47,637 nucleotides of DNA from a virus (taxonomy: Duplodnaviria > Caudoviricetes), in IMG/VR virus record IMGVR_UViG_3300036520_000011, positions 1 through 47,637 of that record; one strand, given 5' to 3'. The notes below the pieces were generated by a model. It was not told where the DNA came from. It worked only from the letters and a program-made list of their open reading frames with translations, and did no database searches. Position 1 is the first letter of the stretch, and each line of letters opens with the position of its first letter. Made by a program: the position numbers and the translations under genes. Shown in pieces: positions 1 to 47,637 of this stretch.

Positions 1-126
1 CTAGGTCCGGGGCAAGGACCGGTGGTGCGAGCGAACCCGTTCCCACCGCCCGAACCGGAAGCGGTCATAGGTGTGCACGAACACAACCTTGACCGCTCCG
101 GGAGCGGGCCGAACGATCCAATCCAT
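1..126 (-). CDS. Small basic 41-aa peptide (MDWIVRPAPGAVKVVFVHTYDRFRFGRWERVRSHHRSLPRT)
   Basis: Hand-translated, below the ORF-track cut-off. RBS AGGAGA lies 6 nt before the ATG at 126 and the TAG stop is at 1-3. Arg-rich V-x-x-Y-x-R-x-R-F-G-R-x-E-x-V-x-x-H-x-R pattern. Confidence 0.7.
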   Translation of the reverse strand: MDWIVRPAPGAVKVVFVHTYDRFRFGRWERVRSHHRSLPRT

Positions 127-267
127 GATGTTTCTCCTGAACCCGGCACCCCATTGCGCCGGGGCCAAAGCGTTCAGGGGTGGTCTCAGGGAATCAGTAG
201 TCGGATCGCTCTTCCACGAATCCTCGGTTCGTAAACGTGGTCAACCCTGCTGATCACTCACGGTTCG

Positions 268-1158
268 CTAGGCGGAGGGGCCGCTCAGTGGTGGGGCGCT
301 GACGCCAATGGCTCCGCCGGTCTCATTATAGCTGATGCCCTTATAAAGATCCTTAAATAAACCGCTCTTCAGTTGCTTGAGCAGCCTCCACTCGGGTGGC
401 GTTGAACTATGGTCCAAATGCTGAATCTCGATGCCGACTGAATCTCTATCAATGAAGCAAAAGAAGTTGTTGTGAAGTGTGGTTCCTATATTTACCTCTA
501 ATTTGCCGTTGAACAGACGTATATCAAGTAGTTTCTTCTTTTTCGAGTTGCGAATCTCTATTCTAGACCCAACTCTATTGAACGAACAAGAAGTATTGAT
601 GGTAAACTGACCATCTAAGATTGCTAGTATAGGAGCGTTCCTGTTCGCCTCGTAGAACACGGCCGTAGGTAGCAAAAAGCCGTTCTCGGCTCGGACGGAT
701 AGTAAATTCCTGTCGTCGAGTTCTATCGCGATGAATTCACTGTTCGGCAATTTATCAAGGGATGATGTTAGTTCGACACCACCTAAGTCAAAGGTGAACG
801 TGCTTCCCGCTTGCTCTATCGGCCAGAAAGGCGTGTGTTCCTGGCTCTTGTTGAAGGGATTTTGGGCGCGATGACGAATAGCTTCCTTGCTAAGCCAGCC
901 TGATTTCCTTGTCTTCAAGGCGTGGTGATTCGGGCACAACAGAATGATATTCTCTTCAAGGTGGACCTTATCCGAGCTCCACTCTTCGACATGATCGTAA
1001 TCGAAAATAGGTAGTCCGCAGAATATGCACCCGTATGCACATTTCTCGCGAACAGCCTTTTTTATCCGCTCGGGAATTGTTCGGGACGGGTGATCTGCTG
1101 GTTTATCCTCGAAGGAGACCTCGAAATTGTACTCTTCTAAGATCTGATCATCCGACAT
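268..1158 (-). CDS. HNH endonuclease-domain protein with uncharacterised C-terminal domain (low-GC cargo)
   Basis: CIFCG...YDH...ENIILLCPNHH HNH/zinc motif in the N-terminal third. Visibly AT-rich. Start overlaps the int stop by 11 nt. Confidence 0.8.
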   Translation of the reverse strand: MSDDQILEEYNFEVSFEDKPADHPSRTIPERIKKAVREKCAYGCIFCGLPIFDYDHVEEWSSDKVHLEENIILLCPNHHALKTRKSGWLSKEAIRHRAQNPFNKSQEHTPFWPIEQAGSTFTFDLGGVELTSSLDKLPNSEFIAIELDDRNLLSVRAENGFLLPTAVFYEANRNAPILAILDGQFTINTSCSFNRVGSRIEIRNSKKKKLLDIRLFNGKLEVNIGTTLHNNFFCFIDRDSVGIEIQHLDHSSTPPEWRLLKQLKSGLFKDLYKGISYNETGGAIGVSAPPLSGPSA

Positions 1159-2278
1159 TTTGACTGCTGCTCCGAAGTTGATGAAGCCTATCCAAGCGGT
1201 TCTGACCAGAGTCAGCCATCCGCCGACGCTCGGCCTGGCGCCGATAGATTCTTGCCGCTGCCTCGCTGGCTTGCTCCAACTGACTCATTATTTCGGCATC
1301 CGACGCACCGGCGCGGGCGAGCTCGACGCCGCGGGCGTGGCGCAGGCCGTGCCAGGAGAGCGGGCAATAGACGTTGCCGTCCTCATCCTCGGCCGCCCGC
1401 ACTTTTCCTGCGGCAGCCAGTTTCGCCAGTAACCGGTCCAGCGCGTGCGACAGTGCCCGTTCCTTCCAGGCGAAGCCGTCCGAGTTGTAGGCGATCGTCA
1501 GTGCGCGTGACGGCGTACGCGCAAGCACGACAGTCAGGCGCGGATCCTCGCGCTTGTCGCAGAGGACCTTCCGCTTCGGCGTGATCCAATAGAGGCGTTG
1601 CTCGGGCTCGCCATCGGCATCGAGCGCCTTCACCCGAGCGGCAAGCGGAATCTGGCAGATGCCGCCCCGCCGGAAGCCGCCCCAGCGGCCGAGCGCGATC
1701 GCGCGCGCTAAGCCAGGCTGCGTCTCGATGCAGGCCTCGATGGCCGCGGTGACTTCGGCGTCCTCCCACATCGGCCGCGCCTCGCCGGCGTCGTGCGGGC
1801 GCCGGACCTTGCGGATGCGTGCGAACGGATCGCCCTCGATCCGCCCGTCGACCATCGCGGCCTCAAGGGCGTTCTTCAGGACCTGTACGCGCATGTTCGC
1901 TGCGGCGTGCCCTCGGGCCGCCCAGGCGTCGCGGAGGTCACGAACGAAGGCGCCATCCACTTCGGATAGGCGCACCTCGCCGAAATCCGCCTTCATCTCC
2001 TCGCAGTAGTCCTCGTACTCCCGCTGCACCCGGGCGCAGTTGGCGCGGAACTCGGCGCTCTTCTTGTAGGCGTCGAGCTGGCCACCGATCGTGCCGGTGC
2101 GCGGAGCAGTCGTGCGCTCCAGCGCTTCGCACTCCTTCACCAGGCGCTCGACCTCGGCGCGGAGCTCGGGCGAGCCGTCCTCGAAGGGCAGTGGGCCGCG
2201 ACGAAAGGCGCCGCGGCGGAAGTAAAGGATCAGGCGGCCGTTCTTCCGGACGCGCTGGACGTATGGGATTCTCTCCAC
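1148..2278 (-). CDS. int: Tyrosine recombinase / phage integrase
   Basis: GGFRRGG (catalytic R), WHGLRH (HxxR) and terminal Y in ARIY; located at the prophage end. Confidence 0.9.
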   Translation of the reverse strand: MERIPYVQRVRKNGRLILYFRRGAFRRGPLPFEDGSPELRAEVERLVKECEALERTTAPRTGTIGGQLDAYKKSAEFRANCARVQREYEDYCEEMKADFGEVRLSEVDGAFVRDLRDAWAARGHAAANMRVQVLKNALEAAMVDGRIEGDPFARIRKVRRPHDAGEARPMWEDAEVTAAIEACIETQPGLARAIALGRWGGFRRGGICQIPLAARVKALDADGEPEQRLYWITPKRKVLCDKREDPRLTVVLARTPSRALTIAYNSDGFAWKERALSHALDRLLAKLAAAGKVRAAEDEDGNVYCPLSWHGLRHARGVELARAGASDAEIMSQLEQASEAAARIYRRQAERRRMADSGQNRLDRLHQLRSSSQNVG

Positions 2279-2601
2279 GTCCCTCCTCCTCGCCGACGAA
2301 CGCGGGCGAGCGCGTCGGATTTCCGATCTACGACGGGCCCTGGCTCTTGCTCGAGCGGAGCGGGCGCGGCCTGTTCACCATGCGCAACGGTCTCCGGCTT
2401 CCGCAAGCGGGCAGGCAGGTTGTCGAGCCACTCGTCCACATGCGCCCGGTTCCAGCGCAGGACGTGCACGCCCAGGTCCACCGGCGCCACCGGGCAGACG
2501 GTCGTGAAGGTCGCCTCGCTGACGCCGATGTATGCGGCGGCCTGAGCACGGCTCAGCAGCTTCGGCCAGGCGTCAGGGATCTCGGAGCCGGGGCGGCTCA
2601 T
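2230..2601 (-). CDS. Excisionase / AlpA-like HTH protein
   Basis: WPKLLSRAQAAAYIGVS...RWNRAHVDEWLD winged-HTH pattern, directly upstream of int. Confidence 0.8.
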   Translation of the reverse strand: MSRPGSEIPDAWPKLLSRAQAAAYIGVSEATFTTVCPVAPVDLGVHVLRWNRAHVDEWLDNLPARLRKPETVAHGEQAAPAPLEQEPGPVVDRKSDALARVRRRGGGTWRESHTSSASGRTAA

Positions 2602-3242
2602 GTGGCACCTGCCGGAATCGTGGCAGCGTCAGCCGCATGGCCTTTCCAGTCGAGATCATTCAGACGGGCCCAAACTGGGATGCGATCTGGGGCGGCGTCC
2701 AGGCGATTGGCTCCGTGCTTGCGATCCTGGTCGCGGTGTTTGTTAGTTGGTGGGAGGGACACCGCACAGATCGGGCTGAGCGCAGGCGACACAGGGAATT
2801 CTATCGATGGCTGTCCGCCGCGGCTCAAGACCTTCAAATGATCGTATCGAGAGCCCTGCAAGAGCATGGGCCTGAAGGTACGCCTCCGGGCTATCGTGCT
2901 CGACTCGCTAACGCCGACCCGTGTGAAGTCGTCTTGGGGAGCTTCCTTCAGCTGCCGGTGATGTCTTGGCCTACTACCGCAGGCTACGGGGAATTGTCCG
3001 CCTATCTGCAGAAGATTGCCACGCCGCTGTACTACCTTCGGTCGGTCAAGGACGGTGAGAAGCTCCAAGATCACCTTCTGCGGATTACCCACGAAGGCTG
3101 GGCGGACACCGAGTACGCCTACACGAAGCTGCTCGTTCGGATCACTCCGAAGCGGCGTTACCGACTCCTGTACCGGATGAGGGCTTGGTGGTCGCTGAGA
3201 GGGCTCAAAGCCAAGCCGGGGTGAGCTCGCTTCCCGGCTCAT
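2598..3242 (-). other. Bridge ORF 1 (214 codons) on the operon strand spanning accessory gene 1
   Basis: ATGA overlap with the upstream stop at 3239-3242, GGAGG RBS before it, and ATGA overlap with the xis start at 2598-2601. Confidence 0.55.
2637..3224 (+). CDS. Antisense accessory gene 1: N-terminal single-TM, helical protein
   Basis: ATG at 2637; TM segment WGGVQAIGSVLAILVAVFVSWW followed by a basic stretch; opposite strand to flanking genes. Confidence 0.8.
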   Translation: MAFPVEIIQTGPNWDAIWGGVQAIGSVLAILVAVFVSWWEGHRTDRAERRRHREFYRWLSAAAQDLQMIVSRALQEHGPEGTPPGYRARLANADPCEVVLGSFLQLPVMSWPTTAGYGELSAYLQKIATPLYYLRSVKDGEKLQDHLLRITHEGWADTEYAYTKLLVRITPKRRYRLLYRMRAWWSLRGLKAKPG

Positions 3243-3802
3243 CCGACCGGCGCCTCCACGCTCAAGGTCGTGACGTAGACGGTCGGGTTCTCCGCCCAGG
3301 CGTCCTCCCCGTTGATCCGATTCCAGAGACGCGCGTAGGCACCTACGGCTGTTGGCTGCACAATGGGTGAGGCGTCGTGGCCCATGTCGGCGATGCCGAA
3401 GCCGTCGTGCAGGCGCTCGATGCCTTCAGCCCGCGCGTCGGCCTCGCTGATGTCGTGCAGCGGCTCCGGCCGCACCGCCTCGACCGTCAGCCCGATGCGG
3501 CAGGCCCAGCGCGGCATGTGGATGGAAGGGCGATAGCCGGGCTTGTCCTTCAGGCCTGCCGCCAGAGCGATGGAGAAGTCCTCGTGCTGCTCCGTCCAAC
3601 TCTGGCGCTCGCTGGCCTGGTAGCGGATGCGCGCGACGTCGCTAAAGCGCTCGTGCAACCGCCACGCCTCCCGCACCCACAGCCGGTCGCCAGCGACCCA
3701 GCGCGGTGCGCGCGTGCGCCTGGTCTGCGTCTTACGGCCGGCGAGTAGTGCGCGAACCATCGGCCCGCTGAATAGGATCGGGTGCTCGTTCAAGACGGCC
3801 AT
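3239..3802 (-). CDS. Phage ASCH/PUA-like protein
   Basis: PILFSGPMVRALLAGRKTQTRR...GDRLWVRE...PSIHMPRWA...DARAEG...W..NP.V signature. Confidence 0.85.
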   Translation of the reverse strand: MAVLNEHPILFSGPMVRALLAGRKTQTRRTRAPRWVAGDRLWVREAWRLHERFSDVARIRYQASERQSWTEQHEDFSIALAAGLKDKPGYRPSIHMPRWACRIGLTVEAVRPEPLHDISEADARAEGIERLHDGFGIADMGHDASPIVQPTAVGAYARLWNRINGEDAWAENPTVYVTTLSVEAPVG

Positions 3803-4431
3803 CCCGGAATCGTAGGAGCTTCCCAGAAGAGGTTCGTGGGTCGAATGCTGATCGATTTTGGTGCCAGCTCTGAGCTGGGAAGCGCTGCAGAGTGGGTTGG
3901 AGCCGTGGGAAGCGTCCTTAGCGGCGGCACAGCGCTTGTGCTTGCGCTGAGAGAGCGGCGCCGCGCGAACGAGGCGGACGCGCGTGCTGACGCAGCAGAA
4001 GCTCGGGAAGCGGCCGCTGAAGCGAAGGCCGAAGCCGCGAAGGAGCGGCAGCGGGAGGAATTGATCGGATCGCTACAGCTGATTGTTGAAAGGGGGCTCG
4101 CCGCCTGCGACGCGCTCTTGGCCGAGCGGGAGGACGTCTTAGTAGGAGAGCGAAATAAGCATGCCCATCCCTGGTTCGACGCGATGGGACGGCTAATGGC
4201 CAAAGTGATTGCACTTAAGTCGCTCTGCGAGGAGCGTCCGCGAACGGCGATGGTGTACGCCGAGTTGATTAAAGCAACCGGGGTCGCACTTCCCTTCCTG
4301 AATATCTCAACGGCAAAAGAGCAGATTGCAGAGGTAGAGCGTCGTCGAGCGGAGTTCCGCCATATCTCTACGCTGCTCGACTTCATCGATCCTCCTGATG
4401 AATGAGCTGAGTGTCTGAAGCTTACCGACAT
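3790..4431 (-). other. Bridge ORF 2 (213 codons) spanning accessory gene 2
   Basis: ATG at 4431 overlaps the RecT-like stop (10-nt overlap) with a GGAGGG RBS; its stop at 3790 lies in the first codons of the ASCH-like gene. Confidence 0.5.
3845..4405 (+). CDS. Antisense accessory gene 2: N-terminal single-TM plus coiled coil
   Basis: AEWVGAVGSVLSGGTALVLAL TM, then RERRR and an Ala/Glu coiled coil; atypical codons. Confidence 0.8.
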   Translation: MLIDFGASSELGSAAEWVGAVGSVLSGGTALVLALRERRRANEADARADAAEAREAAAEAKAEAAKERQREELIGSLQLIVERGLAACDALLAEREDVLVGERNKHAHPWFDAMGRLMAKVIALKSLCEERPRTAMVYAELIKATGVALPFLNISTAKEQIAEVERRRAEFRHISTLLDFIDPPDE

Positions 4432-5267
4432 GCTTCCGGTCCCTCCGCCCGCAGCGGCAGGTCGCCGGGGAACACGTCTTCATTGGGTTGCGGAGCCGCC
4501 GCCTGGGGGGCATCGGGCGACGGCTCCGCGCCCTCAGCCCGGGCGGTGTCGGCCGGAGCGGGCGAGGGATCGGTGAAGTCTGCGTCGGTGACGGGCGAAA
4601 GCTCCGCCTCAACGTGAGCGGCTGAGAAGCCGGAGGCGACGGGCGAGCCTTGCGCCTCCAGCCGAGCGCGGATGCCGGAAGCTTGCGGCGTGACTTCGCG
4701 CGCCGGCTGGAAGTCCTCGACCTCTTCGCGGACCTGAATGCCGCGAAGCATGTCGCCGCAGCCGTCGCGGAGAGACCACGCGCGGGCCCGCATCTGCAGC
4801 ATGCGCTTCGGGTACTGGGTCCAGGGACCGGTCTTGCCCCACAGCCCCGCCTTCTTGGCGTCGGCGACCGAGAAGGTGCGCTCGATCTGCTCGCCGGTGT
4901 CGGGCCGGGTGCATTCACAGTAGGCGACCATTCCGTCGCCTTCGCCCGCGATCCACTCCCGAAGCTTCACGCCGCGCGCGCGGACCACGGCGACCAGGCC
5001 GTCGCCCCAGAGCGTGGGGCGTCCGTTCACGACGGCGAACGACTGCAAGCTCTGGAAGGGCGCGAGGCCGAGCTCCGCGCCGGCCATGATGGCCACCATG
5101 ATCTGCTCGGGCCGGTCGATGCCCTTGGGCGCTAGGCCAGACGCCGCAATGGCGCCGGAAAGGCGGAAGGCCTCGTCCAGCGTCTGCGGCACGAGGGCGG
5201 CGACCTGGGCACCGGCGACGATCTGCGGCTTGGGCCGCTCTTGAGTGGCGGGGACATTGGCGGACAT
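4422..5267 (-). CDS. RecT-like single-strand annealing recombinase
   Basis: GAELGLAPFQSLQSFAVVNGRPTLWGD...W.QYPKRMLQMRAR..LRD; adjacent to an exonuclease. Confidence 0.8.
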   Translation of the reverse strand: MSANVPATQERPKPQIVAGAQVAALVPQTLDEAFRLSGAIAASGLAPKGIDRPEQIMVAIMAGAELGLAPFQSLQSFAVVNGRPTLWGDGLVAVVRARGVKLREWIAGEGDGMVAYCECTRPDTGEQIERTFSVADAKKAGLWGKTGPWTQYPKRMLQMRARAWSLRDGCGDMLRGIQVREEVEDFQPAREVTPQASGIRARLEAQGSPVASGFSAAHVEAELSPVTDADFTDPSPAPADTARAEGAEPSPDAPQAAAPQPNEDVFPGDLPLRAEGPEACR

Positions 5268-6199
5268 CAGGCGGCTAGCTCCTGCTGGATGGTGGCGAGG
5301 CGGTGCTCGATGCGGGTTCGGTGGAAGGGCTTGAGCTCGACGTACTCGGCGTCGGTCTGCTCGCCGCCGGGACCGGGCCAGCGGCCGGTCTCAATGCAGC
5401 GGGCGAAGACAGAGAGGGCGGCGCGGACCTGCTGCTCGCCGAGCTCCAGGTCGCAGGGCTTCAGCGTCTTCACCCGCACGCAGTAGGGCGGGGTCTTTTC
5501 GACGAAGACGAGGCTGAAGCTGGTCAGCTCGCGGCCGAACACGGCGCGGCAGCCCATGGCGACTAGCGCGCCTTGCATGTTCAGGCCATCGCGGCCGATC
5601 GCCGTTTCGATCCCCTCGTCGGTGACGTCGGCGGCGGTCTTCAGGTCGGAGAAGTCGAGGTCCGTCGTCGGGATGGCGTCAGGCCGCGCCTTGAGCCAAA
5701 TCCCGGTCTCGGGATCCTGCCAGACTAGGCTGTGCTCGATCAGGCCGTTCAGGGCGCCGGCGTGTATCAGCGGATGGCCGGCGAGGCTCGCCGCCATGCC
5801 GCGGATGTGCTCGATCTGCTTGCCGACAAGGACCGTCAGCCGCTCGGCCCTCATCGCTTCGAGCCAAAGCTTGCAGTCTTTCCGGTTGCCCTGCCACGGC
5901 GCGCCGTTCAGCTCCTCGGGCCGTACGACGAAGTGGCGGCCGAACTCCGCCTCACCCAGTAGCAGGTGGTGCGCGGCGCGACCGAAGATCAGCGCCTCGC
6001 CGGGCTCCTCCTCAACGCGGTTCGGGTTCAGGTACGAGCCCGCGAAGTAGTGCGCTGCGCTCTCGTAGAAGATGGTCCGCAGGCCGCTCGAGCTGATGCT
6101 CGGGCCGGTCGTCAGCTGCCCGTGATAGGCGTCCATGCTGACGCCGCGGTACAGGCCGGGCGTGTCGATCGGCTCGCCGGTCCAGAGCGTCGCCTCCAT
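5267..6199 (-). CDS. RecE/exonuclease VIII-like PD-(D/E)XK nuclease
   Basis: YH...ISSSGL...FGRAAH...KARPD...DLKT...FVEKTPPY; start re-assigned to ATG 6199 (GGAGG RBS, TGATG coupling). Confidence 0.85.
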   Translation of the reverse strand: MEATLWTGEPIDTPGLYRGVSMDAYHGQLTTGPSISSSGLRTIFYESAAHYFAGSYLNPNRVEEEPGEALIFGRAAHHLLLGEAEFGRHFVVRPEELNGAPWQGNRKDCKLWLEAMRAERLTVLVGKQIEHIRGMAASLAGHPLIHAGALNGLIEHSLVWQDPETGIWLKARPDAIPTTDLDFSDLKTAADVTDEGIETAIGRDGLNMQGALVAMGCRAVFGRELTSFSLVFVEKTPPYCVRVKTLKPCDLELGEQQVRAALSVFARCIETGRWPGPGGEQTDAEYVELKPFHRTRIEHRLATIQQELAA

Positions 6200-6393
6200 C
6201 AGACGACCTCCACCAACAGCATCACCCACATGCCGGCGACGGTCCGGAACCCGACCGCGCCCAGCAGCGACGGCATGACCGCACGCACGGAGGACCGGCG
6301 GCACACGCGGCTGGGCTTCGGCGGCGCCTTCACGATGGGCTGGCGCGCACGCAGCACGGCGACGGGGTAGGGCGCGTTCTCGGCGAGGCGCAT
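6199..6393 (-). CDS. Small hypothetical protein with hydrophobic C-terminus
   Basis: TGATG-coupled on both sides. Confidence 0.6.
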   Translation of the reverse strand: MRLAENAPYPVAVLRARQPIVKAPPKPSRVCRRSSVRAVMPSLLGAVGFRTVAGMWVMLLVEVV

Positions 6394-6695
6394 CAGGCCG
6401 CGCTCGGTGGCGTGCAGCCTCCGACCTCCTGAAGGGCCTCCGCCAGCGCCTGGGCCTTGCCGAGCGTAAGGACGCAGAGGTCCAGGCTGGCGAAGTCGCG
6501 GCCCTTGGCGTCCAGCGCGGCCTGCAGGATTAGATCGTCCAGCAGCGTGGCAGCCGCAGCAGGAGTGAGCGTCGAGCCGGTGCTGGTGATGACGCGGCCG
6601 GCGTGGGCGCAGAAAGCCACCGGGACGTGGCGGTCGCTGTTGTCCACAGCGAGCCGCGGCGTTGGGCGAGTGGGAAAGGCGATGACGTCGGACAC
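6393..6695 (-). CDS. Hypothetical early protein (MSDVIAFPTRP...)
   Basis: GTG start with AGGGG RBS; VIAFP N-terminal motif common in phage early proteins; coupled to the next gene. Confidence 0.6.
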   Translation of the reverse strand: MSDVIAFPTRPTPRLAVDNSDRHVPVAFCAHAGRVITSTGSTLTPAAAATLLDDLILQAALDAKGRDFASLDLCVLTLGKAQALAEALQEVGGCTPPSAA

Positions 6696-6705
6696 GTCGG
6701 ATCCC

Positions 6706-6948
6706 CTATGCAGCCGCCCGCCACCGCGAGGCGGCGAGCAGGGCGTTGCTGAGGTCGGTGAAGGCGCGACGCAGGTACGCCGTGGCGGCGTCACTGGCGG
6801 TCTGGCGGGCTAGGGCGAGCTGCACGAAGGCTTTGACGCCGCGCGCCTCGTCCAGGGTGAGGAAGCGGGTCGCGCCGGTGCCGGTGCTGGCGAACACGTC
6901 GCCGCCGGAGCACCAGTAGAGCAGGCCGTCGGGGGCAGGGGCGCGCAT
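6706..6948 (-). CDS. Hypothetical early protein
   Basis: ATG 6948 in a TGATG overlap; host-like codon usage. Confidence 0.6.
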   Translation of the reverse strand: MRAPAPDGLLYWCSGGDVFASTGTGATRFLTLDEARGVKAFVQLALARQTASDAATAYLRRAFTDLSNALLAASRWRAAA

Positions 6949-7208
6949 CAGGCGGCCTTCCGTGCGCGGATGCGTTCGGCGGCCTTCTCGGCCTGCACGC
7001 GCCTGGCTTCGGCTCGCGCCTGCTCTGCCGCCCACCAATGTCGCGCTTTGCTCTCGGCTTCGGCTGCCGTGGCGGCGAAGAACACGACGGGGTGGTATTC
7101 CTCTTTGCCCTTCTTGCGAGCCTTCGGGCTCATGGCGGGCAGGAGGATGCGGGCGCAGGCCTCGTTGCCGGTAGGGGCATTGGTGCTGGTCCAGGTGACG
7201 ACGCGCAT
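6948..7208 (-). CDS. Hypothetical early protein
   Basis: GGAG RBS; operon context; ends in -AA. Confidence 0.65.
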   Translation of the reverse strand: MRVVTWTSTNAPTGNEACARILLPAMSPKARKKGKEEYHPVVFFAATAAEAESKARHWWAAEQARAEARRVQAEKAAERIRARKAA

Positions 7209-7213
7209 GACGG

Positions 7214-7498
7214 CTACTCCGCCGCCATCAGGAGGAATTCGCCCGCGCCTTCAGCAACGGGAGGCGGGGTCAGTTGGCGGATCCGAGCCGCGCCGTTGCG
7301 TTTGGCCGCTTCAAGCCGGTCGATCTGGCGGCGGTGGCCGTTGGCCGATGCAGGGCTGTTCCGGAGCGCCCACGCCAGCGCCCGCCGGCACACGCCAAGC
7401 TGCTGGTCGTAGCGCTCCAGCGTCTCCTCGATCCGAGCGACGCTCGTCTCGTAGGTGAAGGGCCAGAAGGCCGAAGCGGGGGTGCCGCGGGTCTGCAT
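7214..7498 (-). CDS. First gene of the leftward early operon, hypothetical
   Basis: GGAGA RBS; lies just downstream of the putative pL/OL. Confidence 0.65.
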   Translation of the reverse strand: MQTRGTPASAFWPFTYETSVARIEETLERYDQQLGVCRRALAWALRNSPASANGHRRQIDRLEAAKRNGAARIRQLTPPPVAEGAGEFLLMAAE

Positions 7499-7534
7499 CG
7501 GTCGTCTCCGTCAGCGCTGGGCTGATGAGGAGAG

Positions 7535-7578
7535 AACAGCATTTATGCCGCTATGCCGTCAACAGCATTTATGCCGCT
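7535..7578. promoter_or_regulatory. Left operator (two AACAGCATTTATGCCGCT copies) overlapping a leftward promoter (TTGACG -35 on minus strand)
   Basis: Exact 18-bp direct repeat at 7535-7552 and 7561-7578; imperfect palindrome; the same motif recurs between cI and cro. Confidence 0.8.
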
Positions 7579-7620
7579 TATTGGTCGAAGCGGCCTATGC
7601 CACGCTTAGTTGGGGGTCCT

Positions 7621-8052
7621 ATGAGAAGAATACTGATCGCTCTGACGATTTTCACGGCCACGACCGTCTGCGGGAATGCTCAGGCTCAAGACGGCGCTTC
7701 AGCGCGCGCTTGGATGGAGACGAACCTCAAGGCGGACGGCTGGAGCTACCTGGGAAGCGCGACTGACCTCATCGCCATTTATCGCCGAGCCCTCGCGCCG
7801 CCTTCCTCCAAGCGGGCCTGGATCCGCTACGAGCACACAGCCCCGACAAAGGACGGGGTACGAAGTCGCGTAATGCTTTATGACGTTGATTGCAGTCAGT
7901 ACCGGGTGCGTCAGTTGCAGTCGTCGACCTACAGCCGGAACAACATGCAGGGAGAGGGTCAGCGGGAGGGGGAAGTCGCCAGCTGGGAGTACGGGGCCCC
8001 TGGAACTTTCCTGGAAGCCTTCGCGCAGGCGATTTGCTCAGACGAAAGCTGA
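7621..8052 (+). CDS. Exported protein resembling the surface-adhesin E family
   Basis: Signal peptide MRRILIALTIFTATTVCGNAQA; YDVDC...W...PGT...C pattern; located in the immunity region. Confidence 0.65.
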   Translation: MRRILIALTIFTATTVCGNAQAQDGASARAWMETNLKADGWSYLGSATDLIAIYRRALAPPSSKRAWIRYEHTAPTKDGVRSRVMLYDVDCSQYRVRQLQSSTYSRNNMQGEGQREGEVASWEYGAPGTFLEAFAQAICSDES

Positions 8053-8736
8053 GTAGGCACCGATCACCAGCCCGACGATCTCAACTTCAACGTCTTCTTC
8101 TTCAGGCACTCCGTCGGTGAGAACGATCGGCTTCGACCATCGTTGATTGGTCGAACGAGGCCACAGCTCCACGACGCCAGCGCCATCCAGCGCCACCTGC
8201 TTGATGGTGCGCTCCCGGATCGAACCTCCAGCGCGGCGCCGCTCGACTACAACGAAGTCGCCGTGGCGCGGCGCGTATCCCATTTCAATCGCGTCTACGA
8301 CGTGGGCGTATCCACCCTCGGGAATGCGCAGGTTGACGCTATCCCCGACGACGAGCTCCAGCCACTGCGGCCACTCGGCATAACGTGGATCTGGCGCCAC
8401 CGGATGTGAGGCGTCATCCGGTGCGACTTGAGCGTAATCGTCGACTTCAAACCAGTGGCCAGCCTGCACTTTGTGTCTGACCGTCAGGAAAGCAGGAACG
8501 AGCTGCGACTCTCGAGCGCTGGCGAATGATGGGGCCTCGACGGCCGCTGCGTCTGCGAGCTTGGCCAATGTGCGGCTGCTAGTGACGAATTCGTAGTCGT
8601 CTTTCAGCGGCCTCTGAACGGTGGTGGGGGCTAGCTGAGCCTTCTTCGCCCAGGCGGCAGCAGTCCACCCCTTCTCTGCGAGTACGGACCTCATCCAAGT
8701 CCGGATCTGTGCCGCCACCTCAGCCTGGTCTGCCAT
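8038..8736 (-). CDS. cI: CI-like repressor (HTH plus S24 autoprotease)
   Basis: N-terminal HTH; GDSV (catalytic Ser) and RTIKQ (catalytic Lys); divergent from a cro-like gene. Confidence 0.88.
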   Translation of the reverse strand: MADQAEVAAQIRTWMRSVLAEKGWTAAAWAKKAQLAPTTVQRPLKDDYEFVTSSRTLAKLADAAAVEAPSFASARESQLVPAFLTVRHKVQAGHWFEVDDYAQVAPDDASHPVAPDPRYAEWPQWLELVVGDSVNLRIPEGGYAHVVDAIEMGYAPRHGDFVVVERRRAGGSIRERTIKQVALDGAGVVELWPRSTNQRWSKPIVLTDGVPEEEDVEVEIVGLVIGAYSAFV

Positions 8737-8823
8737 GCGGCGAAAATGCTGCGAAGGCGCTGCTCGGCATAGCGGCATAAACGCTGTTGCCCTCACGGCA
8801 GAAATGCAGCATTAATGCCGCTA
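8737..8823. promoter_or_regulatory. Right operator region with three to four operator-like sites
   Basis: GCGGCGAAAATGCTGC, AGCGGCATAAACGCTGTT and GCAGCATTAATGCCGCT match the left operator motif. Confidence 0.8.
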
Positions 8824-9066
8824 ATGACGGAAAAGCAGCCCTCAGACCTGGTCCTGCAGTTCGAGCGCGAGTGCGCGGCCGCCGACATCCGGCCGACCGC
8901 AGCCCTCAAGACTGGCGGGGTGCACCCGACGCTCTGGAAGAAGTGGCGCGACGGCTCGGCCTCGCCGACGCTGCGCAACTTCGATGCGGCCCGGGCAGGG
9001 CTGCAGGTGCTCATTCGTCGGAAGGCCGCGAACAGCGGCGTCATCCCCCAAGACGCTGCGGCCTGA
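8824..9066 (+). CDS. Cro-like HTH regulator
   Basis: Small HTH (GGVHPTLWKKWRDGSASPTL), divergent from cI. Confidence 0.8.
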   Translation: MTEKQPSDLVLQFERECAAADIRPTAALKTGGVHPTLWKKWRDGSASPTLRNFDAARAGLQVLIRRKAANSGVIPQDAAA

Positions 9067-9191
9067 TCGTGCCGCCGCGCCTTCACCTTTCGCGCGCACT
9101 TGAACAGCCCCCAGCCCTGGGCGCGCGGAACCGGCCGGGGAGCGATCCAAGGCGCTCCCCGGCCACCCTCATCAGTCATGCTCGTCCCGGC

Positions 9192-9407
9192 TCAGCCGGT
9201 CGTTCCGCAAACCCGAGTAGCGGGCCCGGCGCCAACCGGACCCGCGCATCTCGTCATCGCCAGCGCCAATCCGCGCTGCCTCAGGTGTCGCCCGTAGCGC
9301 CGCAGGATCTCCGCGGTAGCCGGGTCATGTTCCGCGGCGGCGGTCTCGCATCGTCTCGCCGCGTCGAAGTGCTCTCTAACTACGTCCAGCCGAACCAGAA
9401 CTCCCAT
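9192..9407 (-). CDS. Small antisense hypothetical protein (71 aa) between cro and the cII-like gene
   Basis: GGAG RBS 8 nt before the ATG; helical-looking sequence MGVLVRLDVVREHFDAARRCE. Confidence 0.4.
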   Translation of the reverse strand: MGVLVRLDVVREHFDAARRCETAAAEHDPATAEILRRYGRHLRQRGLALAMTRCAGPVGAGPATRVCGTTG

Positions 9408-9445
9408 GCTGCGCGCTCCAGCGCTCCCGACCGAGGTCAGCACCA

Positions 9446-9865
9446 ATGACCTGGACGGGAGCGCATTGCATGCGGGACGATCCGCAACTTTTGCAGCGGC
9501 GGCTGAGCGCCTTCGTGCGCCAGCACGGCACGGCCAAGCAGCTGGCCGAGCGCATCGAGTGCGACGTCCGCACGGCCGAGAACATCCGCCAGGGCCACTG
9601 GCCGATCGCCCGCCACTGGCTGGGCCTGCTCCGCGCCTTCGGTGACGACCTGACCGAAGCCGTTTTCCACCCTGAGCGCGCCGTCGAGCGCCTCGAACGT
9701 GAGGTCCAAGAACTTGAAGCCGCCGCTGCGAGAGCACGGGCCGAGCTTCGCCAGGTGGAGGGCTCTGATCCTCGCCTTCCGAAGGCTGTGGCTCCGAATG
9801 AAGACCGGGCCGCCGGCCTGAACGGGCGCTCCTACGCCCCGCGCGATCAACACCCCCCGACCTGA
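9446..9865 (+). CDS. CII-position HTH regulator with coiled coil
   Basis: TAKQLAERIECDVRTAENIRQG HTH; position after cro. The start may be 9470. Confidence 0.7.
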   Translation: MTWTGAHCMRDDPQLLQRRLSAFVRQHGTAKQLAERIECDVRTAENIRQGHWPIARHWLGLLRAFGDDLTEAVFHPERAVERLEREVQELEAAAARARAELRQVEGSDPRLPKAVAPNEDRAAGLNGRSYAPRDQHPPT

Positions 9866-9921
9866 CGGATGGCCCCGACCGGCCGCCGGGGATGCGCGGC
9901 CTAAGCGAAGGAGGGTCCGGA

Positions 9922-10611
9922 GTGGCCCACGAAAGCGAAGAGACGGGAGCAACCCCGGGCGTCGGCCACAATGGCGACGTGCCGGAAGAGGCGCTGTTCC
10001 TCAGCCACCTGAACAAGCTGCGCAAGCAGGCTGGTGTGGTGGCCGAGAAGAAGGCCGCCTACGACGCCGAGAAGGCGACCATGACGGACCTGTTCCGCAT
10101 GGCGAAGGTCGACGGCTTCACCCGCAAGGAGCTGCAGGCGATCCTCGATGACACGTCGGCGGCCGAACCCGGCGCCCGGCGCGACCTGGTGGCCGAGGAA
10201 GAGCGTCGCGCCAAGCTGCGCGCCTGGGCCGGTCTGCCGGCCGGCTCACAAGGCGACCTGTTCGACACCGCCACGCCGCAGGAAGCCAAAGACGAGCTCT
10301 TCTACGAGGGCCTCGGCTACGCGGCCGGTCTTCGTGGCGACGACGCCACGGCGCCGACCGACGTGCCTCCGCGCTTCGTCCAGGCGTGGCTGCGCGGTCG
10401 CATGTCTGGCCAGGAGAAGCTGGCGTGGGGCTTGGCTGAAGCGGGCAGGGTAGTGGACCGCAAGCCGGACGCCAACGCTGCGCCGGTCGAGCTTGAGCCT
10501 GAGCCGGAAGAAGAGTTCGACCCCGACGCCGCGGCGCGGAAGCTGAAGAACGACCCGGCCTTCATGGACCGCTCGGCGCCCGACGCCGATGAGCTGGACG
10601 AGGCCGCTTGA
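9922..10611 (+). CDS. GapR/DUF2312-like N-terminus fused to an RMF-like C-terminal motif
   Basis: GHN motif and DLFRMAKVDGFTRKELQAIL; C-terminal GYAAGLRG...P...WLRG; GGAGG RBS. Confidence 0.6.
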   Translation: MAHESEETGATPGVGHNGDVPEEALFLSHLNKLRKQAGVVAEKKAAYDAEKATMTDLFRMAKVDGFTRKELQAILDDTSAAEPGARRDLVAEEERRAKLRAWAGLPAGSQGDLFDTATPQEAKDELFYEGLGYAAGLRGDDATAPTDVPPRFVQAWLRGRMSGQEKLAWGLAEAGRVVDRKPDANAAPVELEPEPEEEFDPDAAARKLKNDPAFMDRSAPDADELDEAA

Positions 10612-11039
10612 TGGCCGCCGCCGCTCCGGCAGGGCTGCGTGCCGGTGGTCTTCCGCGTCGGAAGCCCCGGGCCCGTGAACTCCCGCTGCACATTGCGGCG
10701 GCGAGCTTCATGGCGCGCGCCCTGCCGGAAGGCGTGCTCTGGTCCCATTTCCCCGCCGGTGAAAAGCGCGACGGCCGCGCCGCCTCCAAGCTGAAGGCCA
10801 TGGGCCTAAAGCCCGGCTGGCCCGACTTCATCCTGGTGCTGCCTGACGGGCGGGCCGGGTTCATTGAGCTCAAGGCCAAGGGCGGCTCGCTGTCGCCGGA
10901 TCAGAAGGCCTTCGAAAAGTCGGCCAAGGCGCTCGGCGCCCGCCACGCGGAGTGCCGCTCGCTCGAAGAGGTCGAGTATGCGCTATCCCGCTGGCTGCAG
11001 CCTCACGGCCTGGTTCTGCGCGTGAGGATCGCGGCATGA
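10608..11039 (+). CDS. VRR-NUC domain nuclease
   Basis: LKAMGLKPGWPDF...FIELK...LSPDQKAF. Confidence 0.85.
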   Translation: MMAAAAPAGLRAGGLPRRKPRARELPLHIAAASFMARALPEGVLWSHFPAGEKRDGRAASKLKAMGLKPGWPDFILVLPDGRAGFIELKAKGGSLSPDQKAFEKSAKALGARHAECRSLEEVEYALSRWLQPHGLVLRVRIAA

Positions 11040-11260
11040 CGCGGGCGCTGCAGAACTTCCACGGCGCGGCCCGTTCGCAGGAGCGACGCACCCGAGCCGC
11101 TGAGCCGGACGCGACTGAGCGCGCGACGGTGGAGCGCATGCTCGGCTTCCGCGCGTCGTGGGCATCGATCGCGCTGGCTATCGGCCGAACGATCCCGACC
11201 ACGCGCCGGCTGTACGACCCGACCTATGAGGCGTCCGGCGCGCCCGAGGTGGCGGCATGA
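11036..11260 (+). CDS. Small HTH protein
   Basis: ASWASIALAIGRTIPTTRR; ATGA-coupled. Confidence 0.65.
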   Translation: MTRALQNFHGAARSQERRTRAAEPDATERATVERMLGFRASWASIALAIGRTIPTTRRLYDPTYEASGAPEVAA

Positions 11261-11973
11261 CCAGACGACTCCGGCACCTGTTCGGCAGGTGGCTTTCTCA
11301 TCGACGCGGCGATCTCGTCTCGAAGGGTCTTGGGAATTTCGGCTTCTACTCTGGCCTTCACGTGCAGCAGCTGGCGCCTGGCCCAGCGCAGTTGCTCAGC
11401 GTAGCCACGCAGTTCCTGCAGCCTCTCCGCAAAATCGATAGGCTCGGACCCCTCGACGGAGCCGCCTTCCTTCTCAACTTCGAGGAAGTCGAGCGGGCTA
11501 CGCAAAACCTCTCTGGACGTAGGCATCTCATCGACGGTTGCAGCTGCTTCTTCCAGCACCTGCTCGATCGCAGTCAGCGGCCATACGAGCGCCGGTTCTT
11601 CTATCCAGTGGGTCAGGTAGGTATTCGCCCGCCGTACCGAGACCCTCAGATCACGCGCCCATGCGGCCGTATCATAGTGGACCGGCTCGTATGCCAGGAG
11701 CTTCGTCGACACATTCTGCGCGTCGTCGATCAGCTCGTTCAGCTTGTCCAGCGAGCGCTCATTGATCCCGATCGCGTGGAGGGTCACACGAGCAGTCTCG
11801 TACCGCGCTTCTTCCTTCGTGCGTTTCCGCTCCAGGCCCGGAACGACGAAAGCCGTGACCACAACCCCGGCGTTTACGACAGCGCTGATGGCGGCGACCC
11901 AGACGGCCCACCACGCCGCTTCTCCCGCCATGGCCGCCCAGTAGATCGTCTTGGGATCTGCGATTTCCTGCAT
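11224..11973 (-). CDS. Antisense accessory gene 3: N-terminal TM, helical protein
   Basis: TM WAVWVAAISAVVNAGVVVTAFVVP; candidate -10 GTGCTACCTC upstream; paralogous to gene 4. Confidence 0.8.
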   Translation of the reverse strand: MQEIADPKTIYWAAMAGEAAWWAVWVAAISAVVNAGVVVTAFVVPGLERKRTKEEARYETARVTLHAIGINERSLDKLNELIDDAQNVSTKLLAYEPVHYDTAAWARDLRVSVRRANTYLTHWIEEPALVWPLTAIEQVLEEAAATVDEMPTSREVLRSPLDFLEVEKEGGSVEGSEPIDFAERLQELRGYAEQLRWARRQLLHVKARVEAEIPKTLRDEIAASMRKPPAEQVPESSGHAATSGAPDAS

Positions 11974-12042
11974 TCCGCCCCCCAGCGCCTGCCCACCAGA
12001 GGTAGCACGCGCGGCGCGGCCGTCCACGCGAGGGCGGCATGA
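11257..12042 (+). other. Bridge ORF 3 (261 codons) spanning accessory gene 3
   Basis: ATGA overlaps at both ends (11257-11260 and 12039-12042), each within GGCGGCATGA; ends in -AA. Confidence 0.55.
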
Positions 12043-13196
12043 GCGTCCGCATCCTCATCGGCGACGTGCGCGAGAAGCTGCGCGAGCTGCCGGCCGACTC
12101 TTTCGACTGCGTCGTCACCTCGCCGCCGTACTGGGGTCTCCGGGACTACGGAGTCGAGGGGCAGATCGGGCGCGAGCGCAGCCTTGGTGAGCACCTTGCC
12201 GTGATGGTCGAGGTGTTCCGTGAGGTGCACCGAGTCCTGAAGCAGCACGGCACGCTCTGGCTGAACTACGGGGATTGCTACGCGGCGGCGCCGAACGGCA
12301 AGTCGGCCGCAGCCTACAAGGAGGAGGGGAGCGAGGACCGCACCTTCCGGGATAAGCCGTTCTCCACCGTCGGGCCAATCTACGATCCCCACTACGCCAC
12401 TGCTCGAGGCAAGTTCACCGGCACCGATCTCGGTGTGGGTGGGGTCGGTACGCGCCGTCTCGATCACGGCGGCAGGGTCGTCGCAGGCGGCCTCCTGAAG
12501 CCCAAAGACCTTTGCATGATCCCGAACCGGCTCGCGATCGCGCTGCAGGACGATGGCTGGTACGTCCGATCCGAAATCATCTGGCACAAGCCGAACCCGA
12601 TGCCGGAGTCGGTCTACGACCGGCCCACCTCGGCGCACGAGAAGATCTGGCTCCTCACGAAGGGCGAGGACTACTTCTACAACCACGAGGCCATCAGGGA
12701 GCCTGTCACCGGCGGCACGCACCCGCGCCGAGCGGGGCCGAATAGCCGTCAGAACGTCGATCGCGTCCCGGTGCGCAGGAAGACGGTCGCGCCTGGCCTG
12801 GGCATCAAGAACAACAGCAGCTTCGACGCCGCGCTGGACAATCACACTTCAGAGACGCGCAATGCGCGCAACGTCTGGACCATCGCGCCGCGCGCCTTCC
12901 GCGAGGCGCACTTCGCAACCTTCCCGCCGGCGCTCGCGGAGCGCTGCCTGAAGGCGGGCGCGCCTCCGACGATCTGCGCCGCATGCGGCTCGATCGAGGG
13001 CTGCGGCGGAATCTGCGAGGTGTTCGGTCGCCGACCCGGTCATGTACTCGACCCGTTCGGCGGGGCCGGCACGGTCGGTCTTGTTGCGGAGCAGCTCGGC
13101 CTCGACTGCACGCTGATCGAACTGAACCCTGAATACGCCGCGATAGCAGAGCGCCGGATCCTGGGCGGCGCGCCGTCTGAAGCGGAGGCCGCATGA
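12039..13196 (+). CDS. Orphan DNA amino-methyltransferase (N4-C/N6-A, beta class)
   Basis: TSPPY motif IV before VLDPFGGAGT motif I; HFATFP. Confidence 0.92.
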   Translation: MSVRILIGDVREKLRELPADSFDCVVTSPPYWGLRDYGVEGQIGRERSLGEHLAVMVEVFREVHRVLKQHGTLWLNYGDCYAAAPNGKSAAAYKEEGSEDRTFRDKPFSTVGPIYDPHYATARGKFTGTDLGVGGVGTRRLDHGGRVVAGGLLKPKDLCMIPNRLAIALQDDGWYVRSEIIWHKPNPMPESVYDRPTSAHEKIWLLTKGEDYFYNHEAIREPVTGGTHPRRAGPNSRQNVDRVPVRRKTVAPGLGIKNNSSFDAALDNHTSETRNARNVWTIAPRAFREAHFATFPPALAERCLKAGAPPTICAACGSIEGCGGICEVFGRRPGHVLDPFGGAGTVGLVAEQLGLDCTLIELNPEYAAIAERRILGGAPSEAEAA

Positions 13197-13576
13197 CGGG
13201 CCACGTCTCCCTCGCGCTGCTCGGCCTGATGAAGCCACGTGTCGGCCCCTGCAGCACGCCGCGCACACGCTTGTGGTCGGCCGAAGAAGACCGGATCCTG
13301 GACCGTACCCGGCACCTGCAGCCCGGTCAGGTTGCCGATGTGCTGCAGGGCCACGGCTTCACGCGTGGCTCCGAGGCGATCGCGTCGCGCCGGGGCATCC
13401 GCTACGGCTCCCGCCGGCCGCTGACGATCCTGGAAGCGCTCGAGTTCGGCCTCGACCTGCTGCACCCACCGGCGACCGACTGGCCGAAGCTGGAAGGGAC
13501 ACACGAAGAGCGCGATCGCGCTTACTGGCGTCTGCTCTGCGAGGAGCAGCTCGTCATGCTCCGGAGGGCTGCCTGA
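13193..13576 (+). CDS. Hypothetical protein with Myb/HTH-like WS.EED motif
   Basis: Coupled on both sides; LWSAEEDRIL. Confidence 0.7.
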   Translation: MTGHVSLALLGLMKPRVGPCSTPRTRLWSAEEDRILDRTRHLQPGQVADVLQGHGFTRGSEAIASRRGIRYGSRRPLTILEALEFGLDLLHPPATDWPKLEGTHEERDRAYWRLLCEEQLVMLRRAA

Positions 13577-14412
13577 TGGCCGCCCCTCCGTATCAGAAGC
13601 TCTTCTGGGGCTCGTACCACAAGCACACCGCGCACCTGCTGCACGCGCGGGAGCACGGGGCATACCTGCTGCTCATCGGGGCGCTGTGGAACAACGACGG
13701 GCGCCTGCCGGCGGACGACAACACCCTGGCTTCTTACGCGAAGCTCACGCCCAAGGAGTGGCAGGCGATCAAGCCGAAGCTGATGCCGCTCTTCCGTGTC
13801 GTGCGTGGCAAGCTGACCCAGCCTCGCGTGTCCGAGGATTTGGCCAAGTACCGTGACACTTCCTGTAAGCGCAAAGAGGCCGGAAAAGCGGGTGGCATCG
13901 CAAGCGCTAGAAAGAACTCAGGAAATGGCGCAGCAAATGCTCCGCGTTTGCCGACAAAACCAGAACCAGAACCAGAACCAAATATAGATGCTGCTGAAGA
14001 GCGCGGGCGCGAGAGCGCTGCGCCTGCCGACGACTGGCCTCCCGAAGGCAGGCCCGCCGATGTGCTCGTCCAGCTGATCGACAGCCCCCACCTCGACCCG
14101 AACCGCTCGCCGACGCTGGTGACGACGGCGGGTCGGGTCTCGGCCTGGCGCCGGGAAGGGGCGTCCTGGGTCCAGGACGTCATCCCCGTCGTCTCGGGTC
14201 TCGTCCAGCGTGCGCGAAGTCCCATCGGCTCCTGGAAGTTCTTCGACGCCGCCGTCGCCCAGTCGATCGCCGACAACCGCCAAGCCCTCACCATCCCCGA
14301 GGCCCGCCATGACCGCCCCGACCACAGTCCAGCCCCATCTGCCCGCCTTGGCGAGCGCCAAGCCAATCTGGAACGAGCTCTCGCGGGAGCTCGGCGAGCG
14401 GCTACGTCGTGA
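13576..14412 (+). CDS. Replication initiator, YdaU/DUF1376-like
   Basis: T.HL...EHGAYLLLI..W...G.LP.DD..LA; PEPEPEP linker; internal AT-rich patch about 13850-14000 (possible origin). Confidence 0.8.
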   Translation: MAAPPYQKLFWGSYHKHTAHLLHAREHGAYLLLIGALWNNDGRLPADDNTLASYAKLTPKEWQAIKPKLMPLFRVVRGKLTQPRVSEDLAKYRDTSCKRKEAGKAGGIASARKNSGNGAANAPRLPTKPEPEPEPNIDAAEERGRESAAPADDWPPEGRPADVLVQLIDSPHLDPNRSPTLVTTAGRVSAWRREGASWVQDVIPVVSGLVQRARSPIGSWKFFDAAVAQSIADNRQALTIPEARHDRPDHSPAPSARLGERQANLERALAGARRAATS

Positions 14413-15001
14413 CCAGCCTGCCGAGCAGACAGCGCACGAGGTCGCCGAAAGCCCGAGGCTGCGGCAGGAGGCGAGCGCCGCCTTGCCAAAGCTCGAAGCC
14501 GCGGCGGCGCCGTGCGGAGAGGCGGGCGTGATGGCCGCGGTGTCGCCGCTCTTCGCCGTCTTCCCGCCGCCGCAGCGCTCCGAGGCGGAGTGGGCGACCT
14601 GGTGGGCGGCCTATTTCGAGGACCTCGGCTTCCTGCCGCTGGAGGCGCTGAAGGACGCGGTTCGCGAGTTCCGGCGCCAGGGCGACGCGGAGTTTTTCCC
14701 CAAGCCGGGCAAGCTGCGGGACCTCGCCACCCGCCACGCAGCGCCGGTGCAGCGAGCGCTCTTCCGGTGCAAGCTTGCCCTGCAGCAGCCGGAGCCGCGG
14801 GAGATCACGGCGGAGGAGCGGGATCAGCGCCGGCAGCTGGTGGCGCAGACCCTGGCCCAGCTATCGGCGCGGCAGCCGACTACGCCCGAGAAGCCGATCC
14901 TTCCTCCGGTGCGGCCGCCCCTTGTCGCCGGCGGGATCACGCCTGAGATGGCTGCCCGCCTTCAGCCGGTGGAAGAGTTTGCCGGGGAGCCTGTTCGATG
15001 A
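14309..15001 (+). CDS. Replication-associated protein (helicase-loader position)
   Basis: Y.EDL..LP.EAL..AV..FRR....FFPKPG pattern; follows the initiator. Confidence 0.65.
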   Translation: MTAPTTVQPHLPALASAKPIWNELSRELGERLRRDQPAEQTAHEVAESPRLRQEASAALPKLEAAAAPCGEAGVMAAVSPLFAVFPPPQRSEAEWATWWAAYFEDLGFLPLEALKDAVREFRRQGDAEFFPKPGKLRDLATRHAAPVQRALFRCKLALQQPEPREITAEERDQRRQLVAQTLAQLSARQPTTPEKPILPPVRPPLVAGGITPEMAARLQPVEEFAGEPVR

Positions 15002-15747
15002 GCCGCCATGCAGAGCAGGATCGGTGCCGAACCGCGAACGAACCCAGCGTGACGTCTCAGCGACCGTCAAGCTTTGGCTCGCAGCAGTTTCCGGCGCACC
15101 GCCGCTCGTTTCCGCTGCTTCGAAGCCGTTCGAGCTTCCGAGTACGAATCCAGAAAGTTGCGGTGCAGCCGCAGCCGCTCGGCGGCTTCAAATGTAGCCA
15201 ATCTCACCGTGCTCAGGGCGGCGTTCGGATTTTGCTGCGGATCGAAATCCTTCAGCTCGTCATCCAGAAGCTTGATGAGGTCTTCAAGCTCGTGCTGCGT
15301 CCTCGTCAGCGGCTCGATCAAGGCGGGATCGAAAATCCAGTTGTTCAAGTACCGCTCTACCCGGGACGCTTCGATGGTGAACTCTCGGCGCCATCGCTTC
15401 ATTGCTCGCAGAGCGTCGATGTTCATCGCAGGGTGTTTCGCTCGCATGGCCTCGTCGAAGGTCGACTGAACCGCAGCAATTCCCGCGCTGCCGGCGCTGG
15501 CAGAGACCAAGTCGATCCGCTCCTCCTCCGCCGCCTGATCCCTCTTGTAAAGCCAGTGGGCGTAGGCCGGCGAAGCGACGGCCACGATCACAACCAGAAA
15601 GTTGATGAATGTAGCTGTTCGGGTGGCCTCATAGGTGGCCCATGCTGCACCCGCAGAACTGATGGCCGCCGCTGCCGAAGTCAGTTCGAGAATGTCATTG
15701 GCCACGAGCGTCCTCTCTTTCGCGGCCCTACTTCGAGACGAGTCGTT
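14998..15747 (+). other. Bridge ORF 4 (250 codons), in frame with the downstream nuclease gene
   Basis: ATGA overlap at 14998-15001 with a GGGGAG RBS; no stop before the nuclease ATG at 15748 (same frame). Confidence 0.5.
15067..15705 (-). CDS. Antisense accessory gene 4: N-terminal TM, helical protein
   Basis: GTG start with GAGAGG RBS; TM FINFLVVIVAVASP; shares YL..WI..PAL..PLT with gene 3. Confidence 0.8.
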   Translation of the reverse strand: MANDILELTSAAAAISSAGAAWATYEATRTATFINFLVVIVAVASPAYAHWLYKRDQAAEEERIDLVSASAGSAGIAAVQSTFDEAMRAKHPAMNIDALRAMKRWRREFTIEASRVERYLNNWIFDPALIEPLTRTQHELEDLIKLLDDELKDFDPQQNPNAALSTVRLATFEAAERLRLHRNFLDSYSEARTASKQRKRAAVRRKLLRAKA

Positions 15748-16167
15748 ATGGTCCGCCACCTCAAGTATGCGGCCGCTCTGCTCCTAGTGGCCGGCCCGGT
15801 CATCGCGGACCCCTGCGAAGCCCCTGTCTCCGGCTACAAGCCCGGCGCCACGGTGGCCGGCACTGTGCGCTACGTGGGGGACGGCGACAGCATCTGCATC
15901 GGGCCCGGCGCCGACCCGCGGACGTGGACGGAGATCCGCCTCGCCGATCTCTACGCCCCCGAGCTGAACGCGCCCGGCGGCCGAGAGGCCAAGGCCACCA
16001 TGGAGCGCATGGCCAAGGGAAAGCGCGCCGTCTGCACCGCCCGCCTGAACAACCGCGGCGACAGCACCCGATCACATGACCGGCTCGTCGCCAGCTGCAC
16101 GGTCAACGGCCGCAGCCTGGCCGAGCTGATGAGATCGGCCGGAGTACGGGAGGGCGGCAACCGATGA
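15748..16167 (+). CDS. Exported thermonuclease (SNase-like) protein
   Basis: Signal peptide; GDGDS, IRLADLYAPE and R.VA.C motifs. Confidence 0.85.
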   Translation: MVRHLKYAAALLLVAGPVIADPCEAPVSGYKPGATVAGTVRYVGDGDSICIGPGADPRTWTEIRLADLYAPELNAPGGREAKATMERMAKGKRAVCTARLNNRGDSTRSHDRLVASCTVNGRSLAELMRSAGVREGGNR

Positions 16168-16228
16168 ACGACAGATTGAGCCTGCGCCGTGGATGCTCGG
16201 ACGCCTTGGTAGATAGCGGGGTGGTCCT

Positions 16229-16906
16229 ATGAAAAGCGCAGCTAAAGCCAAGCAGACCAAGAGAGGTCGAAAGGGGTCAGGCCTGAAGGACTTGTCCCCG
16301 GAGGCCGCTCGCTACGTGATTTCGGGCTGGTCCCTCTCAGCCGTCAGAGAGGCGGTGGCGTTGCAGGGCCGCGCCCAGGCGCTTGGTCCGCACGGACAGG
16401 CGCCGACCCTGGAGCGCGCTCTGAAAGGTGATCTCGGGTTCGCGGTCGCGTTGGAGAGCGAGTACTCGCACCTGAGGCCGCGTGTCGTGCTGAAGGCGCA
16501 AACGGTTCGCGATCAACTCATTTCAGCAGACGTGGACGTTGACTATGCGGACGTGGCGGAGGGGTTTCTCGCGGACGTCGCGGGTGCGCAGATCGGCAAG
16601 CTGACGGCGAGCTACGGTGAGGGGCTGGGCGGCGGCACATCTGCGGAGCCAGAGCGCTTCGTTATCGCTGTCGATCGGCTGGCTCGGGCGCAAGCCAAGT
16701 TATCAGCGAAGCAACGCGCGGCTCTCTGGGGCGTGTTGGTGTTCAACCTTAGCCTCGCGGACGTAGGCTACGCCGTTGCGGGGGAGAAGGAGACCTTCGC
16801 CTGCAGCCCGCACAAGCTCCGGGCCGCGGGTTCGTTACTGTTGGAAGGAGCGCTCCACGCAATGTTGCCGCTCTACCGGGACAGGATCGAGCGCAACTCA
16901 CCCTAG
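16229..16906 (+). CDS. Putative late-gene activator/antiterminator (C-terminal HTH)
   Basis: Last early gene before packaging; LSAKQRAALWGVLVFNLSLADVG resembles a sigma region-4-like HTH. Function inferred from position. Confidence 0.5.
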   Translation: MKSAAKAKQTKRGRKGSGLKDLSPEAARYVISGWSLSAVREAVALQGRAQALGPHGQAPTLERALKGDLGFAVALESEYSHLRPRVVLKAQTVRDQLISADVDVDYADVAEGFLADVAGAQIGKLTASYGEGLGGGTSAEPERFVIAVDRLARAQAKLSAKQRAALWGVLVFNLSLADVGYAVAGEKETFACSPHKLRAAGSLLLEGALHAMLPLYRDRIERNSP

Positions 16907-16994
16907 TAAGAAAGCTACATTTCTCGCTCTAGACGATTGATTGAGACTGACGCACCATCGCCCCGGGGCTCGCTGCGGCGAGAATGGGGGCGTT

Positions 16995-19682
16995 ATGGGT
17001 ATGCCGTTTGGCCGCTGGCTGCGCGCCGGCATGATTGCAGCCGTGCTGTTGTTGCCTACGCACGCGGCACAAGCGTTCGGCCTGAAAACTCACCTCTGGA
17101 TCGCACAGCGGGTTCTCGATGACATCCTGCCGGACTGTGCGGTCACGTTGTCAGGAGGCTCCTACGCGGTTCCGCAGGATCTCTGCGACGCCATTCGGCA
17201 CCACCCAGGCGCGTTTCTGGCGGGCGCACTCGGCCCGGACGCTTATCCCGACCTGATAAACGGCCAAGTCACGGCTCACCCTGGAATCGAGGGCGATTGG
17301 CAGACCGCGGACTGGCTGAAGCACCTGCACCGGTCGGCCAGCGCCCCTGAAGAGGTAGCGTTCAGCTCCGGCTACCTCACTCACGCAGCGGGTGACACGT
17401 TCGCCCATACCTACGTCAACGCTTATGCCGGCGACGTTTTTGCTCTGGGCGATGAGCGCGCGGTCGAGCGACGGCACTTCGTGCTCGAGAAGTACATCGA
17501 CTACCGCCTCCCCGCAGGTGAGCCCGATCCTAACCGGATGCGGGCTCCAGCCGCATTCCTTGCGGGACGACTCATCCTGAACCGTGATGCCGCACGTGTT
17601 AGCGCCAAGTCAGGCATGGGGGCGCACATCTCGGCGATGTATGGCGTCTACGTGACTGTGGACCAGCTGGCGCGCCAGCTCGACAGTTTAGAGGATGCCG
17701 CAGGCGGAGCGCTTGCCAATGTCGTGGCGGAGCACGTCGACCTCACGACACGATTTGCGACAGGCGAAGCTCAGTTGAAGCTCGCTCGCGAAGGGCTGAG
17801 TGCGGCGGAGAATATACTCGCTGAACAAGAGCGAGCTCTGGAGAAAGCCCAGCGAGAACTCGACAATGCGCTGCAGGAGTTAGCCTCAAACGCAGACAAG
17901 ATCGCCAAATTGAACAGCCTGATAGCTGCCAATAGAGATATCATTGAGGGAGCTGGCAAAGCTATCGGTGATGTAAACTCTACAATCGCGGACCTTCAGC
18001 AAAGGGAGATCAAGCTCACTAACGACATATTGCAATCCGGGAGAGAAGTGTGTGAGTGGGTCAGCAAGCAGCAGTGCAAAGCGGTTTGTCTCGGCGGCTT
18101 GAAGCCGGTCTGCAAAGACGTATGCGAGGACGTATTAAGGCAAGTCTGCCGACCTGCTGAAGCGGTCATCGAGCTGAACAAGGTTCGCGGACGCCTTCTG
18201 AACGAACAAGCGAAACTGAACGACCTTATCTCCCGACGCGCGACCGCTGTCGCTGCTGAGGCGGCTGCGCAGGCGGAGAAGGCCCAAGCTCAAGCTCTGC
18301 GCAACGTGCTCGAGGGGGCCAGACAAGCTGCCCAGATCACCTTCGATGCCGCGCGCGAAGCGACCGTCGCCCAACGCAACGTGGTCCGCGAGGCCCGCGC
18401 AGGCGTCGACGCGTTGAAGGCCGAGATCGAGCGCCTGCGACAGAAGATCGTTGACACCGCGAGCCTTAAAGACGCCATCCAGCAGCTCGTAGCCCAAAGT
18501 AATGTCCTCAGCGGGTACGCGAGGCACTGGCGCACGGGCATTGAAGTCGCCAGCCGCGAGTACATAAACGCAGCGCTCAAGGCGAGCACACTCCTCGCGA
18601 GTGGCCAGTCCGGTGTGCTCAGCGTCTACGCCGAATGGCTCACCTGCTACGGCAGCGCGTTTACCCCGGTGCCCTATGAGCTCGGCCAATACAGTTGCTC
18701 AGTGTTGTCCTTCCTCGCGGACGTCGAAAGGACGATCAACGAGTTCCTCCTGACGAACCTGCCGCCTCCCTTCGACGAACTGTTCCGCCAGTACCTGGAT
18801 GTGAGGCAGCACGTTCAAGGCGAGGTAAAACGAGCGGCGGGAGATGCCGTCCTTCACCTGGCGAAGCTTGCTTCGCCCGACGCCACCACAGCTGACCTGA
18901 TCGACCTAATGGCCAACCCGAACAACGCCACGGCAGGCAAACTGAGCGAAGTCTTCTCTCAGGTCGGAGATGCCGGCGGTAAACCCCTCCTCACTTTCGA
19001 CAACGCAGTGCAGATGATCGACGCAGACGTGGGGCTGTCGAACGGCCGTGTGAGCGCGACAAGGTTCGCTGCGCTGCGCCACGCTGTGACGCTTTCGAAG
19101 CTCGCACTTCTGAATGAGTCGAGTTTGCGCGAGGTCGTGTACCGTACAGGCGGGGACGTGAGCCGCATGCGCCTTACACAGGGCGGCAGTCGCTTCTCCG
19201 TCCTTTATGAGGCGCTGCGGTCGATCGACGGCAACCACCAATGGCAGCCGTATGGCCTTCCTTATCCGAGCGCCAATGGAGCACCGCCGAGGCCGGCGGA
19301 CCCGCAAGACCGCCGCTTTGGCTATGGGCCTGCAGATGGGTCTCCGGCAGGCATGCCTCTGTTCGTCGAGCCTCAGCTTCGGTCCACTACGTTCGCTACG
19401 CTGTTTCCGAAGCGCGTCGCGGGCGGCATCGCTGGCCGGCCCGAGATGCGGTCGCCTGCTTACCCGTTCCCTGAGTGCGACACGCATCCCTTTCCGGTGG
19501 CCTTCAATCCCGACGGTACGCCCGCCTCGAACGATCTCACGTGCAATCGCACTCCGCTTGCTCGTGGCACGGCTGCAGTGGCGCGGGAGGTGTCGACCTT
19601 CGGCAACCACCTGAAGAGAGCGTTCAGGCGTGTATGGGCCGGGTTAGGCTTCAAGCCTTGGGTGGCTGCCCCCGCCCATTGA
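16995..19682 (+). CDS. Secreted Zn-dependent phospholipase C / S1-P1-superfamily protein with long coiled coil
   Basis: Signal peptide ending AQA|FGLKTH; GALGPD, GYLTHAAGDTFAH and RHFVLE zinc-ligand motifs; roughly 300-aa coiled coil with a Cys-rich centre. Confidence 0.8.
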   Translation: MGMPFGRWLRAGMIAAVLLLPTHAAQAFGLKTHLWIAQRVLDDILPDCAVTLSGGSYAVPQDLCDAIRHHPGAFLAGALGPDAYPDLINGQVTAHPGIEGDWQTADWLKHLHRSASAPEEVAFSSGYLTHAAGDTFAHTYVNAYAGDVFALGDERAVERRHFVLEKYIDYRLPAGEPDPNRMRAPAAFLAGRLILNRDAARVSAKSGMGAHISAMYGVYVTVDQLARQLDSLEDAAGGALANVVAEHVDLTTRFATGEAQLKLAREGLSAAENILAEQERALEKAQRELDNALQELASNADKIAKLNSLIAANRDIIEGAGKAIGDVNSTIADLQQREIKLTNDILQSGREVCEWVSKQQCKAVCLGGLKPVCKDVCEDVLRQVCRPAEAVIELNKVRGRLLNEQAKLNDLISRRATAVAAEAAAQAEKAQAQALRNVLEGARQAAQITFDAAREATVAQRNVVREARAGVDALKAEIERLRQKIVDTASLKDAIQQLVAQSNVLSGYARHWRTGIEVASREYINAALKASTLLASGQSGVLSVYAEWLTCYGSAFTPVPYELGQYSCSVLSFLADVERTINEFLLTNLPPPFDELFRQYLDVRQHVQGEVKRAAGDAVLHLAKLASPDATTADLIDLMANPNNATAGKLSEVFSQVGDAGGKPLLTFDNAVQMIDADVGLSNGRVSATRFAALRHAVTLSKLALLNESSLREVVYRTGGDVSRMRLTQGGSRFSVLYEALRSIDGNHQWQPYGLPYPSANGAPPRPADPQDRRFGYGPADGSPAGMPLFVEPQLRSTTFATLFPKRVAGGIAGRPEMRSPAYPFPECDTHPFPVAFNPDGTPASNDLTCNRTPLARGTAAVAREVSTFGNHLKRAFRRVWAGLGFKPWVAAPAH

Positions 19683-19734
19683 CAAATCGGGCCTAAATGA
19701 ACGACTCTCTCGCTCAGGCGCAGGACTGCGTCGC

Positions 19735-19764
19735 AACCCGCCCGGCTTAGCCGCGGCGGGTTTT
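19735..19764 (+). terminator. Intrinsic terminator before the packaging genes
   Basis: AACCCGCC...GGCGGGTT stem plus T-run; TTGACA at 19679-19684 upstream. Confidence 0.7.
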
Positions 19765-19892
19765 GCGTTTCAGCGTTAATCCGCACGACGAGTTGCTCTG
19801 CGCACCAGCGCCGGCTCGTCTTCGCGTCCGCCGGCAGACCATTTGTCGACGGCTCCGGCATGTGCGTCTGAAAACATATCAGAGGAAATCAG

Positions 19893-20252
19893 ATGGCCCG
19901 CGGAGGTGCCCGCCCAGGTGCCGGCCGCCCGGCTGGCTCTCGCAACAAGGCGACCGCTGACGTCATGGAGGCCGCCCAGGTCTTCACCCGCTCGGCCGTC
20001 GCAACACTCGCGTCGATCATGCGGGACAAGAGCCAACCGGCCGCCGCGCGCGTTTCCGCCGCCACGGCGATCCTCGACCGCGGCCACGGCAAGCCCAAGC
20101 AGGCGATCATCGGCGGAGGTCCTGAAGACCCGCCAGTCCGCGTCGACCTATCCAACCTGTCCGACGAGGAGCTGGCCGCGCTTGAGGCTATCCGCAGCAA
20201 GCTTGCCGTCCCTGGAGGAGATCAGGGCGGAAAGGGAGCGCAGGAAGGCTGA
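19893..20252 (+). CDS. terS: Terminase small subunit
   Basis: MARGGARPGAGRP..SRNK...ILDRGHGKP; GAGG RBS; precedes terL. Confidence 0.85.
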   Translation: MARGGARPGAGRPAGSRNKATADVMEAAQVFTRSAVATLASIMRDKSQPAAARVSAATAILDRGHGKPKQAIIGGGPEDPPVRVDLSNLSDEELAALEAIRSKLAVPGGDQGGKGAQEG

Positions 20253-21693
20253 GGCCGAGCGCCGGCGCCTGCGAGAGGACCGCGACTCCATCCGCGACAG
20301 GTGCCGACGCTTAAGTGGCTTCGTCCGCGAGGCCTGGCACGTCCTGGAGCCGAACGCGAAGCTGGTCTGGAACTGGCACCTCGACGCCCTCTGCGAGCAC
20401 CTCGAGGCGATCACCCGGGGCGACATCAACCGGCTGCTGGCCAACGTGCCGCCGGGCTCTTCGAAATCGCTGATCGTCTCGGTGATGTGGCAGGCCTGGG
20501 AGTGGGGGCCCCTTGGCCTCGGCTCGATGCGCTACCTCGCCACGGCGTTCAACGAAGGGCCGGTGAAGCGGGACACCCGGAAGGCCCGGGACCTGATGCT
20601 GTCGGAGTGGTACCGCGCGCTCTGGCCTGACGTAGTGCTGACCAGGACCGGCGAGACAAGCTTCGCCAACAGCCGGACCGGCGCCAGAGACGGCATCGCC
20701 TTCGGGTCACTGACTTCCCAGCGCGGCGACCGCCTCATCATCGACGACCCGCACAGCACCGAGACGGCCGAGAGCCCGACGGAGCGGGAGAACACGACCC
20801 GCAAGTTCCGCGAGGGCGCGACCAACCGCCTGAACGACCAGGAGCGGTCGGCGATCGTGGTCATCATGCAGCGCCTGCACGAGCAGGACCTGTCCGGCGT
20901 CATCCAGAAGCTGGGCATGGAGTACGTCCACCTCTGCCTGCCGATGGAGTTCGAGCCGGAGCGGAAGTGCCGGACCAGCATCGGTTTCGAGGATCCGCGC
21001 AGCTACGAGGGCGAGCTGCTCGACCCGGTCCGCTTCCCCCGGGAGGTGGTCGAGAAGCTGAAGCGCGACATGGGCTCCTACGCCTATGCCGGGCAGTACC
21101 AGCAGCGTCCGACGCCTCGTGAAGGCGGGCTGTTCAAGCGCAGCTGGTTCGAGATCGTGGACGCGGTCCCGGCGCGATGCGGCCGGCGCGTCAGGGCATG
21201 GGACATGGGCGCGACGGAAGGGGGCGGGGACGCGACCGCCGGCGTCCGGGTGACCCGCTCACCAGAAGGCGTCTTCTACGTCGAGCATGTCGTCCGGCAG
21301 CGTTTAGGCCCCGCGGGGGTGCAGCGCCTGATCACCACGACCGCGACCCAGGATCCGGCCGGTACGACGATCCGTATTCCGCAGGATCCCGGCCAAGCGG
21401 GCAAGGCGCAGGCGCAGACCTACACCGTCCTGCTCGCCGGCTACGACGTGAAGGCGGTGCAGCCGACTGGCGACAAGACAACCCGTGCCCGACCGGCGGC
21501 TGCACAGGCGGAGGCGGGGAACGTGAAGCTGCTCCGCGGCGACTGGAACGAGGCGTTCATGGAAGAGCTCTGCACGTTCCCGGCCGGAGCGCACGACGAC
21601 CAGGTGGATGCGTTCGCCGACGCCATCAACGAGCTGACAATTGGGCCTGCTCCGGCCGTGGTTCTTCCCAGGGTGAGCTTCGGTGGCCGTTAA
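20182..21693 (+). CDS. terL: Terminase large subunit
   Basis: NVPPGSSKS Walker A, LIIDDPH Walker B, AWD and HDDQVDA nuclease motifs. Start taken as TTG 20182 (GAGGAG RBS); 20203 is the alternative. Confidence 0.93.
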   Translation: MRLSAASLPSLEEIRAERERRKAEAERRRLREDRDSIRDRCRRLSGFVREAWHVLEPNAKLVWNWHLDALCEHLEAITRGDINRLLANVPPGSSKSLIVSVMWQAWEWGPLGLGSMRYLATAFNEGPVKRDTRKARDLMLSEWYRALWPDVVLTRTGETSFANSRTGARDGIAFGSLTSQRGDRLIIDDPHSTETAESPTERENTTRKFREGATNRLNDQERSAIVVIMQRLHEQDLSGVIQKLGMEYVHLCLPMEFEPERKCRTSIGFEDPRSYEGELLDPVRFPREVVEKLKRDMGSYAYAGQYQQRPTPREGGLFKRSWFEIVDAVPARCGRRVRAWDMGATEGGGDATAGVRVTRSPEGVFYVEHVVRQRLGPAGVQRLITTTATQDPAGTTIRIPQDPGQAGKAQAQTYTVLLAGYDVKAVQPTGDKTTRARPAAAQAEAGNVKLLRGDWNEAFMEELCTFPAGAHDDQVDAFADAINELTIGPAPAVVLPRVSFGGR

Positions 21694-23113
21694 TGACGCG
21701 GACGCCGCCTGGGCTCGCTTCAAGTCCGAGCGAGATCGGGTGGCAGCGCTGCTGGCCGGCAAGGCCGAGGCGCGGGCCCTGGTGATCGGCATGCCCGGCT
21801 GGGACACGTCCACCCTGAGCGCTTACCAAGAGGGCGCCTACTACCTGCCCATGGTCTCCCGCACCCTGGAGACGTTCGGGGGCTTGGTGTTCCTGAAGGC
21901 TCCGGCGCGGACCTTTCCGGAAGGGCTCGAGGCCTACACTGAAGACGTCACGCAGACCGGCCAGGAGATCGACCGGTTCGCCGAAGCCGCCTTCGATGGC
22001 GTGCTGAAGACCGCCGCGATCGGCGTGCTCGTCGACTATCCGCAGGCGCCGGACGGCATGACGAAGCTGGAGGCGGAGCGGCAGGGCTACCGCCCGAGCC
22101 TTCGGCTCTACGACGCTACTACCATCCTGGCCGCTCGCGTGACGAAGGTTGGCGGGGCGCAGCGGCTCTCCCACGTCCGTCTCCTCGAGGAGTTCGAGGA
22201 GCCCGGCGCCGACGAGTTCACGGTCGCGACAAAGCGGCAGGTCCGCGTTCTCGACATCAACGGTGGAGTTTATCGTCAGCGGGTCTTCCGGCAGGTCGGC
22301 GGTGCCTGGCAGGCCACCGAGACGCTGGAGCCCAGAATGGGCGGGAAGCCGATGACGGCGATCCCGATGTTCTTCTCCAACACTCGGGACGGCGAGCCCC
22401 GCTGCGAGAAACCGCCCCTCACGGACCTGGCCGACATCAACCTCGCCCACCTGCAGAACAGCGCTGCCATGGAATGGGCGCTGATGTGGCTCGGCAATCC
22501 GATCCTGTTCGGATCCGGCATCACAGTGCCGGAGGGGACAACGCTGGCGGTGGGCTCGTCGCAAGCGGTGCTCGGCCCGGCGGGTTCAGACCTGAAGATC
22601 GTCCAGGCTGATGGCGCCAGCGTGGGCGCTCTTAAGGCGGCCATGGACGACAAGCGCCGCGATGCCGCCGCACTGGGCGCGCGGATGCTGATGGAGAGCC
22701 CTCGCGCGGCGATCGCCGCTGAAACGGCCCGTATCGAGCGGGCGGGGGAGACGTCGGTGATCGGCGCCGCGGCCAATGCGCTTTCGCAGTGCCTGACTAA
22801 CGCGCTGCGCTTCATGGCGACGTGGGCGGGAGCGCCCGTCGAGACGACCGCCGCGGACGGCAAGAAGCGGCCGCTCCTCTACTGGCTCAACACCGACTTG
22901 ATGCCGACGCGGATGAGCCCGCAGCAGCTCGAGGCGTTGCTGAAGGCCTGGCAGGGCGGGGCGCTGTCAAAGCGCGAGCTCTTCGCGCGCTTCCAAGAAG
23001 CCGAAGTGGTCGATCCCGCCAAGTCCTTCGAGGACCACGAGGAGGAGATCGCGGGCGAGGGGCCAGCGCTCGGCGACGCGACTGATCAGGAGCCCGACGA
23101 GCTGGCGGCATGA
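21683..23113 (+). CDS. Portal protein (DUF4055-like)
   Basis: Position after terL, size, and PPL.DLA.IN.AH motif. Confidence 0.85.
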   Translation: MAVNDADAAWARFKSERDRVAALLAGKAEARALVIGMPGWDTSTLSAYQEGAYYLPMVSRTLETFGGLVFLKAPARTFPEGLEAYTEDVTQTGQEIDRFAEAAFDGVLKTAAIGVLVDYPQAPDGMTKLEAERQGYRPSLRLYDATTILAARVTKVGGAQRLSHVRLLEEFEEPGADEFTVATKRQVRVLDINGGVYRQRVFRQVGGAWQATETLEPRMGGKPMTAIPMFFSNTRDGEPRCEKPPLTDLADINLAHLQNSAAMEWALMWLGNPILFGSGITVPEGTTLAVGSSQAVLGPAGSDLKIVQADGASVGALKAAMDDKRRDAAALGARMLMESPRAAIAAETARIERAGETSVIGAAANALSQCLTNALRFMATWAGAPVETTAADGKKRPLLYWLNTDLMPTRMSPQQLEALLKAWQGGALSKRELFARFQEAEVVDPAKSFEDHEEEIAGEGPALGDATDQEPDELAA

Positions 23114-24624
23114 AGCTCCAGCCTGAGGAGCGGATCCACACCGAAGCGGTCCTGCATCGGATCGCGCTCCACCGCTACTCCACCTCGCTTGTCCGCAAGA
23201 TGGTGGGCCAGATCAACAGGACGCAGAAGAGCGTCCTGGCGAGGCTGCAAGAGGCCGCCGGGTCCAACTTCTCGGGCCGGCGCCTGGAAGCGCTCCTTGC
23301 CTCCTTGCGGTCTCTCGAAGCCCAAGGCTGGGCGACCCTGAAGCTGCGGTTTGAAACCGAGTTAGCGGGTCTCGTCGGCGCGGAGCTCGAGTTCCACCAG
23401 AAGCTGCTCGCCTACGCTGCGGACGCGGTGGAGGTCGACGTCACCTGGTCATCTCCCACGGTGAACCAGGTCATGGCCGCGGTGAAGGCTCGCCCCTTCC
23501 AAGGGCGGCTCCTGAAGGATTGGCTTAGCGAGGCCGAAGAGGCGTCCGCCCGCCGCACCCGCGAGGTGATCCGGCAGGGCTACATAGAGGGCGCCACCGT
23601 CGACGACATGGTCCGTCGCCTGGCAGGCTCAAAGGTCAGCGGCTACCGCGACGGCGTCCTCGAGATCAGCCGGCGTGGTGTCGAGGCGATGGTCCGAACG
23701 GCCGTCACCCACACGTCGAACGTCGGCTCGCAGGAGCTCTACAAGTCCGCCGGCGCCTTGGTGGTCGGTTGGGAGTTCGTCGCCACCCTGGACAGCCGCA
23801 CGTCGCTCACGTGCGCCACGCTCGACGGCAAGGTTTTCCCGATCGGCAAGGGCCCGCAGCCGCCCCGCCACATCAACTGCAGGAGCGTGACCATCCCTCG
23901 GATCCGGGGGATGAGGCGAACGCCGCGGACGACATACGCGGACTGGCTGAAGAAGCAGCCGCCACAGGTTCAGGACGAGGTTCTCGGGGTCGCTAAGGCG
24001 GCCCTTTTTCGTACCGGCAACCTGACGGTCGACCGGTTCACCGACACGACCGGCAAGGTTCTGAACCTTGAGGAGCTGAAGGCGAAGAACGCGGGCGCCT
24101 TCAGCGCAGTCGACGAGGCGGCACGGCAGACGATCAAGACCTTTGATGCGGCGGACTTCCGCGCGATCGCCGACTACACGGGGTCTGGGTATCGCCGCAT
24201 CAACGGCTTCCTGCGTGGGGAAGTCGAGGGAACCCCTGATCTGCAGCGGCGCGTGGCGGCGCTCGACCGAGCTCTGGCGAAATCGAGGCTTGCAGAGGAT
24301 GTCTTGGTGGAGCGCGGCGTCATTGGCGCCTACGCCCGAAAGCTAGCCGAGTCGAACCTTCGGCCAGGGTCGATCATCAAGGAACCCGGCTATCTCAGCA
24401 CCTCCAAGGAGGGCGCGGTCGCCCGAAACTTCGGCGAAGGAAGCGACGGCGTGCTGATGGTCGTCTACGCCCGCAAAGGTCAGCGAGGGCTGGACGTCTC
24501 GACCGTGTCGTCGGTCAAGTCAGAGTCAGAGATCCTGTTCGGTCGCGGGTCACGGCTGAAAGTGGTAGAATGGAACCGTGAAACCAGAACCCTCACCGTC
24601 GAGCGACTTGCCGACCGATCCTGA
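23110..24624 (+). CDS. Head morphogenesis protein (MuF/SPP1 gp7) fused to a C-terminal ADP-ribosyltransferase
   Basis: ATLDSRTS..C...PPRHINCRS MuF motif; YT..GY..IN..LRG, VERG, YLSTS and SESEIL form an R-S-ExE ART. Confidence 0.88.
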   Translation: MKLQPEERIHTEAVLHRIALHRYSTSLVRKMVGQINRTQKSVLARLQEAAGSNFSGRRLEALLASLRSLEAQGWATLKLRFETELAGLVGAELEFHQKLLAYAADAVEVDVTWSSPTVNQVMAAVKARPFQGRLLKDWLSEAEEASARRTREVIRQGYIEGATVDDMVRRLAGSKVSGYRDGVLEISRRGVEAMVRTAVTHTSNVGSQELYKSAGALVVGWEFVATLDSRTSLTCATLDGKVFPIGKGPQPPRHINCRSVTIPRIRGMRRTPRTTYADWLKKQPPQVQDEVLGVAKAALFRTGNLTVDRFTDTTGKVLNLEELKAKNAGAFSAVDEAARQTIKTFDAADFRAIADYTGSGYRRINGFLRGEVEGTPDLQRRVAALDRALAKSRLAEDVLVERGVIGAYARKLAESNLRPGSIIKEPGYLSTSKEGAVARNFGEGSDGVLMVVYARKGQRGLDVSTVSSVKSESEILFGRGSRLKVVEWNRETRTLTVERLADRS

Positions 24625-24757
24625 CTGGGAGCCGGGCGGCCGCTTCTGCGTGTCTAGCGCCGGTGGCCTGGAGATCGATCACAGTGAGGCCTACGGCCAG
24701 CCGTTCGACATGACCCCGATGCCGCATCCGAAGCGCAATCGCGCGCGTGGGGAATAA
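24608..24757 (+). CDS. Small ORF (49 aa; 59 aa from GTG 24578) overlapping the MuF-ART stop; candidate immunity peptide
   Basis: Hand-translated MPTDPDWEPGGRFCVSSAGGLEIDHSEAYGQPFDM...; supported by position only. Confidence 0.4.
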   Translation: MPTDPDWEPGGRFCVSSAGGLEIDHSEAYGQPFDMTPMPHPKRNRARGE

Positions 24758-24849
24758 GGGTCGATCTCGCTTTGACGCACCGTTCGCGCGTAGTGCTCGA
24801 CTCCATCTCGCCCTGAGGTAGCATCCTCTCCGTTCCTGGGGAGGAAACT

Positions 24850-25359
24850 ATGCGGGGCTGGATCATGGTGGTGGCGCTCATTGGCGCCTCGTTGGCAGGC
24901 GCGTCGGCAGCTGAAACCTTACGCACAACAACAAACCTAAACTGTAGAGTCGCACCAGATGGTGCTGCTAGCGTTGTGACGCGGCTGCCACGGGGCACTT
25001 TGGTAGAGACCAGGCTAACCGACGGCGAATGGCGAAGCGTCGATACTGCACACGGGGAGTGCTGGGCGTCCTCTCGGTACCTTTCTGATGAGCTTGAGGC
25101 AGCAGGCAGTCACGCCTCACCCTACGCATTCACCGGAACACGCTCCGCTCGTGCATCATCGACCAGTCGCTCGAAAACTTATGCACAAAGCAGCGGCCGG
25201 TCGCGCGGCAGTAGTGCCTCGCGTTCAGGATCTCGATCGCGGAATGGAGGCTCGGCGGGGGCGGGCAATTGTCCTTGCAGTGGATCCAACGTCTGCATCG
25301 GACCTCGGGGCGGCCGGTATTGCATCACGTCGGGCGGCAATAAGCGCTACGGCGTCTAA
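24850..25359 (+). CDS. Exported SH3b-domain protein with Ser/Arg linker and C-terminal CPC...GPRGGRYC motif (moron)
   Basis: GAGGA RBS, signal peptide, LNCR..P...W..V...W.SSRYL; TTGACG upstream and its own terminator. Confidence 0.8.
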   Translation: MRGWIMVVALIGASLAGASAAETLRTTTNLNCRVAPDGAASVVTRLPRGTLVETRLTDGEWRSVDTAHGECWASSRYLSDELEAAGSHASPYAFTGTRSARASSTSRSKTYAQSSGRSRGSSASRSGSRSRNGGSAGAGNCPCSGSNVCIGPRGGRYCITSGGNKRYGV

Positions 25360-25381
25360 GTAAGCGACGAGCAGAGTCTTT

Positions 25382-25406
25382 AGGCCGCCCGCACGGGCGG
25401 CCTTTT
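25382..25406 (+). terminator. Intrinsic terminator
   Basis: AGGCCGCCCG-CA-CGGGCGGCCT inverted repeat followed by Ts. Confidence 0.8.
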
Positions 25407-25410
25407 CAAT

Positions 25411-25481
25411 GCCCTGAGCAGAGCCAGGGCGCCCAACCGGGCGTGTGCAGAGCCGCGCCCCTCCAACGCGTGCAGAGCCGC
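25411..25481 (+). promoter_or_regulatory. Three tandem hairpins with WGCAGAGC loops in the scaffold leader
   Basis: Stems GCCCTG/CAGGGC, GGGCGTG/CGCGCCC and GCG/CGC each close an 8-nt (A/T)GCAGAGC loop; the last abuts the AGGAGA RBS. Confidence 0.7.
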
Positions 25482-25494
25482 AGGAGAGACCACC

Positions 25495-26235
25495 ATGAAC
25501 ACCCACCAGCTGCGCGCCCTTCGTTGGGGCGTGAGCCATCAACCGTGGCTGAACATCAGCGACGGCGGGGACAACCCGCACGGAGGCGGGGGAGGGAGCG
25601 ACGACCCTAAGCCGGTCGATCCCGCGGCCCATCAGCGTCTGGCTGATGCGCACGAGCGCCTGAAGCGGGACGCGCAGGCGGATCGGGAGACCATCAAGGA
25701 CCTCACCGCCCGTCTCGAGGCGATCGAGGCCGAGAAGGCGAAGGCAGAGGAAGAAGCGGCGGCCAAGTCCGGGGACGTCGAGCAGGTGAAGGCTCAGCTC
25801 GAGGCGAAGCACACCCGGGAGCTGGCGAAAGAGAAGGAGCGCGCCGATCGGGCGGAGGCTCGCCTGGAGAAGGTGCTAATCAACGAGCGTCTCAGCGCCG
25901 CGCTCGATGAGGTCCGCGTCAAGCCCGAACTCAAGGAAGCCGCTGCGGCGTTGCTGCGCTCAGGCGTCGAGCTGAGGGAAGAGGGCGAGGACCTCGTCCC
26001 GTACAAGGGCGGCCTGCCCCTCGGCGAGTCGATCAAGCTCTGGGCCGCTGACGACAAGGGCAAGGCCTTCGTCCTGGACGGCAACAGCGGCGGCGGCGCC
26101 TCCGGCGGCGCCCAGCAGCATGCCGGCAAGAACCCCTGGAAGCAGGGTCAGCTCAACATGACTGAGCAGGACCAGATCCAGGCGAAAGATCCGGCTCTCG
26201 CGAGCCGGCTGAAGGCGGAAGCAGGGGTCGCCTAG
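25495..26235 (+). CDS. Capsid scaffolding protein
   Basis: Charged coiled coil, GGGASGG and KNPW C-terminus; directly before the capsid gene. Confidence 0.85.
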   Translation: MNTHQLRALRWGVSHQPWLNISDGGDNPHGGGGGSDDPKPVDPAAHQRLADAHERLKRDAQADRETIKDLTARLEAIEAEKAKAEEEAAAKSGDVEQVKAQLEAKHTRELAKEKERADRAEARLEKVLINERLSAALDEVRVKPELKEAAAALLRSGVELREEGEDLVPYKGGLPLGESIKLWAADDKGKAFVLDGNSGGGASGGAQQHAGKNPWKQGQLNMTEQDQIQAKDPALASRLKAEAGVA

Positions 26236-26301
26236 ACCTCAACCCCTGCCCATTCGGCGGGCCACTCGGCCGCGTCTCTTTGATCTGAAAAGGAACTCGG
26301 C

Positions 26302-27315
26302 ATGGCCCTCGTCCGGCTCTCCGACCTCGTCTTCGGCGAGAACTTCAACCGCGCCACTGTCGAAGCCTCGGTGCGCCGGAACGCCTTTGCGGCGGCCGGC
26401 GTGCTGGTGCTCGACCCTGCGATCGCCGCCTTCATGAGCGACCAGGGCTTCATCGTGAACATGCCCCACTTCAAGCGTGTGGCGAATGACGAGCCCAACG
26501 CCTCGTCCGACAACCCCGCGGACGTGGCGGTGCCCAAGAAGATCGGCATGGGCAACGAGATCGCCCGGAAGCTGGCCCGCAACCAAGGCTGGTCCTCGGC
26601 CGATCTGACCGCAGCCTTCATCCAGCAGGATCCGCTCTCCGTCATCTCGGATCAGATCGCCGATTACTGGGCGGGCGTGAACCAGACGACCCTGCTCAAG
26701 ATTTGCCAGGGCATCCTGGCGGACAACGTCGCAAACGACGGCGGCGATATGGTCAAGAACGTCGCGACCGACGCGGTCGGCGCCCCAACCGATGCGCAGC
26801 TCTTCAGCACCGATGTGATGATCGATGCGGCCCAGACGATGGGTGATGCGAAGGGCTCACTGGCCGCCATTGCAGTCCACTCGGTCGTTCACGCACGGAT
26901 GCAGAAGATCGGCGCCCTGGTCGACACGTTCGATCCGGAGACCGGGACGCTGCTGTTCCAGTCCTTCCAAGGTAAGCGCGTCATCATCGACGACGACATG
27001 CCGGTGACCCAGGGCACGAACCGCAAGACCTACACCTCGATCCTGTTCGGCTCGGGCGCCTTCCGTCAGGGCCTCGGGACTCCGAAGACCCCCAATGCGG
27101 TGACCCGTGTGGAGGAGCAGGGCAACGGGGAGGGCGTGGAGACGCTCTGGAACCGCCGGCATGAGGTGATCCATCCGACCGGCTTCGCCATCGCCGGCAC
27201 GCAGATCTCCTCCAACGCCACGCCGACCTACTCGGCGCTGGCGACCGCGGCGAACTGGAATCGGGTGTTCGACCGCAAGAACATCCCGCTGGCGTTCATC
27301 CAGACGAACGGCTGA
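26302..27315 (+). CDS. Major capsid protein
   Basis: 337 aa, strong AAGGA RBS, highly biased codons; DA.QTMGD...HS...DD.MP...NW.RV.DRK.I pattern. Confidence 0.88.
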   Translation: MALVRLSDLVFGENFNRATVEASVRRNAFAAAGVLVLDPAIAAFMSDQGFIVNMPHFKRVANDEPNASSDNPADVAVPKKIGMGNEIARKLARNQGWSSADLTAAFIQQDPLSVISDQIADYWAGVNQTTLLKICQGILADNVANDGGDMVKNVATDAVGAPTDAQLFSTDVMIDAAQTMGDAKGSLAAIAVHSVVHARMQKIGALVDTFDPETGTLLFQSFQGKRVIIDDDMPVTQGTNRKTYTSILFGSGAFRQGLGTPKTPNAVTRVEEQGNGEGVETLWNRRHEVIHPTGFAIAGTQISSNATPTYSALATAANWNRVFDRKNIPLAFIQTNG

Positions 27316-27342
27316 CCTCCACAACAACAGCGGTTTCGGCAC

Positions 27343-27369
27343 GGGCGGCTTCGGCCGCCCTTGTCGTTT
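27343..27369 (+). terminator. Hairpin/terminator after the capsid gene
   Basis: GGGCGGC-TTCG-GCCGCCC followed by a T-rich tail. Confidence 0.7.
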
Positions 27370-27437
27370 CCGGCGCCGCGCGTCGCCGCGACTACGCGCC
27401 AGACCACCCCCTCAAGTCGACTTCAGGAGAGGCCACA

Positions 27438-28082
27438 ATGGCTCGCAATCGTATGCTCTCGTACATCGGCCTCGCCCTGGTGGCGTCGGCTCTGGCCGTC
27501 ACGGCGGCCGCAGCGCTCTCACCTTCCGACCTGGCGCATGCCGCCGCCACTGTGGCCCCGGTGCTCGCCATGGCGGCCGCTCCCGCCGCGAGCAACCTGG
27601 ACATCGCCACTCCCGCCGGCGGTCAGATCGCGCTCACCGCCTACAACAACGGCGACGGCACCTGGTCGGTGAAGCGTGGGCCCAACGGCGCAGTGCTTCA
27701 GGATGGACTGCCGCGCGAGCAAGCGCTGGCGATCGTCGGGGGCGCGACAGGCCCTTACGAACCTTCGACGCCCCAGGAGGCGGGTATCGCGGAACAGCGC
27801 GCCGAGCTGGAGAAGAAGGCGGCCGACATCGAGGTCGAGGGCATGTTCCGCTCCGACGCGGAAGTCGGCGCGGAGCCCGCGAAGGTCGGCCGGATCGCCG
27901 ATGCCGAACTCCAGGCCGAGAACGAGCGCCTTCAGGCGGAGAACGCCGAGCTCCGGGCCCAGGTCGCCCGGTTCGATGCCGACGGCGACGGCAAAACCGG
28001 CGGCGGTAGGGCGAAGCCCTCGAAGGCGCCGGCTGAGAACGGCGCCACTGGTAACGGCGGCGGCGAAGGCGAGAAGGCCTGA
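27438..28082 (+). CDS. Hypothetical head-region protein with hydrophobic N-terminus
   Basis: AGGAGAGG RBS; coiled coil and DADGDG motif near the C-terminus. Confidence 0.7.
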   Translation: MARNRMLSYIGLALVASALAVTAAAALSPSDLAHAAATVAPVLAMAAAPAASNLDIATPAGGQIALTAYNNGDGTWSVKRGPNGAVLQDGLPREQALAIVGGATGPYEPSTPQEAGIAEQRAELEKKAADIEVEGMFRSDAEVGAEPAKVGRIADAELQAENERLQAENAELRAQVARFDADGDGKTGGGRAKPSKAPAENGATGNGGGEGEKA

Positions 28083-28084
28083 CG

Positions 28085-28534
28085 ATGGCACTGGTCGTCG
28101 GGAATGGCGTGGTGAGATGGTCTTCGGATCCGCTCACCACGACCAGCAAGGTCGACGCCTACGCGCTCGCCCGGGGCTGGTCCGATTGGACCGTGCTTCC
28201 GGATGAGGCGGCAGCGGCCGCCATTCTCGACGCCAGCACCTACATTCGAGCCACGTTCGTCCCCCCGCCGGCGATCGCTCCATCAGTGGAGACGGAGATC
28301 GAAAACGCGGTCGCCGAGGCCGCTAGGCTGACCCTCTCGGGCCCCCTCATCGGCGGCGCTGGAGCGGCCGCCCCGCAGGTGGTTCGGGAAAAAGTCGGCC
28401 CGATCGAAACTGAGTACGCCGAGACTGCACCCGCCCAGGCTCGCGAGAGCCGATTGGCCCTGGTGCACGCCATGATGTTCGCAGCCGGCTCGCGACGAGT
28501 CGGCGGCGTGAACGCGCCACTGACCCGCGCATGA
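28085..28534 (+). CDS. Head-tail adaptor
   Basis: D.Y..ARGW..W and REKVGPIETEY motifs; position. Confidence 0.7.
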   Translation: MALVVGNGVVRWSSDPLTTTSKVDAYALARGWSDWTVLPDEAAAAAILDASTYIRATFVPPPAIAPSVETEIENAVAEAARLTLSGPLIGGAGAAAPQVVREKVGPIETEYAETAPAQARESRLALVHAMMFAAGSRRVGGVNAPLTRA

Positions 28535-28923
28535 CGGCCTACGACGAGCGCGCTCGACAGAGCGCTGCGCAGGCGCTCGCCCCAAAGGGTCGGGGAGGGA
28601 AGGGGCAGCCGGTGACGCTGACTCATACGCCCTCAGGCGCCCGAGACCCCGCCACAGGCGTGGTGACCCCCGGGACCGCCGTCGTGACGAGTTGTAGCGG
28701 CGTCGAGGAGGTGTACAGCGCACGCGACATCGACGGCACCCTGATCAAGGCGGGTGACACGCGCTTTCTGCTCTCGCCGCTCAACCAGGCGGGCGCCGAG
28801 ATCCCGGAGCCGAGGACGGGCGACACCATCACCATCGGCGCCAAGCAGTGGCGCATCCAAGCGGTCGAGCCGCTCGCGCCCGCGGGGTTGACAGTCATGT
28901 ACACGCTGCAGCTGCGAGGGTGA
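28531..28923 (+). CDS. Head closure / head-tail joining protein
   Basis: IDGTLI..GD...W.I..V.P..PAG...Y.LQLR. Confidence 0.75.
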   Translation: MTAYDERARQSAAQALAPKGRGGKGQPVTLTHTPSGARDPATGVVTPGTAVVTSCSGVEEVYSARDIDGTLIKAGDTRFLLSPLNQAGAEIPEPRTGDTITIGAKQWRIQAVEPLAPAGLTVMYTLQLRG

Positions 28924-28927
28924 GCTG

Positions 28928-29347
28928 ATGGGCACGTTCGCGCTCGCCTGCCAGGACTTCGCTGACCGCTTCGGCGACTATGCAGACCAGGTCGTCTTCG
29001 TGGCGGTCCTGGAGTTCCGCTCGCGCCTGATCGTGCGCTCACCGGTCGGCAATCCCTCCACTTGGCGGGAGCCGCGGCGGGGCTACGTAGGCGGCCACTT
29101 CCGCAAGAACTGGCAGACTGAGACCGGTGTGCTGACCTCTATCGAGCTGGAAGGCGTAGGCGCGCCGCCGGCGCCGAATGTCGACCAGCAGGCCGCCGGC
29201 AAGGTCCATTACATCTCCAACCCCGTGCCCTACGCGCGGCGCCTGGAGTACGGCTGGTCCAAGCAGGCGCCTAACGGAATGGTGGCCCTGACGGCCATCG
29301 AGTGGCCCAACATCGTGGCGGACGCCGCCGCGGCGGTGACGGAATGA
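28928..29347 (+). CDS. HK97 gp10-like neck/tail completion protein
   Basis: SPVG...G.FR.NW...N..PYA.RLEYG.S.QAP.GMV. Confidence 0.8.
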   Translation: MGTFALACQDFADRFGDYADQVVFVAVLEFRSRLIVRSPVGNPSTWREPRRGYVGGHFRKNWQTETGVLTSIELEGVGAPPAPNVDQQAAGKVHYISNPVPYARRLEYGWSKQAPNGMVALTAIEWPNIVADAAAAVTE

Positions 29348-29748
29348 GCGCCATCGCCATCCGGGCCGCCCTCGAGCAGCAACTGGCGTCCCTCGCGCCC
29401 GAGGTGGTCACCATCTGGGACAACGAGGACCCGGAGAGCGCGCCTGAGGCGCCGTATCAGCGGGCCTCAGTTCTGCTCGCCGAACCCGCAAACACCGAGA
29501 GCGGCCGCGCCTACCAGGAGCGTGGCTTCCTGCAGGTGACGCTCGTCTATCCGCCTGGGCTCGGCTGGGGCGCCGCAATGGCTCGGGCCGAAGCCATCCG
29601 CGCTCACTTTCCGCGCGGGCTCGCCCTGCCAGCAGGGCCCCTGAGCGCCACCGTTGAACGCACGCCTGAGATCGCCCCGGGCATGACCGAAGTGGACGGC
29701 TACGTCCTCCCGGTCCGGGTGCGCTTCTACGCTCACGTCCCTGCCTGA
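29344..29748 (+). CDS. Tail terminator protein
   Basis: G.LQV...P.G.G...A.AI..HF.RG; precedes the tail tube gene. Confidence 0.75.
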   Translation: MSAIAIRAALEQQLASLAPEVVTIWDNEDPESAPEAPYQRASVLLAEPANTESGRAYQERGFLQVTLVYPPGLGWGAAMARAEAIRAHFPRGLALPAGPLSATVERTPEIAPGMTEVDGYVLPVRVRFYAHVPA

Positions 29749-29827
29749 CGGCGCGAGAGCGCCCTCACCGACGGCCGCCCCTCCGGTCCGTCACTTCTGA
29801 CCCGCAACCCCGACTGGAGATCACCCC

Positions 29828-31039
29828 ATGGCCGTCGCCCAGGGCATCAATAAGCAGATCATCATCGCGCCGCAGTCGGCGCTCGGCACGCCAGCGTCGA
29901 CCGGTGGCCAGATCAAGCGTCGTCGTACTGGGAGCTTCTCACTCACCCGCGACACGTACGAGAACGACGAGATCACCTCGCACCAGCAGTCGACCGGCGC
30001 CACTGCCGGCATGCGGCGCGCGTCTGGTAGGATCGACGGACTGCTCTCGCCCGCGACCTACGCACCTGACATCGCCGCGGTGCTGCGCAAGGATTTCGTG
30101 GCCACCGCGCCGATCACCGGCGTGTCGGTGACCATCACCGGCTCAGGTCCGACCTACACGCTCACCCGCGCGGCCGGCTCGTTCCTGGCCGACGGCATCA
30201 AGGCAGGCGACGTGATCCGCCTGTCGGCCGGTGCTCTGAATGCGGCCAACATCGCAAAGAACCTGCACATCATCAGCGTCAACAGCGCCACCAGTCTGAC
30301 GGTGAAGCCGCTGAACGGCTCCGCCATGGCGGCGGACAATGCGGTGACGGGTACGACGGTCATCGTCGTCGGCAAGAAGACGCTCGCCCCCCTAACCGGA
30401 CATACCAACAAGTACTTCACCGTCGAAGAGTGGTACCCGGACGTGCCGAGCTCGGAGCTGTTCACCGACGTCAAGGTGGGCGCCATCCGCATCGGCATGC
30501 CGGCGAGCGGCAACGCGACGATCTCCATCGACTACGTGGCGCTGAACCGCCTCCTGGGCACTTCCCAGGTGCTGACCAGCCCCGCGGCTGAGACCACCAC
30601 CCCCGTCGTCGCCGCCGTGTCCGCCGTCATCATGGTGGGCAACACTGCGGTGCCCGTAACGGGCCTGGAGCTGACGATCGACCCGACCATCACGCCCTCC
30701 GAGGCCGAAGCCGGCTCGAACTTCGCATCCGACATCAACCGCGGCACGATCAAGGTGTCAGGGTCCTTCACGGCCAAGTTCCGGAACCAGACGCTGATGG
30801 CGCTTTACGACGCGCAGACGCCCACCAGCCTGAGCGCGGTGATCGCCGAGAACGACGCGGCCACCGCGGACTTCGTCGGCTTCACCATCGGTCGGCTGAA
30901 GATCATGGGCGACGCCCCCAACGACGGCCAGGCCGAGACGATCCGGACTTACCCCTTCACCGCCGAGATCAACGGCGCCGGCGGCCCGACGCTCGCCTAC
31001 GACAAGACCATCATCAGCGTCCAAGACAGCCAGGCCTAA
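29828..31039 (+). CDS. Major tail tube protein with an inserted beta-rich domain
   Basis: GGAGA RBS, Thr/Ala/Gly-rich; position before the chaperones and tape measure. Confidence 0.85.
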   Translation: MAVAQGINKQIIIAPQSALGTPASTGGQIKRRRTGSFSLTRDTYENDEITSHQQSTGATAGMRRASGRIDGLLSPATYAPDIAAVLRKDFVATAPITGVSVTITGSGPTYTLTRAAGSFLADGIKAGDVIRLSAGALNAANIAKNLHIISVNSATSLTVKPLNGSAMAADNAVTGTTVIVVGKKTLAPLTGHTNKYFTVEEWYPDVPSSELFTDVKVGAIRIGMPASGNATISIDYVALNRLLGTSQVLTSPAAETTTPVVAAVSAVIMVGNTAVPVTGLELTIDPTITPSEAEAGSNFASDINRGTIKVSGSFTAKFRNQTLMALYDAQTPTSLSAVIAENDAATADFVGFTIGRLKIMGDAPNDGQAETIRTYPFTAEINGAGGPTLAYDKTIISVQDSQA

Positions 31040-31109
31040 GCGCCGGCGACCAGCCCTCCCTCCAACTTCAAGGCCCGGTCGCGCCGGGCTGCTTTTTAGG
31101 ATCACCACC

Positions 31110-31538
31110 ATGACCAAGCCCGCCTCCCGCTCGCTGGCCTCGCTGAACACCCGCAAGGCGTCCGAGACCCCCTTCACTTTTGAGGCGGTGGAACCGGACG
31201 GCTCGTTCTCGGGGATCAAGCTGTCCGTCCTCGGCAGCCACTCCGACCAGGTCACCAAGGAGAGCAATCGCCTGATCAACGAGCGCCGGCAGCAGCAGGC
31301 CGCTCGCGAGGCGCAGGCCGGCCCGAACGAGCCGCTCTTCACGCCCGTCGAAGATGATGTCGCTTTCGGTCAGCGCCTGGCCGCCGTGCGCCTGGTCGGC
31401 TGGGAGGGAATCGACGAACCCTGCACGCCGGAGAACGCTCTGATCCTGTGTCAGACGAACCCGGGCTATGCCGCCCAGGTCATGCAGAAGAGCGGCAACC
31501 TCGCAAATTTTACCGCCGGCTGGCAGACGGCCTCTTAA
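31110..31538 (+). CDS. Tail assembly chaperone (gpG-like)
   Basis: LVGWEGI.EPCTPENA..L; slippery site near its end. Confidence 0.8.
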   Translation: MTKPASRSLASLNTRKASETPFTFEAVEPDGSFSGIKLSVLGSHSDQVTKESNRLINERRQQQAAREAQAGPNEPLFTPVEDDVAFGQRLAAVRLVGWEGIDEPCTPENALILCQTNPGYAAQVMQKSGNLANFTAGWQTAS

Positions 31539-31894
31539 TCTATGCCAAGGCCCAGTTCGCCCTTCGCTCCATCGAGGGCGAGGGCGAGCTGAAAGCCACC
31601 CGCCGCGAGCACCTGCTGGTCCTCGCCCGCGCCGGCGATGAAGAAGCCATCGCGGAATTGGCGAATGTCCCCAAGTTGAACCCGCTGGCGGCGCACCTCT
31701 GGTCTCACTTCTGGGACCTGAACCGCACCCGAGGCGGTACGGGCTTCGGCCCGGCGCCCATGACGCGGGTCGAGATCCGCCAATGGGAGGAAGACGAGGG
31801 TATCGAGCTGGAGCGGTGGGAGCGGCGCGCGCTCCTAGACTTGGACCTCGCCTATCTCGCCAGCCTCAGGGAGCATCCTAATGGAGCCCCTTAG
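31505..31894 (+). CDS. Tail chaperone -1 frameshift extension (gpGT-like)
   Basis: A-AAT-TTT heptamer at 31505-31511 in the correct phase; the -1 frame is open to 31894 (W..F.DL..TR..G.GP.P...EI..W). Confidence 0.8.
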   Translation, partial: KFYRRLADGLLIYAKAQFALRSIEGEGELKATRREHLLVLARAGDEEAIAELANVPKLNPLAAHLWSHFWDLNRTRGGTGFGPAPMTRVEIRQWEEDEGIELERWERRALLDLDLAYLASLREHPNGAP

Positions 31895-31935
31895 GCATCT
31901 GACAACTCACCCGATCTGACCTTGTGGAGGGCGCC

Positions 31936-34900
31936 ATGACGATGCAGGCCGACGCCCGCCTGGTCGCCGAGATCGACGCGACCTCCGCCACTTCCGCTAA
32001 GGCCGCACTGGCCGAGTTCGCCCAAGAAGCGATGCGTGCTGAGGGCGCCACCGACCGCCTGGGAGATGCGCAGACGATCCTAGCCTCAGAGGCGCGTGCG
32101 GCTGCAAGTGGGCTGGACGACACCACGCGGTCGGCCCTGGACCTTGAGCGATGCATCACCGCGCTGCGGGCGTCCTACGATCCGCTGCAGTCGTCGATCG
32201 ACCGGGTCAATCGCGAGCTCCACGAGGCAGACGCCCTCTATAAGGCGGGTGCAATTTCCGCAGGCGAGTTTGCTCGGGCCAACACCGTGCTGGGAGCCCG
32301 GCTGAACGACCTCCAGGACGTGCACGCGAGAGGCGCAAAGGGCGCTCGCCTCCAGGCCCACGAGGTCACGAACCTGGGCCGCCAGTTTGCAGATGTCGGC
32401 GTGCAGGCGGCGATGGGCACGAACGCCCTGATGATCGCCATCATGCAGGGTCCGCAGATTGCGGACATCTTCTCAACTGCAGCCGCTCGGGGCATCGGCT
32501 TCCGCGCGGTGCTGGGCCAGATCGGCGCCATGGCTGCACCTCTCGTGGTGCCACTGGCTGCCGTTGCCACCGTGGTCGGCACGGTGGCGGCCGGCTTTGG
32601 CCTGTTCCACCGCGAGCTGTCCAAGGGCTACCCCGACGACATCACCAAGGGCATGGGCCTGACGGCCGAGCAGCTGGAGCGCGTCGAGCACAAGACCGTC
32701 ACCTTCGGCGACACCTTCACGGCCACCTTCCAAGAGATTGGGGCCATGATCATGAACGGGCCGGTCGGCGACGGTCTGCGGTGGCTAGGGGACCTATTCA
32801 GCGACACCTTGGACTGGATCACCGACGCAGCGTTCGAAAGCACGGTGAAGTTCGTCGGCTTCTGGGTTGGTTCGTTCGAGACCCTGAAGGACAACTGGCG
32901 ACAGTTCCCTCAGGTTTTCGTCGCGGTGATGACCTCCGCCTTCAATGGCGGCCTGGAAAGTATCGAGCGGTTCGTCAACGACGGGATCGGCGCCATCAAC
33001 CGCCTGATCGGCGTCGTGAACAAGATCCCAGGCGTGGACCTTGGCCAACTCGAAGCGAATGTCCGGCTTGGGCGCCTTGCGACCCGCGGCCGCATCGCCC
33101 AGGAACAGGAAGCGAACGTCGCGGCTGCTGAAGAGCGCGCTCGAGCAGGCCTGTCGGCCTTCGGCGACCGGGTGGGGGACCGGGCTCTAGGGCGTGCCCG
33201 CAAACGCGCTCTCGAAGAGGCTGGCGATCCGAACAAGACCCGCGCGCGCACCGGCAAGTCGGAGGAAGAGCGCGAGCTGGAGCGGCTGAAGTCCCAGTAC
33301 GAGCGCGTCGAAGACGATCTGCGAACGGCGCAGGAGAAGGCGAACCAGGCGTACATCGAAGACCGCGACATCCTCGATCGAGCCCTCGCCGCCCGTCTGC
33401 TGACGGTCGAGAAGCACGTCGACCAGATGGAGCGCCTGCGCATCCGCTGGGAGGGCGAGACCCTCAAGAAGCCTCGGGAGTTGGAAGCGGTCGATGCCGA
33501 TTACGTCAAAGACGCCCTCGGCGGAGTCACGGATCGCACCTACGAGGACGAGCTCCGGCGCCTGCAGTCAGTCCGCGGAGAGCTAGAGCTCCTCAATGCG
33601 GCCGCTATGGACGCCGCTGCCGGCATGGAGCAGTCCTTCGGACGCGTGGGGGGTGCGATAGGCAACCTTGCAGGCGCCATCACCGGTTTCCCGGCGCAGC
33701 AGGCAGCCATCGCCGAGGCTGTTCACGAAGAGCAGCTCACGCAGGCGCAGGCGGAACGGGAGACGGCACAGCTACGTCTTCGCACCTATGGCGACATGGC
33801 CGGTGCGGCGAAGGGCTTCTTCGCCGAGCAGACGGCTGCCTACAAGGCGCTGCAGGCGGTTGAGATGGGTTACCGCGCCTGGCAGTTTGCCGCTTCCATC
33901 CAGGCGATGGCGCAGAACGCGGCGGAGACGACCACCAGCATCGCTGGGTCGATGGCCAAGGGCACGGCGTCCGCCGCCGCTGGCGCCGCGAAGATCTTCG
34001 AATGGCTTGGCCCGTGGGGCTTCCCTGTCGTCGCCGGGATGGTTGGCCTTCTCGCGTCGATGGGTCTGCGCGGGGCTGGAGGCGGCGGCGCGGCGTACAC
34101 CGGTCCAACGGCGGCCAGCCGTCAACAGGCGCAGGGCGTTGGATCGGTGCTGGGCGACACCTCCGCGAAGAGCGAGAGCCTGGAGCGTGCACTCGGCATC
34201 GCAGAAGGCAACTGGAACAAGGATCTTGAGTACTCGTCGCAGATGGTGCGTTCTCTCCGCGCGATCGAGGACAGCATCGGCGCGGTCGCAGCGGGCGTGG
34301 CGCGCGAGTTCGGCGCCAACGGCCTGCTCTCCTCCTCAGGCCTGAACCTTGGCACGAGCGGCCGCCCGGCGACGCTCGGCAACCTAGGCTTCGGCAACAG
34401 CACCAACCGCACCCTGAACGACGCCGGCATCCAGCTGGATAGCGGCAGCCTGGGCGAGCTGATCGCGAGCGGCGTCACGGGCTCGGCCTACCAGGAGGTC
34501 TTGGTCAACACGATCAAGAAGGCGTTCGGGATCACCTACAGCAACAAGACGAAGGTGCAGACGATCACCAGCGGACTGGACGGTGACCTGACCGGCCAGC
34601 TGACCGATCTGCTGGGCAGCCTGCGCTCTGGCGTCCTGTCCGCCGCCAGCATCCTGGGCGTGGAGGGGGCGGAAGCCACGCTCGACGCCCTCCAGGTGAA
34701 CCTGGGTAAGCTCTCCTTCGAGGGCCTGACCGGCGAGGAGATCGAGGCGGAGATCGCCGCCATCTTCGGCAAGGTGGGCGACGAGCTCGCGCTCAGCGCA
34801 ATTCCGGCCCTGCAGGAAGTGCAGGACGTCGGCGAAGGCGCCTTCGAGACCCTCGTCCGCGTCGCTCGCCAGTACCAGGTGGTCAACGTCACGCTGGACA

Positions 34901-36285
34901 GCATCGGGGTGACGTTCGGCGCTTTCGGTGTCGCCTCGCTGCAGGCGCGCGAGCATCTGGTCGACCTGGTGGGCGGACTAGACGCCTTCACCGAGCAGGC
35001 GGCGTTCTTTGCCGAGAACTTCCTCACGGAAGCCGAGCGCGTGGCGCCGATCCAACGCGCGGTGACGACGGAGATGAACCGCCTCGGCTTGACCAGCGTG
35101 GACACCCGAGACGAGTTCAAGGCCGCCGTTCTGGGCCTCGACCTGACCACGGCCGCCGGGCGGGAGATGTACGCCGCGCTCATGGCTCTGGCGCCGGCCT
35201 TCGCCAAGTTGATCGACTACATCGGCGAGACGACTGCCGCATTCGACTGGACGGACGCCGACGCGCGGGCAGCCGAAGCTGTCGACGAGGCGCGCGCGAC
35301 CCTCCTGCAAGCCTACGAGCGGGAAGCCGGTGTGCTTCGGCAGACGAAGGACCGCTTCGACGGCTTCGCCAAGTCGCTGGCCAGCTTCCGCCAGCAGCTC
35401 TCGTCCAGCGAAGACGCCATGCTGTCGCCAACCGACCGCTACCTGACGGCGCAACGCGAGTTCCAGCGCATCGCCAGCCAGGCGCGACTTGGTGACCCGC
35501 AAGCGCTCGCCGAGCTGCAGGGCGTCAGCGAGGAGTACCTGGCCGCGTCGCGCGACTACAACGCGACCAGCCTCGCCTACCTGTCCGACCTGGCGCTGGT
35601 GAAGGCCGCGGTGCAGGCGGCTGAGGACACGGCCGTTCGCCAAGCGGACATTGCCGACCAGCAGCTCGAGGAGATGAAGAAGCAGGTCGGCCTGCTCGTC
35701 GACATCGGCGACAAGTTCGTGGAGCTCGCCGACGCGATGAACGGCGTCAGCGCTGCGCTGTCCCGCCAGGCCGCCATCGCCTCGGCGCAACAGCAGGCTG
35801 CCTCAGGCCGGAGCTTTGGCAACAACAGCGAGGTCAATGCGCTTCTCGCCGCCGCCACCGGCTACGCCGGAGACTTCGGTCAGGGCGGCTTCCAGAACTG
35901 GATCGTGGAGCAGACGAACGCGGTCAAAGAGGTCGCCGCGGCGGTGCTGCGAGAAAACGGGCAGGCAGGCCGGATCGTGGGCTTCGCTGAAGGCGGCGTC
36001 TTCACCAACGGCGTCGTCAGCCAGCCGACCCTCTTCAACACCGCTCAGATGGGTGAAGCGGGCCCCGAGGCCATCATGCCGCTGGTGCGGACGAACGACG
36101 GCCTGGCTGTCCGGTCCGTTCGCGACGACGAGAACACCAACGAGATCCGGCAGCTGCGCGCCGACTTGGCCCGCATGAACGAAGCCCTCGCTGACATCGC
36201 CAAGAGCAACCGCAGCATGGAGAGCGTGCTCCAGAACGTCACCCGCGGTGGCGAAGCCATGCAGACTGAGACGTTGGCGGCATGA
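31936..36285 (+). CDS. Tail tape measure protein
   Basis: About 1450 aa, Ala-rich helical; QF.D...Q...QG.QI N-terminal motif; FA.GG...GEAGPEAIMPL C-terminus. Confidence 0.92.
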   Translation: MTMQADARLVAEIDATSATSAKAALAEFAQEAMRAEGATDRLGDAQTILASEARAAASGLDDTTRSALDLERCITALRASYDPLQSSIDRVNRELHEADALYKAGAISAGEFARANTVLGARLNDLQDVHARGAKGARLQAHEVTNLGRQFADVGVQAAMGTNALMIAIMQGPQIADIFSTAAARGIGFRAVLGQIGAMAAPLVVPLAAVATVVGTVAAGFGLFHRELSKGYPDDITKGMGLTAEQLERVEHKTVTFGDTFTATFQEIGAMIMNGPVGDGLRWLGDLFSDTLDWITDAAFESTVKFVGFWVGSFETLKDNWRQFPQVFVAVMTSAFNGGLESIERFVNDGIGAINRLIGVVNKIPGVDLGQLEANVRLGRLATRGRIAQEQEANVAAAEERARAGLSAFGDRVGDRALGRARKRALEEAGDPNKTRARTGKSEEERELERLKSQYERVEDDLRTAQEKANQAYIEDRDILDRALAARLLTVEKHVDQMERLRIRWEGETLKKPRELEAVDADYVKDALGGVTDRTYEDELRRLQSVRGELELLNAAAMDAAAGMEQSFGRVGGAIGNLAGAITGFPAQQAAIAEAVHEEQLTQAQAERETAQLRLRTYGDMAGAAKGFFAEQTAAYKALQAVEMGYRAWQFAASIQAMAQNAAETTTSIAGSMAKGTASAAAGAAKIFEWLGPWGFPVVAGMVGLLASMGLRGAGGGGAAYTGPTAASRQQAQGVGSVLGDTSAKSESLERALGIAEGNWNKDLEYSSQMVRSLRAIEDSIGAVAAGVAREFGANGLLSSSGLNLGTSGRPATLGNLGFGNSTNRTLNDAGIQLDSGSLGELIASGVTGSAYQEVLVNTIKKAFGITYSNKTKVQTITSGLDGDLTGQLTDLLGSLRSGVLSAASILGVEGAEATLDALQVNLGKLSFEGLTGEEIEAEIAAIFGKVGDELALSAIPALQEVQDVGEGAFETLVRVARQYQVVNVTLDSIGVTFGAFGVASLQAREHLVDLVGGLDAFTEQAAFFAENFLTEAERVAPIQRAVTTEMNRLGLTSVDTRDEFKAAVLGLDLTTAAGREMYAALMALAPAFAKLIDYIGETTAAFDWTDADARAAEAVDEARATLLQAYEREAGVLRQTKDRFDGFAKSLASFRQQLSSSEDAMLSPTDRYLTAQREFQRIASQARLGDPQALAELQGVSEEYLAASRDYNATSLAYLSDLALVKAAVQAAEDTAVRQADIADQQLEEMKKQVGLLVDIGDKFVELADAMNGVSAALSRQAAIASAQQQAASGRSFGNNSEVNALLAAATGYAGDFGQGGFQNWIVEQTNAVKEVAAAVLRENGQAGRIVGFAEGGVFTNGVVSQPTLFNTAQMGEAGPEAIMPLVRTNDGLAVRSVRDDENTNEIRQLRADLARMNEALADIAKSNRSMESVLQNVTRGGEAMQTETLAA

Positions 36286-37199
36286 AGGTGACGTGCGGCA
36301 TCCATGTCGACGACGCCGTGCTGGTCAGCACAACGGCGCTCGAACCTGCGGCAGGTGAGACAGTCTACAACCCGGCTACGACCTACGCCGCAGGAGCGCT
36401 GGTCATCAGCAGCACCACGCATCGCACCTACCTGTCCCTGCAGGCGGCCAACACCGGCAAGCCCCTACCGGTCGCTCCCGCCACTCTGACCGACTGGTGG
36501 CGGGACGTCGGGCCGACGAACGCCTGGAAGATGTTTGATCTCGCTCGGAACACGGCGACTGTCGCGCCATCACCGCTGACCGTCGTCCTCGAGCCTGGTC
36601 AGCGCGTCGACACCATCGGCATGGCCGGCCTCCTCGCCGACGAGGTCACAGTGACGGTCGAGCGTGGCGGCCAGGAGGTTTACTCCGCATCGCGCACGCT
36701 GCGCCGGCGCCGCACCCTGGGCTGGCGCGACTACTTCTTCGGTCGCTTCGCCCAAGTGAAGGCGGCCGGCTTCTTCGACCTGCCGCCTTTCAGCGATGCC
36801 ACCGTCACGGTGGCGTTCACCCGCTCGTCCGGCGACGTCCACGTGGGGAGCCTGTTGCTCGGCACCGCCACCTACCTGGGCGTCACGGTCCACAACGCAG
36901 AGTCTGGGGCCCTGAACTTCTCCAAAGTGGATCGGAACGCTCAGGGGGAAGCCACCCTCCAGGCGCGCCGATCGGTCCCGAAAACCACGCAGCAGGTCGT
37001 CTGCAAGAAGTCGCGCGTGCCCAAGGTCCTTCAGGTCCGTGATGAGCTCAACGCGGTGCCTGCCCTCTGGTCTGGCATCGACGATGCGGAGTCTGGCTAC
37101 TTCGAGGCCCTCCTGATCGTCGGCATCTACAAGCGCTTCGACGTGAACCTCGCCCGACCAGACGAAGCCGTCATCACCCTCGAGCTGGAGGACATCTAG
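36282..37199 (+). CDS. Tail tip / distal tail protein
   Basis: ATGA-coupled to the tape measure gene; W.DVGPTN.W.MFD motif. Confidence 0.7.
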   Translation: MKVTCGIHVDDAVLVSTTALEPAAGETVYNPATTYAAGALVISSTTHRTYLSLQAANTGKPLPVAPATLTDWWRDVGPTNAWKMFDLARNTATVAPSPLTVVLEPGQRVDTIGMAGLLADEVTVTVERGGQEVYSASRTLRRRRTLGWRDYFFGRFAQVKAAGFFDLPPFSDATVTVAFTRSSGDVHVGSLLLGTATYLGVTVHNAESGALNFSKVDRNAQGEATLQARRSVPKTTQQVVCKKSRVPKVLQVRDELNAVPALWSGIDDAESGYFEALLIVGIYKRFDVNLARPDEAVITLELEDI

Positions 37200-38581
37200 T
37201 GCCGACCCAACCTTCAGCGCCGCCGTCGATCCGCAACATCCCCACGCCGCCCACGACAGAAGATCCGGAGAACTTCGACGCTCGCGGCGATGACTTCCTG
37301 GGCGAAATGCCGGGCGTCGCCTCGGACATGGAAGCGCTCGCCAGCAACGTGCATGGCAACGCCCACGCGTCATATTTGAACGCGGGCGAAAGCGTTGCGG
37401 CCGCCGAGGCTGCGAACCAGTCAGCAGGCGCCGCGGCGACATCAGCAACGAACGCGGGCAATGCAGCCGCGCAGGCCGCTAGCAGCGCAGCCGGATCGCT
37501 TGGCCTGACAGGGACGTCTTCAACCAGCAACACGATCGGCGCGGGCTCGAAAAGCTTCACCAGCCAACAGGGAAAGACCTGGGCCGGCACCCAGACGGTG
37601 AAGATCGCAAGGACCGCAGACGCCACGATCTGGATGATCGGAACGGTGAGCTCCTACAACCCCTCAACGGGTGCGCTGGTGGTCAGCGTCGCTTCGGGAG
37701 ATGTCAGCGGCGCCGGCACGTTCTCTGATTGGACGATCACCCCGGCCGGCCCACGGGGTCCGACTGGTGCTGGTTTCACCGGCGGCAACTTGAGCACGGC
37801 GATCAACAACGCCGCGCCGGCGACGGTCGCTTCGGCGGCGACGATCGACCTTGCCGGAGCTGACCGGGATACCGTCGTGGTCACCGGCACGACCGCGATC
37901 ACAGCGATCACTGCTGCCGCTGCTGGTGTCCGCCGGCGCGTCCGGTTCGCAGGCGCCCTGACGCTGACGCAAGGTGCGAACCTGCAGTTGCCGGGTGGGG
38001 CGAACATCGTGACCGCGGCGAACGATGTGGCGGAGTTCGAGAGCGAAGGCACGGGCCTCTGGCGGTGTGTGGACTACACGCGGGCAGTTATCGGGCCCAA
38101 CCAGTCAGTCGCGCCGGACGTAATCGTGGAGGACCAGAAGGCAAGCGGCACGTCAGGCGGCTCGGCTACCGGCGGCCCCTGGGCCACTCGCGCGCTAAAC
38201 ACTGTCGTTCGGAACACCGGCTCCGTTGGGTCGCTCGCAGGCAACCGCCTGACTCTACCGGCAGGAACCTGGCTGTTTGAAGCGCGGGCGGTGTTTTCAG
38301 CTGGGCCAAACTCCGTAGCCCGCGCTTGCCGCATGCGAATATACAATGCCACGGACGGCGTATCTGTCGGGCATGGCCTCAACTTCCGCACGCCGGTGAA
38401 TAACACCGAAAGTGTGGAGGCCACGGTGGACAGCGCGATTGCTACAATCGCATCGTCCAAATCTTTCGAGCTTCAATACTACGCCGCCACATGGAACGCC
38501 GACGACGTGTCACTCGGGACCGCGGTCTCAACGGGTGACGCCGAGATCTACGCCCGCCTTGAGGCGCGGAGGATCGCCTGA
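37199..38581 (+). CDS. Tail fibre / receptor-binding protein
   Basis: Ala-rich N-terminal helix, GPRGPTG linker and beta-rich modules; the distal part has different codon usage. Confidence 0.75.
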   Translation: MPTQPSAPPSIRNIPTPPTTEDPENFDARGDDFLGEMPGVASDMEALASNVHGNAHASYLNAGESVAAAEAANQSAGAAATSATNAGNAAAQAASSAAGSLGLTGTSSTSNTIGAGSKSFTSQQGKTWAGTQTVKIARTADATIWMIGTVSSYNPSTGALVVSVASGDVSGAGTFSDWTITPAGPRGPTGAGFTGGNLSTAINNAAPATVASAATIDLAGADRDTVVVTGTTAITAITAAAAGVRRRVRFAGALTLTQGANLQLPGGANIVTAANDVAEFESEGTGLWRCVDYTRAVIGPNQSVAPDVIVEDQKASGTSGGSATGGPWATRALNTVVRNTGSVGSLAGNRLTLPAGTWLFEARAVFSAGPNSVARACRMRIYNATDGVSVGHGLNFRTPVNNTESVEATVDSAIATIASSKSFELQYYAATWNADDVSLGTAVSTGDAEIYARLEARRIA

Positions 38582-38754
38582 TGGACCACGCGCTTGTCAG
38601 AAACGGTTGGGTTGTCGCTGTCGCTCGCTCCGGCGTTGACCCGGAATGCCTAACCCCGGATCAGCATGACAACGTCGTAGCGTTTCCGCCTAACACGGCT
38701 TTTGCCGGCATGTTGTGGAACGGTGAGAGCCTTACTTCACCGCCCGAAGCTTGA
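38581..38754 (+). CDS. Small tail-fibre-associated protein (57 aa)
   Basis: Hand-translated MDHALVRNGWVVAV...GMLWNGESLTSPPEA; TGATG-coupled. Confidence 0.6.
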   Translation: MDHALVRNGWVVAVARSGVDPECLTPDQHDNVVAFPPNTAFAGMLWNGESLTSPPEA

Positions 38755-39310
38755 CGTGAAGCTCGCGAATTACCCCCCAGTGCATAAGTCCGGCTTCGCG
38801 CAGCTGTTCGCGGGTGATCTCGCCGCGCCTCTGCTTCCCGAGCCACGCGGGGTCATAAACGAACTGACCATCTACCATCTCGAAGTCGACCCCAATCATG
38901 TACGCGATCGGGCTGTTGCTTGATCCGGAAGCGCGGTCTGCGTCGTTCTTCGCCTTCGATAACAACTCGAATGAGCCGTGCGTGAACGCCCGCACGTGCG
39001 TCGGATCGGTGTACTGCGTCGGGTGCTGCCAATGGGGCACTTGGATCTCGATTAGCCCGCCTGGCGCCGTAATCCGATGAAGCTCGCGCAGGATCGCAGC
39101 GTAAGCCTGAAAGTCGCGGCCCAAGTGCTCTAGGACATGCTTGAGCAGAATCTGGTCGAACCCGTCTGTCGGCAGATCCCAAGGGGTCTGCTCAAGGTCC
39201 ATCACCTTGTCGGGCTCGCAGCCCGGCCATCCGTCCACGTTCAGCCAGCCATCGCGCTTGTCGAAGCCGCATCCCAGATTCAGCCGGCGGGGAAGCGTCG
39301 CGTCAGTCAT
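38732..39310 (-). CDS. Class I SAM-dependent methyltransferase (moron)
   Basis: LNLGCG, NVD, HVLEH and DPTH motifs; -10-like GCTATGG shortly before the ATG (possibly leaderless). Confidence 0.85.
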   Translation of the reverse strand: MTDATLPRRLNLGCGFDKRDGWLNVDGWPGCEPDKVMDLEQTPWDLPTDGFDQILLKHVLEHLGRDFQAYAAILRELHRITAPGGLIEIQVPHWQHPTQYTDPTHVRAFTHGSFELLSKAKNDADRASGSSNSPIAYMIGVDFEMVDGQFVYDPAWLGKQRRGEITREQLREAGLMHWGVIRELHVKLRAVK

Positions 39311-39534
39311 GTGGCGTGCCATAGCACACGGCTCTCGCCCCTTCCTCCAGTTCGTCTGCGAACGGCGGGGCCGCAGCAGAGCCTATCGTTTGGCTGAGCA
39401 CGTCATCGCCTAGTCTGAGGAGGAAGCGGGGCGGTGCAATCGCGGCGGGTTATCTTAGATCACAACAATCCATGCTTGCGTCCGCGCATATTGTTTGAGA
39501 TGCAGGGGTGGGCTGTTCGATGAGCGGTGTTCGA

Positions 39535-39922
39535 TATGAGAACCATGCTGATCATCACGGCAGCCCTCGGGATCGTGAGCTGCGGTGCAGGTGAGGCCCG
39601 CCCGAAATCCTTCGCAGAGCGCGAGATCGCGAAGCTAGTTTCGCAACCGCATCGGGTTGAGGCGAGCAAGGTCCGGGTTAGCTCGGACAAGCGAACAATT
39701 TGCGGCGTGGCCATGATCAATGGACGCCGGGTTTCCCCCTTCTCGATCGAGCTCGATCGACCTTTCCCGACGCACACCGCCATTCGTGCAGACGTGCAGC
39801 CTTCGATCGACGAAGCGGGGGGAACGCTTGAGGCGCGCGACGCCGCTACCAAGGCCTTGAGCCGCATCATCGATCGCTGCATCGCGGCCGGCGCCAACCC
39901 GGCGGGGCCACCGAGAACCTAG
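39535..39922 (+). CDS. Lipoprotein
   Basis: MRTMLIITAALGIVS-C lipobox. Start approximate. Confidence 0.65.
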
Positions 39923-39969
39923 CGTCTGGGGCTGGAGGGGCATCCACTCAGACCGGTTAGGGACCGAGC

Positions 39970-41100
39970 ATGGTTGACCTTCCCCCGTACGGAAATTTTG
40001 GCGGCAACGGTGACAACGACGCCTGGGAACAATCCGACAGGTACTACACCTACCTCGCCCACGGCCTCGACCCGATGAATTACGCCGGCGGCCCACCCGG
40101 CTACGGCTCGTTATTTGATCCGCGCGAGTACGGTCTCGAGATGCGGTCTATGCTTGCGAGACATCCAGACAACGTCGGGATCGTGCTCCAGATCTTGGAT
40201 GAAATCGACCGCGACCCCATCAACGACGCCGACAACGCCTACCTCAACCACGATCTCTATTTCGCCTCAGACAACATCGTTCAAACGGTCGCCAATAACG
40301 TCGCTATGGGCGTCGGCGTCTGGGACGCGATTTGGACCGATCGTAGCCTGGACCCTCACGGATACGCCTATGGGGCAGGGTCGGCGCCGTTTATTGGGTA
40401 CCTCGGATCAGCGTACAACGTGGTCAATTGGTTGGGTAACAAGGCTCGGGAAAACCCCAACGTCTACGAAGTCGAAGAAGTCGTGATCCGCTTGGATCAA
40501 CCGCTACAGGACACGTACTGGCTGGAGGTGACATCGGTCACGCCAGAGCACTTTAGCTGGGACTTCGGCACGAGCTATCTGGCCACGGCCTGGGAGGGCT
40601 TCAAAGACGTCGTTGGCGACGCATTCAGTGGCATCATCTCGGCGTTTGGCGCCGCCGGTGGGTGGTTCAGAGAGCATGTGCTGAACAACCAAGCCAATCG
40701 AAGTGCTCCGCCGCCGGATCCGTACGTAAACATCGACCTGGGGGCGGTTTCCTTCACGACATTCGAGGTCGGCGATCAGATCGACACCTCGGCTCTGTCG
40801 CGCTTGGACGACGGTCGGGACGGGGTCATCGACGCATCGGACAAGGCGTTCGCGTTCCTGGCCACAGGCTCGGACCAAGACAACGATGGCGTTCTGACTG
40901 CCGAAGAGCTCGTGCCCCTCAACGAGCTGACTGTGATCGACTTGGAAGGGGAGCAGCAGGAGATCTTCTACGCCCGCTCGGTCCTCAGCGTCGTGAACTC
41001 CACTCAGCCGCCATCGACAATCACGGCTGCGGACATCGAAGACGATGCGGTGCAACCGGCACCCGCTAAGGACTGGCGTCTCGAAGCCGAACTCGTTTGA
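39970..41100 (+). CDS. Acidic protein with a phospholipase A2-like N-terminus and Ca-binding (DxDxDG-type) C-terminal motifs
   Basis: YGNFGG / NYAGGP and PINDADNAYLNHDLY; LDDGRDGVIDASD..F and DQDNDGVLTAEEL. Confidence 0.55.
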   Translation: MVDLPPYGNFGGNGDNDAWEQSDRYYTYLAHGLDPMNYAGGPPGYGSLFDPREYGLEMRSMLARHPDNVGIVLQILDEIDRDPINDADNAYLNHDLYFASDNIVQTVANNVAMGVGVWDAIWTDRSLDPHGYAYGAGSAPFIGYLGSAYNVVNWLGNKARENPNVYEVEEVVIRLDQPLQDTYWLEVTSVTPEHFSWDFGTSYLATAWEGFKDVVGDAFSGIISAFGAAGGWFREHVLNNQANRSAPPPDPYVNIDLGAVSFTTFEVGDQIDTSALSRLDDGRDGVIDASDKAFAFLATGSDQDNDGVLTAEELVPLNELTVIDLEGEQQEIFYARSVLSVVNSTQPPSTITAADIEDDAVQPAPAKDWRLEAELV

Positions 41101-41207
41101 TCCAAGGTAGCTGCTGACACGGTGGAGCCCCATGCGCGCAGCGCGTGGGGCTTCTGCTTCCGCCCTGCACGGCTGGTTCGTCCAGCTCCCCCAACCATAC
41201 GATTGCG

Positions 41208-41235
41208 CCCGCCCGGCTCCCGCGGCGGGTTTTTT
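41208..41235 (+). terminator. Intrinsic terminator, near-copy of 19737-19764
   Basis: CCCGCC...GGCGGG stem plus T6. A second hairpin GGAGCCCCATGCGC/GCGCGTGGGGCTTC lies at about 41124-41154. Confidence 0.75.
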
Positions 41236-41250
41236 GTGCCCGGAGCCGCC

Positions 41251-41586
41251 ATGCCTGAAACCGACTTCGAGATCCGGCGCGGGAACAACACCCCTGTGAC
41301 CTGGGAGTTCGTCGACGCGCAGGGCGCGGCGCAGGATCTCGCTGGCGCAACGTTCGTGCTCACAGTCGCCTGGCGCGGCGCGTTGATCGTCAAGGACAGC
41401 AGCGATCCAGGCCTCGAGGTGCGGGCTGAGACTGGCGAGGTGGTTTGGACGCCCAGCTTGTCCGAGAGCCGGATGATCCCGGTTGGGCGCGTCGCGCGGT
41501 ACGAGCTGGAATGGCGCTCCGGCGGCAAGCAACGCACCTGGGCTTCAGGCACGGTTACAGGCGTTGGAGGCCTGGGCGGTGACTGA
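41251..41586 (+). CDS. Small beta-sandwich virion protein (BppU N-terminal-like)
   Basis: I.RG......F.D..G...DL.G...YELE...T...G.V pattern; GGAG RBS. Confidence 0.6.
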   Translation: MPETDFEIRRGNNTPVTWEFVDAQGAAQDLAGATFVLTVAWRGALIVKDSSDPGLEVRAETGEVVWTPSLSESRMIPVGRVARYELEWRSGGKQRTWASGTVTGVGGLGGD

Positions 41587-43054
41587 ACCTCAGCGGTTGC
41601 GCGTCCTCGTGGACGCGGAACCCCGGCTCCTGGTCACAGTCGCTGCGCCAGCTCGGCGTCGCGTGCTCATACCGGTGGAGCCGCGGCTCCTCCTCGTGGT
41701 CTCAGCCGAGCCGGCCAGCCAAGTAGAACCGATCGCCATGTCGGGAACTGGGGCGGGCGGCGGCGCAGGCGCAGGCGACCTCAATGCACCGGCTCCAACG
41801 AGCGTTCAGGCGGAAGGCCGCGGCTCAGGCGCGGGCGCTGGCCAGAGCGCTCTCTCCGCCATCGCGCCGGAGCCAGTGACGTTGAGCGCCGGCAGCTCAG
41901 GGACGGGTGTCGGTCAAGGAGCGGCGACATCGGCGTCTCCTGGCGGCGATGCCCTGGCCGGCGTGGCGTCCGGTCAAGGCGAAGGGCAGGGCGCCCTCAG
42001 TGCTACGCCACCGCAGGCCACCGTTCTCGGCGCCGCTGGATCCGCGCAAGGTGGCGGCGCGGGGCAGCCGACCGTCACGCCTCCCGCAGCTCGGCCGCTT
42101 GGCGGCGCTGGAGCCGGACAAGGCGGCGGTGCTGGGCAGGCGACCGTGACGCCTCCTCCGACGCAGCCGCTTAGTGGCGTCGGTGCTGGTCAAGGGATCG
42201 CGAGCGGAGCTCCCACCTTCACGTCACCTCCGGCAGCGGCCGTCGCAGCCACTTCCGCCGGCCAAGGTGGATCAAGCGCGCAGCTGACCTTTGCTGCGGG
42301 GGGCTACGAGCCGGAGACGACGGCGCTGATCGCTCGGATGACGGTGCCGCCGAGCACAAACAACGCCGACGCGATCGACGGCCTCTTCAAGGCGCTAAAG
42401 GCGGCCAATGTTCTGGCCGACCTCGACTACCTGCAGGTCTATCAAGCCCACGATGCGCAGGCCGGATACCGGAACTGGCTCGCCAACGCGGTGAACGCGC
42501 AAGAAGCGTCAGGCACCGTGCCGTTCACCCAAGGTGTCGGGATGCTCACCACACCCGGCAACATCTTCACCTGGTTCAACGTGACGGCGTCGGGGAACAA
42601 GTTCACCCGTGACTCCGCACACTTTGGCATCGCGACCGCCGACGTCGACAACGCCTCAGATGTCGCCGCAGCGGGCTTCCGCATCGCGTCGCCGGCTTAT
42701 GGCGTCACGATTAATCCGCGGGCCAGCGACGGCAGCTTCCGGTTCCGCATCAACCAAGGTGCGGAGACGGTCCTTACCCCACCAGATCCGACTGCCGTTG
42801 GTGTCTTCGCCATCGACCGTTCGGGTCCGAGCGCTGGGAAGGCCTATCGGAACGGAGTCCTCATCGGCTCCACTAATCAGCCCTCGGCCGCTCTCCAGGG
42901 GATGGTGCTCCGGATGGGCAACGTGAGCGACGGCGTGCGCGGGCTGCTCTTCCGAGCGTCATTCGCCGGCAGGTCGATGTCGGACGCCAAGCACGCAGCG
43001 ATGGCGGCGGCCCTGAGCACCTACAGCAACAAGGTTTCGCCGTCCGCCGCCTGA
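41579..43054 (+). CDS. Fibre protein with eight ~24-aa Gly/Ala repeats and a C-terminal lectin (LamG)-like domain
   Basis: Repeats of the form L.G.G.GQG...G..T..PP; C-terminal YRNG..IG beta-sandwich. Confidence 0.65.
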   Translation: MTEPQRLRVLVDAEPRLLVTVAAPARRRVLIPVEPRLLLVVSAEPASQVEPIAMSGTGAGGGAGAGDLNAPAPTSVQAEGRGSGAGAGQSALSAIAPEPVTLSAGSSGTGVGQGAATSASPGGDALAGVASGQGEGQGALSATPPQATVLGAAGSAQGGGAGQPTVTPPAARPLGGAGAGQGGGAGQATVTPPPTQPLSGVGAGQGIASGAPTFTSPPAAAVAATSAGQGGSSAQLTFAAGGYEPETTALIARMTVPPSTNNADAIDGLFKALKAANVLADLDYLQVYQAHDAQAGYRNWLANAVNAQEASGTVPFTQGVGMLTTPGNIFTWFNVTASGNKFTRDSAHFGIATADVDNASDVAAAGFRIASPAYGVTINPRASDGSFRFRINQGAETVLTPPDPTAVGVFAIDRSGPSAGKAYRNGVLIGSTNQPSAALQGMVLRMGNVSDGVRGLLFRASFAGRSMSDAKHAAMAAALSTYSNKVSPSAA

Positions 43055-43131
43055 GGCGCCGCGATGGACCAAGTGGATCCCGGCCGCCCAGCGTGTCCGG
43101 CTCATCTGACAATGGAAGAAGGAGATCCGGC

Positions 43132-43548
43132 ATGGCCGGCAAGTCGAACTACGTCGAGAGCAAGCTGCTCGACTGGGAATTCCGCGGCGTGAACATGCCC
43201 ACAGCCCCAACTCCTTACTTGGGGCTCTTCCAAGGCGATCCGACCGACGCCGGCGGCGGCGGGACGGAAGTGACCACGAGCGTTCGCGCCGCTGGGCGTG
43301 TCGACGCCTCGGGCAAGTTCGGGACGGTCACCACGGCCGCGGGCGCAAACACTATCGCCAACAACGCGGCGATCGGGTTCGGAGCGGCGGCCTCGGCAGT
43401 GTCCGGTGTGACCCACGCCGCAACCTTCGACGCGGCATCCGGCGGCAATCTGCTGCGCGTGTATGCGCTGACCGGCGCTCCAGTGAACATTGCGCTGGGC
43501 GCCGACGTGAGCTTCCCCATAGGAGCGTTGGCCGCTTCAGAAGACTAA
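43132..43548 (+). CDS. Small fibre/filament subunit-like virion protein
   Basis: AAGGAG RBS; SNY.E..LLD...Y.GLF..DP.D.G..EV...FDA.SGGNLL...F..GAL...ED. Confidence 0.7.
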   Translation: MAGKSNYVESKLLDWEFRGVNMPTAPTPYLGLFQGDPTDAGGGGTEVTTSVRAAGRVDASGKFGTVTTAAGANTIANNAAIGFGAAASAVSGVTHAATFDAASGGNLLRVYALTGAPVNIALGADVSFPIGALAASED

Positions 43549-43550
43549 CT

Positions 43551-43728
43551 GACGCGCCTCAGCTACCGCGGGTGCCCGCTGAGCCCATCTGCGGTCGCCT
43601 GCGTGTCTGGCGAAGCTTTAGGCGGGCCGGCCGGGAGCGGTCACTACCCGGCCGACCCTGTCCCGCAGCCGTGCTCGGGCAGCAGCGGGTCACGCAAGTA
43701 CGGCGGACCGCATCGCTCGGATGCGTCT
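43551..43728. ncRNA. Candidate structured RNA upstream of the lysis cassette
   Basis: Nested complementary segments GACGC/GCGTC, CATC/GATG, TGCGGTC/GACCGCA and TGCGTG/CACGCA, plus hairpins CTCAGC/GCTGAG, GGCCGGG/CCCGGCC and GACCC/GGGTC. Confidence 0.4.
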
Positions 43729-43788
43729 CAATCCACCGTCCTGCCTCTGGGCGCACCAGCCTACCTGTACCTTCGGAGTACCGCGTCG

Positions 43789-44247
43789 ATGCCCGACAGC
43801 AACGAAACCCTTCTGCGCGAGGTGTTAGCCTCGGTCGCGGTCGTAACGGCTCGGCTGGAAGACCTAGCTCACCGGCAGGGTGACGCTTCCAAGGACGCCC
43901 GAGAGGCTCGTGACCTGTCCAACAGGATCGCCGCCATTCTGGAGGAGCAGAACATCGGTGCCCGGCTGGTGGAGCTGCGAACCGAGCAGCGCCAGTCGCT
44001 AGCGGAGCTGCGGGTGGACGTGGTCGCGGCGAATACGAACGTCCTCAAGAAGCTGTCCGACGAAACAGCCGAGCGTGAGGCTGCCGACGATGCGCTGTCT
44101 GAGCGCATCAAGGTCCTCGAGGCAGAGCGCAATAAGGTCGTAGGTGTCGCCACCTTCTTCGGCTGGCTCTCTCGACACGCCCCTTGGCTCCTCGCGGGCA
44201 TCGCCGCCTTCGCCGCCGGCCTCGGCTTCAAAGGCACACCCACCTAA
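43789..44247 (+). CDS. Coiled-coil protein with C-terminal TM (holin position)
   Basis: GGAG RBS; WLLAGIAAFAAGLGF; directly before the endolysin. Confidence 0.6.
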   Translation: MPDSNETLLREVLASVAVVTARLEDLAHRQGDASKDAREARDLSNRIAAILEEQNIGARLVELRTEQRQSLAELRVDVVAANTNVLKKLSDETAEREAADDALSERIKVLEAERNKVVGVATFFGWLSRHAPWLLAGIAAFAAGLGFKGTPT

Positions 44248-44261
44248 CACTGGAGGCGGCC

Positions 44262-45044
44262 ATGCGGCCTATCCCGAAGGAGGCGGAAGCCTTCATCAAG
44301 AAGCATGAGCGCTTGGTGCTGCGGGTCTACGACGACAAGCACCCCAAGCGCATCCTGCAGCCGGGCGACGAGGTCGAGGGAGTCCTCACGGCCGGCTGGG
44401 GCCACACGGGCGGGCTAGAGATCGGGCAGAAGGTGACGCGCGCCCAGGCTCAGGCCTGGTTCGACAGCGACGTGCCGGACAAGGCCATCCGGCCGCTTTA
44501 CGCGAAGCTCGGCGCCGAGCTGATCGACGAGCTGACGGACGGCCAGTACGGAGCCCTGATCTCGTTCGTCTTCAACCTGGGCACGGGCGACCCGAGGAAG
44601 CGGGAGTGGACGATCTGGAAGCGGCTGCGCGCCCGCCAGTTCGACCAGGTGCCCGTCGAGATGATGAAGTTCGTCAACTGGGACGGGAAGAAGTCCCAGG
44701 GCCTTGTGAAGCGCCGCACCGCCGAGGTCGCGCTTTGGAGTTCGAACGAGCCGGGCTCCGAGCCTAGCAATCCGCCTTCCAGCGTCACACGCCGCGAGGC
44801 TACGCCGCCAACGCCGGCCGACCCTACGCCACCCCAGAAGAGCGCGACCCTCATCACGAGCGCACTGGGCGTCACCGCCACTGTTCCTGTGGCCGCCAAG
44901 CAGGTGACCGACGCCATCGAGCCCTACAAGGACAGCTCGCCTCTCGTCGGCAACATGATCGCGATCGTGGCCACCATCGCGGCACTGGCCGCGGTCATCG
45001 TCCTCGCCCTGACCTGGATCAACAAGCGGAAGGCGAGAAGCTGA
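44262..45044 (+). CDS. Endolysin (GH24 lysozyme) with C-terminal membrane segments
   Basis: HE.L.L..YDD...TAGWGH, ALISFVFNLG, GLVKRR.AE; hydrophobic C-terminus. Confidence 0.88.
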   Translation: MRPIPKEAEAFIKKHERLVLRVYDDKHPKRILQPGDEVEGVLTAGWGHTGGLEIGQKVTRAQAQAWFDSDVPDKAIRPLYAKLGAELIDELTDGQYGALISFVFNLGTGDPRKREWTIWKRLRARQFDQVPVEMMKFVNWDGKKSQGLVKRRTAEVALWSSNEPGSEPSNPPSSVTRREATPPTPADPTPPQKSATLITSALGVTATVPVAAKQVTDAIEPYKDSSPLVGNMIAIVATIAALAAVIVLALTWINKRKARS

Positions 45045-45454
45045 TGTTCGGCCTCACACGAGCCTACCTCCTCGCAATTGCGGGCGGCGTTTCGGCGCTG
45101 GTCCTGGCGGTGTGCCCAATCGCCAGCTGGTCCGCCGGGAAGGCGCAGAAGGCGAGGGCGGAGCGCGCCGAGCAGACGCTGGAGGTGCGGACAACCGAGC
45201 TCGCCACCTGCCGAACCTCACTCGTCAACGTCACCACGTCGCTCGAGCGCCAGAACGCTGCTGTGGCGGCCCTGCAGGCCGAAACAGACGCCATTGAGGC
45301 CAGAGCCGCCCGCGCGATCGCCGCGGCCGAGAAGAAGGCCGAGCGGGCCGAGGTGCGCGCCAAGCGGATCCTGGCCGCCAAGCCCTCATCGACCGATCAG
45401 TGCAAGGCCGCTGAAGCCCTACAGAACGACGCGATCAGGAGCCGTCAGCAATGA
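45044..45454 (+). CDS. Inner-membrane spanin (Rz-like)
   Basis: N-terminal TM, coiled coil with QNAAV, C-terminal Cys. Confidence 0.75.
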   Translation: MFGLTRAYLLAIAGGVSALVLAVCPIASWSAGKAQKARAERAEQTLEVRTTELATCRTSLVNVTTSLERQNAAVAALQAETDAIEARAARAIAAAEKKAERAEVRAKRILAAKPSSTDQCKAAEALQNDAIRSRQQ

Positions 45455-45744
45455 ACCGCATCGCCATTCTCGCGGCCTTCCTGGCGCTCGGCGCCTGCGC
45501 CAAGACCCGATCGGTCGAGCCGCTCATCGTCACCAAGGAGGTCAAGGTGCCGGTGATCATCCCGTGCATCGACCCGAAGGACGTTCCGCCCCGTCCCGTC
45601 TACTCGGACGCAACTCGTGAGATCGCCATGAACATCTTCGACAAGACCCGTCTCGCAGAGGCCGGCATCGACGAGCGGCAGGCGCGGGAGACGAGGCTCG
45701 AGGCGCTGATAGATGGGTGCGTCAAGCAGCAACCGGGTAGCTGA
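45451..45744 (+). CDS. Outer-membrane spanin lipoprotein (Rz1-like)
   Basis: LALGA-C lipobox; EVKVPV..PC, Pro-rich. Confidence 0.78.
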   Translation: MNRIAILAAFLALGACAKTRSVEPLIVTKEVKVPVIIPCIDPKDVPPRPVYSDATREIAMNIFDKTRLAEAGIDERQARETRLEALIDGCVKQQPGS

Positions 45745-45799
45745 TGCGGCTCCGATGCCGCAATCGGACCGAACCTGAAAGACCTCCGGGCCCCGTTCT

Positions 45800-46168
45800 T
45801 CAGACCTTCGACATTTGCCGACCGGGCAATGGATTGCCGTCTAATCCCGCACCCGGTCCATCGGGAGCCGACCAAAGCTTCGTTGTCATCAGGTAGGCAA
45901 GAAGCCCCTCCCGAGGCGACATGACGGAGCCTGGGTCGGCACCGGCTGCCGCCTGCGCAGCGAACCCATTCGCCACTTTCCACGCATCCCAAGCGGCTTC
46001 GGACTGAGCGTGGTCCGCCTGCAATTTGGCGACGAATTCAGGGTCTTTCCCCTTTATTTTCATTTGCTCTTCGGTCAGCGGGGTCACTGGACCGGAAGGT
46101 GTGTTGCCGATTAAAGCCCGCGCCGCGCGCAAATCCGGCAAGCCGGCGAGGCCTGTAATTGAAGTCAT
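45800..46168 (-). CDS. Hypothetical protein
   Basis: GAGGTGAGG RBS before the ATG at 46168. Confidence 0.55.
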   Translation of the reverse strand: MTSITGLAGLPDLRAARALIGNTPSGPVTPLTEEQMKIKGKDPEFVAKLQADHAQSEAAWDAWKVANGFAAQAAAGADPGSVMSPREGLLAYLMTTKLWSAPDGPGAGLDGNPLPGRQMSKV

Positions 46169-46365
46169 GGTCCTCACCTCCTCCCATTTTTCGAGCAAAG
46201 GTTGTGCCACAGTCCCGCCTACACGGCTCAATCTGGCCTCGACTCCTTTCAGGTTGAAGTCGGCATCGCTCTAGTTGTGACGCATAAAGTTGCGCGACAA
46301 AGACTGATTCTTTGCGTGTCAAGACTCTGGAACGGGGCCGCTCGACTCTCGTTCGACTCGCCGCC

Positions 46366-46725
46366 ATGGGCTTCATCAGCACAGACCCAATGAAGGCGCG
46401 GCTTCAGCGAATGCTGGAGAAACAGCGCCCGAGGCCGCCACGGCTCCGCTCGAGCGACCTGTTCGTGCGGCGGCCTGCGCCCGGCGATCCTCTCGAAGAT
46501 CGCCTCGCGGCCCTCTATGCGAGCGAGATCAACGTCAGCCTTAAGTGCTTGTGGGATGGCGGGTGGACCGTCGAGCTGGGCGGCCCATATCGGCCGGCCG
46601 CACGCCGTGACTTCGACGCCGGAGAGATAGGCGACATCTCTTCCTGGCTGCACGAAGCGGTCATGGCGCAGCTACCCAAGAGCGCCTACGCGGCCGCCGC
46701 GCGAGGCGAGGCCAGGCAGCACTAG
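46366..46725 (+). CDS. Hypothetical protein
   Basis: LYASEIN.S....WDGGW.V.LG; abuts the ligase gene. Confidence 0.6.
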   Translation: MGFISTDPMKARLQRMLEKQRPRPPRLRSSDLFVRRPAPGDPLEDRLAALYASEINVSLKCLWDGGWTVELGGPYRPAARRDFDAGEIGDISSWLHEAVMAQLPKSAYAAAARGEARQH

Positions 46726-47637
46726 GTGGCGGCAAACTTCCTCCCGTTCATGCATCCCAAGTTGGGCGCTCGTCCGCCCGGTGGCGCCGACTGGATCCAC
46801 GAGATCAAACACGACGGCTACCGCATGCAGCTGCACGTCGGGCCTGAGGGCGCGACTTGGTTCACGCGCAACGGCCATGACTGGTCGGCGAAGCTGGCGG
46901 CCTTCACCGAGGCGTCAGGCGCCGAGGACCTGCCCGACTGTGTGCTGGACGGCGAGCTTGTGGCAGTCGATGACGAAGGCCGCTCCAACTTCTCCGCCCT
47001 TCGCTCAGCGATCGGCCGCGGCGACGTCGAGCACCTGGTGTTCTGGGCGTTCGACTGCCTGGCGTTCCTTGGCCGGGACATGCGCGGCCTGTCGCTGGAG
47101 GCGCGCAAGGACGCGCTGGGCGAGGTCCTGTTCCCCTGTGGCCCGTCCTGTGAGCGGATCCGCTTCGTTGAGCCCGTGCCGGCCACCGACGCTCGCGCCC
47201 TGCTGAAGGCGGCCTGTGCCACAGAGCTCGAGGGGATTGTCTCCAAGCGGCTGGACGCGCCCTACGTCGGCGGGAGGGCCGACGCGTGGGTGAAGGCGAA
47301 GTGCCGACCGAGCGAGACGGTTGTAATCGGCGGCGTAGAGGCTGAGGGCGCGGTCCGCCTAGGCGCCCTGCTCGTAGGCGTGCGCGAGGCGGACGGCTCG
47401 CTGCGCTACGTCGGCAGGGTCAAGACCGGCTTCGGACACAACGCCGAGCCGCTGATCAAGGCGCTGCGCCGGCGGGAGCGAGCGGCGTCACCCTTCGCCA
47501 AGGACGCGCCGCGCAAGACTTCATCGATCCGCTGGGTGGAACCCGACCTGCAAGCTGAGGTCGAGATCGCCGAGTGGACCTCCAGCGGCAGGCTGCGGCA
47601 GGCCAGCTTCAAGGGGCTGCGGGAGGATCTCGCCTAA
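46726..47637 (+). CDS. ATP-dependent DNA ligase (stand-alone LigD-type ligase domain)
   Basis: EIKHDGYR adenylation motif, LDGE, FD, EGIVSK, W.K.K and an OB-fold C-terminus. Confidence 0.92.
   Translation: MAANFLPFMHPKLGARPPGGADWIHEIKHDGYRMQLHVGPEGATWFTRNGHDWSAKLAAFTEASGAEDLPDCVLDGELVAVDDEGRSNFSALRSAIGRGDVEHLVFWAFDCLAFLGRDMRGLSLEARKDALGEVLFPCGPSCERIRFVEPVPATDARALLKAACATELEGIVSKRLDAPYVGGRADAWVKAKCRPSETVVIGGVEAEGAVRLGALLVGVREADGSLRYVGRVKTGFGHNAEPLIKALRRRERAASPFAKDAPRKTSSIRWVEPDLQAEVEIAEWTSSGRLRQASFKGLREDLA

Follow-up and report, generated by a model that had tools for sequence, protein, structure and literature searches.

Reversed membrane-protein genes in phage early operons are spanned by open, end-coupled antisense reading frames that are probably translated

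Noncontiguous operons, in which a gene is nested antisense within an operon, have been described in prophages for Staphylococcus aureus phage 80alpha, with tha/ith and three more cases, and for phi80, with tai/ati (PMC11087260, PMC11364771, PMC11034616). As far as the available text of these reports goes, the nested genes have their own promoters and are expressed reciprocally in lysogeny and lysis, a defense gene is paired with a separate inhibitor protein, and the operon strand of the nested gene is treated as untranslated; one report calls this untranslated strand puzzling and attributes it to transcription being uncoupled in Gram-positive bacteria (PMC11034616). The layout itself is already known; the cassettes described here differ in that the operon strand across the nested gene is an open frame coupled at its ends, and in that no separate inhibitor protein is evident. 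A literature search returned no account of end-coupled open bridges across reversed operon genes.

Other described systems share parts of this arrangement. In lambda and P22 the exclusion gene sieB (with sas/esc in P22) lies antisense in the early left operon and is, in the text available, controlled by antisense RNA (PMC12197685); it differs in lying behind N/24 in an operon that is antiterminated by N or gp24, in having no open antisense frame (9, 4, 15 and 8, 9, 19 stops, at a GC3 of 0.29–0.41 where closed frames are expected anyway), and in showing no sequence match to the cargo family described below. Ambigrammatic narnaviruses have a full-length reverse ORF whose openness is required and whose translation is, in the portion of the report available, the proposed function (PMC8316113), but these are eukaryotic RNA viruses without an operon, neighbor coupling, or Rho. 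The available account of Pseudomonas phage Fc02 places a lysogen-expressed gene and an early lytic operon ORF (olg1/gene 10) on opposite strands, as we presume for the cassettes here from their sequence, with products that both exclude phages (PMC9936078), whereas the operon-strand product here shows no constraint. Ribosome occupancy hides Rho loading sites in tnaC-type uORF control and in transcriptional polarity, according to the available text (PMC12360218). Those systems involve ordinary genes or short leaders with a regulatory role and have no 200-codon frame behind another gene. In P4 (eta/kil) and P1 (icd/ant), translation of an ORF is said to govern Rho-dependent termination in a phage operon; these are same-strand regulatory ORFs in immunity regions, unlike the antisense cassettes.

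The window, that is, the whole 47,637-nt stretch of phage DNA that we analyzed, has early operons interrupted by four reversed genes (cargo 1–4), each with a predicted N-terminal hydrophobic helix. Each is spanned by an operon-strand ORF, here called a bridge, that overlaps the stop of the upstream gene and at its other end meets the next gene, stops inside it, or joins it in frame. Cassettes 1 and 2 and their neighbors are as follows:

2230..2601, minus strand, excisionase-like DNA-binding gene (phrog_597, phrog_66), downstream neighbor of bridge 1, which it overlaps by ATGA
2598..3242, minus strand, bridge 1, 214 codons (214 aa), in register with cargo 1, ATGA (-4) at both ends, GGAGG upstream
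2637..3224, plus strand, cargo 1, 195 aa, WVQA[IV]GS membrane-anchored family (phmmer relatives P0004 and P0005; family HMM 42 bits)
3239..3802, minus strand, phrog_874 gene (PHROG match), lying between bridge 2 (upstream) and bridge 1 (downstream)
3790..4431, minus strand, bridge 2, 213 codons (213 aa), out of register, 10-nt overlap with the RecT end and 13-nt overlap with the next gene
3803..3814, minus strand, putative leaderless promoter, TACGAT, then 6 nt, then the phrog_874 ATG
3845..4405, plus strand, cargo 2, 186 aa, predicted N-terminal hydrophobic helix, weak family HMM match (15.9 bits, E 0.016)
4422..5267, minus strand, RecT (PF03837, phrog_561), upstream neighbor of bridge 2

Cassettes 3 and 4, together with a late-region gene that serves as an internal control, are:

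11036..11260, plus strand, 74-aa early gene, upstream neighbor of bridge 3; the last 37 nt of this gene contain the end of cargo 3
11224..11973, minus strand, cargo 3, 249 aa, predicted N-terminal hydrophobic helix
11257..12042, plus strand, bridge 3, 261 codons (261 aa), in register, ATGA at both ends
11999..12026 (approximate), minus strand, putative promoter facing cargo 3 (TGGACG, 16 nt, TACCTC, TG extension)
12039..13196, plus strand, N6/N4 DNA methyltransferase (PF01555), downstream neighbor of bridge 3
14483..15001, plus strand, gene after the replication initiator, upstream neighbor of bridge 4 (start uncertain)
14998..15747, plus strand, bridge 4, 250 codons, in register, ATGA start, in frame into the nuclease
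15067..15705, minus strand, cargo 4, 212 aa (230 from an upstream GTG), predicted N-terminal hydrophobic helix
15748..16167, plus strand, nuclease (phrog_452), own ATG, signal-like N-terminus
38732..39322, minus strand, late-region antisense methyltransferase, no bridge

In all four cassettes the gene is nested backwards among same-strand operon genes, which is the layout of a noncontiguous operon. The first-pass annotation, made from the letters alone, had given coordinates for the four cassettes that all check, and its description of membrane-anchored cargo, of a ribosome-binding site on each bridge, and of three bridges in codon register also holds: a hydrophobic 19-mer predicted near the N-terminus of every cargo protein has a mean Kyte–Doolittle value of 1.72–2.34 (0.77–1.19 in the bridges), an SD-like 4- or 5-mer precedes all four bridge starts, and the bridges in register are 1, 3, and 4. 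Its statement that each bridge ends on or fuses into the next start applies to these three, but bridge 2 stops 13 nt inside the next gene. The late methyltransferase, which it had singled out as lacking a bridge, has 5, 6, and 6 stops in its three antisense frames. Over the cargo, the operon strand has more C than G in all four bridges.

The in-register antisense frame is open in 17.6%, 19.2%, and 19.2% of GC3-matched control genes for cargo 1, 3, and 4, respectively, and in 5.7%, 7.7%, and 4.6% of synonymous resamplings; codon-order shuffles are uninformative on this frame. For bridge 2, 18% of codon shuffles and 21% of resamplings leave its frame open. Cassette 2 is the weakest case among the four and could owe its open frame to chance, an account to which, for this cassette alone, we give appreciable but minority weight. 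The joint chance for the four cassettes lies between ~1e-3 (controls, with 0.22 for cassette 2) and 5e-5 (resampling), before coupling is considered and in a window that was chosen by eye.

The family of cargo 1 is a diffuse group of membrane proteins with a WVQA[IV]GS motif and forms 111 clusters at less than 50% identity. The in-register antisense frame is stop-free in 70 of the 111 clusters against 7.3 expected from GC3-matched control genes, and each of the two remaining antisense frames is open in 1 of 111. In the first family set 40 of 75 clusters were open against 0.9 expected, a contrast that is overstated because that null took its rates from closed members, and the control-gene null (7.3) is the one relied on; a second set, from which the window was excluded, added 37 clusters, 26 of them open. 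Across the 8300 codons of 40 open genes CTA, TCA, and TTA do not occur once, whereas other A-ending codons make up 9–29% of their boxes; cargo 1 likewise uses none of the three. An overlapping upstream start is in register in 57 of the 58 open members that have one (3 of 10 closed members), exact -4/-1 overlaps occur at both ends in 46 of 70 open clusters (56 exact or near), and the downstream overlap is exact in 52. At least an SD 4-mer precedes 68% of 62 bridge starts, compared with 5% of internal ATG/GTG codons, and an SD 4-mer precedes 49% of 53 downstream starts. Among the 40 open clusters of the first set, 35 lie in reverse orientation between same-strand operon genes. In an unselected survey, antisense inserts with a hydrophobic N-terminus were open and coupled at both ends in 7 of 17 cases, against 1 of 61 others. 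Thus, the in-register antisense frame of the cargo is open far beyond chance, starting on the upstream stop and ending on the downstream start, and the double-coded cassettes are real and recurrent, with an open frame that is selected. The first-pass annotation had cautioned that open antisense frames are common at high GC and had taken coupling as the real signal; coupling is indeed precise, but the caution was too modest, since at a GC3 of 0.4–0.7 control genes are rarely open and openness is the strongest signal in the family.

Homologous bridge frames had been expected to lack stops if the proposal was correct, and this is only partly the case, because 41 of the 111 clusters are closed. 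Of these, 24 are flanked by operon-strand genes on both sides, and a short coupled ORF chain replaces the bridge in only one of the 24, which argues that some cassettes do without a bridge; among the closed members, those with names are phi1026b gp50, vB_E438 gene 43, and the BgManors32 member. The tree, poorly resolved and long-tipped, intersperses open with closed members and shows little clustering (29 state changes against 33.2 when shuffled); it is a quick tree in which 7 of 108 branches are well supported and which dates neither gains nor losses. The operon strand over the cargo has more C than G in 83% of open and 93% of closed members, compared with 39% of ordinary sense strands; being equally marked in closed members, the bias does not discriminate open from closed. 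An extended -10 motif occurs on the cargo strand in 18 of 60 family cassettes versus 2.4 in shuffles, a frequency that would fit independent cargo expression.

We consider it likely that the back strand of these genes, which are real membrane-protein genes, is stop-free and joined to the operon genes so that ribosomes can cross the insert and keep the early lytic transcript going. Ribosomes finishing the upstream gene would re-initiate at the overlapping bridge start, run 200–260 codons across the antisense strand of the cargo, and restart at the next gene, and in doing so would deny Rho ~600–750 nt of otherwise naked C-rich RNA; that ribosomes shield RNA from Rho is treated as established in the available text of PMC12360218. 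The bridge peptide itself would be waste. The in-register frame would be used because it costs the cargo just three codons (TTA, CTA, and TCA), all of which have synonymous substitutes. Cargo would be driven by its own promoter inside the 3' end of the bridge, would be on in the lysogen, and would be turned down by early-operon transcription passing through it, and cassettes might move between phages by recombination at SD-plus-ATGA junctions or by inserting in frame into a gene already present. Plausible, but held tentatively, is the broader proposal that proteobacterial temperate phages use a general, undescribed double-coded cassette, in which a sacrificial back-strand ORF selected only for translation would allow a lysogeny-expressed membrane defense gene to be dropped into any coupled junction of a lytic operon without polarity and turned off on induction, standing in for N-type antitermination and marking a very large, fast-diverging anti-phage family.

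Read in this way, the bridges offer a testable answer to the published question of how operon transcription gets past a reversed gene in bacteria that couple transcription to translation. They would provide a clear example of translation, and not a protein, being the target of selection, which bears on antisense ORFs in ribosome profiling and on stop-codon depletion, and the absence of TTA, CTA, and TCA together with ATGA at both ends may serve as a signature for finding lysogeny-expressed cargo. The unnamed membrane-protein family supplies candidate exclusion genes, either strand of such a cassette may get called in annotation, and a design rule for reversed genes in synthetic operons is suggested.

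Translational coupling could also act by itself, with Rho uninvolved and the downstream gene dependent on a ribosome terminating at its start. The exact downstream overlaps in most open clusters, the SD 4-mer at only about half of the downstream starts, and the gene overlaps at almost every junction in both operons of the window are what this account expects, and, a short gap being enough for Rho, the exactness of the ATGA ends also points to coupling or to junctions that were inherited. We nevertheless regard it as rather unlikely as the sole explanation, since the other half of these starts come with an SD, since bridge 4 and several relatives continue in frame or far beyond the cargo, past the next start, and since 200 open codons would cost more than a short ORF placed at the downstream junction. 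The full ORF of bridge 4 extends over 14998–16167 (+), 389 aa, reading through the nuclease ATG at 15748; since fusion to the bridge would bury the signal-like N-terminus of the nuclease, that gene probably depends on a start of its own.

Bridge ribosomes might instead keep the operon mRNA from annealing to cargo mRNA and from being cut by RNase III, or favor the operon transcript in the collision by which the cargo is silenced. In this layout the overlap between sense and antisense transcripts is complete, noncontiguous operons act through collision and dsRNA decay in the available text of PMC11087260, and the narnavirus requires translation of its reverse ORF according to the portion of PMC8316113 available; but an exact overlap with the downstream start is not called for, and RNase III does not provide the chief mechanism in phage 80alpha as far as the accessible account goes, and we find this alternative unlikely.

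If the bridge encoded a working protein, for example a cargo inhibitor produced solely on induction, as Ith is for Tha or Ati for Tai, its amino acids should be conserved. Constraint falls elsewhere. In diverged family pairs the cargo differs at 0.60–0.81 of fourfold sites when open and 0.59–0.85 when closed, and bridge identity is 0.19–0.37 in open versus 0.21–0.46 in closed pairs, no higher when open, which is the shadow of the cargo and speaks against a conserved antisense partner of the Tha/Ith or Tai/Ati type in these pairs. Of the codons that changed in two close pairs, 12 of 18 and 8 of 12 are synonymous in the cargo and nonsynonymous in the bridge, compared with ~22% of sites, so such changes are freely accepted. 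These are family pairs, the window's own bridges having no close homologs, and purifying constraint is seen in the cargo frame only, which also sets aside antisense overlapping genes that encode two proteins. The cargo thus behaves as a constrained protein gene and the bridge amino acids show no extra constraint, as the first-pass annotation had supposed in calling the bridges shadow sequence, so that selection acts on openness. Its further suggestion that bridge proteins do not fold finds weak support, in bridge 3 alone (single-sequence pLDDT 35, Atlas recognition 1023, neither decisive). Bridge 1 has no match in Pfam or PHROG, and the low-confidence fold and absence of family matches likewise speak against a functional product. 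On the other side, the timing and place would be right, such pairs are known in prophages, the overlapping antisense genes of Fc02 both exclude phages in the available text, and an N-terminal extension outside the cargo overlap is conserved in four relatives; weak constraint on a few bridge residues is possible, while a working bridge protein seems to us distinctly improbable.

A reading by chance, in which high GC yields shadow ORFs and the ATGA ends come from the junctions where cassettes recombine, would draw on the ~18–19% of GC3-matched genes that are open in register, a share rising with GC3, on the report that long antisense ORFs exceed model predictions in frequency (PMC3454372, in the text available), and on cassette 2 being open in ~1/5 of shuffles, yet this is the least probable reading, given that the selective loss of exactly three codons, and a frequency and end points off the codon-usage expectation (70 of 111 against 7.3; start in register in 57 of 58), exclude a neutral shadow ORF for the cargo 1 family, barring large-scale miscalling of control genes.

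Searches for function gave the cargo no name. Cargo 1–4 matched no Pfam or PHROG family of known function and nothing in PADLOC above noise, and SieB homology was sought through the same profile searches, in which no named family was matched. Cargo 1 is modeled as a long N-terminal helix plus a helical bundle (pLDDT 78), and its fold search returned nothing at E <= 0.001, the best hits being chemoreceptor four-helix bundles at E about 1. No close homologs of cargo 1 were found, cargo 3 matched only itself in a homolog search, and neither cargo 3 nor cargo 4 matched the family HMM. No antitermination family was recognized among the early genes in the PHROG search, N-like proteins being short and divergent, and no RNA antiterminator was found in the window with Rfam; the absence of an N-like factor is a failure to recognize one only. 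Short unnamed genes at 6948–7498 remain N-like candidates.

One promoter and terminator scan of the window gave nothing above shuffles, and this strict consensus scan missed the promoter-like site facing cargo 3, which falls inside the 3' end of bridge 3 and is the only plausible cargo promoter seen in the window. Cassette 2 may possess its own downstream promoter. The ATG of the phrog_874 gene has no SD in front. A word near-identical to the TACGAT-containing site precedes the excisionase-like gene in cassette 1, which sits upstream of the integrase (1148–2278). Both junctions of bridge 3 read GAGG-(T)-GGCGGCATGA, and bridge 3 terminates in AA directly before its stop, as do most early genes in the window.

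Named phages share merely short stretches with the cassette region. In the family-wide genome search the RecT type occurs in 2 of 401 genomes, and most early operons of close Caulobacteraceae-like relatives carry no reversed insert, so that there is no same-junction series for this phage. One relative (L151) has a bridged member of the family, and another (L017) has a bridged insert that is unrelated.

The first-pass annotation had placed four reversed genes, each with an N-terminal hydrophobic helix (cargo 1–4), opposite stop-free ORFs of the operon strand (bridge 1–4; a cargo and its bridge form a cassette), and re-checking the sequence confirmed the position of all eight:

2637–3224, + strand, cargo 1
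2598–3242, − strand, bridge 1
3845–4405, + strand, cargo 2
3790–4431, − strand, bridge 2
11224–11973, − strand, cargo 3
11257–12042, + strand, bridge 3
15067–15705, − strand, cargo 4
14998–16167, + strand, bridge 4

Nearly all gene junctions in both early operons overlap, and the chains are unbroken once the bridges are counted. A gene caller trained on the surveyed loci favored cargo over bridge at all four places. ATGA marks both ends of bridges 1 and 3; bridge 2, which is not in register with cargo 2 (its codons do not align with those of the cargo), overlaps its neighbors by 10 and 13 nt; and bridge 4 continues in frame into a nuclease gene. Because most genes of the window phage carry in-register antisense stops, an open antisense frame is not the default in this phage; the chance of one is 5–19% for cassettes 1, 3, and 4, and approximately 20% for cassette 2, which may be a chance open frame.

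Cargo 1 has two distant relatives sharing a WVQA[IV]GS motif and resembles many unnamed Atlas clusters (0.96); its predicted structure, a long N-terminal helix with a helical bundle (pLDDT 78), had no significant structural match in a fold search. A degenerate pattern gave 126 matches in 124 viral loci, and removal of 44 cut-off matches left a first set of 82 genes (75 clusters at 50% identity). For the second set, another pattern (31 loci) was combined with an HMM run across all loci. Filtering the pooled set (HMM score of at least 18 bits, 90–300 codons from motif to stop, 150 nt flank) resulted in 144 ORFs in 114 clusters, or 111 after leaving out the window and two named records, and one member represents each cluster in the family counts. 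Cargo 3 and cargo 4 did not match the family HMM, and the family statistics therefore reach them by analogy alone. The neighbors of family cassettes (125 of 148 neighbors submitted to annotation) are varied early accessory genes, the flanking genes including methyltransferases, PAPS reductase, phrog_874, HNH, NinB, nucleotidase, Lar, and excisionase. Loci L365 and L411 carry a tandem pair of family cargo genes with closed (stop-containing) antisense frames in both.

In the first set, 40 clusters had no in-register antisense stop and 35 had 1–14 (n = 75); the second set contributed another 37 clusters, not counting the window, and 26 of these were open. Pooled, the frame is open from motif to stop in 70 of 111 clusters compared with 7.3 expected from 1,172 dereplicated, GC3-matched in-line genes (31 of 46 compared with 1.8 in the GC3 0.5–0.6 bin), and 61 of 99 clusters are all-open at 40% identity; formal P values for openness are overstated because clusters share ancestry. 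Fourfold sites between family relatives are saturated, which argues that openness is actively kept up, beyond mere inheritance.

When a start overlaps the stop of the upstream gene, it shares the register of the cargo in 57 of 58 open members but in 3 of 10 closed ones. In 33 of 44 open clusters, compared with 4 of 31 closed ones, a start overlaps the first in-register stop past the motif (2/44 and 6/44 for the other two frames of open clusters). Overlap is exact at both ends in 46 of the 70 open clusters and at neither end in two, and SD sequences at bridge starts are far above background. In loci sampled without regard to the motif, open and doubly coupled frames were seen for 7 of the 17 antisense inserts whose N-terminus is hydrophobic, compared with 1 of the 61 others; some of the seven are family members, and the insert class takes in repressors, host genes, and miscalls. 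On this evidence the core idea of the first-pass annotation, a double-coded cassette with an end-coupled open frame, stands, and judged from sequence such bridges are a real, selected, and widespread feature. An antisense insert in L191 (13024–13455), which lacks a hydrophobic N-terminus, is likewise open and coupled at either end. A second membrane cargo type, with a WDAW motif, occurs in Stenotrophomonas prophages (L086 14013–14657, L087 13335–13940, and L093 12699–13472), bridged and coupled at both ends.

Cargo third positions diverge equally in open and closed family pairs, and bridge identity is merely the shadow of the cargo. This constraint test ran on family pairs, the bridges of the window having no close homologs. 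The cargo is the protein gene, and the bridge is maintained open but not maintained in sequence. Bridges of L304, L322, L325, and L333 have a conserved N-terminal stretch of 80–110 residues outside the cargo overlap, perhaps a small real protein or gene stump. Against a general need for a bridge stand the 41 closed clusters, 24 of which are flanked by operon-strand genes on both sides; in closed members so placed, the upstream gap has a median of 83 nt compared with 14.5 nt in open ones, and a relay of short ORFs replacing the bridge was almost never found.

Ribosomes protect nascent RNA against Rho, and loss of coupling leads to polarity (PMC12360218). The operon strand across the cargo is C-rich; the bridge would retain ribosomes on this antisense stretch and then pass them to the next gene. 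Sequence alone fits Rho protection and translational coupling alike and does not separate them. An extended −10 on the cargo strand, within the bridge 3′ end and often touching the downstream ATGA, was found in 18 of 60 family cassettes compared with 2.4 in shuffles, and in none on the opposite strand. Its placement is compatible with a self-contained cassette whose cargo would be expressed in the lysogen from this candidate promoter; the Rho step, lysogen expression, and a defense role of the cargo are proposals that we infer. The word (C/T)ACGATTCCGG immediately precedes the downstream start in both cassette 1 and cassette 2 (minus strand, ∼2612–2622 and ∼3804–3814) and is like this −10 motif but in the opposite direction. 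Cassette 2 may have its own downstream promoter, and there the word would suit a leaderless phrog_874 transcript or a bidirectional promoter.

In 11 open members, the bridge starts more than 150 nt upstream. One of these bridges (L336) begins as a truncated PAPS-reductase-like gene, a label read from its SGGKDS motif only, which suggests in-frame insertion of cargo into an older gene as one origin; a second, exchange at gene boundaries, is suggested by the SD-GCGGC-ATGA junctions that recur in the window. Within 5267–13576, bridge 3 and 11 early genes have ...AA* or ...AE* as their C-terminus, the final codons containing an SD, likely a shuffling linker at gene boundaries.

Among known systems, P4 eta/kil and P1 icd/ant are possible comparison cases, and noncontiguous operons have the same layout as the window cassettes. 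In prophages, such operons have been demonstrated for Tha/Ith and Tai/Ati (PMC11087260, PMC11364771). According to PMC11034616, transcription has to persist across the untranslated antisense region, which is credited there to uncoupled transcription in Gram-positive bacteria. The sieB genes of lambda and P22 are positioned as in the window but have no bridge (sequence records; PMC12197685). Narnavirus reverse ORFs are the nearest case where translation itself is the function (PMC8316113), Fc02 overlapping genes have two active products (PMC9936078), and alternative frames show unexplained stop depletion (PMC3454372). Full-text literature, mostly non-subscription and as main texts without supplements, yielded no end-coupled, unconstrained bridge ORFs; the bridged cassette adds an open end-coupled frame to the known noncontiguous layout, an apparent novelty that this negative does not prove.

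By Pfam/PHROG-type assignments, the single 47.6-kb virus record has a lambdoid-like layout (integrase, excisionase-like gene, RecE/RecT, repressor, VRR-NUC, methyltransferase, replication genes, terminase, and tail genes). This virus probably exists as a prophage in a Caulobacteraceae-like host, because its RecT shares 66% identity with a Brevundimonas prophage gene and cargo 3 is recorded on a 3.6-Mb contig. A low-GC HNH gene (268–1158), encoded on the integrase strand, has an 11-nt overlap with the integrase stop and weakly matches a type IV restriction model, making it possible defense cargo. An Adhesin_E-like secreted protein gene (7621–8052), convergent with the repressor, is likely an accessory gene expressed in the lysogen. 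Between early genes and terminase lies a big gene (16995–19682) that encodes a zinc-dependent phospholipase C domain (PF00882) as well as a long coiled region, and at the right end (46726–47637) the window edge cuts an ATP-dependent DNA ligase gene with LigD-like domains.
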